This document shows positions 1 through 64,000 of a stretch of 64,000 nucleotides of DNA, in pieces (the stretch's first letter is position 1; every line of letters starts with the position of its first letter). Source of the stretch: Gammaproteobacteria bacterium. GTDB taxonomy: Bacteria > Pseudomonadota > Gammaproteobacteria > CAJXQU01. A program made the position numbers and the translations under genes. The stretch lies in assembly GCA_965238175.1 (NCBI GenBank), contig CBDEGZ010000003.1, forward strand, positions 1,408,001 through 1,472,000, in the 5' to 3' direction. The notes below the pieces were generated by a model that worked only from the letters and a program-made list of their open reading frames with translations, was not told the origin of the DNA and made no database searches.

Positions 1-1
1 G

Positions 2-271
2 AACATGGTCTCTTCAAGCTGGGATGGAAAACGTTTGTACTATACAACATCTCTACTTGGTAACTGGGATAAAAAAGGCGAAGATAACGATCAATTCTTG
101 AAGCTATATCATTGGGATGGCAAAGATATGACAGAGCAATTTGTTGTTGATTTCAACGCTGAAAAATTGGGTCGTGCTCATCAAATCCGATTCGGTGCCT
201 ATTCTCTTTATGGTCAACAAGCAAAATATGGTCAAGAAGAAGGTGCTAATTTAGCGATGCAAGCTGAATAG
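2..271 (+). CDS. mtoX: Methanethiol oxidase / selenium-binding protein SBP56 family, C-terminal part (5' truncated by window edge)
   Basis: SWDGKRLYYTTSLLGNWDK...VDF...GRAHQIRF matches the SBP56/MTO C-terminus; followed by SCO/MauG as in known mto clusters. Confidence 0.85.
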   Translation, partial: NMVSSSWDGKRLYYTTSLLGNWDKKGEDNDQFLKLYHWDGKDMTEQFVVDFNAEKLGRAHQIRFGAYSLYGQQAKYGQEEGANLAMQAE

Positions 272-296
272 TAGGTTGTTGAGTAAAAGCTAATAC

Positions 297-2294
297 ATGA
301 AATATCTTGGTGCTAAAATAAATGTAATTTTATTTTCAATATTTTTATCAAGTTTAAGTTCAGCAGAGGAAGCTGCTGGAGATAAGAAGAAGCAGGTAGA
401 ATTACTTGCACCAGGATATGGAGAATTAGATTTTGAAGCACCAAAAGCAGGTAGTTATAAGCTGCCTGCTTTTGGTTTTGCTAAGGATGCTAAGGTCCTG
501 AATGTTGATCGTGAAGAGGTCAGTTTCCACGATTTATTTAAGAACAAATACACCCTGCTTAGTTTTATCTATACAAGTTGTAATGATGTTAATGGTTGTC
601 CATTAACTCACCTTGTTTTTAATCGCATAAAAAGTCTTGCCGAAGAAACTCCGGCATTAGCCAAAAATCTTAGGTTAATCAGTATGAGTTTTGATCCTAA
701 GAATGATACTCCAGAAGCTTTAAAGGTACTCACGCAAGAAGATCATAGTCAACACGAAGGTCATCATGGTGATCATCAAGGTCATGACATGTCTAAAAAA
801 GATGAAGTTGACTGGGTTTATTTAACAACAGACTCGACAGTCACTTTAGATCCAATTTTGGATGATTATGATCAATCGGTACAAAATCAAATAAATGAAG
901 ATGGGACTCAATCAGAAAATTTTTCTCATATATTGCGTGTTTATCTAATTGATCCCAAAAATAATATAAGAAATATTTATAGTGTTGCGTTTTTACACCC
1001 TGATATCATTATCAATGATGTTAAGACACTATTAATGGAAGATAATATTTCGTTAGATGGAGAAACCCAACTCTTTAGTAAAATAGCGTTAGATGAGGAG
1101 CGTGTACGCATAGGTCCTGGAGATAGTAAAGAAGGTTACGATTCGGTGGACTACAAAAGTGATTCCATCGCAATTGCAGCACGAAAAGGACAAAAAACAG
1201 ATCTAATGAAAGTGGTTGAAAATCCACCTTTAGGTTTGCCTGAAATTCCCATTCCAGAAGATAATCCTATTACTAATGAAAAAGTCCAGTTAGGTAAAAA
1301 ACTGTTTTTTGATCGCCGCTTGTCACTAAACGAGACTATCTCCTGTGCCATGTGTCATATTCCTGAGCAAGGCTTTAGTAGTAATGAAGTGGAGACTTCA
1401 CTAGGATTTGAAGGGCGTTCTGTACGGCGTAATGCACCAACAGTCTATAACACAGCCTACCTGACAAAACTTTTTCATGATGCGCGAGAAACGACTCTTG
1501 AAAATCAGGTGTGGCAGCCTCTTATCGCACGTAATGAAATGGCTATGCCATCGATTGGCAAGGTTATCGAAAAGATCAGAAACTTATCGGATTACAAAGG
1601 TTTGTTCGAAGAGGCATTTGAAGGCAAGCACGCAGATGTTGTGAATATAGGTCAGGCAATAGCGAGTTATCAACGTACTTTGGTTTCTGGCAACTCAGCT
1701 TTTGATCGGTGGTATTACACGAAGGAAGAAGGTGCTATTTCTGAAGATGCAAAACGGGGTTTTGAATTATTCATAGGTAAAGCTGGATGTGTAGCCTGTC
1801 ATCAGATCAATGATGAGTATGCATTGTTTATGGATAATAAATTGCACAATACAGGTCTTGGTTGGAATATCTCTATGCGCAAAGAACCTGAAAAGGAAAG
1901 GATGCTAATCGCACCAGGTGTTTATTTGGATGTGAAAAATTCTGCGAGAAAGAAGGTAGGTCATGCGGTTGAAGGTGATGTTGGATACTATGAAGTAACA
2001 CAAAATCCAGCCGATAGATGGCGTTATCGTACACCAACCTTAAGGAATGTTTCACTAACCGCACCTTATATGCACGATGGTTCCATGAGCTCTTTAGAGG
2101 AAGTTGTAAAATTTTATAATCAAGGTGGTTTTAAAAATGAAACACAATCACCATTAATGAAACCACTTAACTTATCAGAGACAGAAAGAAATGAACTTGT
2201 TGGATTCTTAAAGACTCTTACAGGAGATAATGTTTCTGAAATCATTTCAGATGCGTTCGCAACACCCATTGGTGATGTTCATAATTCAGAATAG
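297..2294 (+). CDS. SCO1/SenC domain - MauG-like diheme cytochrome c peroxidase fusion (MTO maturation)
   Basis: Signal peptide; SCO-like FIYTSCNDVNGCP and FSH; two heme motifs CAMCH and CVACH; RNAPT and TPTLRNVSLTAPYMHDG. Confidence 0.88.
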   Translation: MKYLGAKINVILFSIFLSSLSSAEEAAGDKKKQVELLAPGYGELDFEAPKAGSYKLPAFGFAKDAKVLNVDREEVSFHDLFKNKYTLLSFIYTSCNDVNGCPLTHLVFNRIKSLAEETPALAKNLRLISMSFDPKNDTPEALKVLTQEDHSQHEGHHGDHQGHDMSKKDEVDWVYLTTDSTVTLDPILDDYDQSVQNQINEDGTQSENFSHILRVYLIDPKNNIRNIYSVAFLHPDIIINDVKTLLMEDNISLDGETQLFSKIALDEERVRIGPGDSKEGYDSVDYKSDSIAIAARKGQKTDLMKVVENPPLGLPEIPIPEDNPITNEKVQLGKKLFFDRRLSLNETISCAMCHIPEQGFSSNEVETSLGFEGRSVRRNAPTVYNTAYLTKLFHDARETTLENQVWQPLIARNEMAMPSIGKVIEKIRNLSDYKGLFEEAFEGKHADVVNIGQAIASYQRTLVSGNSAFDRWYYTKEEGAISEDAKRGFELFIGKAGCVACHQINDEYALFMDNKLHNTGLGWNISMRKEPEKERMLIAPGVYLDVKNSARKKVGHAVEGDVGYYEVTQNPADRWRYRTPTLRNVSLTAPYMHDGSMSSLEEVVKFYNQGGFKNETQSPLMKPLNLSETERNELVGFLKTLTGDNVSEIISDAFATPIGDVHNSE

Positions 2295-2325
2295 AGATTT
2301 TATATAGTAAGAACTTTAATATTCT

Positions 2326-2823
2326 ATGCGCACAATAATAATTTTTATCCTTCTTATATTCGCGTCAATTCTCCCTGCGGTAGATGAGCCTTTGATGACT
2401 CAACTTGATGTGCCAGTTGCTGCAACAGATTTTACTTTGCCGGATATCAATAAAGATCTAATTAAATTTTCTGATTATAAAGGTAAGTTTATCTTGGTGA
2501 ATTTCTGGGCGATGTGGTGTCCACCTTGTGTAAAAGAATTTCCATCAATGCAAACACTATATGAAACTATTGGGAATGAGAATCTTGAAATAATTGCTGT
2601 TCATGCAGGACCAGTAGAAAGTGATATAGAATCGTTCGTGCAAACTCATAATATTTCTTTTAAGGTTCTTATTGACAAAGATGTAATCGTTAAAGGTTGG
2701 AAAGTAGCAGGGTTACCAATAAGTTACTTGGTTAACCCAGATGGAAAAATTATATATCAGGCAATCGGCCCAAGAGATTGGGACGTTGATGCAATGAGAG
2801 AATTGATTAGTTTTATAAATTAA
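2326..2823 (+). CDS. TlpA/ResA-family thiol-disulfide oxidoreductase
   Basis: VNFWAMWCPPCVKEFP motif; N-terminal hydrophobic anchor. Confidence 0.9.
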   Translation: MRTIIIFILLIFASILPAVDEPLMTQLDVPVAATDFTLPDINKDLIKFSDYKGKFILVNFWAMWCPPCVKEFPSMQTLYETIGNENLEIIAVHAGPVESDIESFVQTHNISFKVLIDKDVIVKGWKVAGLPISYLVNPDGKIIYQAIGPRDWDVDAMRELISFIN

Positions 2824-2837
2824 AGTTTATCCCTTTT

Positions 2838-3788
2838 TTAGAAACTATCTTCTTCCATTTCACGAAAAAGTCTCGCAGCATTTTGTTTAGCGAGTTCTTC
2901 ATAGGTATCTAAATGTTCATATGCAGATTGATCAATAAGATACGCGTCGTCGAGCTCCATATCATCATCTAGTAATTTTTCTATCTCACCGCGCATATAT
3001 TCCAGATAACCTTTTGTATATTTTGTAACAGTTTCTATATCGGTAGGCACACCGTGACCAGGAATAATATGAGTCACATTCAATGCAGCAAATTTATCAA
3101 AAGATTCTAACCAGCTAGCCGTATTTGTTTCAGAAAATACGGGTAACATCCGTTGATGAAATGCCATATCCCCTGCGATGATAACGTCATCTTCAGGAAG
3201 GTAAACAGAAATATCTCCCGTCGAGTGAGATGGTCCAAAATAAACGAGTTCAATTCGTTTGTTTCCTAGCTGTATAATTTTTTTGTCTGAAAAACTGATA
3301 TCAGGGATAACAATACTGGTATTTTCAGATCGATCTTTATTGTATTTTTGCATACGTTCAAGTGAATCAGAACCGTGTTCAATAATCTCATTGATCGCAT
3401 CATCATGAGCAATAATGCTAACACCTTGTTCGCGCCAATAACTGTTACCTAGCATAGCGTGTCCTTGCGCATTTTCATCGACAACATATCGTATAGGTTG
3501 ATCCGTAAGAGCCCGAATTTCACTGTGTAAGCTCTTCGCTAATTGGTACGAAGCACCACCATTAACTACGAGTACACCATCATGGCTGATCACAAAACTA
3601 AGATTATTATTATGTCCAGCATTTTCATAGGTTGGTGGTTGTGTTGCACCAATTGCTGACCAAACACCAGGAACAACCTCGATCGGTTTTGAATAAAGTT
3701 CAGATTTAGGATATTTGTCTGGATCATCATCTGCTATGCAGCCAAAACTGATCATTAAAAAGAAGTTGATTAGATAAAGTTTTAGCAT
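2838..3788 (-). CDS. Exported SoxH-like metallo-beta-lactamase-fold protein with degenerate metal motif
   Basis: Signal peptide; ENAQGHAMLGN in place of HxHxDH; PSHSTGD, IAGD, IIPGHG. Confidence 0.75.
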   Translation of the reverse strand: MLKLYLINFFLMISFGCIADDDPDKYPKSELYSKPIEVVPGVWSAIGATQPPTYENAGHNNNLSFVISHDGVLVVNGGASYQLAKSLHSEIRALTDQPIRYVVDENAQGHAMLGNSYWREQGVSIIAHDDAINEIIEHGSDSLERMQKYNKDRSENTSIVIPDISFSDKKIIQLGNKRIELVYFGPSHSTGDISVYLPEDDVIIAGDMAFHQRMLPVFSETNTASWLESFDKFAALNVTHIIPGHGVPTDIETVTKYTKGYLEYMRGEIEKLLDDDMELDDAYLIDQSAYEHLDTYEELAKQNAARLFREMEEDSF

Positions 3789-3953
3789 AGTGATATTCCA
3801 AATTGTTAGACGAGTGGAATTAATTATGGGTATATATAATTTCTACATTCATAATAATGGAGTAGATATATGCTCTCAATATAGCTTTAGATATATGTAC
3901 TTATATTTTTGCCTAAATAGATCTAAAAATATGCTCAAAATTAGATAAATCTA

Positions 3954-3998
3954 TACGTACTAATACGAGTTAGATTCTATTCTAATTATGTATACAGT
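3954..3998 (+). promoter_or_regulatory. Palindromic box TACGTA-CTAA-TACGAG abutting putative -35 (TTAGAT) and -10 (TACAGT)
   Basis: Box 3954-3969, hexamer 3970-3975, 17-nt spacer, TACAGT 3993-3998; same geometry at three other promoters. Confidence 0.6.
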
Positions 3999-4093
3999 TT
4001 TTGACTGTATAATTCCGTTTAGTGTTGAAGAACGGAAGGATTTATTTAGCGCTTATCGGCTGTTTCACAATAAATAATTAAAGAGAAACAATT

Positions 4094-5128
4094 ATGTCTG
4101 AGAATACTTTCTACACAGCAGAACAACATGGCGAATTTGATGTTTATGAACTAGGTGATTTTGCTCTCGAAAAAGGTGCGATATTAGAGAAAGCTACCTT
4201 AGCTTACAAAACATTTGGTCAACTGAATGACAATGGTGACAATGCGATTTTATTTCCTGTTATGTTCTCTGGGACGCATGCAGCAATGGCGCCGTACGTG
4301 GGTGAAGGCTTGCCGTTTGATCCAGCTAAATATTTTATTGTTATTCCAAATCAACTAGGAGGGGGATTGTCTACTTCCCCGCATAATAGTCAAGAGCCGA
4401 CTTCTTTTCCTGAATTAAGTATCAGTGACGATGTGCGTGCTCAACATCAGTTATTAACAGAACATCTGGGCGTGAAACATTTACAATTGGTGACAGGGTG
4501 GTCGATGGGAGCACAACAAACTTATGAATGGGCCGTGCGTTATGCCGATATGGTTGAACGAGCTGCGCCTATTGCAGGGACTGCGAAAACAACGCATCAC
4601 TGTGCTTTATATGTAGATGTTTTCTGTGAAGCATTAACTTCTGATCCAGCATGGGATGAAGGCACATACTCAAACTCAACTGATGTCGATCAAGGTTTGA
4701 GACGTATGGCGCGAGTTTTTGCCATGATGGGTGCTTCTCATGAACTTTTTAATAGTGAAGGGTGGAAGGATATTGGTATTCCTTCTAAAGAAGGATTTCT
4801 GAGTGGTTTTTGGGAAGCCTGGTTTGCACCAATGGATCCTAACAATCTACTGGCTATGGCTAAAAAATGGCGTTCTGGTGATGTGAGTTCACATGCGGAT
4901 GGTGACTTGGCGAAAGCATTAGGACAAGTAACTGCAAAAGTTTTTGTAATTGCTTTTGAGAGAGACATGTTTATAGATCTGGCCGATTGTGAAAAAGAAC
5001 AAAAAATGATCAAGGGCAGTGAATTGGTTACGATACCAGGCTTATGGGGACATTTCTCAATGTTAGGTGTTAATCCTAAAGACTTTGAAACAGTTAATAA
5101 AAGTTTTGAGAGATTATTGGCTCTTTGA
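4094..5128 (+). CDS. Alpha/beta hydrolase, homoserine O-acetyltransferase (MetX)-like
   Basis: LAYKTFGQLN; GWSMG nucleophile; Asp (ERD) and His (WGH); lacks MetX HALTG. Confidence 0.8.
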   Translation: MSENTFYTAEQHGEFDVYELGDFALEKGAILEKATLAYKTFGQLNDNGDNAILFPVMFSGTHAAMAPYVGEGLPFDPAKYFIVIPNQLGGGLSTSPHNSQEPTSFPELSISDDVRAQHQLLTEHLGVKHLQLVTGWSMGAQQTYEWAVRYADMVERAAPIAGTAKTTHHCALYVDVFCEALTSDPAWDEGTYSNSTDVDQGLRRMARVFAMMGASHELFNSEGWKDIGIPSKEGFLSGFWEAWFAPMDPNNLLAMAKKWRSGDVSSHADGDLAKALGQVTAKVFVIAFERDMFIDLADCEKEQKMIKGSELVTIPGLWGHFSMLGVNPKDFETVNKSFERLLAL

Positions 5129-5313
5129 GTATCTTCAATTACCTAAATATTTTTTAATTAATAGCTAGAATGGGGTTAATAGTTATCACACGAATTATCT
5201 TAATGATAAAAAGTACAAAGTTAATCTGATACAGTTCGTATGGAACGTTACAGTCGTTTATTTGAAGTTAGTTTAAATAATAAATTGTTTATTAAGTTTT
5301 AAGGAAAATAATT

Positions 5314-6477
5314 ATGTATTCGGATGTTAGTAAAATTATTGATACCTTCGGCGATATTAGCCGGGGTGTAATCGCTGAAGATGCTGAAATTACAGATAGT
5401 CAGGCTAAATGGCCTGAACGTGGTATTCGTATTTTACAGAATGAGGGTTTAGGTGGCCTTACGATCCCTAAAGAGTATGGAGGTTTAGGGCAAGGCACAA
5501 AGACACTTGCTCAGGCTTGTGAAATTATTGGGCAGCATTGTGCAAGTACATCAATTTGTTTTGGTATGCATTGTGTAGCAAGCGCCGTTATTGCTTCAAA
5601 AGTGACAGATTACCAGCAAGAGAACTATTTAATCCCAATCTGCGAAGGCAAGCATCTGACGACTTTATCGCTCAGTGAAGCAGGTTCAGGATCACATTTT
5701 TATTTACCAGAAACACGTATGCAGCGCACATCAATACGTGAGCACAAGGTGCATGGTGAGAAAACATTTGCAACGAATGGTGGGATGGCTGATTCGTACG
5801 TTGTTTCTGCAGTGTCTGAAGACCCTGAACAACCGTCTGGACAGTTTAATTGTGTCATGATCAATAACGATAGCCCAGGGCTTCGCTGGGGAGATCCATG
5901 GGCTGGACTTGGTATGCGAGGAAACAGCTCAAGGAGTATGAATCTCGAAGGTGTTAAGATTTTAGATGATGACATATTAGGAAATTACGGTGATCAGATC
6001 TGGTACGTTTTTAACGTGATCACTCCCTACTTTTTGACTGCGATCGCAGGGGCTTATCTTGGTGTAGCACGTGCTGCGATAGAGGAGGTAAGGCAGCATG
6101 TTAAGGCTAGAGTGTATTCACATAATGGTAAGAGCCTTGCGTCTTCTTCTGTGACTCAATATCAGCTAGGTATTTTGTGGTCGAAATATGCGCGAACGCG
6201 TGCGTTAGTCTATTACGCAACAGAATGCTACGACAGAGATGTTAGTGAGAATATGGTTGATCTGTTTGCGGCCAAGTCAGAAGTTGCAGACTCTGTTGTA
6301 GAAATCGTCAATGATGCAATGACACTTTGTGGGGGTACTGCATATCGAGATGGTTCTAAACTCAATAGAATGTTGAGAGATGCACGTGCTTCACATGTGA
6401 TGTCACCAACGACCGATATGCTTAGAGTATGGACAGGTCGTTATCTACTTGATCAGCCATTACTAACAGATACATGA
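5314..6477 (+). CDS. Acyl-CoA dehydrogenase-fold flavoprotein (no canonical catalytic Glu)
   Basis: LSEAGSGS, GEKTFATNG, GLGMRGNSS, GGTAY, RMLRDARASHVM. Confidence 0.85.
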   Translation: MYSDVSKIIDTFGDISRGVIAEDAEITDSQAKWPERGIRILQNEGLGGLTIPKEYGGLGQGTKTLAQACEIIGQHCASTSICFGMHCVASAVIASKVTDYQQENYLIPICEGKHLTTLSLSEAGSGSHFYLPETRMQRTSIREHKVHGEKTFATNGGMADSYVVSAVSEDPEQPSGQFNCVMINNDSPGLRWGDPWAGLGMRGNSSRSMNLEGVKILDDDILGNYGDQIWYVFNVITPYFLTAIAGAYLGVARAAIEEVRQHVKARVYSHNGKSLASSSVTQYQLGILWSKYARTRALVYYATECYDRDVSENMVDLFAAKSEVADSVVEIVNDAMTLCGGTAYRDGSKLNRMLRDARASHVMSPTTDMLRVWTGRYLLDQPLLTDT

Positions 6478-8408
6478 GCACTCGAATTTCCTTACTTTCA
6501 ACGGAGAAGTCTTTACTTGATTATTTAAATAAGTGGTTGAGTGCTGGAGCCTATTTAGAATATCTCGAACAGCCTGAGTCTCTCTATCATTGTTTAAAAG
6601 AAAATTGTGGTGCGCCGGATATCGTTGTAGTTGGATTAACTGTACAAGAGCCGATCAGGATCGCAGAACATATTCTTGTGATGAAACGCGGGATCAAGAT
6701 TGTTATTCTTTCTACGAACAGCCAACAGAATGTTTTACAGAAGGCCATACAGTTCTCACCTTTCTTAAACTCGGATGTCATTTCATATGAATTCAAAGAA
6801 CAAGAACAACTACTTAAGAAGTTACAGAGTCTAGTCAATATTCTTGAGAAGCAAAGGGTCTATGCAAACACCATCGCTGGAGTAGAGAAAGAAAGAAAGG
6901 CTATTTTACCAACGAGACCATTAGTCGCTAATTATCTAGATACGCTATTAGATAGAATACCCATTGGTATTATTAACCTTGATGCTAAGGGGAGAATTCT
7001 AAATCTCAATAGCCGTGCTCAGAGCTTGTTAAGGCACAGTGAAAGGGAGCTGGTGGGTACGATTTTCCCGACCTTGTTTTCAGATCAAGAAGTACAAAAT
7101 GTTGAGCAGATGGTCGAGCATTCACTTAGAGGTGATGAGGAGAATAATTCACATATAGTGTGCGTATCGTTTTCCGATCAAAAACGATACCTTGATATTA
7201 GTATCTCGTTAATTTCAGGTAATACTTTAGAAGCCATTCTGACCGTTATTATGCAAGAGGTTACAGATAAGGTGCGAGAGGAAAGGAAAAGGAAAAAAGC
7301 TGAGAAAGCATTGAAAGAAAATGAACAGCAGATGAGTTTGGTTATAGATTCAATTCCTGAACTCATTGCCTACGTAGATGCAGATTTGGCTTATCAGTTT
7401 AACAACAAAGCATTTGAGAACTGGTTTGGTTTCACTCGTGATGAAATAAAAGGGAAAAAAGTCTGGCAAGTCATTGGAAAAAAACCATATGCGGTGTTGG
7501 AGAAATACGTCAAGAAAGTAATGGCCGGGGTAACGATCACGTTTGAAGAAAAACTCAACTATCCTTACCGTGGCGAAGTGTATATCCGAAGTACTTATGT
7601 GCCGAATTTTGACGACGAGTGTAAAGTCTGTGGATTCTTTCTACTAACATCTGATATTACACAATCTAAAAATAATGAAGAAGGTGAGAAGAAGCATTTA
7701 CTTGAACTTGCTCACACTTCAAGGATTATTACACTGGGTGAGATGAGTTCGCAATTGTCACATGAACTAGCGCAGCCACTTACTTCTATAGAAACATACA
7801 GTCGCGCATGTATCAAGTTGATTGAAAAAGGTCGGATTGAGATGTCCGAGATAAAAGATACTTTCGAGAATATCTCTAGTCAGGCTATGCGTGCACATGA
7901 TGTTATGCATGAGCTTAGAAACTTTGTTAAAAAAGATGCATCTCGAACAAATGTATCAATTAATGATCTGATCAAATCGGCTATAAAATTATTGCAAATT
8001 GAGTTTCGCGAACCTCAACCAGACATTAATCTTGAGTTGAGTGAAGCACTACCACAGATTTTTGCTGATCGTACATTAATCGAACAAGTTTTGATTAATT
8101 TGGTGAAAAATGCTTTAGAAGCAATGGAGGCACTCGAAAAGTCAAAACGTAATTTGACCTTGCAAACAGAATTGCTAAAAGGCTCTGAGATCATGGTTTC
8201 GGTTCAGGATAGTGGTCCAGGTTTATCGGATTACGAATTCAGTAAAATTTTTGAAGCATTTTATACAACAAAACCTGATGGTATGGGTATGGGGCTGGCA
8301 ATTACTCGATCAGTAATAGATGCACACGGTGGTGAGTTGAAAGTTATGCCAAATAGTTTAGGTGGAACAACATTCAACTTTACCTTACCTACAATAAACA
8401 CTCATTAG
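6474..8408 (+). CDS. Cytoplasmic PAS-PAS sensor histidine kinase (FixL-like) with N-terminal receiver-like domain
   Basis: H-box SHELAQPL, N-box NLVKNA, DSGPG, FYTTKPDGMGMGLAI; ATGA overlap with upstream gene; no obvious TM helix. Confidence 0.9.
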   Translation: MSTRISLLSTEKSLLDYLNKWLSAGAYLEYLEQPESLYHCLKENCGAPDIVVVGLTVQEPIRIAEHILVMKRGIKIVILSTNSQQNVLQKAIQFSPFLNSDVISYEFKEQEQLLKKLQSLVNILEKQRVYANTIAGVEKERKAILPTRPLVANYLDTLLDRIPIGIINLDAKGRILNLNSRAQSLLRHSERELVGTIFPTLFSDQEVQNVEQMVEHSLRGDEENNSHIVCVSFSDQKRYLDISISLISGNTLEAILTVIMQEVTDKVREERKRKKAEKALKENEQQMSLVIDSIPELIAYVDADLAYQFNNKAFENWFGFTRDEIKGKKVWQVIGKKPYAVLEKYVKKVMAGVTITFEEKLNYPYRGEVYIRSTYVPNFDDECKVCGFFLLTSDITQSKNNEEGEKKHLLELAHTSRIITLGEMSSQLSHELAQPLTSIETYSRACIKLIEKGRIEMSEIKDTFENISSQAMRAHDVMHELRNFVKKDASRTNVSINDLIKSAIKLLQIEFREPQPDINLELSEALPQIFADRTLIEQVLINLVKNALEAMEALEKSKRNLTLQTELLKGSEIMVSVQDSGPGLSDYEFSKIFEAFYTTKPDGMGMGLAITRSVIDAHGGELKVMPNSLGGTTFNFTLPTINTH

Positions 8409-8418
8409 TGGGAATGAT

Positions 8419-9033
8419 ATGGAAAATGTATATATAGTTGATGATGATCCAGCGGTACGTGATTCTTTATCGATGCTTCTAAAATCTGAAGATTACAATC
8501 CTACTCAGTTTTCTAATCCTAAGGATTTTCTTAAGAGTGCGGATGGCTTATCCGAGGGTATTATTATTCTTGATCTATGCATGCCAGAACTAACGGGCCT
8601 AGAGGTAATGCAAGAGTTGATCAAACAAGGGAATACATTACCAATTATTTGTATTACTGGGCATGGTGATGTTCCTACTTCAGTTCAGGCGCTTAAAATG
8701 GGCGCTTACGATTTTCTTGAGAAGCCTTATGACTCTTCGTACTTAATAGAACGAATTAAAGACTGTACAAAAGATGAGCTTGGCCAAAGACACTGGGATA
8801 TTAACAGTCTTCGTGCAAAAGAAATGATCACTAAATTAACGCCTAGAGAATATGAAGTGATGGAAGGCATGGTTGATGGTTTTAGAAATAAACAAATTGC
8901 CTATAACATGGATATTAGTATTAGAACTGTCGAGCTTCACCGCGTTCATGTGATGGATAAATTTGAAGCAAAGTCGCTTGCAGATGTTTTGAAGATTGCT
9001 ATTGCAGCAGACTACAAGTACTCAAAAATATAA
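8419..9033 (+). CDS. FixJ/NarL-family response regulator (REC + LuxR HTH)
   Basis: VDDD, LDLCMP, TGHGDV, FLEKP, LTPRE...NKQIA...SIRTVELHR. Confidence 0.93.
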   Translation: MENVYIVDDDPAVRDSLSMLLKSEDYNPTQFSNPKDFLKSADGLSEGIIILDLCMPELTGLEVMQELIKQGNTLPIICITGHGDVPTSVQALKMGAYDFLEKPYDSSYLIERIKDCTKDELGQRHWDINSLRAKEMITKLTPREYEVMEGMVDGFRNKQIAYNMDISIRTVELHRVHVMDKFEAKSLADVLKIAIAADYKYSKI

Positions 9034-9100
9034 TACTATTAATAGATCAAAATCATTTTGATCTGAATCGTTCTACCTGGATCATTCTACTCGAATTATT

Positions 9101-9916
9101 CTAAAATAGTGTTTCGATCATTTCGTGTAATACAACAATAATTTCCCGATCGTCCGATAAAATATTAGCAATAGCGCATTTACAAGCCGCTGATGGTTCA
9201 AAGCCACGGTTAATTAATTTTGCTGTATAGACTAATAAACGTGTGCTTGCTCCTTCACTCAAGCCGTTACCGACGAGATTACGCGTCATGCCTGCAAGTC
9301 TAACAAGACGTTCACATAATTCCTCTGTGAGGCTTGTTTCATCATGAATGATTTTCGTTTCAAATTTTTCCTCAGGATAATCAAAGTCAATGGAGATAAA
9401 TCGCTGTCTTGTACTTGGTTTAAGATCTTTAACGGCGCTTTGATAACCCGGATTATAGGAGATAGTGAGACTAAAATCATCGGTTGCCGGCAACAGTTCA
9501 CCCAGTTTTTCTAGTGGTAGTATTCTTCGATCGTCACACAGAGGATGTATAACGACTGTTGTATCTTTTCTAGCTTCAACAATTTCATCGAGATAGCAGA
9601 AACAACCGTGCTTTACCGCGATTGTCAAAGGACCATCTTGCCAGACAGTGTTGTCTCCTTGAATTAAATAACGTCCTACAAGGTCAGATGTGGTTAAGTC
9701 ATCGTGGCAGGAGACGGTAATTAATGCTCTTTTGTGGTACCAACTCATATATTCCATGAATCTTGTTTTGCCACACCCTGTTGGGCCTTTTAAAAGGACT
9801 GGAATTTTATCAGCAACGGCAGAGTTGAAAATTTCAATTTCATTGGCTGTTGCTAGGTAGTAAGGTTTTTCTTTAATGTAGTTATTCCAGCTTTCTATTA
9901 CGTTTTCTGAGATCAT
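9101..9916 (-). CDS. CbbQ/NirQ/NorQ-family MoxR AAA+ ATPase
   Basis: GPTGCGKTRF Walker A, YLDEIVEAR Walker B, SYNPGYQ, KDLKPSTRQRF. Confidence 0.93.
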   Translation of the reverse strand: MISENVIESWNNYIKEKPYYLATANEIEIFNSAVADKIPVLLKGPTGCGKTRFMEYMSWYHKRALITVSCHDDLTTSDLVGRYLIQGDNTVWQDGPLTIAVKHGCFCYLDEIVEARKDTTVVIHPLCDDRRILPLEKLGELLPATDDFSLTISYNPGYQSAVKDLKPSTRQRFISIDFDYPEEKFETKIIHDETSLTEELCERLVRLAGMTRNLVGNGLSEGASTRLLVYTAKLINRGFEPSAACKCAIANILSDDREIIVVLHEMIETLF

Positions 9917-9920
9917 ATTT

Positions 9921-12038
9921 TTATGCCGTTAGGTATTTATAAATAGTTGATATTTGTACTGGTAACTGTGAGATATCTGATATTAATTGATAGCGATTTG
10001 ATCCCAGCATATGAGGCAAATAATCGAGGCCTTCTTTATCAAAGGTTAAAACAAAAGGGTTTAAGGCCAGCGCGCTAGCTTCCTGGACAGCTTTGCGTGT
10101 ATCTTCAACTCCATAGTGGCCACGGTAACTATCAACATCATCGGGCTTACCATCTGTGAGCATGAAAAGTATTTTTGTTTTAGCTGAAGTTTCCAATAAA
10201 ATTTTACTCAAATGTCTGATCGAAGCTCCCATGCGAGTATATTGTTGTGGTTGCATAGCAAAAATACGTTGTTTAATCGATTTGCTATAGGGTTCGGAGA
10301 AATATTTGATTGGATAAATACGACAGCTATTTCGACCAGATCCAGAGAAGGCATAGATAGCATGTTGATCACCGAGTTTTTCCAAGACTTTACATAGTAG
10401 CCATGTAGATTGCTTAATGGCTTTATTCTTCCAACCGGATGTAGAACCGCTTATGTCGACAGCGAATAAAATTGCGACATCACGCTTATTTCTGTTGTTA
10501 CGGAGATAGAGTTTTTGATAATCACCTGTGTTTTTATTGATATTTGATCTGGCAGATATCCATGCATCAATATCGATCTCATCACCATCCGATTGATAGC
10601 GTATATATTTTTGATCGTTTAATAATAGATCAAATATTTTTTTGATCCGCTGTTCAGCATATTTCAACGAGTCTTCGGACTCATTGAGATCAGAAATCAT
10701 ATCTTCCGGTAACGGATCGACAGCGACTTCTTTAATGCAACACCAGTCTTTTCTATAATTATGTAATGATGCATCCCATTCCTTATAGTAAAAAATATCG
10801 TCAGCGTTATGTTTTACTACTGATAGATCATCTTGCAATTCACTTTCTTCAGGTTGTACTGGTAATGAGTCCCAAAGTTCCCGTCCAGTCTCACTTATTA
10901 GATCGGATTTTTGTTGCTCTTCTGAAAGAGGAGTACTGCGAATAAAAACGCGACTGTCTGATTTTATCTCCGTGTCTATATTCGCTATTAAGTTATCGAC
11001 ATTTTCAGTGGGGTTCATTATCTGTGGGCTATGAGCATCAGGCGTAAGTCCATTAATAATTTTGTCGGGTAGGAAATCTGGTTGATAACTAACGTTAGGT
11101 AATAGATATTTTTGATCAATTAGTTTGTTTGTGAGATCAATACTGCTTTTGACTGAAGTATGATCATAATCCACAAAAATATTTTCTGGATAATCGACCT
11201 GATTTTTGATATTCAGTGATTCGATATCTCGCCAGATCCCAGGATAGTCATGACGAATAGTTTGATCAATCCTTAATGTTTCGATTGTAGAGAATAATTC
11301 TAGATAACTTTGACCGTATCTTTCTTCAGTATCCTGTAATGCTTGCACGGCGTCCCATGTACGGTAATGAACCTGACCAACGAGATGAAATATTAATATT
11401 TTATAAAGTTTGTAATTATCCGCATAATTATCAAAAGTTGCGATGCTTGAAGGTAAATATAGTTGATGGCCATCAGTATAGGCAAAACTGCCATCCTTAG
11501 TTTGTATCGAAATAGGTATTTGAGATTTGTGAATGCTTATGGCTAATTTATCGATCGTATCTATTACCTTATTTAATTCTACAACGTGGATTTGAACGTT
11601 ATTGATCCTAGTGTAGTTTTTATAGTCACTAATTAAATCGCTAGCCGCTTTTGAATCATTTGCTTGCAGATAATGTTGAACATCCTCGAGCCAATGTTCA
11701 TATTGATCTTGTTCCATATTATCTAAAACGGAAGATGAAGCTAATAAAAGCTGATAAGCATGCTCTGATGACAGATTAGATATCAAGCGTAGTTGTGACA
11801 AGAAAAAAGACTGAGTTGGATGACTACGTTTTGCTAATTCATTAGCCGGTTTTATTATCGGTGCTTTAGATTTTAAATTGCCTAGAATCAATTCAATTCT
11901 AATTTTAAGTTCGGTACTGCTCATACCTCCACACGAACCTGTTTGTTTTGATTCCAGAGAACCATGCTTTTCTGAACGTAACTTGTTTAGTTTATTAGAA
12001 TGGCCTGTACGATCAAACCATTTTGATAAAAACTTCAT
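9921..12038 (-). CDS. NorD/CbbO-family VWA-domain protein
   Basis: YKEWD...YRKDWC, GDEIDIDA, MIDAS DISGS, YTRMGASIRH, LTDGKPDD; ATG start at 12038 preferred over TTG at 12086. Confidence 0.88.
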   Translation of the reverse strand: MKFLSKWFDRTGHSNKLNKLRSEKHGSLESKQTGSCGGMSSTELKIRIELILGNLKSKAPIIKPANELAKRSHPTQSFFLSQLRLISNLSSEHAYQLLLASSSVLDNMEQDQYEHWLEDVQHYLQANDSKAASDLISDYKNYTRINNVQIHVVELNKVIDTIDKLAISIHKSQIPISIQTKDGSFAYTDGHQLYLPSSIATFDNYADNYKLYKILIFHLVGQVHYRTWDAVQALQDTEERYGQSYLELFSTIETLRIDQTIRHDYPGIWRDIESLNIKNQVDYPENIFVDYDHTSVKSSIDLTNKLIDQKYLLPNVSYQPDFLPDKIINGLTPDAHSPQIMNPTENVDNLIANIDTEIKSDSRVFIRSTPLSEEQQKSDLISETGRELWDSLPVQPEESELQDDLSVVKHNADDIFYYKEWDASLHNYRKDWCCIKEVAVDPLPEDMISDLNESEDSLKYAEQRIKKIFDLLLNDQKYIRYQSDGDEIDIDAWISARSNINKNTGDYQKLYLRNNRNKRDVAILFAVDISGSTSGWKNKAIKQSTWLLCKVLEKLGDQHAIYAFSGSGRNSCRIYPIKYFSEPYSKSIKQRIFAMQPQQYTRMGASIRHLSKILLETSAKTKILFMLTDGKPDDVDSYRGHYGVEDTRKAVQEASALALNPFVLTFDKEGLDYLPHMLGSNRYQLISDISQLPVQISTIYKYLTA

Positions 12039-12069
12039 ATTTTTAAAGATTCTACATTCAAATGTAGTT

Positions 12070-12115
12070 AGCTTAGATTGAATCAACAGACGCTTTATAT
12101 ACGTACTTATACTGA
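12070..12115 (-). promoter_or_regulatory. Palindromic box (TACGTA-CTTA-TACTGA on +) with putative -10 TAAGCT for the norD/Q-like genes
   Basis: Box 12100-12115; on minus strand TAAGCT at 12075-12070, 24 nt from box edge. Confidence 0.5.
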
Positions 12116-12222
12116 ATAATTACTACAAGAGAAACACTCTGGTTGAGATCGATTATACATTCAGTCCGCGGTGCTGAAGTTGAGCAGTTTTTGACAAATT
12201 ATTACTAGCATGCTTAACAAGA

Positions 12223-12268
12223 TAGGGATATTTACGTATTCACAGCTTAATTGTTTATAACTTATTGT
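12223..12268 (+). promoter_or_regulatory. Box TAGGGA-TATT-TACGTA + -35 TTCACA + putative -10 TATTGT (monooxygenase operon promoter)
   Basis: GGATATTTACGTATTCACA (12226-12244) is identical to 22129-22147. Confidence 0.7.
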
Positions 12269-12373
12269 ATTGACATGTTCGGAGGAAATTCGAGCAAAAA
12301 GGTGGAGTGGGATTAGGAGTTAATTCCCAACAATAACAAATTAACAGTAATAAAACATGAGGTGTTAAATACG

Positions 12374-13555
12374 ATGAATAAGTTTTTAATCAATATTCGG
12401 TATTTTATGGCGCCAATACTCATACTAGTGAGTATGTTTGGCGTTTTAATTGGCGGTCCATTTGTATGGACAGGTGTCGTACTTTTTGGTGTTGGGATTA
12501 TCTTAGATACTCTTACCATGTCTATGCATCCAGATGGAGCTGGTGTCGATGAAGATGGTGACACAAATGGTATTCCTGGATTGCAGAACATGGTGATGTA
12601 CATCATGTTGCCAGTATTTGCACTTCTTCAAGTCGCTATGGCTTGGCGGATCTACCAATACGTAGGTGGTGTACCTATGGAACCGGGGATGCTCTTTGGT
12701 ATGTTGCCTGTGCAAAATGGAATAACAGGAGCACAGTTAGTAGGTGCGACTATTTCTACGGGTGTCTTTGCCGGTATCGGTATTATCTATGGGCATGAGT
12801 TAGCTCATACTAAAGGGTTTAGCTTTGTAATTTCACGCTTAATGATGGGTTTAAGTGGTTCTGCACATTTCTGCTATGCACACGTTTATAACCATCATCT
12901 AGAGCTTGCACATGAAGATGATCCTGCAACTTCTCCAAGAGGTCGCGGTATCTATAGGCACTTTTGGTTGTCGCATATGGGGCAATCAAAATTCCTTTTC
13001 CGAATGGAAAAAGAACGTTTGGCTAAATTAGGCAAGTCTTTCATATCTTTAGATAACCGTTGGATCCGCGGTTATTTCATGAGCTTACCAACAATTCTTT
13101 TATTCTTGTGGGTTGGTGGACCTATTGGAATCGCTTGCATGTTTCTGATTTGGACTGTGTCTAATTTTGAATTAGAAGCACTTAACTATATGGAACATTA
13201 TGGTCTTATCCGAGAAAAAGGTCAGCCTATCGATTACCGACACTCATGGGATAACGATAATTTATTCAGTGCTTGGTTCTTTATTGAAATAGGTAGACAA
13301 GGTGATCATCATGATCGTGGTGAAACACATTTTTGGGAATTAGATAACGTTGGATCTCCTAATGCAAGATGGGGATATTTCACAGAGTTTACCTATGCAT
13401 TAGTTCCTCCCCTATATCATGCAGTCATGAAAAATAAGCTTGCGACATGGGACAAAGAGTTTGCTAGTGAAGGTGAGCTTGAGATAGCAGCCCGGATTAA
13501 TAAACAGGCTAATTATGAAGTGTCAGAAGATTTCACTGATTACGCCAAAATATAA
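12374..13555 (+). CDS. AlkB/XylM-family integral-membrane diiron monooxygenase
   Basis: His boxes HELAH, HVYNHH, NYMEHYG, RQGDHH; TM helices; DPATSPRG and ALVPPLY; RBS GAGGTG before ATG 12374. Confidence 0.9.
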   Translation: MNKFLINIRYFMAPILILVSMFGVLIGGPFVWTGVVLFGVGIILDTLTMSMHPDGAGVDEDGDTNGIPGLQNMVMYIMLPVFALLQVAMAWRIYQYVGGVPMEPGMLFGMLPVQNGITGAQLVGATISTGVFAGIGIIYGHELAHTKGFSFVISRLMMGLSGSAHFCYAHVYNHHLELAHEDDPATSPRGRGIYRHFWLSHMGQSKFLFRMEKERLAKLGKSFISLDNRWIRGYFMSLPTILLFLWVGGPIGIACMFLIWTVSNFELEALNYMEHYGLIREKGQPIDYRHSWDNDNLFSAWFFIEIGRQGDHHDRGETHFWELDNVGSPNARWGYFTEFTYALVPPLYHAVMKNKLATWDKEFASEGELEIAARINKQANYEVSEDFTDYAKI

Positions 13556-13648
13556 TTCATAACAACTATGTTAATAGGTCTGGGACATCAAGTCTCAGAT
13601 CTATATTTAATAAAGTTACGAATATTAAAAAAGGTAAAGGAGAACATC

Positions 13649-14008
13649 ATGAGTGAAAGTTTATATGACAGGCTTGGTGGACATGATTCTATAAAGGAAC
13701 TTGCAGCAACAGTCTTTGCAAACCACTGCAAGAATCCATCGATAAAAACGCGTTATGCGGACAGTGATACAGATGAAGTAGTGCGAAAAGTAACAGAGTT
13801 TATGTGTGCAGGTTTTGGTGGTACAGAAACTTATACCGGACAAGATATGTTGACTGCACATACAGGAATGAACATTTCTGAAGCTGAGTTTAATGCGGTA
13901 GTTGATGACGTTATGTCAGCACTGGACACTCATCGTGTTGGTGATGTTGAGAAAAATGAAATCCTTTGTGCTCTTTGGTCAATGAGACCAGAGATAGTAC
14001 ATGTATAA
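13649..14008 (+). CDS. Group I truncated (2/2) hemoglobin, cytoplasmic
   Basis: SLYDRLGG, GG-YTGQDM..AH.GMNISEAEF; RBS AGGAG before ATG 13649. Confidence 0.92.
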   Translation: MSESLYDRLGGHDSIKELAATVFANHCKNPSIKTRYADSDTDEVVRKVTEFMCAGFGGTETYTGQDMLTAHTGMNISEAEFNAVVDDVMSALDTHRVGDVEKNEILCALWSMRPEIVHV

Positions 14009-14057
14009 AAGGATTTATAGAAAGACAACATAAATAAAAATAAAGAGAGGTTCTAAG

Positions 14058-14237
14058 ATGAAAGTTGAATGGGATGAGAAAGCATGTCAACACGCAGGAG
14101 TATGCGTTAAAACATTACCAGCTGTTTTTAAAATAGAGGATGGAAGTTTCGTTATAGATCCTCCAGCAGCCTCTGAAGAAGAAGTAAGGGATGTTCTCGC
14201 TAAATGTCCATCAGGTGCTTTAACTGCGAAAGATTAA
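14058..14237 (+). CDS. Small divergent 4Fe-4S monocluster ferredoxin (YjdI/Fer4_19-like), 59 aa, absent from ORF track
   Basis: Hand translation MKVEWDEKACQHAGVCVKTLPAVF...AKCPSGALTAKD; RBS GAGAGG. Confidence 0.85.
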   Translation: MKVEWDEKACQHAGVCVKTLPAVFKIEDGSFVIDPPAASEEEVRDVLAKCPSGALTAKD

Positions 14238-14287
14238 AAACAATTTTTCATATAATAAAAATTATATAGTTTTTGGAGGAGAGTTAA

Positions 14288-14974
14288 ATGTCTATTGGAG
14301 ATCATTTATCAGACGTAAAAGTACTTTGGGGGGTTGCAGGTTGTGCAAACACAAGTAAATGCCTTCTAACCGCAGCAGAAAAGGGGGTTGATATCGACGG
14401 AAGATCAGTTGATATGCAATCAGAGTCAGCAATGAACGAGATATTAAGTTTCTCACCATTTGGCTTGCTCCCAGTCCTGAAAGATGTTGATTTTTACGTC
14501 TATGGAACAAGCGCAATAATGTCTTACCTTGATGATAAAGGTTTCGGCAATTCATTGGTTCCACGTAATGCAGTTGCAAGAACTCAACAATATCAATGGA
14601 TTCATATTGCGAACGACGTATTTTCTAAAGCAGTAGAGAAATTAAGTGGTGATAGTAATGATGCTTCAGCAATTTCTGAAGTGAAAAATATATTGTCAGC
14701 GTTAGATGCACGGTTAGGATCGAAACAACAAAGAGGTGATTATATTATTGGTGATTTCAGTCTTGCTGATATTCACTGGGCACCATACATTCATCACTGC
14801 TGTTTATATGGGCAAGAATCATTAGTTGATGCTCTTCCAAATGTTAAAACATGGTGGAGCCATATGAAAATAAGAAAGAGTACAAGCAAAGAAAATTACA
14901 CAGCTTATACCGTCTTGCCATCACTTGATGAAATTCGTAGTAACAAGTTGCGATCTGTCAGTATTAATGTCTAA
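14288..14974 (+). CDS. Glutathione S-transferase family protein
   Basis: SPFGLLPVLKD, AIMSYLD, YIIGDFSLADI. Confidence 0.88.
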   Translation: MSIGDHLSDVKVLWGVAGCANTSKCLLTAAEKGVDIDGRSVDMQSESAMNEILSFSPFGLLPVLKDVDFYVYGTSAIMSYLDDKGFGNSLVPRNAVARTQQYQWIHIANDVFSKAVEKLSGDSNDASAISEVKNILSALDARLGSKQQRGDYIIGDFSLADIHWAPYIHHCCLYGQESLVDALPNVKTWWSHMKIRKSTSKENYTAYTVLPSLDEIRSNKLRSVSINV

Positions 14975-15011
14975 AGTTTTTGAATTATTAACTCGGCAAG
15001 GATGAGTATTT

Positions 15012-16106
15012 ATGTTTGGTTTTTTTAAAAACAAAAAACAAAATTATGAGGCTGAGGTTATTTCTGCTAGGAAGACGCTGACAGTAAAGCCTGGTGAGAA
15101 TTTACTAAAAACAGCACTTGAAGCAGGAATAGCCTGGCCGAATGATTGTCGGGTTGGCAGTTGTGGCACATGTAAATGTCGATTGGTAGATGGAAAGATC
15201 AAACCACTTGCCGACTTTAGTTACGTACTTGAAGGAGACGAACTTAGAGATGGTTACATACTTGCTTGCCAGACGGCTTTAAAAACTAATATCAAAGTAG
15301 ATGTTGAATTACTTGAAACGAATGGTGTTGAGCAAACTAAACTTTGGGGATCTGATGCGCTTATTTCAGAGATCAATGATTTAACTCATGACATTAAGGA
15401 AATAGTTGTTCAGATAACTGATCCAAAGCTTTTAGCTTCTAGCGATATTTTGTACAAGGCTGGAGAGTGTGCAGAGCTTAAATTGCCTCATATTGATCAG
15501 GCACGATCCTATTCATTTGCAAGTGCTCCAAAGCCAGGGCAAAAAGATTTTCGTTTTTACATCAGATTAGTTCCTGGTGGTGAATTTACTACTTGGTTAT
15601 TTGATGCAGATAGAACAGGTGAAGCATTAAAAATATCGGGGCCATATGGTGGTTTTTGGTTAAGAGAAGAGACTACACCGATTATTTGTGTTGCAGGTGG
15701 CAGTGGCATGAGTGCAATTATTGGGATTTTACAAGGTGCAATGCAAGAAAATATTAAACGTGATGTACGTTTTCTATTTGGTGCGAGAACACAAGCAGAT
15801 CTTTATTGTGACGAAATAATTAGTGAATTAGCTAACTATTGGGAAAGTCAGAATCTTGGGAAATTCGAATATATACCTTGTTTATCTGAGGAGCCTGAAG
15901 GCACTTCATGGCAAGGTAATAAGGGATTTGTAACAGAGTTTATAACTAATGGTTCAAGTGATCAGATAGTTGGACAAGCTTATCTATGTGGTCCTCCGGG
16001 GATGATCGATGCCGCTATCAGCGTTTTTGAAGAAAATGGCATGAATAGCGAAGCAATATTCTTCGATAAATTCCTCGATAGTAGCAGTATGCCTGGAGGC
16101 AGGTAA
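15012..16106 (+). CDS. 2Fe-2S ferredoxin - FAD/NAD(P)H reductase (XylA-like monooxygenase electron transfer component)
   Basis: CRVGSCGTC...LACQ, RSYS, GPYG, AGGSG, YLCGPPGM, FDKF. Confidence 0.92.
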   Translation: MFGFFKNKKQNYEAEVISARKTLTVKPGENLLKTALEAGIAWPNDCRVGSCGTCKCRLVDGKIKPLADFSYVLEGDELRDGYILACQTALKTNIKVDVELLETNGVEQTKLWGSDALISEINDLTHDIKEIVVQITDPKLLASSDILYKAGECAELKLPHIDQARSYSFASAPKPGQKDFRFYIRLVPGGEFTTWLFDADRTGEALKISGPYGGFWLREETTPIICVAGGSGMSAIIGILQGAMQENIKRDVRFLFGARTQADLYCDEIISELANYWESQNLGKFEYIPCLSEEPEGTSWQGNKGFVTEFITNGSSDQIVGQAYLCGPPGMIDAAISVFEENGMNSEAIFFDKFLDSSSMPGGR

Positions 16107-16170
16107 TTATTAAAAGCTTAAGGCACACAAAAAAGCCTTATTTAAAAACTAAAAGTAGGAGGTAAGGAAA

Positions 16171-16377
16171 ATGGCTTCATTTAGAGCGCTAATAGTAATG
16201 GCAATTTGGACAGGAATTGTTGGTTATGGTCTGTACCAAATAGGTGCACACGTTAATTACAGAGATCCTTTGTGGGCACTTGGAACAGGCACAGCATTGC
16301 TAATAACTCATATGGTTAATATGTACATTTATTTCAAAGTGGCAGGAGAAAAACCATTTCAGTGGTTCGCTAGTTAG
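16171..16377 (+). CDS. Small two-TM membrane protein of unknown function
   Basis: 68 aa, two hydrophobic segments, strong RBS (GGAGG/AAGGA), inside the operon. Confidence 0.7.
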   Translation: MASFRALIVMAIWTGIVGYGLYQIGAHVNYRDPLWALGTGTALLITHMVNMYIYFKVAGEKPFQWFAS

Positions 16378-16538
16378 CCTGGTTTTTTATTAGTAATTAG
16401 TGGGAAGAATAAGTGGAACACTAGCAAGTGACATAAAAAAGTATGTCTCTTTCGATAAGTCAAATGAGGGTTACTTATTGTTAGATAACATAGATAGATA
16501 TAAAAATAATTTAACGTATCCTGAGGGAGTATTTAACA

Positions 16539-17753
16539 ATGAAACGAAAAATATTAGCGGTAGTGATGGCGTCGTTATATATACCAGCAAGCCAAGCTGG
16601 AACATTTGGTACGGATTTAAATAATAACATGTTGCCAGCCACAGGGGGGATGGGTGGAGCATCTATTGCACGTACGGTCGAACCTGCAGCGGCAGTGTTT
16701 GGAAATCCAGCAACTTTAACAGAGTACAACGAAGGCACTAGTTTTACTTTTGGAGCAACATTTTTTGATCCGACACTTGAGGCTGAGCATGATGGTAGTA
16801 TCACTGGTACAGCTTGGGAAGGGACATCCAATGCAAATGACTATTTGGTACCTACAGTTGCTGTCACACAAGCATTTAGCCCTAACCTGGTAGTTGGACT
16901 AGGTTTAACTGCAACTTCAGGTGTTGGTTCAGATTTTAGAGGCACACCGAATAGTTTAGACCCTACTGGGGAGTTAATATTATTTGCTGCAAACCTAGGG
17001 GTTGGATATAAATTATCCGACAACCTATCACTGGGTGCGACGGCAACAATAGGTAATGGCTATTTTCAAGCCAGTTTGACTAATGATACAGGTTCAGCGC
17101 ATGATTTTGGCTTCAGAATTACAGCTGGTGCAAAGTATGATATTGGTGCTACAAGTATCGGTGCTTATTACCGAAGTAAGCTAAATATTGAATATGAACA
17201 ATATATTGCTAGAGGTGATGGTACATTTTGGGATGATCATGTTGCACAACCAGAAGAATTCGCAATTGGGATAGCGAATAACAGTTTGGTGGGAGGAAAC
17301 CTCCAGGTTAATTTAGACGTTATTCATAAAGACTGGTCAGATGCACAGTTCTACAAGGATTTCTATCGTGATCAAACAGTAGTTGCACTTGGCACACAAT
17401 TAACTACAGGACCGGCTCAATGGAGAATTGGATATAGTCATGCACGAGATCCTATCAAAAGAAACCTGCCACTTACGACTGTTATAGGCATAGGAAATAA
17501 CACAGAAATCGGTGCGCCAGGTGGTGGTAGTATTCCAGTTACGGGTGCTGTTGTGGAATATTTCCAAGCAACGAATGCAGCTGCGATATGGGAAGATACA
17601 ATAACAGCAGGTGTTGGTTATCAATTGTTACCTAATATTAAAATCGATTTACATGCAGCGTATACACTAGATGAAGATCAACAAATTGGTGGTACTAAAG
17701 TTGATATTGATGCTTGGCAACTTGGTTTTGGATTCACATGGTCTTTTAAATAA
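16539..17753 (+). CDS. FadL/TodX/TbuX-family outer-membrane channel
   Basis: Signal peptide; GMGGASIA..AAAVFGNPATL hatch motif; beta-barrel C-terminal aromatic pattern FGFTWSF. Confidence 0.85.
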   Translation: MKRKILAVVMASLYIPASQAGTFGTDLNNNMLPATGGMGGASIARTVEPAAAVFGNPATLTEYNEGTSFTFGATFFDPTLEAEHDGSITGTAWEGTSNANDYLVPTVAVTQAFSPNLVVGLGLTATSGVGSDFRGTPNSLDPTGELILFAANLGVGYKLSDNLSLGATATIGNGYFQASLTNDTGSAHDFGFRITAGAKYDIGATSIGAYYRSKLNIEYEQYIARGDGTFWDDHVAQPEEFAIGIANNSLVGGNLQVNLDVIHKDWSDAQFYKDFYRDQTVVALGTQLTTGPAQWRIGYSHARDPIKRNLPLTTVIGIGNNTEIGAPGGGSIPVTGAVVEYFQATNAAAIWEDTITAGVGYQLLPNIKIDLHAAYTLDEDQQIGGTKVDIDAWQLGFGFTWSFK

Positions 17754-17789
17754 ACCAGGTAAATAAGAAAAAATAAGAGAGAAATTAAT

Positions 17790-18275
17790 ATGAAAAGTTT
17801 AACGAAAAACCTACGAGTATTATTCGTAATTTGTGCGCTGTTCATGTCGTATAGTGTATATGCTGCTGATCATAGTGATGCACCCGTTGGTCCATCACTA
17901 TTTGATCGCATTGGTGGAGAAGCTAAAGCGCATCAAATTGTTGGTGATATTTGGACTAACCATACTCAAAATCCTATCGTCAAAGATCGATTTGCAAATA
18001 GTGATCCTGCCTATGTAAAAGCAAGGGTGTATGAAATCTTTGCTGCGGCAACTGGTGGACCTGTTGAGTACACTGGCAAAGATATGAAAACCACCCATGC
18101 AGGAATGAACATTAGTGAAATGGAATTTAATGCGGTAGTAGACGATGTACTAGCAGCTCTTGCTAAACATGGAGTAGCCCAGCAGGAGCAAAATGAAGTA
18201 CTAGCAATTCTTTGGTCTGTTAGAGGCGATATTGTAAATTCAAACATAACAACTAAAACACTAACTGCTGAATAA
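17790..18275 (+). CDS. Group I truncated hemoglobin with Sec signal peptide (periplasmic)
   Basis: Signal ending SVYA-A; SLFDRIGG, TGGPVEYTGKDMKTTHAGMNISEMEF. Confidence 0.9.
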   Translation: MKSLTKNLRVLFVICALFMSYSVYAADHSDAPVGPSLFDRIGGEAKAHQIVGDIWTNHTQNPIVKDRFANSDPAYVKARVYEIFAAATGGPVEYTGKDMKTTHAGMNISEMEFNAVVDDVLAALAKHGVAQQEQNEVLAILWSVRGDIVNSNITTKTLTAE

Positions 18276-18317
18276 AAAAGTATTAGCTGTTTTCAACGCA
18301 ATGTAGAAAACAAAGCT

Positions 18318-18357
18318 AAACATCAGGCTCTAATTCATTAAAGGGCCTGATGTTTTT
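18318..18357 (+). terminator. Rho-independent terminator ending the monooxygenase operon
   Basis: AAACATCAGGCTCT / AGGGCCTGATGTTT stem followed by T-run. Confidence 0.75.
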
Positions 18358-18432
18358 AATAATTAAATAATTATCTTTATTTAATACAGTAAAGAATTTC
18401 GAGTCATTTGAAAATCATCCGGAGGAATAAAA

Positions 18433-18708
18433 ATGCCTAAGTATCTTATTGAAAGAGATATACCAGACGCTGGTAGTTTGAAAGCAGAAGAATTAACTGG
18501 AATCTCACAAAAATCTTGTTCAATTTTAAAAGAAATGGGGCCTGAAATTCAGTGGGTTCATAGTTATGTAACAGACAATAAAGTATATTGTGTGTACAAC
18601 GCACCTGATGTAGAAGCAATTCAAACACATGCTGAAAAAGGTGGTTTTCCAGCAAACAGTATTTCTCAGATCAAAACAGTAATTGATCCTACAACTGCTG
18701 AAGGTTAA
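18433..18708 (+). CDS. DUF4242-family small protein
   Basis: MPKYLIERDIP...IQWVHSYV...KVYCVYNAP...HAEKGGFPAN. Confidence 0.8.
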   Translation: MPKYLIERDIPDAGSLKAEELTGISQKSCSILKEMGPEIQWVHSYVTDNKVYCVYNAPDVEAIQTHAEKGGFPANSISQIKTVIDPTTAEG

Positions 18709-18748
18709 TAGTTTAATTGATGAATTATTTTTAAGATCCTTAACTCTA

Positions 18749-19816
18749 ATGACTGTCCAGAATAATCTTACTGATATGCTCGGTATCGAATCGCCTATCA
18801 TACAAGCGCCAATGATAGGTGGGTTTACTGGTCCAGAAATGGTAGCAATGGTATCGAATTCTGGTGGCCTTGGTTGCTTTGCTGGCGGAAATTTACCGGT
18901 TAATAATTTGATACAACAATGCGAAGAAATCAAGAAGAAAACAAACAAAAATTTTGCTGTGAACTTGTTTGTCGGTAATCCACTCGTAGAAAAAAGTTAC
19001 AAACCGAATGTTTCAGTTCGTAATACTTTACAACCGTATTTTGATGAATTGGAAATTACTGAAGGAATTCAACAAGAGTACAGTTTGCCGACCAGCTCAA
19101 GTCTATCTGATCTGGTAGATGTTATCTTTGATTTAGATATACCAATCGTTTCATTTACTTTTGGTCTACCCTCAAAGGAGGTGATCTTAAAGCTTAAGAA
19201 GAAAAATGTAATAACGATTGCTACAGCAACAACATTACTTGAGGCAAAAATAATTCAAGATGCTGGGTTTGATGCGGTCGTGTTACAGGGTATAGAGGCA
19301 GGTGGGCATAGAGGAAGTTTTCCAGCAACTAAGGTTGCTGATTCTCAAGGATTAATATCTCTAATAGCCCAAGTTAACGCATCTTTAGCAATACCGATTA
19401 TTGCAACAGGCGGTATTATGAATGGATCAATGATATCGGCTTGTATGCAATGTGGTGCTGATGCGGCTCAACTAGGTACAGCTTTTCTTTTTACAGAAGA
19501 AGCAGATCTTGATAATGAATATCTTCAAGCATTAGGAGACTCTAATAATCAAACCTGCCTTACTAAAAGTTTCACTGGTAAGTATGCTCGGGTATTAAAA
19601 AATAGATTCACTGAGGAAATGGAAGGACTAGAAACAGCAAGTTTCCCGTATCAAAATATCCTAACTACGCCTATTCGAAAAAAAGCGACTGAAGTTGGAA
19701 AGGAAGATTTATTGTCTTATTGGGCTGGTCAGTCTGCATCCGTTGGACGTAAAGGTACTGTAAAGTGGCTAATGCAAACCTTAATTGAAGAACTGCATAC
19801 CGCACAAAATAAATAA
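18749..19816 (+). CDS. Nitronate monooxygenase (2-nitropropane dioxygenase) family FMN enzyme
   Basis: PIIQAPM, VSFTFG, QGIEAGGHRG, IATGGI, AQLGTAFL, WAGQ. Confidence 0.9.
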   Translation: MTVQNNLTDMLGIESPIIQAPMIGGFTGPEMVAMVSNSGGLGCFAGGNLPVNNLIQQCEEIKKKTNKNFAVNLFVGNPLVEKSYKPNVSVRNTLQPYFDELEITEGIQQEYSLPTSSSLSDLVDVIFDLDIPIVSFTFGLPSKEVILKLKKKNVITIATATTLLEAKIIQDAGFDAVVLQGIEAGGHRGSFPATKVADSQGLISLIAQVNASLAIPIIATGGIMNGSMISACMQCGADAAQLGTAFLFTEEADLDNEYLQALGDSNNQTCLTKSFTGKYARVLKNRFTEEMEGLETASFPYQNILTTPIRKKATEVGKEDLLSYWAGQSASVGRKGTVKWLMQTLIEELHTAQNK

Positions 19817-19909
19817 ATCCCAACTTATATTAGTAATTAGTCTCTGAAAGATTAATTGCTAAAGTCTTACCAATTTATTTAAAGTCTCATTATATAAATA
19901 ATTTCAGTT

Positions 19910-21115
19910 ATGGTAGATCTTGTATTACATAAAGCTGAAAAATATATCCAAGAAGATCTGGACTATTATTTTTCGAAGCAAAGGGACATGCATAACCATG
20001 TTCGACCTGGAAATGATCTCTATAGCTTAACCCCGGACTCTGATCATATTAATGTTAGTTTAGATGATGGGAAAATCGGAAATCTGTTTTTTCCATTTAC
20101 ACCTTTTTCATTGGAAAGAATTTATATCGGAATAAGTTTTCCATTATTTGCTAATAATTGGGGTACTTCTTTTTTAAGGTACTTACTAACGCGTATTAAA
20201 CCTTCGGGCTGTATCATAATGCCTGTCTATCCAGAAATGCAGGCAATAGAGAAAAATTATTGGTCTCGAAGTTTATTGGAAAATATTTTCTTAAGTAGAA
20301 CTCGCTGGTTAGGTATTAGTAATATACATGCAGAAAATGATGGTGTTATGTCACTACGAGTAGGCAGGAGGTGGCCACCCAATATCGTAAGTTGTGCTAA
20401 ATATCTTTTTTCACAAAATAGCAATATCTTACTTAGAGAAGAAATGTCTCAACGATTAGGTGAAAATTCTTTACATGATAATTTCTTAAAGTTACATGAT
20501 TCACATTGGAAAAATGTTACTACCAGTGCAGTTACAGAAAAGATTATTCACGATCATTTTGGAATGAAAAAAGAAGTGCAACTTTGTGATATTAGTGATA
20601 ATCACGGCTTATCAGCAATAGAATGTTTATTAAGTTCATATATAAACGTGGGTGGTGCCGTTTGTTATGTCAAAGATATTGATCCGTTATTAGATACAAG
20701 ATCAATTTCTGATCATTTTCATCATAAGGTTAAAGAACGGTTTGTAGTAAAGCCGACTATAGATTCTTCACTCGATGGTTCTGAATTATACGATGTAATC
20801 TGCATTACGAATATTATCAGCACGATGAAGAATTCTAAGCAGAAAAAGATCTTACAAAGATCTTGGCAAAAATTAAGTTCTGGTGGCTTGCTGATTATTT
20901 ATGAAAATACTGACGAACTGAATGACGGTATTAATTCTGATCAACTCGAAGTTATGCTTAGTGGCTTTGGTACGATTAGTTATTACTCGGATGAAGTTAC
21001 ATCCAGATTTATAGAAGGCGAAGAAATTTCACACTATTCTTCCATTATAGAAGAAGAACTTAAGCAGGAAATGGAAGATAAATTTCATGTTTTTCGAGTA
21101 GTTCAAAAACAGTAA
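19910..21115 (+). CDS. Hypothetical protein, possibly degenerate SAM-methyltransferase fold
   Basis: C-terminal YDVICIT...KLSSGGLLIIYE and N-terminal IKPSGCII resemble class I MTase motifs; no clear GxGxG. Confidence 0.45.
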   Translation: MVDLVLHKAEKYIQEDLDYYFSKQRDMHNHVRPGNDLYSLTPDSDHINVSLDDGKIGNLFFPFTPFSLERIYIGISFPLFANNWGTSFLRYLLTRIKPSGCIIMPVYPEMQAIEKNYWSRSLLENIFLSRTRWLGISNIHAENDGVMSLRVGRRWPPNIVSCAKYLFSQNSNILLREEMSQRLGENSLHDNFLKLHDSHWKNVTTSAVTEKIIHDHFGMKKEVQLCDISDNHGLSAIECLLSSYINVGGAVCYVKDIDPLLDTRSISDHFHHKVKERFVVKPTIDSSLDGSELYDVICITNIISTMKNSKQKKILQRSWQKLSSGGLLIIYENTDELNDGINSDQLEVMLSGFGTISYYSDEVTSRFIEGEEISHYSSIIEEELKQEMEDKFHVFRVVQKQ

Positions 21116-21137
21116 TTATTCGGAAATATTTTATATC

Positions 21138-22091
21138 TTAAAAATCTGCACTTTCTATTTGTAGAAAAATTAAACTAATATTTTTACCGAGCTCAGTTTC
21201 AAAACCATACCATTCTGAAAATTTATTCATCTTAGTTGCGACTTGATCTTTCATTTCAAAGTCAGATAAATCTTCTTCATAATAATATTTTACAGATTCA
21301 TAGAGTGTGTTTAAGTATTCCATATATAGCGCAACCACAGAAGCATCGCCACTGGGGCCGTGTCCTGGTACATAGTATTTGTTTGAAGTTTTAAGAATAT
21401 TTTCTAGTGCATTAATATTTCCAATAACATCACCTTCATCTAGTCTTGGCAGACGATTCAAAAAAGCATTATCACCTAAGAAGACTGTCTGATATTCAAC
21501 GGCTTCGATCATTATGTCGTTGTGTGTATGACTTTTATCATTATGGTGGATCCGGAAGGTAGTCTCTCCAATAACTATTTCATCACCATTTTCGACAGGG
21601 TGGGTAGGAACTTTGATTTGCGTACCTTTGCTTGCGTCTTTAGTTAACTGTCCCATTAGTGAAAGCCAACTAGTTCCTACGCCATTATTTAGACTTTCTA
21701 TCATTTTAGAATGTGCATAAATGGGTATATTCGGATATGCGTCAATAATGGCATGGTTTCCCAACCAATGATCACCATGCTCATGTGTGTTGAATACCGC
21801 TATTACTGGTAGCTGGCTGACCTGTTTAATATTTTTAAGCACCATCTGACCTATGGCTAAACTACTTCCAGGATCAATAACAACAACACCTTTTCTCACG
21901 ATTACAAAAGCAGGGTTATTGATGAATCCCTGGTTATCCGCATTTGGATCTGCCGTTGGACCATGGATGACATAAACATTTTCTGTAAGTTTTTCAGCAG
22001 TAATATTATTTAAAAATTCATTGTTGGCAAAAACAAGAGAAGGGAATATTACGGTCACAATTTTGATGGCTACTAATATTGTTTTTTTCAT
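21138..22091 (-). CDS. SoxH-like periplasmic MBL-fold metallohydrolase
   Basis: Signal peptide; VIDPG, THEHGDHWLGN, SHT, FLGD, VPGHG; divergent from soxC. Confidence 0.82.
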   Translation of the reverse strand: MKKTILVAIKIVTVIFPSLVFANNEFLNNITAEKLTENVYVIHGPTADPNADNQGFINNPAFVIVRKGVVVIDPGSSLAIGQMVLKNIKQVSQLPVIAVFNTHEHGDHWLGNHAIIDAYPNIPIYAHSKMIESLNNGVGTSWLSLMGQLTKDASKGTQIKVPTHPVENGDEIVIGETTFRIHHNDKSHTHNDIMIEAVEYQTVFLGDNAFLNRLPRLDEGDVIGNINALENILKTSNKYYVPGHGPSGDASVVALYMEYLNTLYESVKYYYEEDLSDFEMKDQVATKMNKFSEWYGFETELGKNISLIFLQIESADF

Positions 22092-22125
22092 AGAATTATT
22101 TTACTTAAAACTAACCAATAAGAAT

Positions 22126-22170
22126 TAAGGATATTTACGTATTCACAAATAAATTTCAAAGAGTTAGAAT
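22126..22170 (+). promoter_or_regulatory. Box TAAGGA-TATT-TACGTA + sigma70 promoter TTCACA-N17-TAGAAT (sox operon)
   Basis: Near-consensus -35/-10 with 17-nt spacer; box directly abuts -35. Confidence 0.75.
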
Positions 22171-22220
22171 TTATTTATATTATATGCATATATCAAAAAA
22201 GAATATAAGTGCGAGGTAGG

Positions 22221-23540
22221 GTGAAGAAAATATCTAAGGATACAGGCGAACTGCTCAAAGAAGTTAAACAAGAAGCAGCACAACTACCTCAGAAGAAAAG
22301 AAGAGATTTTCTTTTGAATGGCGTCAAACTGATTTCTGGTACTGCAGTAGCAGCCAGTGTCGGCAATGTTTTCGCAAACGAAAAATCGCTACCGCCTAAT
22401 GTACCAACATGGACACGATCATTAGGAAGAGGAGTTGTTTCAGTTCCTTATGGGCAACCATCTAAGTTTGAAGATGACGTTGTACGGCGTACGGTCTCCT
22501 GGTTGACTGCAGATCCAATTTCTTCAATAAGTATGACACCTCTTCATGAAATGAAGGGGATTATCACGCCGAGTGGTCTTGTTTTCGAACGATATCATGC
22601 AGGTGTACCTGAAGTTAATCCTGACGAACATAGAATCATTATCCATGGAATGGTTGAAAGACCTATTATTTTAACCATGGAAGAACTGATGGGTTTCCCA
22701 TCGGAATCGGTGATCAATTTTCTTGAATGTCCCGCCAATGGTGGTATGGAATGGCGCGGGACTCAAATGGAAGCGTTACAATTTACACATGGCATGTTGA
22801 GTTGTTGTGAATGGACAGGTGTAAAACTGTCCACACTACTAGGCGAAGTCGGGATCAAAAAAGAGGCAAAATGGGTATTGGCAGAAGGCGCTGATGGCGC
22901 GGCAATGACACGTAGTATTCCTATCGAAAAAGCGCTTGATGACACACTCGTTGTGTATGCACAAAACGGTGAGATGTTAAGACCAGAGCAAGGTTACCCA
23001 GTACGTTTATTTAATCCAGGTTGGGAAGGTAACACCAGTATCAAATGGTTGCGCCGATTAGAAATTGGTGACAAACCATGGTACCAACGAGAAGAAACTT
23101 CTAAGTACACAGATTTAATGCCTGATGGACGAGCTCGAAAGTTTAGCTTTGTTCAAGAAACAAATTCAGTTATCACATCGCCGTGTCCAGAACGTCCTAT
23201 GTTACGTAAAGGTGTGCATGAGCTTGAAGGTATAGCCTGGTCTGGTCGAGGCAAGATAAAAAGGGTGGATGTTTCATTAAATGGTGGTGTTTCCTGGCAA
23301 CCAGCGAGGTTAAAAGGATTGGTCTTATCAAAAGCAATTACTCGATTTAGCTTAGAGATAAATTGGCAGGGTGAACCACTATTACTACAAAGTCGATCAG
23401 TTGATGAAACTGGTTATATTCAACCGACACTAACGCAACTCAGATCAGAGCGTGGTAGTAACTCTATTTACCATAAGAACTCCATTCATACCTGGAAATT
23501 AGATACAGATGGGACGATTAGCAATGTACAGCTTGGTTAA
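22221..23540 (+). CDS. soxC: Sulfane dehydrogenase molybdoprotein subunit SoxC
   Basis: Tat RRDFL; GIITPSGLVFERYHAG, FLECPANG, RPEQGYPVRL, IKWLRR; GTG start with RBS GAGG. Confidence 0.95.
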   Translation: MKKISKDTGELLKEVKQEAAQLPQKKRRDFLLNGVKLISGTAVAASVGNVFANEKSLPPNVPTWTRSLGRGVVSVPYGQPSKFEDDVVRRTVSWLTADPISSISMTPLHEMKGIITPSGLVFERYHAGVPEVNPDEHRIIIHGMVERPIILTMEELMGFPSESVINFLECPANGGMEWRGTQMEALQFTHGMLSCCEWTGVKLSTLLGEVGIKKEAKWVLAEGADGAAMTRSIPIEKALDDTLVVYAQNGEMLRPEQGYPVRLFNPGWEGNTSIKWLRRLEIGDKPWYQREETSKYTDLMPDGRARKFSFVQETNSVITSPCPERPMLRKGVHELEGIAWSGRGKIKRVDVSLNGGVSWQPARLKGLVLSKAITRFSLEINWQGEPLLLQSRSVDETGYIQPTLTQLRSERGSNSIYHKNSIHTWKLDTDGTISNVQLG

Positions 23541-24510
23541 AAAAATCAGACTATTAGTCGTTCTTTTTTTAGGAATAGGAGTTTGGGCCTTGATAGGTAC
23601 TACTTCAGCAGTCTATGCAACTGATCCTGGATATTATGGTTTAGGACGTATAGCCACAGACGAGGAGATTGCTGGTTGGAATATAGATGTTCGTCCAGAT
23701 GGACAAGGTTTGCCGCCGGGTAGTGGATCCGTTGAAGATGGCGAAACATTGTATGAAGAAAAATGTTCAGTCTGCCATGGATTGTTTGGAGAAGGCGAAG
23801 GCAGATGGCCAAAACTTGCCGGCGGCTTTGATACATTATCTGAGGATAGACCAGAGAAAACAGTAGGGAGTTATTGGCCTTACGCAAGCACACTGTGGGA
23901 CTACATTCACAGAGCAATGCCTTTCACTCAGCCGCAATCATTGAGTGATGATGAAACATATGCAATCACTGCTTACGTTTTATATTTGAATGAGATTGTT
24001 GAAGAAGAATTTGTACTGACACCAGAGACTTTTAAAGAAATAGAAATGCCAAATAAAGATGGTTTTTTTATTGATCCTCGTCCAGATGTAATTAATTCAG
24101 ATTGCATGGAAAATTGTAAAGATCCAGAGTCGATAAAGGTAACTTCTGCAATTAAAGGTATTACTCCATTACAACACTTAGAGAAAAAAAATGGTGTTAG
24201 TCAAAGTGATAAGGCCTCTGCAGAAGAAAGTTCTGATCCAGAAAAAGAAAATACATCAGAACAAGGTGCCGCCATCTATCAACAGTCTTGTTCAGTTTGT
24301 CATGGACAGGGTGTCGCAGGTGCGCCTGTGACGGGTGAAAAGTCTGAATGGGAAGGCCGAATCGTTAAAGGAATAGACGTGTTAGTAGAGCATGCCATTA
24401 ATGGTTTTACTGGAGATGCGGGCGTAATGCCTGCAAAAGGTGGAAATGTTGGACTTACAGATGAGGAAGTTAAACAAGCCGTTGAAAGTATGGTTGAGCA
24501 GAGTCGTTAA
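23524..24510 (+). CDS. soxD: SoxD diheme cytochrome c
   Basis: DVRPDGQGLP, two CSVCH, KTVGSYWPYA, AMPF; C-terminal c5-like domain. Confidence 0.93.
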   Translation: MYSLVKKIRLLVVLFLGIGVWALIGTTSAVYATDPGYYGLGRIATDEEIAGWNIDVRPDGQGLPPGSGSVEDGETLYEEKCSVCHGLFGEGEGRWPKLAGGFDTLSEDRPEKTVGSYWPYASTLWDYIHRAMPFTQPQSLSDDETYAITAYVLYLNEIVEEEFVLTPETFKEIEMPNKDGFFIDPRPDVINSDCMENCKDPESIKVTSAIKGITPLQHLEKKNGVSQSDKASAEESSDPEKENTSEQGAAIYQQSCSVCHGQGVAGAPVTGEKSEWEGRIVKGIDVLVEHAINGFTGDAGVMPAKGGNVGLTDEEVKQAVESMVEQSR

Positions 24511-24556
24511 AGGTTCGATAGAAATAGAGCATCAAATAAAAATAGAGAGGATGTGG

Positions 24557-24922
24557 ATGTTAAATCTAAAAATGAAGAACTTAACATGGTTAATACCACT
24601 AGTAGTTTTATGTTCATCAAGCCTTCCATCTGCTTTTGCATCAGATGATCAGGTAATAGCACAAGGAAAAGAAATTGCCTTTGATAGAAAAAAAGGCAAC
24701 TGCCTAGCCTGTCATATTATGGATGATGGAGAGTTGGCAGGTGTAGTCGGGCCTCCATTGATTGGGATGCAAGCGAGATACCCTGATAAATCAAAGTTAA
24801 GGGATCAAATTTGGGATGCAACAGTACGCAACCCATTAACGTCAATGCCACCATTTGGCCGACATAGGATGTTGACCGAAGAAGAAATAGATAAAGTCGT
24901 TGAATATATAAATTCTTTATAG
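24557..24922 (+). CDS. soxX: SoxX cytochrome c
   Basis: KKGNCLACH, GPPL, MPPFG; start inferred from RBS GAGAGG. Confidence 0.93.
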   Translation: MLNLKMKNLTWLIPLVVLCSSSLPSAFASDDQVIAQGKEIAFDRKKGNCLACHIMDDGELAGVVGPPLIGMQARYPDKSKLRDQIWDATVRNPLTSMPPFGRHRMLTEEEIDKVVEYINSL

Positions 24923-24952
24923 CGATTAGATAGGAAATATTGGAGAAAAATA

Positions 24953-25399
24953 ATGCTTTATAAACGAAGATTACTATTACGTAGTGTCGCTATGCTTAGT
25001 GCTATTGCGCTGATTCCGAAAACTGTTTTTGCTAAATGGTCAGAAGCATTTGACTTGGAAAATACAGATGATGCTTTGATGGGTTTATATGATAGTAAGG
25101 AGCTCGTAGAAAGTGATCAAATCCATTTAAAACTTCCAGAAATTGCCGAAAATGGTGCGGTAGTGCCGGTCAATGTTAAGACAGATTTAACTAATGTTAA
25201 TACGATAAGTATTTTTGCACAGAAAAATCCACAACCACTAGCGGCTTCATTTACTTTGCCTGAAGGAACAGCTGCAGATGTATCTATACGAATTCGTTTG
25301 CTTGAAACGATGAGTGTGATGGCAGTTGTAGAAGCAGATGGCAAGTTATATAGCACGCAGAAAGAAGTCAAAGTTACGATTGGTGGCTGTGGCGGTTAA
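24953..25399 (+). CDS. soxY: SoxY sulfur carrier
   Basis: Tat RR; PEIAENG; C-terminal VKVTIGGCGG. Confidence 0.97.
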   Translation: MLYKRRLLLRSVAMLSAIALIPKTVFAKWSEAFDLENTDDALMGLYDSKELVESDQIHLKLPEIAENGAVVPVNVKTDLTNVNTISIFAQKNPQPLAASFTLPEGTAADVSIRIRLLETMSVMAVVEADGKLYSTQKEVKVTIGGCGG

Positions 25400-25432
25400 T
25401 AATTTCGATCACGATTTATTGAGGATTTACAG

Positions 25433-25735
25433 ATGAAAGTCAAAGCAAAAATTAAAAAAGAGTTGGTTCTGGTTAAATTATTAGCTAAACACCCAATGGA
25501 AACTGGTTTGCGAAAAGATAAGAAAACGGGTGAAATTATTCCTGCACATTACATACAAGAACTTATTTGCAAGCATCAGGATAAAATAGTTTTTATAGCA
25601 AATTTTGGCCGGGCTGTTTCAAAAAATCCATATGTGTCATTTTCGTTTGCAGGTGGTAAATCGGGTGATCAACTGTCACTGAGTTGGGTTGATAATCTTG
25701 GTGAAACCGAAGCGGTTGATGTGGCAATAAAGTAA
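25433..25735 (+). CDS. soxZ: SoxZ
   Basis: HPMETGLRKD, IPAHYI, VSKNP, WVDN. Confidence 0.96.
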   Translation: MKVKAKIKKELVLVKLLAKHPMETGLRKDKKTGEIIPAHYIQELICKHQDKIVFIANFGRAVSKNPYVSFSFAGGKSGDQLSLSWVDNLGETEAVDVAIK

Positions 25736-25769
25736 ATGAAAAATGAGTCCACTAAGGGATCTTAATATC

Positions 25770-26606
25770 ATGAAAAAATTAATATTTTTATGCATAGTGA
25801 TGATCAGTTATGCCTCACTAGTGAATATAGTAAATGCAGAACCGGAATCTGATCTGGAAACAATGCAAAGTTATTTTAAAAACCGTTTTCCAGATGTAGT
25901 GATGGACGATTATATCAATGGCGTCTATGCGTTAGATGAGAACTCAAGATCACAATGGGAATCGATTGAAGAGTTTCCTCCTTATGAAATCGCAGTTGAT
26001 GAAGGTAAAGAATTATTTGAAACGCCATTTGCGAATAATAAAACTTATGCAGATTGTTTTGCGAATGGTGGAATTGGAATAAAACAAAATTACCCTAAGT
26101 TTGATCAAGAAAGTGGACAAGTGATTACTCTGGAACTGGCAATTAACAATTGTCGTGAAGACAATGGTGAGAAACCACTGAAATATGGAAAAGGTGAAAT
26201 CGCACTTCTTTCAGCCTATATGGCTTATACCTCTCGTGATGAGCTAATTAATGTTGAAATTCCAGACGATCCACAGGCACTTGCAGCCTATGAACAAGGT
26301 AAGAAATTCTTTTATTCTCGTCGTGGGCAGCTCAACATGGCATGTTCAACTTGTCATATATCAAATGCTGGAAACTTAATTAGAGCAGATATTTTAAGCC
26401 CAGCATTAGGTCACACGAGTCATTTCCCTGTTTATAGATCTAAATGGGAAGCTTTGGGTACCTTACACCGTCGATATGTGGGTTGTAATAAACAAGTAAG
26501 GGCAAAACCTTTCGCTTTACAAAGTGAGGAGTATAGAAACCTCGAATATTTCCATACCTATATGAGTAATGGTCTAGTTGTAAATGGACCAGGATCAAGG
26601 AAGTAA
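25770..26606 (+). CDS. soxA: SoxA (monoheme type)
   Basis: RRGQLNMACSTCH, FPVYRSKW, RYVGCNKQVRA, GPGSRK. Confidence 0.95.
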   Translation: MKKLIFLCIVMISYASLVNIVNAEPESDLETMQSYFKNRFPDVVMDDYINGVYALDENSRSQWESIEEFPPYEIAVDEGKELFETPFANNKTYADCFANGGIGIKQNYPKFDQESGQVITLELAINNCREDNGEKPLKYGKGEIALLSAYMAYTSRDELINVEIPDDPQALAAYEQGKKFFYSRRGQLNMACSTCHISNAGNLIRADILSPALGHTSHFPVYRSKWEALGTLHRRYVGCNKQVRAKPFALQSEEYRNLEYFHTYMSNGLVVNGPGSRK

Positions 26607-26610
26607 GCTA

Positions 26611-27000
26611 ATGAATATAAAATATTTACAAATGTCGATGGTCATTTTTTGTTCAGTATTTTCACTTGTATCTTGTTCAGAGTCTGACGAGAAAGGCGAT
26701 AGCGATTCTATGTCGGAAACAAGTGAGATGAGTAAGGTAGTTGAAGAAAAAATTTCAGAAAGTATCGATATAGATGAGCTTGTTAAACAAACTGAACAGA
26801 CTAGGGAACAAGCGGACAAATTGGGTTTTGAATGGAGTACGACTAAATCCTTAATTGATAAGGCTCATGCTGCAATGAAAGAGAGTAACAGTGAGCTTGC
26901 AGTATCATTGCTTCAAGAAGCAAAAGTACAGTCTGAACTAGCAATTAAACAGGCACATTATGCCAATGAGCATTGGCAGTCATACGTACCAAAAAATTAA
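26611..27000 (+). CDS. soxK: SoxXA-binding protein SoxK-like (lipoprotein signal)
   Basis: Position after soxA; A..LGFEWSTT..LI..A helical motif; LVSC lipobox. Confidence 0.65.
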   Translation: MNIKYLQMSMVIFCSVFSLVSCSESDEKGDSDSMSETSEMSKVVEEKISESIDIDELVKQTEQTREQADKLGFEWSTTKSLIDKAHAAMKESNSELAVSLLQEAKVQSELAIKQAHYANEHWQSYVPKN

Positions 27001-27038
27001 TCCATAAACAATTACGAATCTAAGAAAGGGAGCGAGAT

Positions 27039-27701
27039 ATGAAGATCAGATTAATAAGTATTTTTTCAGTAATATTAACATTTTCTATGGCAGGAAATGT
27101 TTCAGCGGCTGATGAACCTAAGGTGCATATTACACCAGAACTTGCGCATGTTGAAGTTATGCATAATGGTGAAAAATCTACCATTATGCGAAACCAGAAT
27201 ACGAAGAATACAGTTAAATCAGACTATGCGTTAACATCAAGAGCATGTCCTCCATTCTGTATTCGACCTATTGAATTAGCACCAGGTATAGAAACGTTAG
27301 GTGAGTTAGAAATCATTCATTATATTAAAATGAAGAGTGATGGGGATGATTCAATTTTAGTCATCGATTCAAGAACTCCAGATTGGGTTGCAAAAGGCAC
27401 TATTCCAGGTTCGATCAATATTCCATGGACGCATCTAGATACAGCTAAAGGGGCAAGTCCATTTGATATTGCAGAAATATTACAGGCAAAATTTGGCGTG
27501 GTAGAACAAGAAGGTCTGTGGGATTTTTCTAAAGCCAAAACACTAGTACTTTTTTGCAATGGAATGTGGTGTGGTCAATCACCTAGAAATATTTTGTCGT
27601 TATTGAAGTTTGGTTATCCTGCAGAAAAAATAAAATGGTATCGAGGTGGCATGCAAAATTGGGAAGCATTGGGTTTATCCACTGTTAAACCAGTGTCTTA
27701 A
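27039..27701 (+). CDS. Periplasmic rhodanese (SoxL-like sulfur transferase)
   Basis: Signal peptide; CPPFC, IDSR, TIPGSINIP, FCNGMWCGQS, YRGG. Confidence 0.85.
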   Translation: MKIRLISIFSVILTFSMAGNVSAADEPKVHITPELAHVEVMHNGEKSTIMRNQNTKNTVKSDYALTSRACPPFCIRPIELAPGIETLGELEIIHYIKMKSDGDDSILVIDSRTPDWVAKGTIPGSINIPWTHLDTAKGASPFDIAEILQAKFGVVEQEGLWDFSKAKTLVLFCNGMWCGQSPRNILSLLKFGYPAEKIKWYRGGMQNWEALGLSTVKPVS

Positions 27702-27716
27702 ATTAAGCGACATCTT

Positions 27717-27925
27717 TATACCTGCGATATTTGGAAATGCGTATTTTAGACGACTCCAGGGATAGAGTCGGTAGAGCGATGCAGGAAGCCAGAGCGGAGT
27801 GTATCCCTTTTTCTTCAGGGCAAGGCGTGACGATGTGCATGGCCGCCCCCTGCAAAGAGGAGCAACACTGCCATGGATGAAAAGGAACCTGCTATAAATA
27901 GGCATTTCCAAATATCACGGGTATA
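27717..27925. mobile_element. ERIC-like MITE with ~33-bp imperfect terminal inverted repeats
   Basis: TATACCTGCGATATTTGGAAATGCGTATTTTAG ... CTATAAATAGGCATTTCCAAATATCACGGGTATA; TA ends; GC-richer non-coding interior with nested hairpins. Confidence 0.7.
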
Positions 27926-27948
27926 TATAGTAAAAATTTACTGTTCTT

Positions 27949-28003
27949 CCCACTGCTCGAATGACTTCACACCTACCCATTCTTGTGAGCAGTGGGCTTT
28001 TTT
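27949..28003 (+). terminator. Terminator-like hairpin upstream of soxB
   Basis: CCCACTGCTC / GAGCAGTGGG perfect 10-bp stem followed by CTTTTTT. Confidence 0.55.
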
Positions 28004-28020
28004 ATCTTTTTATAACCACT

Positions 28021-29790
28021 ATGTTGTCCAATATGAATCGTCGTGAATTTGCACAGCTGCTTTTAATAGCAGGTGCCAGTAACTTTTTTTCAAGAACTTC
28101 ATTTTCTTCTGAAGGAAACAACGGAGCTGAAGAGCTTTACAATGTTTCTAATTTTGGTAATGCAAGATTGCTGCACATTACCGATACACATGCACAGTTA
28201 AACCCAATATATTTTCGAGAACCTGATGTTAATATTGGTATTCACCGAGAAAATGGAAAACCTCCCCATATAGTTGGGAAATATTTCCTGGATTATTTTG
28301 GTATAGCTGCGGGCAGTCCTGAGGCCTATGCATTCACTTCAAATAATTTTGTTGAATGTGCTGAGAAATATGGAAAGGTCGGTGGTTTTGCTTATCTTAG
28401 TACATTGGTAAAACAATTACGTAAAGGTTATACGGGTGAGAACAGATCATTATTATTAGATGGTGGTGATACCTGGCAAGGTTCAGCAACCTCATACTGG
28501 ACGCGTGGCAAAGATATGGTTCAAGCATCTAACCTTCTTGGTGTAGATGTTATGACGGGACACTGGGAATTCACCTATGAAGAAAAAGAAATATTAGAAA
28601 ATATTTCTGAATTAGATGCGGAATTTCTAGCGCAGAATATTAAGGTAAATGAAGATGCTTTATTTGAAGGTGCCAAAGCCTACGATGAAGATAACGGCTA
28701 TGCATTTAAACCCTACACGATAAAAGAAATGGGTGATAAACGTGTGGCAATTATTGGCCAAGCTTTTCCATACACTCCAATTGCTAACCCGAGCCGTTTT
28801 ATTCCTAATTGGACATTTGGGATACAGGCGAATGAATTACAAGATTTGATCGATCAGATCCGTGAAACTGAAAAACCAGATGCCGTTGTTTTACTCTCTC
28901 ATAATGGTATGGATGTAGATTTAAAATTAGGTGCAACTGTTACAAGGCTAGATGTGATCCTTGGTGGTCATACACATGACGGTATACCTCAACCGGTAGT
29001 CGTCGAAAATTCCAAGGGAAAAACCTTAGTCACAAATGCAGGATCTAATGGTAAATTTCTTGCAGTACTAGATTTAGATCTAGGTGATGGACATGTAAAA
29101 GACTACAAATATAGTCTATTGCCGATTTTCTCAAACTTCATAAAACCTGATCTGGAAATGGCTGCTTATATAGAAAAAGTCCGTGCACCTTATGCAGCAA
29201 AACTCTCAGAGAAATTAGTAGTTACAGATGAGTTGCTCTACAGGCGAGGTAATTTTAGCGGTACTTTTGATCAGGTTATCTGTGATGCGTTACGTGGAGT
29301 AGAAGGTGCTGACATTGCACTTTCGCCAGGCTTCCGTTGGGGTACATCAATCTTGCCGGGACAAGTTATTACTATGGAACATGTAATGGATCAAACATGT
29401 ATTACTTATCCGGAAACTTACACTCGTGAAATGAAAGGTGAACAATTAAAAGCAATCCTGGAAGACGTTTGCGATAATATTTTTAATCTGGATCCATTCT
29501 ATAGACAAGGTGGTGACATGGTCAGAGTGGGAGGTATGGATTACGTTTGTGATCCAACAGAAAAGTTTGGAAAACGAATCACGGAGATGACCCTGGATAA
29601 TGGTAAATCGATAGATGCCAGTAAGACATATAAAGTAGCTGGCTGGGCCACAGTTAATTCGGAATCATCAGGTGCACCAATCTGGGATGTTGTCGCCGAT
29701 CATTTAAAAAGTAAAGACCAGCTAAAAATTGATAAAATGAATATTCCTAAATTAAAAAATATGGATGGCAATAGAGGTCTCATTTCTTAA
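28021..29790 (+). CDS. soxB: Thiosulfohydrolase SoxB
   Basis: Tat NRREF; LHITDTHAQL, DGGDTWQGS, GHWEF, LSHNG, GGHTH, PGFRWG; start at 28021 or 28033 rather than 27961. Confidence 0.96.
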   Translation: MLSNMNRREFAQLLLIAGASNFFSRTSFSSEGNNGAEELYNVSNFGNARLLHITDTHAQLNPIYFREPDVNIGIHRENGKPPHIVGKYFLDYFGIAAGSPEAYAFTSNNFVECAEKYGKVGGFAYLSTLVKQLRKGYTGENRSLLLDGGDTWQGSATSYWTRGKDMVQASNLLGVDVMTGHWEFTYEEKEILENISELDAEFLAQNIKVNEDALFEGAKAYDEDNGYAFKPYTIKEMGDKRVAIIGQAFPYTPIANPSRFIPNWTFGIQANELQDLIDQIRETEKPDAVVLLSHNGMDVDLKLGATVTRLDVILGGHTHDGIPQPVVVENSKGKTLVTNAGSNGKFLAVLDLDLGDGHVKDYKYSLLPIFSNFIKPDLEMAAYIEKVRAPYAAKLSEKLVVTDELLYRRGNFSGTFDQVICDALRGVEGADIALSPGFRWGTSILPGQVITMEHVMDQTCITYPETYTREMKGEQLKAILEDVCDNIFNLDPFYRQGGDMVRVGGMDYVCDPTEKFGKRITEMTLDNGKSIDASKTYKVAGWATVNSESSGAPIWDVVADHLKSKDQLKIDKMNIPKLKNMDGNRGLIS

Positions 29791-30063
29791 AGTTCAGTTT
29801 TACTTTTTAATATCTTAACTGGTAAGTGGAACTGGCATAGAGATTATTTACATTTTAACTCACGAACAGTTGGCTACTGTCGTTTGATTTTCTCACTTGA
29901 TATAGCTTAATTATTGTTTGAATTGTCTTTATATATAAATAGAATTAGCTTATAGATATTACCTATACTATAGTTCTGATCATTATGATCAAATAATTTA
30001 TAAGCGCTGGTTGTCTGAAATATAAAGACAATTTTTCGTTCCATAAACTTGGAGAAGAACCTT

Positions 30064-30972
30064 ATGAATAATGAAAGTGAACAGCACATACGAGAAACGA
30101 ACTGTTTATTCATACCCGAAGTGTTTCCATTTTTTGATGAGAGTTCGAATACTTTTTCTTATATTGTTAAAGATCCGGATTCAGATGCATGCGCTGTGAT
30201 TGATACGGTTCTAGATTTTGACTATGCATCAGGAAAATTATCTTACGATCAGGCTGATAAAATTATTGCTTATATAAAAGATAATGATCTAAGTCTTAAA
30301 TGGTTGATAGAGACGCATGTACATGCGGATCATATTTCGGCAGCTCCATACATACAAGAAGCGCTGGGTGGGAAGCTAGGCATCAGTGAGTATATAACGA
30401 TTGTTCAGGATACGTTCGGTAAAGTATTTAATGAGGGAACTGACTTTGAGCGTGATGGATCTCAGTTTGATTATTTATTTAAAAATGGTGATGAGTATCA
30501 AATAGGTAATCTACCAGCATACGTGCTTCACACACCGGGACATACACCCGCTTGTATGACTCACGTTATTGGCGATGCTGCATTTGTTGGTGACACATTA
30601 TTTATGCCAGATGGCGGCACAGCCAGAGCTGATTTCCCTGGCGGCGATGCTCGAACTTTATATCAATCAATTCAAAAAGTATTAGACTTACCGGATGAAA
30701 CACGATTGTTTATGTGCCATGACTATGGGCCAAACAACCGAGAGTTTGAATACCAAACGACAGTTGCTTTGCAACGAGCTCATAATATTCATGTTAAATC
30801 GTCAATTGATGAGAAGACATTTGTAGACTTACGTGAAATTAGAGATAAAACCTTAGGGATGCCGCGTCTGATCTTTCCATCCTTGCAAATAAATATGCGA
30901 GCAGGACACTTTCCTGAGCCTGAAAGCAATCAAAAAGTATATCTGAAAGTGCCGATCAATTCGTTTGACTAA
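30064..30972 (+). CDS. pdo: Persulfide dioxygenase (ETHE1/Blh-type MBL fold)
   Basis: ETHVHADH, TPGHTPAC, GDTLFMPDGGTARADFPGG, MCHDY. Confidence 0.9.
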   Translation: MNNESEQHIRETNCLFIPEVFPFFDESSNTFSYIVKDPDSDACAVIDTVLDFDYASGKLSYDQADKIIAYIKDNDLSLKWLIETHVHADHISAAPYIQEALGGKLGISEYITIVQDTFGKVFNEGTDFERDGSQFDYLFKNGDEYQIGNLPAYVLHTPGHTPACMTHVIGDAAFVGDTLFMPDGGTARADFPGGDARTLYQSIQKVLDLPDETRLFMCHDYGPNNREFEYQTTVALQRAHNIHVKSSIDEKTFVDLREIRDKTLGMPRLIFPSLQINMRAGHFPEPESNQKVYLKVPINSFD

Positions 30973-31006
30973 TTACATATAAAACAGGTTAACTCTGAGA
31001 AAAATA

Positions 31007-32635
31007 ATGAAAATCACAAACCTTAATGAACAAGTCTCCGTATCTGATCAAATTACTATAGAAGATCTTAATGAATTAACGACAACAGGAGTAGAAATCC
31101 TTGTTTGTAACAGACCGGATAAAGAGTCTGCAGAACAAACAGATTTTGGTGATATAGCAGCCGCAGCCAAGGCGCTTGGAGTAGAAGCTGTGCATATTCC
31201 TTTTACTGCAGGAAAGATGACAGTTAATCATGAGAAACAATTTTTGGATTTGCTAAGTAGTGGTAAAAGAGTTCATGCCTATTGTAGGACAGGAAATCGA
31301 TCAAGTAATTTATGGAATGCAGTTAACACAGGAACTGGAAGTGGATCCGAGAGTAGTGCGGTTTCATCTGAAGCAATTTCGAGTGTGAGTGAGGCTTCAG
31401 TAAAGCCCAGTTATGATGTTGTTATAGTCGGTGCAGGCTCTGGTGGTATTGCAGTATCGGCCAGTCTACTGAAACGAAACCCAAGTCTACGTATCGCAAT
31501 CGTTGATCCATCTACCGAACATTTTTATCAGCCAGGTTGGACAATGGTTGGTGGTGGTATTTTTGATGCGAACTTTACTCGGAAAGAAACGAGAAATTTA
31601 ATTCCGAGCGGAGTGAAATGGATAGTACAATCAGTTACGGAATTCTCACCAGAAAGTAATAAAATTCATTTAAGTGATAATAGCGAGATCTATTACAATC
31701 AACTGGTGGTATCCCCAGGTTTAAAACTTAATTGGTCAGGGGTTGAAGGTCTTGAAGAGACATTGGGTAAAAATGGGGTAACATCAAATTACCGCTATGA
31801 TTTAGCACCTTATACTTGGGAGTTAGTCCAAAACTTAAGATCTGGAAAGGCATTATTCACTCAAGCTCCTATGCCTATTAAATGTGCTGGCGCACCACAG
31901 AAAGCGTTATATCTTTCAGCTGATCACTGGTATAAAAAGGGTTTGATAAACAATATAGATATTAATTTTCATAATGCGGGTGGTGTACTGTTTGGTGTTG
32001 AAGCTTACGTTCCAGCGTTAATGTCTTATATGCAGAAATATCAGGCCAATATTCATTTCAATCAAACACTGACTAAAGTTGATGGAGAACAAAAGAAAGC
32101 GTGGTTTAAAAGTAAAGATGAAGAAGGAAATGACCAAATAACCATTTCAGATTTCGATATGATTCATGTTTGCCCATCTCAATGTGCTCCTGATTTTATT
32201 CGTGAAAGTGCATTATCAGATGATGCAGGCTGGTTAGATGTTGATCAAAATACCTTACAGCATAAAACATATGCAAATATTTGGGGTTTGGGTGATGTTA
32301 TGAACACCCCGAATGCAAAAACAATGGCTGCAGTTCGCAAGCAAGCTCCAGTAGTCGCTCAAAATATTAGCGATACATTATTAAGTAAAAAACCAAGTGT
32401 TGCTTATGATGGATATGGCTCTTGTCCGTTGACAGTGGAAGCTGGCAAGATAGTGCTCGCAGAATTTTCTTATGGCGGAAAGCTGGCGCCGACTTTTCCA
32501 CAGTGGATAAACGATGGTACAAAACCAACTAAATTAGCATGGTTACTTAAAGCTCAAATACTTCCAACAATATATTGGCATGGCATGCTTAAAGGGCGTG
32601 AGTGGCTTGCATCTCCACAAAAAAGCAAGTCTTAA
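31007..32635 (+). CDS. sqr: DUF442 (TIGR01244) sulfurtransferase - type II sulfide:quinone oxidoreductase fusion
   Basis: CNRPD and YCRTGNRS; GAGSGG, YQPGWT, KCAGAPQK, YDGYGSCP. Confidence 0.92.
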   Translation: MKITNLNEQVSVSDQITIEDLNELTTTGVEILVCNRPDKESAEQTDFGDIAAAAKALGVEAVHIPFTAGKMTVNHEKQFLDLLSSGKRVHAYCRTGNRSSNLWNAVNTGTGSGSESSAVSSEAISSVSEASVKPSYDVVIVGAGSGGIAVSASLLKRNPSLRIAIVDPSTEHFYQPGWTMVGGGIFDANFTRKETRNLIPSGVKWIVQSVTEFSPESNKIHLSDNSEIYYNQLVVSPGLKLNWSGVEGLEETLGKNGVTSNYRYDLAPYTWELVQNLRSGKALFTQAPMPIKCAGAPQKALYLSADHWYKKGLINNIDINFHNAGGVLFGVEAYVPALMSYMQKYQANIHFNQTLTKVDGEQKKAWFKSKDEEGNDQITISDFDMIHVCPSQCAPDFIRESALSDDAGWLDVDQNTLQHKTYANIWGLGDVMNTPNAKTMAAVRKQAPVVAQNISDTLLSKKPSVAYDGYGSCPLTVEAGKIVLAEFSYGGKLAPTFPQWINDGTKPTKLAWLLKAQILPTIYWHGMLKGREWLASPQKSKS

Positions 32636-32648
32636 GTAATTAGGGAGA

Positions 32649-34364
32649 ATGAGACGCTTCGCAAATTATTTTCCAATTGTTCAATGGGGGAAGCCGTACG
32701 ATAAGGAATCTTTAACCAGAGATATTCTGGCGGCAGTGATTGTGACGATTATGTTGATCCCACAATCTTTGGCTTATGCGTTGTTGGCAGGGCTGCCTGC
32801 GAAAGTAGGTCTTTATGCAAGCATTTTACCCCTGGTGGTCTACGCTATCTTCGGAACCAGCAAAACACTATCGGTAGGCCCAGTTGCCGTTGCATCATTA
32901 ATGACTGCCTCAGCACTTTCTGAAATTGCTCAACAAGGAACCACAGATTACTTGACTGCGGCTATTACGTTGGCACTTATATCAGGCGTGTTTTTACTGG
33001 TTTTAGGATTTTTTAAATTAGGATTTCTTGCAAATTTTCTCTCACACCCTGTTGTTTCTGGTTTTATTACCGCGTCAGGAATTCTTATTGCTTTTAGTCA
33101 ACTCAAACATGTACTAGGTGTTAAGGCCGATGGAGAGACACTGCTAGAAATTGGATCATCGTTGGCGAGTCAACTAACATCGATCAATTTTCATACGTTA
33201 CTAATGAGTGTTGCCGTTTTGTATTTTTTATATTGGGCTCGTTGTGGTTTTGCAGAAATGTTAATGAGACGAGGAATTGCAAAAAGGAAAGCGCTATTAT
33301 TCGCAAGAGTAGCACCTGTGGTGAGTATTTTAGCAACAATATTTATGGCTTATTTTTTTAATTTGGAATCAAAAAGTGTTGCTCTTGTTGGAACGATCCC
33401 ATCGGGTCTACCAAGTTTACAAATACCTGACTTATCGATAGATTTGATCAAGACTCTGTTCTTGCCAGCTATTTTGATTTCTATTATAGGTTATGTAGAA
33501 TCGGTCTCAGTTGGAAAAACACTTGCAGCTAAGAAACGTCAAAAAATTGATGTTAATCAGGAATTAATAGGGTTAGGTGCAGCCAACGTTGCCTCAGCAG
33601 TTTCTGGAGCATTTCCTGTTACTGGTGGTTTTTCTCGATCAGTTGTTAATTTCGATGCAGGAGCCGCGACACAGGCCGCGAGTATTTTTGCTGCAGTTGG
33701 TATAGCACTCGCGTCACTTTTTCTAACACCCGCTCTTTATTACTTACCAAAAGCAACATTAGCAGCTACGATAATAATTGCCGTTTTATCATTAGTCGAT
33801 TTCTCCATTTTTAAAAAAACATGGAATTTTTCAAGAAGTGATTTTTATGCAGTATTCACTACCGTTGTGATTACATTACTGTTTGGAGTTGAGGCGGGGG
33901 TTGCCAGTGGTGTTGGTACTTCTATCACTTTGCATCTATATCGAACATCAATGCCGCATATTGCAGAAGTAGGTCTGGTTGATGGCACAGAACATTTTAG
34001 AAATATAAATCGTTATCATGTTCAGACACTGCCAGAAATTTTATCTCTGCGCATGGATGAAAGCCTCTTTTTTGCAAATGCCAGTTATTTGGAAGATCAA
34101 ATATACGATACGATCTATTATCGTGACAAAATAGCCCATGTCATATTGGTTTGCAGTGCGATCAATGAAATTGATTTAAGTGCGATGGAAATGCTCGAAG
34201 CAGTTAATGAAAGATTAATAGAGCAAGGTATACATCTTCACCTTTCTGAGATTAAAGGTCCGGTTATGGAAATGCTGGAACGATCAGGTTTTATAGACTT
34301 TCTATCAGGAAAAATATTTTTAACACAGTTTGAAGCATTTACTTATCTTAGTGGCAGGAAATAG
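32649..34364 (+). CDS. SulP-family anion transporter with STAS domain
   Basis: IPQSLAYALLAGLP, VGPVA, NQELIGLG, TGGFSRS, LFFANA. Confidence 0.93.
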   Translation: MRRFANYFPIVQWGKPYDKESLTRDILAAVIVTIMLIPQSLAYALLAGLPAKVGLYASILPLVVYAIFGTSKTLSVGPVAVASLMTASALSEIAQQGTTDYLTAAITLALISGVFLLVLGFFKLGFLANFLSHPVVSGFITASGILIAFSQLKHVLGVKADGETLLEIGSSLASQLTSINFHTLLMSVAVLYFLYWARCGFAEMLMRRGIAKRKALLFARVAPVVSILATIFMAYFFNLESKSVALVGTIPSGLPSLQIPDLSIDLIKTLFLPAILISIIGYVESVSVGKTLAAKKRQKIDVNQELIGLGAANVASAVSGAFPVTGGFSRSVVNFDAGAATQAASIFAAVGIALASLFLTPALYYLPKATLAATIIIAVLSLVDFSIFKKTWNFSRSDFYAVFTTVVITLLFGVEAGVASGVGTSITLHLYRTSMPHIAEVGLVDGTEHFRNINRYHVQTLPEILSLRMDESLFFANASYLEDQIYDTIYYRDKIAHVILVCSAINEIDLSAMEMLEAVNERLIEQGIHLHLSEIKGPVMEMLERSGFIDFLSGKIFLTQFEAFTYLSGRK

Positions 34365-34500
34365 TTTAAACATATTAAAAAAATATAGAATTTTGTTGTT
34401 ACCATTTTATAACTCTTATCTAATACTCTTCTTTGATAAATAACGTTTTCTGATTTTTCTGTATTTAGATAAATTCCGAACTTCCTTATTCGTGATATTC

Positions 34501-36168
34501 CTAATGAATAGCCAACATTTCTTTTGCATGCTCGATAGTTTGATCGGTAATCTTCAATCCACCTAGCATTCGAGCAATTTCTTTAACACGTTGTTTTTGA
34601 TCAAGTGGCAATATGTGTGTCCAGGTATTATTTTGATCAGAATCTTTTTTCACCTGAAAGTGGTGGTGTCCGAGCGAGGCAACTTGTGGCAAGTGGGTGA
34701 CGCAGAGGATCTGTCGATTTTTACCAAGGCCGCGCATTTTTTTGCCAACAATCTCAGCAATGCCACCACCAATGCCAACATCGACTTCATCGAATACTAG
34801 CGTATGAACACCTTTTCCTTGGGCGGTAATAACTTGAATTGCTAGGCTTATTCTTGAAAGTTCTCCACCGGATGCGACTTTGCTCAAGGGTTGTAACGCT
34901 TGACCGGGATTTGCGCTGACCAGAAACTCAATATTATCTATCCCTGTAAATGAAGGTTTTTCTTCACTCTTGATATTTAGTCGAACTTCAAATTTCCCAC
35001 CGTCCATTCCTAGTAATTGCAGTTCGTTGCTAATTTGATCAGATAATTTTTGTGCATGTTCCTTTCTGCTTTTACTCAGTGCTACAGCAGCCTGTTGATA
35101 GCTGGAAAGTGCTTGTTTCTGTTCATCATGCAATTCTTTAAATCGCTGTTCAGAATTTTCCAGATCATTTAGTTGTGTTTTTAATTTTTCGAATGTCTCT
35201 GGTAAATCTTCGATCTGAGTTTGGTGCTTTCGGGCTAGATCCTGGAGTGAACTTAAATGTGACTCGATTTGGTTAAATTCATTTTGATCAAAATCCAATG
35301 ATTCTATTAGATGACGAAGTTGTGTTTCAGCCTCATCGAGCTGAATGCTGGCTTCATCCATCGTTTCTATAATGGATGCGGTTTTTGGTTCGAACTGGCT
35401 AACTTGTTGTAGTGCAACGATGGCTTTTTGCAAACGAGAGGATTGGGATTCTTGATCTTCGAAGAAACTTTCGGCCGCCTGACAAGCATCAGAAATTTTT
35501 GTCTGATTTGCTAGTCTTTTATGTTTTTCTAGTGTTGCGATAAGATCTTCAGGATCGACAATCGTTGTTTGCAGTTCTTCTAATTGATAGCGAAGAAGAT
35601 CTTTCTGGCTATTTCTAGCCGTCGGATCTCCACTCAAATTTTCCAGATCAAGGGTAATTGTTTTCCAGTCTTCTGCTGATTTTTGTACGGCTTTAATCAG
35701 AGTGTCGTGTCCAGCAAATTCGTCCAGCATTTCTCGTTGATTTTCTTTTCTGATTAAAGATTGATGCGCGTGTTGGCCATGGATATCGATTAGATGTTCG
35801 CTAAGTGCTTTTAATGTTTGGCCAGGTACGGCGACACCATTGATGTAACCACGTGAACGTCCATCACTGCTGATCTGTCGACGCAATAGGCATTCACCTT
35901 CATCACAATCGATATCTTGTTCTTCCAGCAAGGTTTGTGCTTTTGGGAGATCGGTAATATCAAAGATTGCACTTATCGATGTTTTATCTGCGCCTGATCT
36001 GACGACGCCACTTTGAGCGCGATCCCCAAGAACCAATCCTAATGCATCGATCATTATTGATTTACCAGCGCCCGTTTCACCCGTGAAGACGGTCATACCG
36101 TTGCTGAACTCTAAATCCAGTTGGTCAACTATCGCATAGTTTTTTACTGAGAGATGTTTTAGCCCCAT
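34501..36168 (-). CDS. recN: DNA repair protein RecN
   Basis: TGETGAGKS, IHGQH, ASGGELSR, FDEVD, VTHLPQVA. Confidence 0.97.
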   Translation of the reverse strand: MGLKHLSVKNYAIVDQLDLEFSNGMTVFTGETGAGKSIMIDALGLVLGDRAQSGVVRSGADKTSISAIFDITDLPKAQTLLEEQDIDCDEGECLLRRQISSDGRSRGYINGVAVPGQTLKALSEHLIDIHGQHAHQSLIRKENQREMLDEFAGHDTLIKAVQKSAEDWKTITLDLENLSGDPTARNSQKDLLRYQLEELQTTIVDPEDLIATLEKHKRLANQTKISDACQAAESFFEDQESQSSRLQKAIVALQQVSQFEPKTASIIETMDEASIQLDEAETQLRHLIESLDFDQNEFNQIESHLSSLQDLARKHQTQIEDLPETFEKLKTQLNDLENSEQRFKELHDEQKQALSSYQQAAVALSKSRKEHAQKLSDQISNELQLLGMDGGKFEVRLNIKSEEKPSFTGIDNIEFLVSANPGQALQPLSKVASGGELSRISLAIQVITAQGKGVHTLVFDEVDVGIGGGIAEIVGKKMRGLGKNRQILCVTHLPQVASLGHHHFQVKKDSDQNNTWTHILPLDQKQRVKEIARMLGGLKITDQTIEHAKEMLAIH

Positions 36169-37016
36169 TGCAGTTTTGCACGTAGTGTCGCGTAATAATC
36201 GTGATCATTTGGATGAATTAGACGGATAAATCGCTCACTTTTTTCTATGCTAATTTGATCATCCTGAGCCAGGGCAAATTTTACATTACCATCGCAAGTG
36301 AGTCGCGCATGTTCGGCTTCTGGCGTACTGATCTGAATGGTGATTTTGTTATCGCCATCAATAACTATTGGACGATTACTTAATGTATGTGGACAGATTG
36401 GAACCAGCGAAATTGCATTGAGGCTAGGATGCAAAATAGGTCCACCACAGGAGAGCGCATATGCGGTTGAGCCTGTTGGGGTAGAGATGATCAAACCATC
36501 TGAGCGTTGGCTGTTGACGAAAACATCATTGATGTAAGTATCAAATGTGATCAGACGCGCGGTGTCCCATTTTTGGATCACTGCATCGTTGAGTGCATTA
36601 TAAGTTGCTAAGACTTCATCATTACGAATAACGGAGCAACGTAAAATTGCGCGTTGTTCTTCAAAAAAATCACCTTGCAAAATACGATCTAAACGTTGAT
36701 CCATTTCTTTGGGTGAGATGTCGGTTAAAAAACCGAGCGTCCCCAAATTGATCCCTAAAAGACGTACATCATAATTGGGCAGTTGATGCGCAGCATGCAG
36801 CAGGGTTCCGTCGCCACCGATGGAAATAAGTAGATCGCAATTATCTCCGTTCAGTGTTTCTAAGCCAACCATTTCTTCTGAGCTTAACTGAGCAGCACAC
36901 TGATCACCGACAACGATATCAAGATCTCTCGCTTTGAGAAATTTGATCAATTTGATCAGTGCTTTTTGAACCCGCTTGTCATCGGGTTTTGCGATGAGAC
37001 CGATTTTCTTAAACAT
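36159..37016 (-). CDS. nadK: NAD kinase
   Basis: GGDGTLL, GTLGFL, LND, DGLIISTPTGSTAY. Confidence 0.96.
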   Translation of the reverse strand: MFKKIGLIAKPDDKRVQKALIKLIKFLKARDLDIVVGDQCAAQLSSEEMVGLETLNGDNCDLLISIGGDGTLLHAAHQLPNYDVRLLGINLGTLGFLTDISPKEMDQRLDRILQGDFFEEQRAILRCSVIRNDEVLATYNALNDAVIQKWDTARLITFDTYINDVFVNSQRSDGLIISTPTGSTAYALSCGGPILHPSLNAISLVPICPHTLSNRPIVIDGDNKITIQISTPEAEHARLTCDGNVKFALAQDDQISIEKSERFIRLIHPNDHDYYATLRAKLQWG

Positions 37017-37199
37017 GGAGGGAGAAGTTAGCATTTCAGCTTAGTGTGAACAATCTTTTTTTATGATCATCATTATTTGATTTTTATATCAAACGTCAGG
37101 TTGATTAGACGTGCTTATGAAATTTAGCGAGCTGATATCATATTTTAAGTAAGAACACTGCTAAAATCATTAAGATATTCAGTGAGATCAGGAACATTT

Positions 37200-37226
37200 T
37201 TTGCACTCTTAGGACGAGAGTGCTAA
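37200..37226 (+). promoter_or_regulatory. CIRCE operator
   Basis: TTTGCACTC-N9-GAGTGCTAA, one mismatch to TTAGCACTC-N9-GAGTGCTAA, upstream of hrcA. Confidence 0.92.
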
Positions 37227-37284
37227 ATTTCGCGCTCTAATGGAGTTTGAACCTTTGTGGAATACTTTTTGATCACTAAAACGG

Positions 37285-38334
37285 ATGTCTGAAAACCCAG
37301 AACATAAGCAAATGACTGAACGTCAACAGCATCTTTTAAAGATACTGGTGGAACGTTACATTGGAGATGGTCAACCCGTTGGATCTCGTACCTTGGTCAA
37401 AGAATCTGATTTGGATCTCAGTTCTGCAACGGTACGTAATGTTATGGCGGATCTTGAGGATTTGGGTTTGATTACTTCTCCGCATACTTCGGCGGGGCGC
37501 GTTCCTACCAATCTCGGTTATAGATTATTTGTGGATTCATTATTAACTGTCGAAAAGTTATCAACGGGTGTGATCCAGAAAATATGCACGAATATTGAAT
37601 ATGAAGAAGACATGGAAGTTTTACTTGGTAAAACATCTTCAATGTTATCTGAGGTCACACAACTTGCTGGTTTAGTGATGATTCCGCGTGTAGAAGCACA
37701 GTCTTTACGTCATGTTGAATTTTTACCGTTGTCCGATAATCGAGTTCTTGCGATTCTGGTCATCAACAATAAAGATGTTCAGAATAAAGTCATTCATACC
37801 CAACGAGCCTATAACGCATCCGAATTGGAACAAGCGGCAAATTATTTGAATGAAGCGTTTGTTGGACGTGATTTATCCGTTGTCCGATCAGAACTACTTA
37901 AAGAAATGTCAGATGCTAAAGAACAAGTAAATCAGCTGATGACGACAGTGATCGAAATGACTGAGGCTTTGAATATAGGCGCGCAACAGCAAGATTATGT
38001 AATGGCTGGTGAGACAAACTTGATGGAGCAGGGGCAGATGTCTGATATAGATCAACTACGTCAGCTTTTTGAGGCCTTTAATCATAAGCAAGACATCTTA
38101 CATTTACTCGATCAGGCCTTGGATGGACAAGGAATACAATTATTTATTGGCGAAGAATCAGGTTATAAGGTGTTTGATGATTGCAGCATTGTGACGTCAA
38201 CCTATGAAACTGACGGAGAGGTATTGGGGGTACTTGGTATTATTGGCCCAACCCGAATGTCCTACGAAAAAGTCATCCCAGTGGTTGATGCTACAGCAAA
38301 AATGCTCGGCTCGGCCTTGAAATCTTTACATTAA
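37285..38334 (+). CDS. hrcA: Heat-inducible transcription repressor HrcA
   Basis: PVGSRTL, SSATVRN, PHTSAGRVPT, IGPTRM. Confidence 0.97.
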   Translation: MSENPEHKQMTERQQHLLKILVERYIGDGQPVGSRTLVKESDLDLSSATVRNVMADLEDLGLITSPHTSAGRVPTNLGYRLFVDSLLTVEKLSTGVIQKICTNIEYEEDMEVLLGKTSSMLSEVTQLAGLVMIPRVEAQSLRHVEFLPLSDNRVLAILVINNKDVQNKVIHTQRAYNASELEQAANYLNEAFVGRDLSVVRSELLKEMSDAKEQVNQLMTTVIEMTEALNIGAQQQDYVMAGETNLMEQGQMSDIDQLRQLFEAFNHKQDILHLLDQALDGQGIQLFIGEESGYKVFDDCSIVTSTYETDGEVLGVLGIIGPTRMSYEKVIPVVDATAKMLGSALKSLH

Positions 38335-38343
38335 TCCCCACCT
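38316..38343 (+). promoter_or_regulatory. Sigma32 promoter for grpE
   Basis: CTTGAAA-N13-CCCCACCT. Confidence 0.8.
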
Positions 38344-38390
38344 CAAAGTATTAATAGATTAACTAAAGCATATTTGGAGAGAAGCTGAAA

Positions 38391-38969
38391 ATGGCTAATG
38401 AGAAAGAACCATTGGACGATGTTGTTGATGACGGAGTTTTAGAACCTGAACTTGTCGAAGAGACTGCTGAAGATCAGCAAGCAGTAGGTGAATCAGAAAT
38501 TGAGACAGAGTTAGAAAGCCTGCAAAGACAACTCGAAGCTGCCGAGAAGAAAGCTAAAGATAATTGGGAAACCGCATTGCGTGCTCAGGCTGAAACTGAC
38601 AACGTTAGAAAACGCGCCGTTAAAGATGTCGAAAGTGCACATAAATATTCTGTTGAAAAATTGATCAACGAATTCTTACCTGTTAAGGATAGTCTCGAAT
38701 TAGGTATTAACGCATCTGAGCAAGCAGATGTTAAGAGCTTGGTAGAAGGTATGGAATTGACCTTGGTTTCATTTAGCACAGCACTTGAAAAGTGTGGTGT
38801 CCAAGTGGTGGATCCGGTAGGTGAGAAATTTGATCCAGAACATCATCAAGCGATGACTATGATCGAAAACCCAGATGTGGAATCTGGCATGGTGATCGAT
38901 GTAATGCAGAAAGGTTATTTACTAAATGAACGACTAATCAGACCTGCCATGGTTGTCGTTGCTAAGTAA
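38391..38969 (+). CDS. grpE: Nucleotide exchange factor GrpE
   Basis: LRAQAE.DN.RKR, FDPEHHQA, QKGY.LNERLIRPAMV. Confidence 0.97.
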   Translation: MANEKEPLDDVVDDGVLEPELVEETAEDQQAVGESEIETELESLQRQLEAAEKKAKDNWETALRAQAETDNVRKRAVKDVESAHKYSVEKLINEFLPVKDSLELGINASEQADVKSLVEGMELTLVSFSTALEKCGVQVVDPVGEKFDPEHHQAMTMIENPDVESGMVIDVMQKGYLLNERLIRPAMVVVAK

Positions 38970-39009
38970 TGGATCAAATAATAAATACGGACAAAGTAGC
39001 ATTTGAAAA

Positions 39010-39037
39010 CTTGAAAAAATCACAGCTGACCCCATAT
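39010..39037 (+). promoter_or_regulatory. Sigma32 promoter for dnaK
   Basis: CTTGAAA-N13-CCCCATAT. Confidence 0.88.
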
Positions 39038-39073
39038 CAGCACCAAGCAAAAATTTCTACGGAGAATTAAACA

Positions 39074-40990
39074 ATGGGTAAAATTATTGGAATCGATCTG
39101 GGTACAACCAACTCCTGTGTAGCAGTGCTGGATGGAGGTGTCCCAAAGGTTATAGAGAATAGTGAAGGTGGACGAACCACACCTTCAATTATCGCTTACA
39201 CAGACGATGGTGAAGTATTAGTTGGCCAATCTGCTAAACGACAAGCGGTGACGAATCCAGACAATACTTTATTTGCGATCAAACGTTTGATTGGGCGAAA
39301 GTTTAAAGATGAAGTTGTACAGCGCGACATTAAAATGGTGCCTTACGATATTGTTGCCGCAGACAATGGTGATGCTTGGGTTGAAGCGCAAGGCGAAAAA
39401 ATGGCGCCGCCAGAAATCTCGGCGAAAGTACTGCAAAAAATGAAAAAAACGGCTGAAGATTATCTGGGTGAAACGGTGACAGAAGCCGTTGTCACTGTAC
39501 CCGCATACTTCAATGACTCACAGCGTCAGGCGACAAAAGATGCCGGTAAAATTGCAGGGCTTGATGTAAAACGAATCATTAATGAACCAACGGCAGCCGC
39601 GCTTGCTTTTGGTATGGATAAAAAAGAAGGCGACGCTACGATTGCAGTTTATGATTTGGGTGGAGGTACTTTCGACATTTCTATTATTGAAATTGCAGAT
39701 GTTGATGGCGAACATCAGTTTGAAGTATTGTCGACTAACGGAGATACTTTCCTTGGTGGTGAAGATTTTGATTCACGCGTGATCGAATTCTTGGCTGATG
39801 AATTCAAGAAAGATCAAGGAGTGGATTTACATAATGATCCACTTGCTTTACAACGTTTGAAAGAGGCGGCCGAGAAAGCCAAGATCGAATTGTCTTCCAG
39901 CCAGCAAACTGATGTGAATCTGCCGTATATCACCGCTGATGCAAGTGGTCCGAAACATCTTAATATTAAATTGACACGTGCGAAGCTTGAGTCACTTGTC
40001 GATGAACTGATCCAGCGAACTATCGAACCTTGTAAGATTGCGATTAAAGATGCAGGTATTTCCGCTTCGGAAATCACTGATGTTATCCTGGTTGGTGGCC
40101 AGAGCCGCATGCCGAAAGTACAAGAAGTTGTTGAGGAAATTTTTGGTAAAGAACCACGCAGAGACGTTAACCCTGATGAAGCCGTTGCAATGGGTGCAGC
40201 TATTCAAGGTGGTGTTTTGGGTGGCGATGTTAAAGACGTACTATTACTCGATGTAACGCCTTTGTCTTTAGGTATCGAAACCATGGGCGGTGTAATGACT
40301 AAATTGATCGAGAAAAACACTACGATTCCTACGAAAGCGAATCAGGTATTTTCAACTGCTGAAAATAATCAAACCGCAGTAACCGTTCATGTGCTTCAAG
40401 GTGAGCGTGAAATGGCAGGTGGTAATAAGTCACTCGGTCGATTTGATCTGTCGGATATCCCACCAGCACAACGGGGTGTTCCACAAATTGAAGTCACCTT
40501 TGATATTGATGCAAATGGTATCCTGAATGTGTCGGCAAAAGATAAGGCGACGAATAAAGAGCAATCAATTGTCATCAAGGCGTCAAGTGGATTGTCAGAT
40601 GAAGAAGTGGAACAAATGATTAAAGATGCTGAAGCGCATGCTGAAGAAGACAAGCAGCTTCATGAGCTAGTCACAGTAAGAAATACCGCTGAGCAGATCA
40701 TTCATGCGACTGAAAAAGCGCTCGACGATCTAGGTGATAAAGTAGAAGAAGCCGAAAAAACTGAGATCGAAGCGGCGGTTGAATCTTTAAAAGAAGCCAT
40801 TAAGGGTGATGATAAAGATGATATTGAAGCGAAGACTCAAACTTTGGCTGAGTTATCTGGCAAGATCGCTGAACGTGCTTATGCAGAAAATGCAGAAGGT
40901 CAGGCAGAAGATGTTCCTCCGTCAGAAAATGCAAGCGATGACGATATCGTCGATGCTGATTTCGAGGAAGTGAAGGACAACGATAAGTAA
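39074..40990 (+). CDS. dnaK: Chaperone DnaK
   Basis: [25 protein letters not shown]. Confidence 0.99.
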
Positions 40991-41017
40991 TAACCAGAAA
41001 GTTAAAGTCTCTGGGTG

Positions 41018-41106
41018 GCCCGGACAGGTGAAGAATCTGTCCGGGCTGTGTTATATATAGACATCTCACTTTATGGCTGTTTAATTTCATAATGAGATGT
41101 CTATAT
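41018..41106. repeat. Two tandem intergenic hairpins between dnaK and dnaJ
   Basis: GCCCGGACAG/CTGTCCGGGC (41018-41046) and ATATAGACATCTCA/TGAGATGTCTATAT (41055-41106). Confidence 0.75.
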
Positions 41107-41126
41107 CTATATGGATCTAAAAAATT

Positions 41127-42266
41127 ATGGCAAAACGTGATTATTACGAAGTACTCGGCGTCAGTAAAAATGCAAGCGAATCGGAGTTAAAAAAGGCCTA
41201 TCGTAAATTAGCGATGAAGTATCATCCTGATCGAAATGCAGATGACCCAGAAAAAGCAGAAGAGAGTTTTAAGGAGGTAAAGGAAGCACACGAAATTCTT
41301 TCTGATCAGCAAAAAAGAGCTGCTTATGATCAATTTGGTCATGCGGGTGTTGATAACTCAATGGGGGGTGGTGGCCACAGTGCTGGGGCGGGTAATTTTG
41401 AGGATGTTTTCGGTTCTGTATTCGGAGATATTTTTGGTGGTGGATCACGTGGTGGTGGTGGACAAAGAGTCTACCGAGGTGCGGATCTCGCCTATGATTT
41501 AGATATGACTTTGGAAGATGCTGTTACTGGGAATACGGTACAGATCCGTGTGCCTACGCATAAATCATGTGGTACTTGTAGTGGCAGCGGTGCGAAAAAA
41601 GGTACTTCTGCAACAACATGTAATACCTGTCAGGGACACGGACAAGTGAGGATGTCACAAGGATTTTTCTCGGTACAACAAACATGTCCAGAATGTCATG
41701 GCAGTGGCACAGTGGTCAAAGAGCCTTGTGGTGATTGTAATGGGCAAGGCCGAGTTAGAGATAATAAAACCATTTCTGTAAAAGTGCCACCTGGTGTTGA
41801 TACAGGTGATCGGATCCGTCTTGGTGGTGAGGGAGAGGATGGAGAGAATGGTGGTCCTGCAGGTGATCTATACGTGAACGTTAGAGTTAAAGAACATGCG
41901 ATTTTCCAACGTGATGATGCTGATCTATTTTGCGAAGTTCCCATAGGTTTTGTGACAGCAGCACTCGGTGGAGAACTCGAAGTGCCTACTTTAAATGGTA
42001 AAGTGTCTTTGAAAATTCCTGCAGAGACTCAATCAGGAAAAGTATTTCGCTTGCGTGGAAAAGGCGTGAAAACAGTTCGTGGCAGCCAAACAGGTGATCT
42101 ATTATGCAAAGCAAATGTCGAAACACCGGTGAATCTTACCCAAGAGCAAAAAGAATTACTGCAACAACTTGAGGAATCTATGCAAGAAGGTGGCAAGCGC
42201 CATAGTCCTAAAGAGTCGTCATGGCTGGATGGTGTAAAGAGCTTCTTTGAAGACATGAAATTCTGA
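41127..42266 (+). CDS. dnaJ: Chaperone DnaJ
   Basis: HPD J-domain, G/F region, four CxxCxGxG. Confidence 0.99.
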
Positions 42267-42276
42267 TGGTAACTAG

Positions 42277-43098
<822 letters not shown>

Positions 43099-43275
43099 GG
43101 TATTTCAGGAGGATCTGAGGTTTCAGTTAAGCATTCCATTTATTTGTACTTAAGTGATTCACAGGGTTTCAAACAAAAGGGTATAATGTCTCTTTAAAGA
43201 TTTAGTAAATCTGTAGATTTTTTCCTTTCCATTAGCTTAGAAGATCTAAAGTTCCAGTATAAAAAGGTAGCGCGC

Positions 43276-44106
43276 TTGAACCCACATGCTTCACAATCTG
43301 TATCTCCGGTATCGTTAATATTAAACTTTTGGAGCCACCGGCAACTCATAAAGCAGATGGCCTGGAGAGAGGTAGTCGGGCGTTATAAGGGTTCAGTCAT
43401 GGGGCTATTGTGGTCATTTCTTAACCCCGTATTAATGCTGGCCGTTTATACATTTGTTTTCTCCGTTGTCTTTAAGGCAAGGTGGGGCGGTGATGGCGAT
43501 GAAAGTAAGTTGATGTTTGCGCTTCTGTTATTTGTTGGACTTACCATGCATGGGCTGTTGGCCGAGGTGCTTAATCGTGCTCCAAGCCTGATTTTGAGTA
43601 ATGTCAATTATGTCAAAAAAGTCGTTTTCCCGATAGAAATCCTACCTGTTGTTAGTTTTGTTTCGGCCTTGTTTCATACATCAATTAGTCTTGTTGTGTT
43701 ACTCATGGCGACATTTATTATCAATGGTTTTCTACATTGGACAGTTATTTTAATCCCGTTAATAATTATGCCATTGGCTATTCTTATTATTGGTTTTGCC
43801 TGGATACTAGCTTCTCTTGGTGTTTACATCAGAGATATTAATCTGACTATTGGTATTATAACGACAGTGATGTTGTTCCTCGCACCGGTTTTTTTTCCGA
43901 TCACCGCATTACCTGAAGCCTATCAGCCATACCTGTTAGCAAACCCATTGACGTTTATTATTATGCAGGCGCGTGAAGTCCTGATATGGGGCCATTTGCC
44001 TGACTGGGAAGGGTTAGCAATTTATTTTCTTATAGCGATAGTCGTGGCTTGGTCTGGTTATGTATGGTTCCAAAAAACCAGAAAAGGGTTTGCTGATGTC
44101 CTCTGA
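43276..44106 (+). CDS. wzm: Polysaccharide ABC transporter permease Wzm
   Basis: RYKGSVMGLLWSFLNP, YVKKVVFP, NPL, GFADVL. Confidence 0.93.
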   Translation: MNPHASQSVSPVSLILNFWSHRQLIKQMAWREVVGRYKGSVMGLLWSFLNPVLMLAVYTFVFSVVFKARWGGDGDESKLMFALLLFVGLTMHGLLAEVLNRAPSLILSNVNYVKKVVFPIEILPVVSFVSALFHTSISLVVLLMATFIINGFLHWTVILIPLIIMPLAILIIGFAWILASLGVYIRDINLTIGIITTVMLFLAPVFFPITALPEAYQPYLLANPLTFIIMQAREVLIWGHLPDWEGLAIYFLIAIVVAWSGYVWFQKTRKGFADVL

Positions 44107-45481
44107 AGATGTTGCAATCCGTGTTCAAAATCTTAGCAAACGCTTTCAGATCTACGATTCACCGCATGATCGGTTAAAACAATTTGTAGCACCTCGCGTA
44201 CAGAGAATGATTAGATCAACTCCAAAACAATACTTCCGAGAGTTTTGGGCACTAAAGGATATTTCATTCGATGTTCAGAAAGGCGAGACTATAGGCATTA
44301 TTGGTCGTAATGGCTCAGGTAAATCTACATTGCTACAGATCATCTGTGGTACGTTAGCGCCAACAAAAGGTAGTATAGAAACCAATGGTCGGATCGCGGC
44401 GTTACTAGAGCTAGGTTCTGGATTCAACCCTGAGTTTACGGGACGTGAAAATGTATACATGAACGCTGCTGTTCTAGGAATGCTCAAGGAAGAGGTTGAT
44501 GAATGTTATGAAGAGATTGTTGCCTTTGCCGATATTGGTCAGTTTATAGATCAGCCAGTTAAAACATACTCCAGTGGCATGATGGTTCGGCTTGCATTTG
44601 CTGTTGCTATAAATGTAAATCCTGAAATATTAATTGTAGACGAAGCCTTATCTGTGGGAGATGAACTCTTTCAACGTAAATGTTTCTCCCGTATCGAAGC
44701 TATCAAAAATAATGGAGCGACGATTTTATTTGTATCCCATTCTGGGGGGACGATTATTGAGCTGTGCGATCGTGCGGTGCTGATGGAGTCGGGTGAAAGA
44801 CTTGCAGCAGGAATTCCTAAGCAAATTGTAGGGCGTTATCAAAAGCTTCTTTATGCTCCTACGGATAAAAGTGAAGAAATTCGAGAACAAATTCGTAGGG
44901 CAGATGAATACGTTGAGGCTTCTATAAATTCTATAGAGAACATTTCAAATGGGGTGCAACCGGTCACAGAACAAACTCAAGAACTACAGGAAAGTTTTGA
45001 TCCTAGCCTTAAGCCGAGTAGTACGATTGAATATGAATCTCACGGGGCCTGTATACAGCAGCCCATGATATTGACGCTTACTGGAAAACAGGTCAATAAC
45101 CTGATTCGTGGTAGAGATTATCTCTATGGCTATAAAGTTAGATTTGATAGAGGTGCAAGCTGTGTTCAGTTTGGTATGCTAATAAAAACTGTTTCAGGAG
45201 TAGAGCTTGGGGGAGGGGTCTCGGCTATATCTCCAACTGAAAAACTACAGTATGTTAAAACAGGTACTGTTTATCATGTCGAGTTTCGTTTTCGGTGCAT
45301 GTTAAATTCAGGAATCTATTTTCTGAATGCAGGTGTTATGGGCGACATACATGAAACAGAAGGATATTTACACCGTTTGATCGATAGCGCTATGTTTAGA
45401 GTAATACCAGATGATCATTGTTATACGACTGCAATAGTAGATTTTGGCTGTTATCCAGAGATTCAGCTTGTTCAGGAATAA
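44096..45481 (+). CDS. wzt: Polysaccharide ABC ATPase Wzt with C-terminal carbohydrate-binding extension
   Basis: GRNGSGKST, YSSGM, DEALSVGD; ~150-aa C-terminal domain. Confidence 0.93.
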   Translation: MSSEDVAIRVQNLSKRFQIYDSPHDRLKQFVAPRVQRMIRSTPKQYFREFWALKDISFDVQKGETIGIIGRNGSGKSTLLQIICGTLAPTKGSIETNGRIAALLELGSGFNPEFTGRENVYMNAAVLGMLKEEVDECYEEIVAFADIGQFIDQPVKTYSSGMMVRLAFAVAINVNPEILIVDEALSVGDELFQRKCFSRIEAIKNNGATILFVSHSGGTIIELCDRAVLMESGERLAAGIPKQIVGRYQKLLYAPTDKSEEIREQIRRADEYVEASINSIENISNGVQPVTEQTQELQESFDPSLKPSSTIEYESHGACIQQPMILTLTGKQVNNLIRGRDYLYGYKVRFDRGASCVQFGMLIKTVSGVELGGGVSAISPTEKLQYVKTGTVYHVEFRFRCMLNSGIYFLNAGVMGDIHETEGYLHRLIDSAMFRVIPDDHCYTTAIVDFGCYPEIQLVQE

Positions 45482-45482
45482 C

Positions 45483-48400
45483 ATGAAAAAATCAGATGAA
45501 ACTAAAATTAAGAGCAGACTAATTGTTGTGCTTGGTATGCATCGAAGTGGAACAAGTCTCGTTACTAAGGGATTACAGGTGATGGGGGTAATTCTTGGTG
45601 AACAGCTATTGGTAGAAGCTTCCGATAATGAAAAGGGGTTCTGGGAAGATCGTGATGTACTTGCTTTAAACTCTGAGATTTTAGGTGCTCTCTCTAAGCT
45701 TGACTGGCATAGTCTTGTACCTGCTCCAATAGATAAACTTAGCGCAAAATCACTTTCATTATATCGATCTCGGGCAATTACATTTTTGCAGGAAAAGATG
45801 AAAGGGAAGTCGATTTTTGGAATCAAAGATCCTCGTTTATGCAGGTTGTTACCATTCTGGAAAGATGTATTTGAATTTCTGGAATTAGACGTTAGTTATG
45901 TTATATCAATTCGCAATCCAATAAGTGTTGCACACTCCCTTAAGAAACGTGATGGGTTTGAGTTTGAAAAAAGCTACTACCTTTGGTTGATTCACGTTGT
46001 TTCCAGCATGGTAGAATCTATGGGTAACCCAAGGGTTATTATTGATTATGATCTACTGATGGAACAACCAGAAGAACAACTACAGCAAATAGCAAAGATA
46101 TTAAATTTATCCTTTGAAGAGTCCTATCTTGACGAATATATTAACAAGTATATCACGGATCAAATGCGGCATACTCAGTTTCATGTCGATGATCTAAGTT
46201 CAATACCCGATCTGCCAGATGAGATAATAGAGGCATATACACTCTTAAATAGGGTGGCAAAAGGTCAAATATCTATTTCTTCAAAAGACGTATATGACAC
46301 TTTTAAAAAGTTGGAGCTTCGTATAGATGCTTTGTGCCCAGTTTTTAAATATGTAGAAAAAAAAGAGATTCAAATTATTTCCTCAAATCGGGAGGTTGGT
46401 AACCGCGATACAATTATTGCTAATTTAAATCGGGAGGTTGGTAACCGCGATACAATTATTGTCGATTTAAATCAGGAGGTTGGTAACCGCGATACAATTA
46501 TTGTCGATTTAAATCAGGAGGTTGGTAACCGCGATACAATTATTGCCAGTCTTAGCGAAGTTGTAAAAGGGCGTGATGAACAAATACAATCGATGCTCAG
46601 TTCTACAAGTTGGCGCATAACTGTGCCATTACGAGACATTAAGACTTTCTTTCTTCGATGTATGTCAGTAACAAGTCTGAAAAAGAGAAAACAGAACCCC
46701 GATTCTTTTTTTAAACGTAATATTAAAAGGACACATGTTGCACTTTCTTTGCTCTCTAATTTTCGAAGTTACTCTGGCGGTATTTTACCTGCTACCTACA
46801 AGGTACTAAGAGTATTAATACGTGAAGGATGGAGCGGGTTTGTAAAAAGGGTATTAATTCTGCAGGCTCAATCTGGAGTGTCCGTCGATCAAGCTCGACT
46901 ACATGAAGCTGAAGCTTATAAAAGTTATATTACTGCTATGGAGCCGCAAGAGAAAGACCTGGAAGCAATGGCTGTATCGGCTGCAAGCTTAGCTTACCGA
47001 CCGAAGTTTTCTATAGTAGTCCCAGTTTATAACGTCGAAGCAAAGTGGTTGACCCGTTTTATAGAATCGGTTCTTTCTCAAACTTATCAGGATTGGGAAT
47101 TGTGCATTGCTGATGACCATTCTACATTACCTCATGTGAAACCCCTTCTGGAAAGTTTTGCTGCTAGAGATTGCCGCATTAATTTGGTTTTCAGAGATAC
47201 AAATGGACATATTTCTGCTGCTACTAATTCTGCGCTTGAATTTGCGACTGGGGATTTCATGTGTTTGATGGACAATGATGATGAAATAGCGCCTGATGCT
47301 TTGTATGAGTTCGCGTCATTGCTCAATCGTGATAAGTCTATAGACATGATATATAGCGATGAAGATAAAATCGATATAGATGGTAATCGTTACGAGCCCT
47401 TTTTTAAACCGGATTGGTCGCCAGAAGCCTTGGAGGGTTGCATGTATACAGCGCATTTTGCATGCTATCGGATGAGTTTAGTTCGCAAAATTGGTGGGTT
47501 TCGCAGCGAGTTCAATGGTGCTCAAGATTATGATTTTGTATTACGATTTACTGAGCATGCCAAGAGGATAGTACATGTTCCGAAGATTCTATATCACTGG
47601 CGTGCTATTCCAGGATCAACTGCAGAATCAATGAATGCGAAAGATTATGTTCTCGATTCTGCAATACGTGCATTAACAGAGCGAGCAGAACGTGTATCAG
47701 GTGGAGGTGAGGCTAAGCTGGGCAAATACAGCGGAAGTTTTGATCTCCGATATAAAATTGATGGAGCTCCTCTTGTATCTATTGTCATTCCTTCAGCTGG
47801 AAGGATGGCGAATATTGGGGGAAAGGATGTTGATTTACTGGCTCAGGTTGTCAGTTCAATCTACAAGAATACGAGCTATCGGAATTTTGAGATTATTATT
47901 GTTGATAATAACGATTTACGACCGAGTACACTAAATGCAATAAAACCATATAATTGCCATTGCATACATTTTGATGGCCAGTTTAACATTGCTACCAAAA
48001 TGAATTTAGGTGCCAGGGAAGCTTGCGGAGAATACTTGTTGTTTATGAATGATGATATTGAGATCATTGCGCAGGACTGGATGGAATGTATGTTGCAATT
48101 ATGCCAACGTGAAGGTGTTGGCGCTGTTGGTGCCAAGCTGCTTTATGAGAATAATACATTACAGCATACAGGCGTCGCCTTTTGGGATGGGTTGCCAGAT
48201 CACATTTATCGTGCATATCCAGGCCAATATCCAGGTCATTTTTTTAGTACAGTAGCAAATCGTAACTATTTAGCCGTTACTGGAGCTGTGCTTATGACAA
48301 AACGTACGCTTTTTAATACAGTAGATGGTTTTGATGAACAGTTCGCTATAAATTATAATGATATTGATTATTGTCTAAAAGTTTTTAGGAAAGGTTTTCG

Positions 48401-48635
48401 TATTGTATATGCAGCCGGAGCTGAGCTATTTCATTATGAAAGTGTTTCGCGTGAAGCTGTGGTGGCAGCAGAGGAAATTGAACTTTTCCAACAGAAATGG
48501 AAAGATACAGTGTCGTATGACCCCTACTATAGTGATTTTTTCGATAATCATCCGCCGGTATTTTCATTGTGTCAAAAATGGGAATCTTTTTCGATTTTAG
48601 ATCCAGTAAAGTCTCCCGTAATTTCTCATTGCTGA
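45483..48635 (+). CDS. Sulfotransferase-like domain + coiled coil + two GT2 glycosyltransferase domains
   Basis: VLGMHRSGTS, KDPR, RNP; 14-aa repeats; FSIVVPVYN...DNDD, YSDEDK; VSIVIP...FMNDD. Confidence 0.88.
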   Translation: MKKSDETKIKSRLIVVLGMHRSGTSLVTKGLQVMGVILGEQLLVEASDNEKGFWEDRDVLALNSEILGALSKLDWHSLVPAPIDKLSAKSLSLYRSRAITFLQEKMKGKSIFGIKDPRLCRLLPFWKDVFEFLELDVSYVISIRNPISVAHSLKKRDGFEFEKSYYLWLIHVVSSMVESMGNPRVIIDYDLLMEQPEEQLQQIAKILNLSFEESYLDEYINKYITDQMRHTQFHVDDLSSIPDLPDEIIEAYTLLNRVAKGQISISSKDVYDTFKKLELRIDALCPVFKYVEKKEIQIISSNREVGNRDTIIANLNREVGNRDTIIVDLNQEVGNRDTIIVDLNQEVGNRDTIIASLSEVVKGRDEQIQSMLSSTSWRITVPLRDIKTFFLRCMSVTSLKKRKQNPDSFFKRNIKRTHVALSLLSNFRSYSGGILPATYKVLRVLIREGWSGFVKRVLILQAQSGVSVDQARLHEAEAYKSYITAMEPQEKDLEAMAVSAASLAYRPKFSIVVPVYNVEAKWLTRFIESVLSQTYQDWELCIADDHSTLPHVKPLLESFAARDCRINLVFRDTNGHISAATNSALEFATGDFMCLMDNDDEIAPDALYEFASLLNRDKSIDMIYSDEDKIDIDGNRYEPFFKPDWSPEALEGCMYTAHFACYRMSLVRKIGGFRSEFNGAQDYDFVLRFTEHAKRIVHVPKILYHWRAIPGSTAESMNAKDYVLDSAIRALTERAERVSGGGEAKLGKYSGSFDLRYKIDGAPLVSIVIPSAGRMANIGGKDVDLLAQVVSSIYKNTSYRNFEIIIVDNNDLRPSTLNAIKPYNCHCIHFDGQFNIATKMNLGAREACGEYLLFMNDDIEIIAQDWMECMLQLCQREGVGAVGAKLLYENNTLQHTGVAFWDGLPDHIYRAYPGQYPGHFFSTVANRNYLAVTGAVLMTKRTLFNTVDGFDEQFAINYNDIDYCLKVFRKGFRIVYAAGAELFHYESVSREAVVAAEEIELFQQKWKDTVSYDPYYSDFFDNHPPVFSLCQKWESFSILDPVKSPVISHC
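46385..46552 (+). repeat. In-frame 42-bp tandem repeat x4 (N[RQ]EVGNRDTIIxxL)
   Basis: AAATCRGGAGGTTGGTAACCGCGATACAATTATTG units begin at 46385, 46427, 46469, 46511. Confidence 0.95.
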
Positions 48636-48669
48636 TTTACGAAGTCATCAATTTTAAAGAGGCAGAGAT

Positions 48670-49014
48670 ATGAAAACGGCGTTAGAAACAGAGTTTCCTA
48701 AGAATTTCGATGCGGAATATTATTTGTCTTGCTACCCTGATGTAGAAGCTGCTGTATTGGATGGAATTTTCGAATCTGCTTCCGAGCACTGGCTCTTTGG
48801 GCATCGTGAAGGTCGGATATTCGCATCACCAACTATTTCCGAGATGCCAGAGAGAATCGGGAAATACTGCATCGGCGAAATTGGCCGAATGGTGAACGAC
48901 ATGTTTTATTTAGTTAATCAGGAGCAACGCGCTGTAAATGCCGAAGCGGGCCAACAGCTAGTCGTTCCAGAGTTAATAACCCTAGATGCCCGCTTTAAAC
49001 TTAAGAAGCCGTAA
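48670..49014 (+). CDS. Hypothetical protein with FDAEYYL..YPDV...EH..G.REGR motif typical of glycan-locus proteins
   Basis: Motif recognition; possibly a fragment. Confidence 0.5.
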   Translation: MKTALETEFPKNFDAEYYLSCYPDVEAAVLDGIFESASEHWLFGHREGRIFASPTISEMPERIGKYCIGEIGRMVNDMFYLVNQEQRAVNAEAGQQLVVPELITLDARFKLKKP

Positions 49015-49167
49015 TCTGTTTTGGTTAAGAGATGGTTATGCGGAAGAATTTTATTCCGTTTTACCTTCGTAATTATTAACGCTGCTCACTAACAATATAA
49101 TTAAGATATTTTCTGACAAGACATTCTCATCAACCTAAAAAAAACAGCTTATAAGGCACAGTTAAAA

Positions 49168-49935
49168 ATGAAAGCAATTATATTAGCCGGGGGATTAGGC
49201 TCTCGAATCAGTGAAGAATCTCACCTTCGCCCCAAGCCTATGATTGAGATCGGGGGTAAACCGATTCTTTGGCATATCATGAAAATGTATTCTTATTATG
49301 GAATTAATGATTTTGTGGTCTGTCTTGGGTACAAGGGTTATGTAATAAAAGAATATTTCTCAAACTATTTTTTACATATGTCAGATGTAACGTTTTGCAT
49401 GGGTGAAAACAAAATGGAGATCCATCAAAAATTTGTTGAACCATGGAATATAACGCTTATTGATACTGGTGAAAGCACAATGACTGGAGGTCGCCTCAAA
49501 CGTGTAGCACCTTATATCGCAAATGAAACATTTTGTTTTACTTATGGTGATGGTGTTTCGGATATTAATATTTCAGAATTAATCGAGTTCCATAAGTCAT
49601 CAGGTCGAGATGCAACAGTGACTGCGATCCAACCTCCAGGGCGTTATGGCGCATTACATATTGATGACGGAATTGTTCGTGATTTTCAGGAAAAACCGGA
49701 AGGTGATGGCGCTTGGATAAATGGTGGTTTTTTTGTCTTGGAACCCAGTGTCTTTGATTATATTGAAGACGATGAAACTATTTGGGAGCAACAACCTCTG
49801 CAAGAGTTGGTTGTTAAGGGACAACTTTCAGCGTATAGGCATCAAGGTTTTTGGCAGGCGATGGATACCTTACGAGAGAAAAACCATCTCGAAGATCTTT
49901 GGTCGACGGGTAAAGCACCTTGGAAGAAGTGGTGA
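49168..49935 (+). CDS. rfbF: Glucose-1-phosphate cytidylyltransferase
   Basis: [36 protein letters not shown]. Confidence 0.95.
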
Positions 49936-49937
49936 AA

Positions 49938-51014
49938 ATGTTTGGTAACGTGTATAAAAACCGTCGAGTTTTAGTGACAGGACATACAGGTTTTAAAGGA
50001 AGCTGGCTGGTTCTTTGGTTGAAATTGATGGGTGCTAAAGTATCGACAATTTCATTGCCTTCAGAGACTTCACCCAATCATTGGGATCTGTTAGATCTTG
50101 ATATCGAGTCAACTAACATCGATATCCGAGATGCAAATTTGCTTCGTCAAAAGGTTGCCGAATTTGAGCCAGAAATAGTTTTTCACTTGGCAGCACAATC
50201 ACTAGTTCGCTGTTCTTACCGAGCTCCCCTAGAGACTTGGGCAACGAATGTAATGGGTACAGCGAACCTGCTTGATGCTTGTCGGGATCTTGAAGAGTTA
50301 ACGGCTATTGTTATTGTCACCACTGACAAATGTTATGAAAATAAGGAATGGGTTTGGGGCTATCGAGAAATTGATTCTTTAGGTGGTCATGATCCGTACA
50401 GCGCCTCCAAAGGTGGTAGTGAATTGGTGGCAGCTAGTTATAGAAGTTCTTTTTTTAATGAACCTTCAAGTCCACTGCTGGCTACTGCGCGTGCAGGAAA
50501 TGTGATCGGTGGTGGTGACTGGTCAGAAGATAGACTGATACCTGATTTGGTTCGTAGCATAATGGCGGGCAAGCCATTGGAAATTCGTTCCCCAAGTTCA
50601 ACACGACCCTGGCAACATGTCCTGGAATGCCTTTCTGGATATCTTGTTTTAGGACAACAATTATTAAAACGAAATATATTTTGCGCAGATGCTTGGAATT
50701 TTGGTCCCGATCGAGAAGGAAACCGGCAAGTAGAACAAGTGCTCACCGCATTAAAAACTGATTGGCCTGCGATGGAATGGTATTGCAATGGTATACCTCA
50801 ACTACACGAAGCTCAGTTGTTGCATCTAGATAGCAGCAAGGCTCGCGATAAATTATTATGGCGGCCAGTCTGGACTTTCGAGGAAGGTGTTACAGCAACT
50901 GCAGAATGGTATCGAGCATGGATTGAAAGTAGGGATGTGATTAGCCTTAATCAATTGCAGCGGTATATTAATCTTGCTAAAGAACAAGAGATTTCCTGGG
51001 CAAAAGAGCTGTAG
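49938..51014 (+). CDS. rfbG: CDP-glucose 4,6-dehydratase
   Basis: TGHTGFKGSWL, TTDKCY, DPYSASK, RAGNVIGGGDW, RPWQHVLE. Confidence 0.95.
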   Translation: MFGNVYKNRRVLVTGHTGFKGSWLVLWLKLMGAKVSTISLPSETSPNHWDLLDLDIESTNIDIRDANLLRQKVAEFEPEIVFHLAAQSLVRCSYRAPLETWATNVMGTANLLDACRDLEELTAIVIVTTDKCYENKEWVWGYREIDSLGGHDPYSASKGGSELVAASYRSSFFNEPSSPLLATARAGNVIGGGDWSEDRLIPDLVRSIMAGKPLEIRSPSSTRPWQHVLECLSGYLVLGQQLLKRNIFCADAWNFGPDREGNRQVEQVLTALKTDWPAMEWYCNGIPQLHEAQLLHLDSSKARDKLLWRPVWTFEEGVTATAEWYRAWIESRDVISLNQLQRYINLAKEQEISWAKEL

Positions 51015-51016
51015 TT

Positions 51017-51568
51017 ATGAACTTTGTTGAAACAAGTATACCCGATGCGTGGGAAATCGAAAGCACCGCATTTCAGGATAATCGAGGAGCATTTTCAAGA
51101 TTGTTTTGTTCTTCAGAATCACAAGAAATTATTGGTTCAAGATCAATTGCCCAAATTAATCATTCGATGACACAGAATGTTGGTGCTGTCAGAGGATTGC
51201 ATTATCAAAATGCACCTCATGCAGAGATGAAGATAGTCCGTTGTCTCAAAGGTCGAGTTTTTGATGTGGTGGTAGATCTACGAAATAACTCACCAACATT
51301 TTTACAGTGGTACGGCGTCGAATTGTCACCCCAGAATCGTAGAGCCTTTGTTATACCAGAGGGTTGCGCTCATGGATTCCAAGTTTTAGAAGAAGAGAGC
51401 GAATTACTGTATTTACATACAGAATTTTATACGCCAAGTGCTGAAGGTGCGGTTCGATTTGATGAGCCAAGAATTAGTGTGGATTGGCCGTTATCTCCAA
51501 CAGACCTTTCAACAAGAGATCTAAGCCATTCATACTTAACTGATAAATTTGAAGGGATAATTTTATGA
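51017..51568 (+). CDS. rfbC: NDP-4-keto-6-deoxyhexose 3,5-epimerase (RmlC family)
   Basis: DNRGAF, RGLHYQ, DVVVDLR, GCAHGF. Confidence 0.88.
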   Translation: MNFVETSIPDAWEIESTAFQDNRGAFSRLFCSSESQEIIGSRSIAQINHSMTQNVGAVRGLHYQNAPHAEMKIVRCLKGRVFDVVVDLRNNSPTFLQWYGVELSPQNRRAFVIPEGCAHGFQVLEEESELLYLHTEFYTPSAEGAVRFDEPRISVDWPLSPTDLSTRDLSHSYLTDKFEGIIL

Positions 51569-52791
51569 GATGTCGTCATTGTCAAACTGAGTTAGAGCAT
51601 GTTTTTCTTGATTTGGGTTATGCTTCCCCTTCAAATGCATATTTGACGAAGGATCAGTTGAATGCACCCGAGATCACTTTTCCTTTGAAGCTTTACGTTT
51701 GTGAACAGTGTTGGCTAGTGCAGACTGAAGATTATTCCGAAGCAGATGAATTGTTTTCTCAGGACTACGCGTACTTCTCTTCGATTTCTCAAGGTTGGTT
51801 ACGTCATGCAGCGAGTTATACAGAAGAAATAACTCAACGCTTGAATTTAACAAAAGAAAGTTTTGTTATTGAGGTGGCTTCAAACGATGGCTATTTATTA
51901 AAGAATTTTGTGGATGCTGGGATTCCCTGTCTAGGAGTAGAACCTACAGACAGTACTGCCGAAGCTGCAGAAAAAATTGGTGTGCCAGTATTACGACAGT
52001 TTTTTGGTTCGGAGACAGCCTCATCGTTGATTAAAGAAGGAAAAAATGCAGATCTGATCTGTGGAAATAATGTTTACGCACATGTTCCTGATGTTAATGA
52101 TTTTACAAAAGGTCTTTGTATCGCATTGAAAGAAGGAGGAACTGTTAATCTTGAGTTTCCACACTTGATGCGTCTGATTGAACAAAACCAATTTGATACG
52201 GTTTATCATGAGCACTTCTCCTACCTTTCCCTGATTTCTGTAACCAGTATTTTTTCTCAGGCTAGCTTACGAGTATATGACGTAGAAGAACTTCCCACTC
52301 ACGGTGGGAGTTTACGTATTTTCGGATGTCATGAAAGTGACACAAGACCAACCGAGCACACTGTTCAAAACATGTTGGAACAAGAGAAGGAGTTTGGTTT
52401 GCAAAATCTTCAGGTCTATAGAAACTTCCAGCAAAAAGCGGATAAGGTTAAAAATGATTTTCTGACTTTTCTTCTTGAGCAAAAGCGTACGGGTAAAACC
52501 ATTGCGGCTTATGGCGCAGCAGCGAAGGGTAATACGTTGATGAACTATGCTGGTATAAAGCATGATTTGATCGATTTTGTTTGTGATGCGGCAGCATCAA
52601 AACAGGGCAAGTTTATGCCCGGTAGCCATATTCCTATTTTGATTCCAGAAGATCTCACAAAGTACAAACCTGACTGGGTTTTTATTTTACCCTGGAATAT
52701 TGCGGATGAAGTGATGTTGCAACAAAAACAAGTACTTTCCTGGGGTGGGAAATTTGTTATTGCAGTACCTGAATTAAAGGTTCTTGCATGA
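51565..52791 (+). CDS. NDP-hexose C-methyltransferase (Zn-binding, class I SAM)
   Basis: CRHC..CEQC, EVASNDG, YHEH, HGGSLR, YGAAAKG, PWN. Confidence 0.9.
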   Translation: MRCRHCQTELEHVFLDLGYASPSNAYLTKDQLNAPEITFPLKLYVCEQCWLVQTEDYSEADELFSQDYAYFSSISQGWLRHAASYTEEITQRLNLTKESFVIEVASNDGYLLKNFVDAGIPCLGVEPTDSTAEAAEKIGVPVLRQFFGSETASSLIKEGKNADLICGNNVYAHVPDVNDFTKGLCIALKEGGTVNLEFPHLMRLIEQNQFDTVYHEHFSYLSLISVTSIFSQASLRVYDVEELPTHGGSLRIFGCHESDTRPTEHTVQNMLEQEKEFGLQNLQVYRNFQQKADKVKNDFLTFLLEQKRTGKTIAAYGAAAKGNTLMNYAGIKHDLIDFVCDAAASKQGKFMPGSHIPILIPEDLTKYKPDWVFILPWNIADEVMLQQKQVLSWGGKFVIAVPELKVLA

Positions 52792-53651
52792 AAGTAATTG
52801 TTACGGGTGCTACGGGTTTTGTGGGGCAACACGTAGTTAATCAACTAATTGCTAGCGGACATACTGTTGTCGCTGTTGCTCGTGATATTAAACGTGCAAC
52901 CAAAATGCCTTGGTTTGAGAATGTTGATTTTATTCAATGTGATTTATATGAAGATTTTCAACCTGTTTTGCAGAATAACTTTTCTCCCGATGTGCTCGTA
53001 CATTTAGCGTGGTCAGGTCTTCCAAATTACCTGGATTTTTTTCATATCAGTACTAATTTAATGGGTGATCTGGCTTTTTTAGAAGCTGTTGTTGATTCAG
53101 GGATTTCCCAACTGCTGGTTGCTGGTACTTGTCTTGAATATGGAATGCAACACGGGCCATTGAATGAGGAAATGGAAACCAGGCCGACGACATCGTACGG
53201 TTTTGCTAAAGATGTTTTACGCAAATCGCTTCAAGTGTTGCAGAAGGAAAAGCCATTTATATTACAGTGGATGCGATTGTTTTATATGTACGGAGAAGGA
53301 CAAAATAAGAATAGTCTATTGGCTCAGCTAGATCGTGCCATTGATGAAAAAACCCCCGTTTTCAATATGTCCAAGGGTGATCAATTACGAGATTATTTGT
53401 CCATTCAAGACGTAGCAAGAAACTTTGTTCTTGTCATTGAGAACAGCCAGTGTGATGGTATGATAAATTGTTGCAGTGGGGCTCCTGTTTCAGTTATTGA
53501 TTTGGTCAAAAAACGTTGTCGCTATAAAAATAGTAATATTCAATTGAATAGAGGTTTTTACCCTTACCCAAACTACGAGACACTAGCTTTCTGGGGAGAA
53601 TCATCAAAACTGATGGATTTAAAATCCTCATTAGGTATGGATCAAAATTGA
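52788..53651 (+). CDS. NAD-dependent epimerase/4-ketoreductase (SDR)
   Basis: TGATGFVG, HLAW, YGFAK. Confidence 0.88.
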   Translation: MKVIVTGATGFVGQHVVNQLIASGHTVVAVARDIKRATKMPWFENVDFIQCDLYEDFQPVLQNNFSPDVLVHLAWSGLPNYLDFFHISTNLMGDLAFLEAVVDSGISQLLVAGTCLEYGMQHGPLNEEMETRPTTSYGFAKDVLRKSLQVLQKEKPFILQWMRLFYMYGEGQNKNSLLAQLDRAIDEKTPVFNMSKGDQLRDYLSIQDVARNFVLVIENSQCDGMINCCSGAPVSVIDLVKKRCRYKNSNIQLNRGFYPYPNYETLAFWGESSKLMDLKSSLGMDQN

Positions 53652-53696
53652 GTTGGTTTTGTTAGGCAGTTTATATTTAACGAAAGGTAAAGATCG

Positions 53697-54409
53697 ATGA
53701 TGGATGTGAGCATTATAACTGGACCTCATAAGAGTGATTGGGGAATTAGTTTGTATGAAGGTAAGGCAAGCAGAACTTTCCATGATCCGCAGCCGAGCAT
53801 TACATCTGAAATTGTTGATTGGATTGAATATCACGCGATCAAAAGAAAGATCATTGCTAGTCACATTCGTCTGGCAAACTGTGGCAAGGTTAGTCTGGAA
53901 AATACACATCCATTTACTCACGAGCCTTGAGATTGTAGTTGGGTATTTGCTCATAATAGCCAACTCAATAATATCAAGAAAAAGAAATTATATTTTCACC
54001 ATCTCGTTGGTATAACAGATAGCGAATACGCGTTCTGTTATATGATGGATTGACTTCGTTGCCGTTTTCCAAAAAGATCTGCAAAACAAAAAAATCTCTG
54101 GAATTATATTCAACGATTCTCTCGAGAATTAAACATGTTTGGGGTGCCTAGTTTCCTGCTTAGTGACTCGTGATACCTCTTTGCTTATTGCAGCAAACTA
54201 ATGGTTTGGGTAACCAGAGAGTGTCCTTTTTTAGAAACCAAATTGATCGACACTGGAGAAGATTTAGATCTTCGAGAAAAATTCTCGGTGGAAGAATAAG
54301 ATCTGCGTGATAGCATCACAGCCTCTAACTGAAAATGAGAATTGGAATTTAATGGAAAAAGGTGATTTGTTGTGTTTGAAAATGGCCAGACAATTCCACT
54401 TTGGGCTTA
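53697..54409 (+). pseudogene. Class II glutamine amidotransferase (YafJ-like) pseudogene
   Basis: GPH..WGI, SHIRLA, ENTHPF, FAHN, TDSEYAFC, IASQPLT; in-frame stops at 53928, 54051, 54171, 54297 plus a frameshift. Confidence 0.85.
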
Positions 54410-54603
54410 ATATATTCATCGCTCATTTATGAAAAATATAATAATATCAATCCCATAATAGATTGAATTAGTCATCGTGCTAATTTATGATAATCCTTCG
54501 ATATAACAGAAATTAACAAAATTAATCCGAAAGAGTTAAACCGAAAAAATAAAAGAATAATAATTGCTTATCACACGCGAGCAAATAAAAGAGGAGAGGA
54601 ACG

Positions 54604-55776
54604 ATGAGTACCACAACCCTTCAATATCTTGATAAAGCCATGAATCAATTACGTGATCTGGGCTTGATGCCAGAGACGGTAGAAGAAGCACCGATTCTAT
54701 CTCTGCTTGAGCGTATTTCTGATATTGATGAAGAGAAATCGTTAGCCATTGCTCGAACCTTATCACAAGCTTCTGTTTTTAATGACATCGTGCGTGAGCA
54801 AGTTAGTCTGATGAACTTAGGCGAACGTTACGAGGAAATCACTGTTGCATTTAATAGCATTCGTGAAGATGCTAAAAGCATGGTCGAGCAGATCGAAGAT
54901 GGCAAGATTGATACGTTTGAGCGGGTTAGCAATGTTTGGATGAAAGTGACGCGTGGCGATGTTGCAAGTCGTTTCGATAAAATAAAGGCAACGTACTTGG
55001 AAGTGGCGAGCGATTCGAGTGATCAAATTGATCGGGAACGAGTCATCTTAAACGCCTATCAAGATTTTCGTGGTGCAATGAAAGAGTCTGAAATTTATGC
55101 GTTAGATATTTTGCAAAAAGCAGAAGGGTTCTGGAATGAAGCGCAAGGGAAGCTAAAGCAGGCGGCGGAAACGGTGACAACTTTTACCGGAGATGATCTC
55201 TCTGCACGAGCGCAACTAGAATTAGCACGTGATGAAAAAATGCGTGAATTGCAATTTGCAGAAGATCGGTATCAAATTAGTAAAGATCTTTCGGACAATT
55301 TGACCGTCAGCTATAACACTTCAGAAGTGATCATGGCGAGACTGATGCAAACGACCAGTGCCAAAGATCGTGTCTACAAACAAGCGATTACTTTCTTTGG
55401 AACCAATGAAACTGTACTGACGGCACTCACTGCCTCGTTTACAGGACTGTTTGGTTTACATGAAAGTACACAAGCGTTGGAAGCAATGAAAGAGGGGGTT
55501 TCAAAAAGTTTGGAAGATCTTGCTGATATCGGTGGCAAGGTTCAAGAAGCGGCTGTTAGGGCAGGTTATGGTCCAACGATTCGTGCTGATTCAGTGAAAA
55601 AACTGGTCGATTCTGTGGTGAATTTTCAAGAACGCACCACTGAGATTATTACGGAAATGCGCGTGCTTTCAACCAAGAATGCAGAAGAAATTCGTGATGC
55701 CGTCGAAGATGGAAAACAACGTTTAAGTGTTATCATTAATCGAGGTGACTCGTTGCAACTACCACATAAATTCTGA
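54604..55776 (+). CDS. Conserved helical/coiled-coil hypothetical protein
   Basis: 390-aa ORF, strong RBS, all-helical composition. Confidence 0.7.
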   Translation: MSTTTLQYLDKAMNQLRDLGLMPETVEEAPILSLLERISDIDEEKSLAIARTLSQASVFNDIVREQVSLMNLGERYEEITVAFNSIREDAKSMVEQIEDGKIDTFERVSNVWMKVTRGDVASRFDKIKATYLEVASDSSDQIDRERVILNAYQDFRGAMKESEIYALDILQKAEGFWNEAQGKLKQAAETVTTFTGDDLSARAQLELARDEKMRELQFAEDRYQISKDLSDNLTVSYNTSEVIMARLMQTTSAKDRVYKQAITFFGTNETVLTALTASFTGLFGLHESTQALEAMKEGVSKSLEDLADIGGKVQEAAVRAGYGPTIRADSVKKLVDSVVNFQERTTEIITEMRVLSTKNAEEIRDAVEDGKQRLSVIINRGDSLQLPHKF

Positions 55777-55783
55777 TTTTTTT

Positions 55784-56698
55784 ATGGAAGAAACGATAGA
55801 AAATAAGAAGGCACCATTAGAAGATTTAATGGTAGCAATGGATGTTGTTGATACCTTGCGGCATCGTGAGAAGTTGGTCGATCGAGAACTGGATGCAGAC
55901 GCTCGCCGAGAACGTTTGATCGAAAAACTACGTCAGATTTATCAAGCACAAGGCATCGAAGTGACAGATCAAGTTTTAGCTGATGGCGTTGAGGCATTGG
56001 AAGAAGATCGTTTCAAATATGATCCACCTGAAAAGACTCTTGTAACACATCTTGCCAGTATCTATGTCAAGCGTGATAAATGGCTGAACCCTCTTCTTGC
56101 TATTTTAGCCTTACTATTTGTACTGTGGTCGTATAATTATTTCGTCAATGTACGTCCTGAAATCACTGCACAAAATGCGATACCTGATCAACTTAGTCAA
56201 ACTTATGAAGAAGTGATCCAGATCAGTGATGATCAAAATATTTTGTCGCAAGCACATTCAATAAATGATCAAGGTAAGTCTGCGATCAAAAATGAAAATT
56301 TTGCAGAAGCGCGCGCGGCTCAAGAAGAACTTGAAATGATGTTGATCCAACTTAAAAGTACTTATAAGTTGCGAGTTGTTCAAGAGCCTGGTGAACGTTC
56401 AGGTGTCTATCGTATTCCTGATGCCAACACTAATGCGAGGAATTATTATTTGATCATTGAGGCGATAGATTCACGCGGTAATGTACTCTCGCTGCCGATC
56501 ACAAGTGAAGAAGATGGCAAAACGAAAGTTGTTAATAAGTGGGGCATTCGCGTCGATGAATCAATCTATCAAGGTGTCGGTGCAGATAAAAAAGATGATG
56601 GCATTATCCAGAATAGAACAGTTGGTAGAAAAGAACGTGGTCAAATCCATCCTGAATATTCTATTCCCACAAACGGTACAGCTATTACAGATTGGTAA
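55784..56698 (+). CDS. Single-TM hypothetical protein (DUF6384-like)
   Basis: LEDLMVAMDVVDTLRH, LRQIYQAQGIEV, one TM, NYYLIIEA; family name from memory. Confidence 0.65.
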   Translation: MEETIENKKAPLEDLMVAMDVVDTLRHREKLVDRELDADARRERLIEKLRQIYQAQGIEVTDQVLADGVEALEEDRFKYDPPEKTLVTHLASIYVKRDKWLNPLLAILALLFVLWSYNYFVNVRPEITAQNAIPDQLSQTYEEVIQISDDQNILSQAHSINDQGKSAIKNENFAEARAAQEELEMMLIQLKSTYKLRVVQEPGERSGVYRIPDANTNARNYYLIIEAIDSRGNVLSLPITSEEDGKTKVVNKWGIRVDESIYQGVGADKKDDGIIQNRTVGRKERGQIHPEYSIPTNGTAITDW

Positions 56699-56736
56699 CA
56701 TAGAGAATATGAATAATTGAGAATGCAAATAACAGT

Positions 56737-58194
56737 ATGATCAGTGGACATCAAACATTAGGTTATCTTGATCAGGGGCTCAGTTCTGTTCGTAAAGAGA
56801 TAAACCGAATTGATAGTGAGCTTAATCATGTCAGCGAAGCCTTGCATGATAATCATCGTCAGCAAGCAGCAGCAATGAAAGAACTTGCAAAAATTCGTCT
56901 GGATGAAATCACCCAAGGTTCTTTTTTGGGTGAAGTAGATGCGGCAGATCAAAAAGCACTTGCGCTTTTAGAAGATAGAAATCGTGCTTATAAAAAATTA
57001 GAAGCGAAAATTAATAAGACAACTAAAGCGCTTACAAAATGTGAAAAAGATCGAGAAGCTGCATTGAAAACCGTAAATGTAAAAGCGCAGGCGATTATCG
57101 ATTGTGAGCATAAAATTCAGGCGGATCTCGAAAGTAACAAAACGTACCAACAGCAGCTGCAAATAGCTCGAAAAGTAGATGGCATTGCTGAACAAGCTGA
57201 AGAAAAAGCTAAACTTGCTGAAAGAGATCGAGAAGAAAAAGGTCTGCCTTATGAAAGCAGTTCATTGTTTATGTATCTGTGGAAACGTAAATACGGCACA
57301 CCGGATTATCAAGCAAATACACTGACACGTTTTCTTGATCGCTGGGTAGAAGACTTATGCAATTATGATCAATTTCGAGTCAATTATTGGACCCTGTTAG
57401 AAATCCCGAAGAGATTAAGAGCACATGCAGAAGCAGCACGTAACGATTCGGAACAAGCGCTCGAAAAATTAGAATTGATCGAAACAAAAAAAGCTGGGCA
57501 AGCAGGCTTGCCTGAGTTACAAGTGCAACATACTGACGTAATAAAAATTGTTGATGGGATAGATGATGATATAGAACATCAAGAAGATGAGCTTAATCAA
57601 TTGCTCAAGCAGCGCACAGAATACATAGAAGCCAAAGATTCTTTTATGGAAGAAAGTTTAAAAATAGTGAGTACAGCATTAAGTAATAAGAGTGTTTATG
57701 AACTTAATCATGCAGCTAACCAAACGATCAGTAATCAAGATAATTTAATCGTTCGAGAACTAGCAGAACTGGACGAACAGCATATGGATCTTGAGGAACA
57801 ACTTTCTGATCAGCGGCGTATGCACGAAGCAAAACTTCGACGACTACAAGAACTCGAGGGTGTTCGACGACAATTTAAAAATCGCCGTTTTGATGACGTA
57901 AGATCAGGTTTTGGAAACGAAGGTATTATCTCATCCATGCTTGGTCAATTTCTAAATGGTTTGATTGGTAGTGGTGAATTATGGCGTGTACTACAACGAT
58001 TACAACGACATCGTGATGTTGGTGCCTGGCCTGATTTTGGTAGTGGTGGTTTAGGTCTACCCAAACGTCGCCGCAGTCCGTGGCATTTTCCCACCAGTCG
58101 TGGAAATTCAGGTGGTGGTTTTCGTCTGCCCAGATCGGGTGGGTTTAGTTCACGTGGTGGCAGTGGAGGTTTCCGTACTGGTGGTGGCTTCTAA
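56737..58194 (+). CDS. Long coiled-coil protein with Gly/Arg/Phe-rich C-terminal tail
   Basis: Heptad-rich body; LFMYLW; ends GGFRTGGGF. Confidence 0.7.
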   Translation: MISGHQTLGYLDQGLSSVRKEINRIDSELNHVSEALHDNHRQQAAAMKELAKIRLDEITQGSFLGEVDAADQKALALLEDRNRAYKKLEAKINKTTKALTKCEKDREAALKTVNVKAQAIIDCEHKIQADLESNKTYQQQLQIARKVDGIAEQAEEKAKLAERDREEKGLPYESSSLFMYLWKRKYGTPDYQANTLTRFLDRWVEDLCNYDQFRVNYWTLLEIPKRLRAHAEAARNDSEQALEKLELIETKKAGQAGLPELQVQHTDVIKIVDGIDDDIEHQEDELNQLLKQRTEYIEAKDSFMEESLKIVSTALSNKSVYELNHAANQTISNQDNLIVRELAELDEQHMDLEEQLSDQRRMHEAKLRRLQELEGVRRQFKNRRFDDVRSGFGNEGIISSMLGQFLNGLIGSGELWRVLQRLQRHRDVGAWPDFGSGGLGLPKRRRSPWHFPTSRGNSGGGFRLPRSGGFSSRGGSGGFRTGGGF

Positions 58195-58237
58195 ATAACT
58201 TTTAAAAACGTAAAGAACTGATCAAAAACACTTCTGA

Positions 58238-58432
58238 TCAAACATCATTTTCAGCATTTGCATCCACGATAATTTGATCAGAATCAATAATACTGACACT
58301 CAACATAATTGGCCGACAGCACACCTGACAATCCTCAATATATTGCTGCTCTTCAAGACTAGTATCAATAACGATTTCAATAGATTCACCGCAGTAAGGG
58401 CAAGAGAGTTTTTTTAATTCTGAAGTGTACAT
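58238..58432 (-). CDS. CPXCG-motif cysteine-rich small protein
   Basis: CPYCGE...YIEDCQVCCRP. Confidence 0.85.
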   Translation of the reverse strand: MYTSELKKLSCPYCGESIEIVIDTSLEEQQYIEDCQVCCRPIMLSVSIIDSDQIIVDANAENDV

Positions 58433-58556
58433 TCGATTGTTTGATTTATTATAGTTTCTCGATTGTAATCTAATTAACTCAAATGTTTGAATTGTGTCCA
58501 TTATATGATTTTCAGGGGCGTAACCAATTCTTAATAAAGATGGTGAATTAAGTGAA

Positions 58557-58905
58557 ATATAACAAAAGCAAGCGATGCGAGAAGCGCGCCTGCTGCTAAC
58601 GGTACCGTATTTATGGGCAGGGAAAAGACATTTAGTTTCACAAAAGGGTATTCATTTTTTTGAAGGTTTCATTAATTTCACTTTTAGCTGCTGGAGGTAA
58701 ACTTGCTTTTGGTTTGCCCCAACAATGCGTTTGTTCAGACGCGCAGCTTGATTGTTAGGGTTAAAAAATTGACAAAAAGAACGTTGTTTAATCGATCCAT
58801 ATCTGCGAGATTGCATGGCAGAACATCGAAAGCCAAACCTTGCTTGGAATAAAAAGCCCTAACAAGTAACTCTAGGCGTTCCTATAAAGTAGTGCGGTGT
58901 TATGC
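58557..58905 (+). mobile_element. Degenerate attC-like sites (integron cassette remnant without integrase)
   Basis: ATATAAC...GTTAGGG (58557-58760) and CCCTAAC...GTTATGC (58857-58905); GTTAGGG and CCCTAAC are complementary. Confidence 0.45.
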
Positions 58906-59217
58906 GTTATATGTACTCTAGCAAATCGACAATAGTTCTAACTTTAATTTTTATAATTAGTTTACTGTCTGTAATGATAAACGTAGCCGCAGGTGAGAGT
59001 GTCATCATCGTGCTCAATTATATTCCTATTAATCTTTCTAACTGTTTTACAGTGCTAGATAAAGTGCTTAAAAAAGAGGATATTGAAAAAATTCGAAATA
59101 TTTCTGAGGGTGATATGGCGCTTTATCATCGTGGCTTAGAAGCGACTGGGTTTGTGGAGTAGATCTCGATTGGGCCGTGGTTTAACGATAAAGGGATCAG
59201 TTATTCTGGTGATATGT
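58902..59217 (+). pseudogene. Frameshifted exported hypothetical protein (DUF6794-like)
   Basis: YIPINLSNCF..LD...YHRGL, continuing in other frames as GLWSRSRL and WFNDKGISYSGDM. Confidence 0.5.
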
Positions 59218-59223
59218 TTGCTA

Positions 59224-60099
59224 TTATTCTTGGGAGAAAGGTTGATTTTCTAGTTTTGTTAAATTTTCTTCTACAGATGAAATGTCAATCTTTTCATTTT
59301 TATTCTGAATCAAAGATGTAAATGGATATAAATCTGTATCCATCAAATGTGAAGGTTTAACGTTTTGCAGACTGCGGAAAATATTCTCAATTCGTCCTGG
59401 TACTTTAGCCCAATCTGAAAGCATGGATTTAATCGCAACACGTTGTAAATGATCCTGAGAGCCACATAAGTTACAAGGAATGATCGGATAGTTTTTGATC
59501 TTTGAGAAAATTTTAATATCTTCTTCTGAGCAATATGCCATTGGTCGGATAACAATATGCTTTCCATTATCGCTTTTCAGCTTTGGAGGCATGGTTTTAA
59601 GCGTACCGCCATGAAACATATTAAGAAAAACGGTTTCAATTATGTCATCTCGATGATGACCTAAAGCAATCTTGGTAAAACCATGTTTTTCCGCGTAGGT
59701 ATATAAATTACCTCGCCGCAGACGTGAACAAAGGCCGCAGGTGGTTTTGCCTTCTGGGATGACACGTTTAACAATACTGTATGTATCTTCCTCAATGATG
59801 TGATATGGAATATCAATGCTTTCGAGGTATTCTGGCAAGACATGTTCAGGGAAGCCAGGTTGCTTTTGATCTAGATTAACGGCTGTTAGATCAAAATTAA
59901 TTGGGGCATTTTTTTTCAAATTCTGCAGGATCTCCAACATGGTATAGGAGTCTTTGCCGCCAGAGAGACAGACCATGATCTTGTCTCCGTCTTCGATCAT
60001 ATTGTAATCTGCGATAGCATTTCCGACGTTTCTACGTAGCCGTTTGTGTAACTTATTGAGTTCGAGTGTCTGTTTTCTAAAATCTTGTGGTATAACCAT
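59224..60099 (-). CDS. ttcA: tRNA 2-thiocytidine(32) synthetase TtcA
   Basis: [30 protein letters not shown]. Confidence 0.96.
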
Positions 60100-60278
60100 A
60101 TTCTGAATTAATCCTACAAACCGATGAATTTAGCCGATATTCATTAATACCGAAAGAGAATAATTTAAATTAAATGATATAATGATTTGATTGTTTATAA
60201 CAATTTGTTATTAATAATGAATGTTTGTTAAAGGCAGTTTAACTGGGTTGCAACAGAATTAAGGGTATTTGAGTCATC

Positions 60279-60902
60279 GTGTCACTGGATCTTGAGAAAA
60301 TCAATGAGGAGTTGCGAGATAAGTCACCTGTCGAAATTATAAAATGGTCGATAGAGACAAATCTTAAATTGATCGCTACAACAAAGTTCGGTCCACATTC
60401 CGCAGCTCTTCTGCATCTCCTTACCCAACAAAAACCTGATGCTCCTATTTTATGGGCTGATCATGGCTATAACACCAAACCAACTTACCTTTTCGCAGAA
60501 AAACTGATAGAAAAGTTAAATCTGAATATGAAGATTTACACACCTGAAATGACATCGGTGCGGCGCGATGCGATCATGGGGGGAATTCCTGAACTTGATG
60601 ATGAGCTACATGATGAATTCACACGCCAAGTAAAACTGGAACCCTTTAATAGAGCCTTTGATGAAATCCAACCAGAAATTTGGTTAACAGGGATCCGTAA
60701 GGATCAAACTGATTTTCGTAAGACACTGGATATTGTCACATTAAGCCAGCGTGGGGTTTATAAGGTCGCACCAATTTTTAATTGGACAGAAATAGATTTA
60801 GAAGGTTATTTATACGAAAATGATTTGCCAACGGAAAGAGATTATTATGATCCAACTAAAATCCTTTCACATAGAGAGTGTGGGCTACATTACACTATCT
60901 AA
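60279..60902 (+). CDS. cysH: Phosphoadenosine phosphosulfate reductase family (no Fe-S cysteines)
   Basis: DHGY, KLEP, TGIR, KVAPI, C-terminal ECGLH. Confidence 0.85.
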   Translation: MSLDLEKINEELRDKSPVEIIKWSIETNLKLIATTKFGPHSAALLHLLTQQKPDAPILWADHGYNTKPTYLFAEKLIEKLNLNMKIYTPEMTSVRRDAIMGGIPELDDELHDEFTRQVKLEPFNRAFDEIQPEIWLTGIRKDQTDFRKTLDIVTLSQRGVYKVAPIFNWTEIDLEGYLYENDLPTERDYYDPTKILSHRECGLHYTI

Positions 60903-60959
60903 GTTTTTATGAAGTTTCAGCAATGAAAACTTTGTAGATACAAACAGACACTAGTCTTC

Positions 60960-61817
60960 TTATCTAATTTCACCAATTTGCTGCCCCATCTTTATTGGAG
61001 TCCCTGCACGTTGATTCTCCGCCCATGAAATTTGATCTTTCCCGAACAATAAAACCACGGTTGAGCCCATATTAAACCGACCCATTTCTTCGCCTTTTTT
61101 TAAGGTTAAATCAGAATCATAATTCCAGACTTTTATTTCTTTTTTGTATGGTGGTGTGATCATTTCTTCATGCCAGACGGTTTCCATACTGCCAACGAAA
61201 ATTGCGCCCACCATGATCAAAACGAACGGGCCAGAGTCCGTTTCAAACAAGATGATTGTGCGTTCATTTCTGGCAAATAATTCAGGAACATGTTCAACGG
61301 TACGTTGATTAACGGCAAATAGATCTCCTGGAACATAGATCATTTTTTTTAATTTGCCATCGAGAGGCATATGGATACGATGATAGTCTTTGGGTGATAA
61401 ATAAAGTGTCGAGAAATATCCATTAATAAAATTTTCTGTTAATTGTTGATCATTTGCTAGTAAACTTGAGAGTGAAAATGTTTTCCCTTTCGCTTGGAAA
61501 AGCTGATATTTTTCAATGAGGCCTGCCTGGCTAACTGCTCCATCGACAGGTGAGGCAATACTATTTGAATCTGTCAAAAATGGTCTTGCTGTAGTTTCTA
61601 ATTCGCGTACAAAAAATTCATTAAAATGAATAAAGTTTTGCGGATTTTTTTCAATCGCTATACTCATATCAACGTTATATAAGTTGATGAAATTCTTGAT
61701 TAGAAAATTTTTGATTGGCACAACCTCACAGCGCATTAATTTATGCATCTGCAAAGAAAGCCAATGTTGCGGAATAATACGCTGTAGTAGAACGAAGATT
61801 TGATCAACAATGTTCAT
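60960..61817 (-). CDS. psd: Phosphatidylserine decarboxylase
   Basis: FNEFFVR, SPVDG, YLSPKDYHRIHMP, FNMGST. Confidence 0.95.
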   Translation of the reverse strand: MNIVDQIFVLLQRIIPQHWLSLQMHKLMRCEVVPIKNFLIKNFINLYNVDMSIAIEKNPQNFIHFNEFFVRELETTARPFLTDSNSIASPVDGAVSQAGLIEKYQLFQAKGKTFSLSSLLANDQQLTENFINGYFSTLYLSPKDYHRIHMPLDGKLKKMIYVPGDLFAVNQRTVEHVPELFARNERTIILFETDSGPFVLIMVGAIFVGSMETVWHEEMITPPYKKEIKVWNYDSDLTLKKGEEMGRFNMGSTVVLLFGKDQISWAENQRAGTPIKMGQQIGEIR

Positions 61818-61852
61818 AGGAAAATTTGGGGTTTGTTTAGCTGGTTTTCCAA

Positions 61853-62299
61853 CTATTTTTGAGTATTTATGTGAGCAACAGTTTTTTTTACTGTGACTAT
61901 GATTTTTTGAGCATTCATATTTTTAAAGCTCAAGTTAAATTCAACCTGATCTTCTAATTTCAGCGATGTATTTTTCCCCATCAGCATCATGTGAACACCG
62001 CCAGGTGCAAGTTCAAAGCTGGAATGAGCAGGTATTATTATTTCATCTGCATGACGCATTTTTGCTAAGCCATCTTTTATTTCAGTTTTATGAAACATAA
62101 TGCTCTTAAAAGTGAGGCTATTCGCGTTTGTTAATATAATATCCTGATCAGTTGGATTTTTAAGTGTCATGTAAGCGGCTAATACATTTACTGTTGGTGG
62201 TGCTTCTCTTATCCAGGCATTTTCAATAATTAATAATTGATCAGCTTTTACGAAAAAAGATAATGAGGACAGGAATAAAATCAGGAAGGTTTTGGACAT
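61853..62299 (-). CDS. Copper chaperone PCu(A)C
   Basis: AWIRE, AAYM, H..E.....M, LAPGGVHMML. Confidence 0.9.
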   Translation of the reverse strand: MSKTFLILFLSSLSFFVKADQLLIIENAWIREAPPTVNVLAAYMTLKNPTDQDIILTNANSLTFKSIMFHKTEIKDGLAKMRHADEIIIPAHSSFELAPGGVHMMLMGKNTSLKLEDQVEFNLSFKNMNAQKIIVTVKKTVAHINTQK

Positions 62300-62300
62300 G

Positions 62301-62972
62301 TTAGTTTTGTTGATTGATAAACTCTGTAATTTGAAGATAACGTTGTTTGATATCTTCTTTGTCATGCGGCGTAGAGAAAATTCCTACTAATCTTGCTTTT
62401 GGATCAAGTAATAGTATTGCTGAAGAATGATCCATTAAATAATTTTCACTATCTGTCGAATTTTCATCTTTAACTTTCATATGCAAAATACCTAACTGTT
62501 TCATCAGTACTGTCAGATCTTCTTCTGAGCCGGTTAAGCCTGAAAATTCATTGTTAAAATAAGCAATATAATCAGCAAGGTGTTGTTGTGTATCTCTCTC
62601 AGGATCAACTGTCACAAAAATAACGTTCGGTTTTGTTTCTTCGTTAATTTTTTCATTTGTGGACAATTCTTCTACAACAGAATTAAGTAAAGTCATGGTA
62701 GTCGGACAGACATCGGGGCAGTGAGTATAACCAAAAAACATCATCGACCACTGGCCTTGCAAACTATTCTGATTGAATTCATCCGCATTTTTATCGACTA
62801 ATGAGAATGCAGAAATCTGTTTCGGATTTGGCCATAACAGTCCGGAAATATTAACAGGCGTTTGTTCGATGTTATTTGTCTTGTTGATATTTTGGTTGAT
62901 ATTCAGGGAAAACAGAATACCGCCAATCAGGGCGATGGCAGCAATTAGAATTGGGATGAGTTTAGAATTCAT
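62301..62972 (-). CDS. SCO1/SenC family protein
   Basis: FGYTHCPDVCP, VDPERD, MDHS. Confidence 0.93.
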   Translation of the reverse strand: MNSKLIPILIAAIALIGGILFSLNINQNINKTNNIEQTPVNISGLLWPNPKQISAFSLVDKNADEFNQNSLQGQWSMMFFGYTHCPDVCPTTMTLLNSVVEELSTNEKINEETKPNVIFVTVDPERDTQQHLADYIAYFNNEFSGLTGSEEDLTVLMKQLGILHMKVKDENSTDSENYLMDHSSAILLLDPKARLVGIFSTPHDKEDIKQRYLQITEFINQQN

Positions 62973-63114
62973 CAGCCCAATTATACTGACTATGTTATAT
63001 CTATGTAATCCTTTAGCGATGAAAGTCTGAAAGTTGGTAAAAGCTCTGAGGATCTAACATGCAGAGATCTAAAACGATCTCCTCATTAACAATAAACTCA
63101 TTAAATAAAATATA

Positions 63115-63846
63115 TCAAGGTGATTCAAGGATAATCCAGTCACTGATTACATTTGAAAGAGTTTGTACATTACCCCTATCCGTCTCGATACTTTTTCTCA
63201 CCTGGTAGAAAACCTTTTTTTCCCCTTCACCACTACTTAGGGTGAAGATGGGTGTTTTTTGATAATCTTGCCATTCGGAATCCTTAAAATCTGGATCTTC
63301 ACTAATTCGGTAATGAGTTGGCTGCCCTTGAATTTTAGGACTTAGTACAACTGTTCGGCTACTCGTGTTGCTGTGTCCTTTATCAAGATAAAGTCGGGTA
63401 ATTCTTAAATTGTAGTCAGTTGTTGTATACCCGTCAGGTGCATAATGGGTTTCTGGTGCGGGTGCATTACAAACAGGACCGAAACCGCCGCGAGATGATT
63501 TGATTACTCTGACAAGATCGATATGAATATTATGTAGTGGAACAATGTGTTGAGTCCCTTTACGCTGTTCACCCGAAACGGTCAGTAAGATAGACGTGTT
63601 TGGTAGAGGAGGAAGCGTTACATTACCGTTAGAATCGGTACGAAAAGCGCCAAATTGATTTACATCTGCAGTAGTTCCCGCACAGACGGCAATGTTACTA
63701 AGTGGTTGCGATTTATGCGCATCTTGCACATGAACTTTAAGATTGGCGGCATGTGCATTAGAATTTGTGAGTATTGCAAATATGGCGAACATAGCCAATA
63801 TAGTTGAAGAATTAGAAAGATGATGGAATATTATTTTTTTGAGCAT
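63115..63846 (-). CDS. Exported hypothetical protein (beta-sandwich-like domains)
   Basis: Signal ending AHA; TDSNG; YRISEDPDF...W..Y...FTLSSGEGEKKVFYQVR. Confidence 0.6.
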   Translation of the reverse strand: MLKKIIFHHLSNSSTILAMFAIFAILTNSNAHAANLKVHVQDAHKSQPLSNIAVCAGTTADVNQFGAFRTDSNGNVTLPPLPNTSILLTVSGEQRKGTQHIVPLHNIHIDLVRVIKSSRGGFGPVCNAPAPETHYAPDGYTTTDYNLRITRLYLDKGHSNTSSRTVVLSPKIQGQPTHYRISEDPDFKDSEWQDYQKTPIFTLSSGEGEKKVFYQVRKSIETDRGNVQTLSNVISDWIILESP

Positions 63847-64000
63847 ATTTATCTCTCTTTAATGATTCTTAAGTAATATTTGAATTGCTCAAGTTCGTAT
63901 TACTTGTACCAGTAATACGCTCTTATTTCTATTCTGCACAACAGGTTGGAGATTAGAGAGCCGAGTTGGGATATTCAATTGTTATTGGACTAACGTCAAT

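What the first reader, a model, noticed from the sequence alone, without database searches (positions are those of the whole stretch)
12374..18357. Candidate undescribed methyl-sulfide (e.g. DMS) monooxygenase: AlkB/XylM-type operon with globins, GST and FadL, placed between MTO and Sox
Seen: one co-oriented unit of diiron monooxygenase, globin, mini-ferredoxin, GST, XylA-like reductase, small TM protein, FadL-type channel and periplasmic globin, then a terminator. No rubredoxin, alcohol/aldehyde dehydrogenase, beta-oxidation or ring-cleavage genes are in the window. The neighbours are methanethiol oxidase, Sox, SQR and PDO. Known: AlkB/XylM enzymes hydroxylate methyl groups, and the characterised DMS monooxygenase (DmoAB) is a flavin enzyme unrelated to this family. 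Inference: hydroxylating the S-methyl group of DMS gives a hemithioacetal that collapses to methanethiol + formaldehyde, feeding MTO and then SQR/PDO/Sox. Other small hydrophobic sulfur compounds (DMDS, alkyl sulfides) are alternative substrates.
Basis: partly seen in the sequence, partly recalled or inferred. Interest (0 to 1): 0.92.

Follow-up and report, generated by a model that had tools for sequence, protein, structure and literature searches.

The report
Candidate membrane-bound dimethylsulfide monooxygenase operon
This operon encodes an unusual relative of the membrane alkane and xylene hydroxylases that travels with the methanethiol oxidase gene across marine bacteria and is switched on by dimethylsulfide in Methylophaga, so it is the best candidate yet for the missing enzyme that starts breakdown of this climate-relevant gas in those bacteria.

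Summary
Window 12374-18357 (+) is one co-oriented unit: AlkB/XylM-type membrane diiron monooxygenase (MO), truncated globin, 59-aa ferredoxin, GST, XylA-like reductase (39% identical to XylA of pWW0), 68-aa membrane protein, FadL-type outer-membrane protein, secreted globin, then a terminator hairpin. mtoX ends at window base 193.

The MO belongs to a tight clade (at least 55% identical inside, at most 34% to anything else). All 82 members examined carry Gln in place of the first His of the fourth histidine box; 125 of 125 other AlkB/XylM-type sequences keep His.

SBP56/MtoX was found in 46 of 50 further clade-bearing genomes. In an even sample of 400 genomes of the class it was in 15 of 16 clade carriers against 30 of 384 others. 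In the Methylophaga sulfidovorans genus, 3 of 37 genomes carry the MO and the same 3 carry mtoX. In three other families the MO operon directly abuts mtoX.

The M. thiooxydans orthologues of MO and reductase map to MDMS009_226 and MDMS009_61, published as highly up-regulated on DMS but read there as lipid repair.

Catalysis is untested. I give 0.55 that the MO converts DMS to methanethiol plus formaldehyde.

The parts
12374..13555 (+). Membrane diiron monooxygenase (MO) of the AlkB/XylM superfamily; the proposed DMS methyl hydroxylase. The ORF is open from GTG 12362, but orthologues align from the ATG at 12374.
   Evidence: Pfam FA_desaturase. AlkB structures 8sbb and 8f6t at E 2.4e-29 and 9.4e-24. 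His boxes HELAH, HVYNHH and NYMEHYG are present, and the fourth box is RQGDHH. It is the only PF00487 protein in the genome.
13649..14008 (+). Cytoplasmic truncated globin (119 aa counted from the internal ATG; the ORF is open from 13568).
   Evidence: Pfam Bac_globin, E 9.6e-12. The M. thiooxydans orthologue is named group 1 truncated hemoglobin by NCBI. A His in the conserved DMxxxH stretch, which I take to be the haem-binding His, is invariant in 18 sequences.
14058..14237 (+). 59-aa single-cluster ferredoxin.
   Evidence: Pfam Fer4_19, E 5.2e-15. Present downstream of the MO in 24 of 69 loci.
14288..14974 (+). Glutathione S-transferase with Cys at the catalytic position.
   Evidence: GST_N and GST_C domains. 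Cys19 aligns with the residue that I recall as the catalytic Ser of Phi-class GST 6to3. It is kept in at least 95% of 35 orthologues.
15012..16106 (+). NAD(P)H-dependent reductase with 2Fe-2S, FAD and NAD domains (XylA/BenC type).
   Evidence: Pfam Fer2, FAD_binding_6 and NAD_binding_1. 39% identical to the reductase next to xylM on pWW0 and 41% to that of an AlkB-like system. The orthologue EEF81069.1 maps to MDMS009_61.
16171..16377 (+). 68-aa hydrophobic protein of unknown role.
   Evidence: No Pfam hit. Its orthologue is named DUF1145 by UniRef. Present in 31 of 69 loci.
16539..17753 (+). Outer-membrane beta-barrel, probably a FadL/TodX-type channel for hydrophobic molecules.
   Evidence: Pfam OMP_b-brl only. 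The orthologue at 74% identity is named OmpP1/FadL/TodX by NCBI.
17790..18275 (+). Truncated globin with an N-terminal leader, predicted to be periplasmic.
   Evidence: Pfam Bac_globin, E 1.7e-14. The leader is read from the translation. 49% identical to the first globin.
18320..18357 (+). Intrinsic terminator hairpin with a T-run.
   Evidence: Sequence and fold.
9101..12086 (-). Divergent CbbQ/NorQ-type AAA+ ATPase and a 721-aa VWA protein; possibly a metal-centre chaperone pair. Their link to the operon rests on position only.
   Evidence: Pfam AAA_5 + CbbQ_C, and VWA. The same divergent position is kept in G002, the Methylophaga-type loci and G145.
5314..9033 (+). ACAD-like flavoprotein, PAS histidine kinase and LuxR-type response regulator; the likely regulators.
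   Evidence: Pfam. The acad-HK-RR trio lies directly upstream of the MO in L038, L053 and L112, and beside it in L111.
1..2294 (+). 3' end of mtoX (to base 193) and the SCO1-MauG maturation gene (297-2294): the proposed next step of the pathway.
   Evidence: SBP56 match at G000:C3:1406985-1408193. Pfam CCP_MauG + SCO1.

Best explanation
The operon encodes a membrane-bound, NAD(P)H-dependent dimethylsulfide (DMS) monooxygenase system. It is the first step of a DMS to methanethiol to sulfide/sulfate pathway.

Proposed course (every step is inferred unless marked otherwise):
1. DMS crosses the outer membrane through the FadL-type channel.
2. The XylA-like reductase, possibly through the 59-aa ferredoxin, passes electrons to the integral-membrane diiron MO.
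3. The MO hydroxylates one S-methyl group.
4. The hemithioacetal falls apart into methanethiol and formaldehyde.
5. Methanethiol goes to the periplasmic MtoX encoded 12 kb upstream. Sulfide goes to the SQR, PDO and Sox genes downstream. Formaldehyde goes to the H4MPT route; two Fae genes are present in the genome (shown).

The Cys-type GST and the two truncated globins are accessory parts. I suggest they handle thiols, mixed disulfides, sulfide or O2.

Shown here: the anatomy, the clade, its altered histidine box, its co-occurrence and clustering with mtoX, and (from a paper) its induction on DMS.
Inferred: the substrate, the reaction and the accessory roles.
For: 1. Family and partners.
- The MO is AlkB-like (8sbb, E 2.4e-29).
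- Its reductase is 39% identical to XylA of pWW0.
- There is no rubredoxin in the genome.
- No alcohol or aldehyde dehydrogenase appeared among the 55 window ORFs scanned.

2. A separate clade.
- In the 50%-identity library there is one full-length representative at 69% plus fragments. The next protein is at 34% (193 against 627 bits).
- The clade is monophyletic with SH-aLRT 100 on a stem of 0.89 changes per site.
- The fourth box reads RQxDHH in 82 of 82 clade genes. His stands there in 125 of 125 other sequences, including named AlkB and XylM.

3. Co-occurrence with SBP56/MtoX.
- 46 of 50 further clade genomes have it.
- In the class sample of 400 scored genomes, 15 of 16 carriers have it against 30 of 384 others.
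- In the window's genus, MO and SBP56 are both in G000 and G002 and neither is in the other 5.
- In the genus of M. sulfidovorans, the MO is in 3 of 37 genomes and SBP56 in the same 3.

4. Clustering in different gene orders.
- G018: HK-RR-MO-globin-reductase-mtoX-SCO1/MauG.
- G277, a 1.1-Mb genome: MO-fdx-GST-reductase-OMP-MtoX-SCO1/MauG-Prx, all on one strand.
- G440: MO-small-globin-mtoX.
- G145: 7.8 kb apart. The window: 12.2 kb apart.

5. Expression.
- Proteins identical to the G145 translations are named by NCBI as M. thiooxydans EEF81234.1 (MO) and EEF81069.1 (reductase).
- EEF81292.1 carries the tag MDMS009_284. The paper gives PDO = MDMS009_284 and sqrB = MDMS009_274 (section 20). Together with EEF81282.1, this fixes an offset of 81008.
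- With that offset, MO = MDMS009_226 and reductase = MDMS009_61.
- The paper lists exactly these two among transcripts highly up-regulated on DMS against methanol (PMC6548844, sections 22 and 26).
- The same paper states that no known DMS-degrading gene (dmoA, ddh) is present in the Methylophaga genomes and that a monooxygenase route may exist.

6. A 2026 review passage lists only DmoA, DdhA, DsoB and Tmm as DMS consumers.
Against: - No enzyme assay exists for any clade member.
- The paper's introduction reports that earlier work found no DMS monooxygenase activity in DMS-grown M. thiooxydans and proposed a methyltransferase. A membrane enzyme that needs its reductase could have been lost in extracts, but that is my excuse, not a finding.
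- The authors themselves read the induction as membrane-lipid repair under H2O2 stress.
- The fold changes are in supplements that I could not open.
- Physical linkage is not general. Only 1 of 60 best-matching loci with at least 6 kb on both sides has mtoX within the locus. 22 of 69 are 'solo' copies without any operon partner. Three solo-type loci that I scanned have a MerR regulator and/or an unknown protein of about 232 aa beside the MO.
- 4 of 50 clade genomes (1.3-1.6 Mb MAGs; three have titles naming Rhodobiaceae) and 1 of 16 in the class sample (80% complete) show no SBP56.
- One of these loci puts the MO beside SDR, EthD, FMO/BVMO-like and Rieske oxygenase genes, which suggests another substrate there.
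- 18 of the 32 genomes that I class as MtoX-type lack the MO.
- Related genomes are not independent, so the contingency tables overstate the case.
- Induction on DMS would also be expected for an enzyme that deals with methanethiol, DMDS or stress.
Confidence: 0.55

Rival explanations
1. The MO belongs to the DMS/methanethiol regulon but acts on another small hydrophobic organosulfur compound or performs another reaction. Examples are S-oxygenation of DMS to DMSO, oxidation of dimethyl disulfide or alkyl methyl sulfides, or removal of a toxic by-product of methanethiol oxidation. The true DMS-cleaving enzyme would then be something else in the island (ACAD-like flavoprotein, NMO-like protein, the 401-aa ORF) or elsewhere.
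For: Co-occurrence, clustering and induction tie the operon to methanethiol metabolism, not to a particular reaction. The Cys-type GST fits disulfide or thiol chemistry. The island holds other conserved enzymes of unknown role. From recall, not from a call: AlkB of Pseudomonas can sulfoxidise methyl thioethers.
Against: The compact cluster of the 1.1-Mb genome G277 keeps the MO, ferredoxin, GST, reductase, OMP and MtoX but none of the ACAD-like, NMO-like or 401-aa genes. The MO is the only enzyme of a known oxygenase family that I found in that cluster. Methanethiol must be made from DMS for MtoX to be useful on DMS, and DMSO formation would not supply it.
Confidence: 0.22
2. It is a hydrocarbon (short alkane, alkene, ether or aromatic methyl) hydroxylase like its AlkB/XylM relatives. 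Its association with mtoX would reflect a shared niche or a shared genomic island.
For: Superfamily membership and the XylA-like reductase. A FadL/TodX-type channel is typical of hydrocarbon uptake. The Rhodobiaceae-type locus sits with SDR, BVMO-like and EthD genes. The nearest outgroups lie in alkane-type clusters.
Against: No alcohol or aldehyde dehydrogenase or CoA ligase appeared among the window ORFs scanned or in the compact loci. Presence and absence match mtoX exactly inside two genera. The MO directly abuts mtoX in three families with different gene orders. It is induced by DMS in a methylotroph.
Confidence: 0.1
3. It is a lipid desaturase or hydroxylase that repairs or remodels membrane lipids under the peroxide, sulfide and thiol stress of methanethiol oxidation, as the authors of PMC6548844 proposed.
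For: The Pfam family is FA_desaturase. The authors' reading is quoted. Methanethiol oxidase makes H2O2 (paper).
Against: The sequence groups with the AlkB/XylM hydroxylases, with an NYxEHYG box and AlkB structures at E 2.4e-29. An outer-membrane channel for uptake and a dedicated reductase, ferredoxin and GST are not needed to modify the cell's own lipids. The operon is kept, in two copies, in 1.1-Mb genomes.
Confidence: 0.05

Closest known systems
AlkB alkane 1-monooxygenase (rubredoxin-dependent; structures 8sbb, 8f6t)
   Same: Integral-membrane non-haem diiron hydroxylase of the FA_desaturase superfamily. HELxH, HxxxHH and NYxEHYG boxes are present. About 30% identity over residues 119-360.
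   Different: The first His of the fourth box (LQRHSDHH) is Gln in all 82 clade genes. There is no rubredoxin in the genome. The reductase is of the Fer2-FNR type. There are no alcohol or aldehyde dehydrogenase neighbours. AlkB lies on a separate long branch in the tree.
XylMA xylene monooxygenase of plasmid pWW0
   Same: A two-component layout of membrane hydroxylase plus Fer2-FAD-NAD reductase. The reductases are 39% identical. It hydroxylates a methyl group.
   Different: XylM is only 27% identical to the MO and keeps His in the fourth box. On pWW0, xylM sits with benzyl-alcohol-type and benzaldehyde dehydrogenase genes, not with mtoX, globins or a GST.
Reductase-coupled or reductase-fused AlkB-like hydroxylases (Hydrocarboniclastica plasmid; Polaromonas CJ2 pPNAP01)
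   Same: These are the nearest outgroup group in the tree, at 29-32% identity, and use the same kind of reductase (41% identical).
   Different: They keep RHSHHH. They lie with an AraC regulator and, in Polaromonas, with GMC oxidoreductase, fatty-acid CoA ligase and aldehyde dehydrogenase genes, which is an alkane-type context.
DmoAB dimethylsulfide monooxygenase of Hyphomicrobium
   Same: The proposed overall reaction is the same: DMS + O2 + NADH gives methanethiol + formaldehyde. The link to MtoX is the same. The reaction is as cited in the paper and review passages.
   Different: From recall: DmoA is a soluble FMNH2-dependent luciferase-family enzyme. The MO here is a membrane diiron protein, unrelated in sequence family. 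The paper reports dmoA absent from the Methylophaga genomes.

Membership tests
AlkB/XylM-type membrane diiron hydroxylases | FA_desaturase-superfamily domain with significant similarity to solved AlkB | tested here: met
   PF00487 E 1.3e-23; 8sbb E 2.4e-29 and 8f6t E 9.4e-24.
AlkB/XylM-type membrane diiron hydroxylases | His boxes 1-3 (HELxH, HxxxHH, NYxEHYG) | tested here: met
   HELAH, HVYNHH and NYMEHYG in the window protein. By my patterns, boxes 1 and 2 are found in 82 of 82 clade genes and box 3 in 76 of 82.
AlkB/XylM-type membrane diiron hydroxylases | Fourth His box with three histidines (RHSDHH, or HINHH in XylM). That this box supplies metal ligands is recalled from the AlkB structure papers. 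| tested here: not met
   RQ[GAC]DHH in 82 of 82 clade genes. His stands at that column in 125 of 125 non-clade sequences, including 6 named AlkB/XylM.
AlkB (rubredoxin-dependent alkane hydroxylase) | Rubredoxin electron donor | tested here: not met
   PF00301 was not found in the 97.7%-complete genome. The control search detected it in 7 of 14 known genomes.
XylMA-type two-component monooxygenase | Fer2-FAD-NAD reductase encoded with the hydroxylase | tested here: met
   Domains; 39% identity to the pWW0 reductase. A reductase lies downstream in 37 of 69 loci.
XylMA-type two-component monooxygenase | Clustering with benzyl alcohol and benzaldehyde dehydrogenase or other aromatic catabolic genes | tested here: not met
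   None among the window ORFs scanned. pWW0 has them beside xylM.
DmoAB flavin-dependent DMS monooxygenase | Luciferase-like FMNH2-dependent oxygenase subunit | tested here: not met
   The MO matches only FA_desaturase and no NCBIfam model. The resemblance is functional only.
Group I truncated haemoglobins | Bac_globin fold with a proximal (haem-binding) His | tested here: met
   PF01152 E 9.6e-12 and 1.7e-14. His71 in the DMxxxH stretch is invariant in 18 sequences. Its identity as the proximal His is my reading, not a tool result. Orthologues are named group 1 truncated hemoglobin by NCBI. The distal-pocket residues were not assessed against a reference.
FadL/TodX outer-membrane channels | Match to the FadL/Toluene_X family model | tested here: inconclusive
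   Pfam returned only OMP_b-brl, E 4.4e-8. The orthologue at 74% identity is named OmpP1/FadL/TodX by NCBI and UniRef.

The most novel reading that the evidence does not exclude
A widespread, previously unrecognised enzyme class. It would be a membrane-bound diiron DMS monooxygenase with an eight-His-plus-Gln metal site, derived from the AlkB/XylM hydroxylases. It would be the missing first step of DMS catabolism in Methylophaga and in many marine sulfur-oxidising Gammaproteobacteria, including sponge-associated and 1.1-Mb streamlined lineages. Dedicated cytoplasmic and periplasmic truncated haemoglobins and a Cys-type GST would work as built-in O2, thiol or sulfide handlers. It would give a new marker gene for the oceanic DMS sink.
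Probability: 0.5. Interest if true: 0.9.

Novelty: new variant of a known kind. Interest (0 to 1): 0.85.

Why it matters
DMS is the main biogenic sulfur gas leaving the ocean. Bacterial consumption limits how much escapes.

13C-DMS labelling repeatedly points to Methylophaga and related Gammaproteobacteria as active DMS consumers (passages of PMC9563715). Yet their genomes hold none of the known DMS-degrading genes, and the first enzyme has been an open question (PMC6548844).

This clade offers a concrete, testable candidate:
- It has 344 matching stretches among the 185,579 species genomes scanned.
- It has many marine metagenome relatives.
- MO-like contigs occur in a marine metatranscriptome.

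If confirmed, it would add a marker gene for DMS-sink surveys. It would extend AlkB-type chemistry to S-demethylation. It would also provide a natural variant of the AlkB metal site (Gln for His) and an unusual pairing of a membrane hydroxylase with truncated haemoglobins.

Tried and rejected
- Complex prediction (MO alignment A2 with globin alignment A3) was sent three times in the same form. The first two were answered 'busy'. Nothing was folded, so I make no claim that the globin binds the MO.
- A search for fused, longer forms of the MO (696-2000 aa) found none at E <= 1e-60. The tool calls this weak evidence.
- RNA runs. Four RNA-seq runs of one study hold the whole M. thiooxydans-type operon. 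They are kept as contigs, which cannot give expression levels, and their growth conditions are not told. I therefore draw no DMS-versus-methanol comparison from them.
- In run X1, one 6,499-base contig spans L107 10578-17076, from upstream of the MO to just past the SCO4226-like gene. Run X3 breaks elsewhere. A contig across genes does not show one transcript. Parts without cover in X8 and X13 mean nothing.
- The simple terminator scan found no site after the last globin. Reading and folding the sequence did.
- NCBIfam gave no family for the MO, globins, ferredoxin, VWA protein or the 401-aa ORF.
- Literature searches for a prior description returned nothing that describes an AlkB-type DMS enzyme: 'DMS monooxygenase'+AlkB+methanethiol gave 0 papers; Methylophaga+dimethylsulfide+'alkane monooxygenase' gave 1 unrelated paper; dimethylsulfide+'fatty acid desaturase'+'methanethiol oxidase' gave only PMC6548844; a four-term search gave 19 papers, of which 15 were listed. 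Subscription journals are mostly not in that library.
- I considered that the ACAD-like gene could be an SfnB/DszC-type sulfur monooxygenase. Its best NCBIfam match is an Rv1679-type acyl-CoA dehydrogenase at 233 bits, under the 600-bit cut-off, and SfnB scores 103 bits. It overlaps the kinase start and was not found in the fetched stretches that hold the compact G277 cluster and the G018 cluster. I therefore treat it as regulatory or accessory.
- The remaining 18 clade genomes (loci L087-L106) were not searched for SBP56. I gave 50 of the 68 distinct genomes, because one call takes at most 50.
- For the tree I kept the first 60 of the 119 full-length representatives and dropped 59 for time.
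- Genomes G231 and G385 are flagged unpublished. Both are MO-negative and SBP56-positive and are counted within the 30 of 384.

Full report
**What is there.**

Window 12374-18357 on the + strand holds eight co-oriented genes with short gaps.
- A 393-397-aa FA_desaturase-family membrane protein, the MO. Its best solved relatives are the alkane hydroxylases AlkB 8sbb (E 2.4e-29) and 8f6t (E 9.4e-24).
- A truncated globin.
- A 59-aa Fer4_19 ferredoxin.
- A GST.
- A Fer2-FAD-NAD reductase. It is 39% identical to the reductase beside xylM on pWW0 and 41% to that of an AlkB-like system.
- A 68-aa hydrophobic protein.
- A 404-aa outer-membrane barrel. Its M. thiooxydans orthologue (74% identical) is named OmpP1/FadL/TodX.
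- A second globin with a leader peptide.

A 12-bp hairpin with a T-run closes the unit at 18320-18357.

The genome has no rubredoxin. The MO is its only FA_desaturase-family protein.

The surroundings are a sulfur island.
- mtoX ends at base 193 and is followed by a SCO1-MauG fusion and a thiol-disulfide oxidoreductase.
- Downstream lie SoxCD-like, SoxY, SoxA and SoxB-like genes, an MBL-fold gene, an SQR-like gene and SulP.
- From about 34.5 kb onward the window holds housekeeping and polysaccharide genes.

**A distinct clade with an altered metal site.**

In a library of representatives at 50% identity, the MO has one full-length relative at 69% plus fragments. The next protein stands at 34% identity (627 against 193 bits).

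I built a tree of 77 sequences: 11 clade members, 6 named AlkB/XylM references taken from plasmids, and the 60 best of 119 representatives. The clade is one branch with SH-aLRT 100 on a stem of 0.89 changes per site. It is nested among reductase-coupled AlkB-like proteins and lies apart from rubredoxin-type AlkB and from XylM.

The first three histidine boxes are kept. The fourth reads RQ(G/A/C)DHH in 82 of 82 clade genes. All 125 non-clade sequences have His at that column. From recall of the AlkB structure papers, that His is one of the iron ligands. The clade therefore fails one defining feature of AlkB/XylM while keeping the rest.

Genome-level co-occurrence with SBP56/MtoX is strong.
- Among 61 relatives, the clade is in G000, G002, G018 and G058. 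All four have an SBP56 match of 145-160 bits. Of the other 57, three have SBP56: two of a different type scoring about 580-600 bits and one weak.
- Of 50 further clade-bearing genomes reached through the search for related loci, 46 have SBP56.
- In an even sample of 400 scored genomes of the class, the clade is in 16 (12 families) and SBP56 in 45. 15 of the 16 have both, against 30 of 384 without the clade. The 30 include the two unpublished genomes G231 and G385.
- By my reading of the score classes, the MtoX-like type is in 14 of 16 carriers and 18 of 384 others.
- Inside the window's genus, both genes are in 2 of 7 species and neither in the other 5.
- Inside the genus of M. sulfidovorans, both are in the same 3 of 37.

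Related genomes are not independent. The within-genus agreement and the spread over a dozen families count for more than any p-value.

**Gene order.**

The operon is rearranged but stays with mtoX in several lineages.
- G018: HK-RR-MO-globin-reductase-mtoX-SCO1/MauG.
- The 1.1-Mb genome G277: MO-ferredoxin-GST-reductase-90 aa-OMP-MtoX-SCO1/MauG-Prx on one strand.
- G440: MO-small-globin-mtoX.
- G145: 7.8 kb apart, with nearly the same set of island genes as the window in another order.
- The window and G002: 12 kb apart.
- G235 and G401: 17.6 kb apart.

Against this, linkage is rare among the 80 best loci.
- Only 1 of 60 with at least 6 kb on both sides has mtoX inside the locus.
- 22 of 69 with at least 6 kb downstream are solo copies.
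- Of the three solo-type loci I scanned, two have a divergent MerR regulator and all three have an unknown protein of about 232 aa beside the MO.
- Many of these genomes have two or three MO copies.
- Downstream partners among the 69 loci: reductase 37, GST 34, small protein 31, ferredoxin 24, globin 19, OMP 13.

**Expression.**

Exact look-ups of the G145 translations returned NCBI records of M. thiooxydans: MO = EEF81234.1, reductase = EEF81069.1, GST, both globins and the FadL-type protein.

EEF81292.1 carries the string MDMS009_284. The paper gives PDO = MDMS009_284 and sqrB = MDMS009_274 (section 20), and the SQR-like protein is EEF81282.1. Both fit an offset of 81008. That offset makes MO = MDMS009_226 and reductase = MDMS009_61.

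Kröber and Schäfer (PMC6548844; I read sections 20, 21, 22 and 29 and some passages) list 'a fatty acid desaturase (MDMS009_226)' among transcripts highly up-regulated on DMS. [quoted passage not shown] They interpret both as lipid homeostasis. In the same text they note that the DMS-cleaving enzyme is missing and that a monooxygenase route may exist.

I could not see the fold changes, which are in the supplements.

**Mechanism proposed.**

Shown: family, partners, clade, co-occurrence, clustering, induction.

Inferred:
- DMS enters through the FadL-type channel.
- Electrons pass from NAD(P)H through the reductase (perhaps through the ferredoxin) to the MO.
- The MO hydroxylates an S-methyl group.
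- The hemithioacetal gives methanethiol and formaldehyde.
- MtoX, SQR, PDO and Sox take the sulfur onward.
- The H4MPT route takes the formaldehyde. Two Fae genes are present.

The GST has Cys at the position that aligns with what I recall as the catalytic Ser of Phi-class GSTs. It is conserved in at least 95% of 35 orthologues. From recall, that points to thiol-disulfide or deglutathionylation chemistry rather than conjugation. Recycling of methanethiol-glutathione mixed disulfides is my guess.

The globins are closely related to each other (49%). They keep an invariant His in the DMxxxH stretch, which I take to be the haem ligand, and an invariant Asn-His pair earlier in the sequence. O2 supply, thiol or sulfide buffering, and electron transfer are all open. 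The complex prediction that could have informed this was unavailable.

The divergent CbbQ/NorQ-type ATPase and VWA protein may be a metal-centre chaperone. This rests on position only.

**What speaks against.**

- No assay exists.
- Earlier extracts showed no DMS monooxygenase activity (as cited in the paper).
- Linkage to mtoX is not general.
- A small alphaproteobacterial subclade has a different context. It has an RQCDHH box, there is no SBP56 in its 4 genomes, and the one locus I scanned (L039) has SDR, EthD, BVMO-like and Rieske neighbours. This hints at another substrate.
- Induction on DMS would also fit a role further down the pathway or in stress.

**Comparison and novelty.**

It works like XylMA and AlkB in layout. 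It would do the same overall reaction as DmoAB, to which it is unrelated.

It is not a full member of AlkB/XylM by the histidine-box criterion, and it is not rubredoxin-dependent.

Four literature searches and a June 2026 review passage show no description of such an enzyme.

I rate it a new variant of a known kind.
- Probability that the operon belongs to DMS/methanethiol catabolism: about 0.85.
- Probability that the MO is the DMS-to-methanethiol monooxygenase: about 0.55.

**Verdict.**

The finding makes a long-standing question (how Methylophaga and its relatives attack DMS) directly testable with one expression construct.

Noticed in passing
window 9101-12086 (-): A CbbQ/NorQ-type AAA+ ATPase and a 721-aa VWA protein diverge from the MO operon. 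The same arrangement is seen in G002, the Methylophaga-type loci and G145. A VWA gene also lies about 5 kb downstream in L038, L057 and L065. They may be a chaperone for the metal centre of the MO or of MtoX.
   Followed up: partly
window 5314-9033 (+): An acyl-CoA-dehydrogenase-like gene overlaps the start of a PAS histidine kinase gene, which is followed by a LuxR-type regulator. This trio lies directly upstream of the MO in L038, L053 and L112 (G361), and beside it in L111 (G440).
   Followed up: partly
window 19910-21115 (+): A 401-aa ORF with no Pfam or NCBIfam match is conserved in the island in G002, the Methylophaga-type loci, L034, L053 and G145. Its C-terminal half looks to me like a class I methyltransferase fold, but that is an impression only.
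   Followed up: partly
L094 8878-11926; L023 7901-10994; L041 10007-11981: 'Solo' MO copies without a reductase or GST. L094 and L023 have a divergent MerR-family regulator upstream. All three have a conserved protein of about 232 aa with no Pfam family downstream. Many of these genomes hold two or three MO copies.
   Followed up: partly
L039 4274-18029 (MAG title names Rhodobiaceae); also L040, L044, L060: A subclade with an RQCDHH box whose four genomes showed no SBP56. In L039 the MO, globin and a 114-aa Fer2 ferredoxin sit beside SDR, EthD, FMO/BVMO-like, two Rieske oxygenase and an OYE-type flavoprotein gene. The substrate may differ there.
   Followed up: partly
G277 and G436 (L109, L110): Genomes of only 1.1 Mb (99% complete) keep two MO copies and one mtoX. 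This suggests that the system is central to their metabolism.
   Followed up: partly
window 18433-19816 (+): An SCO4226-like small protein and a nitronate-monooxygenase/FabK-like flavoprotein follow the terminator. They are conserved after the operon in G002, the Methylophaga-type loci and G145.
   Followed up: no
G235 C9:151286-168417; G401 C2:88339-105578: Two mtoX copies with identical scores lie 16 kb apart in each genome, about 18 kb from the MO. This looks like a duplicated segment.
   Followed up: no
L107 15680-16681 laid with run X13: A marine metatranscriptome holds MO-like contigs at 90-99% likeness with contig depths up to 255. Other operon genes have thin cover. The tool warns that contig depths do not rank genes.
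   Followed up: no
window 61853-62972 (-): A PCuAC copper chaperone gene and a SCO1/SenC gene lie at the far end of the window, apart from the mtoX-linked SCO1-MauG fusion.
   Followed up: no
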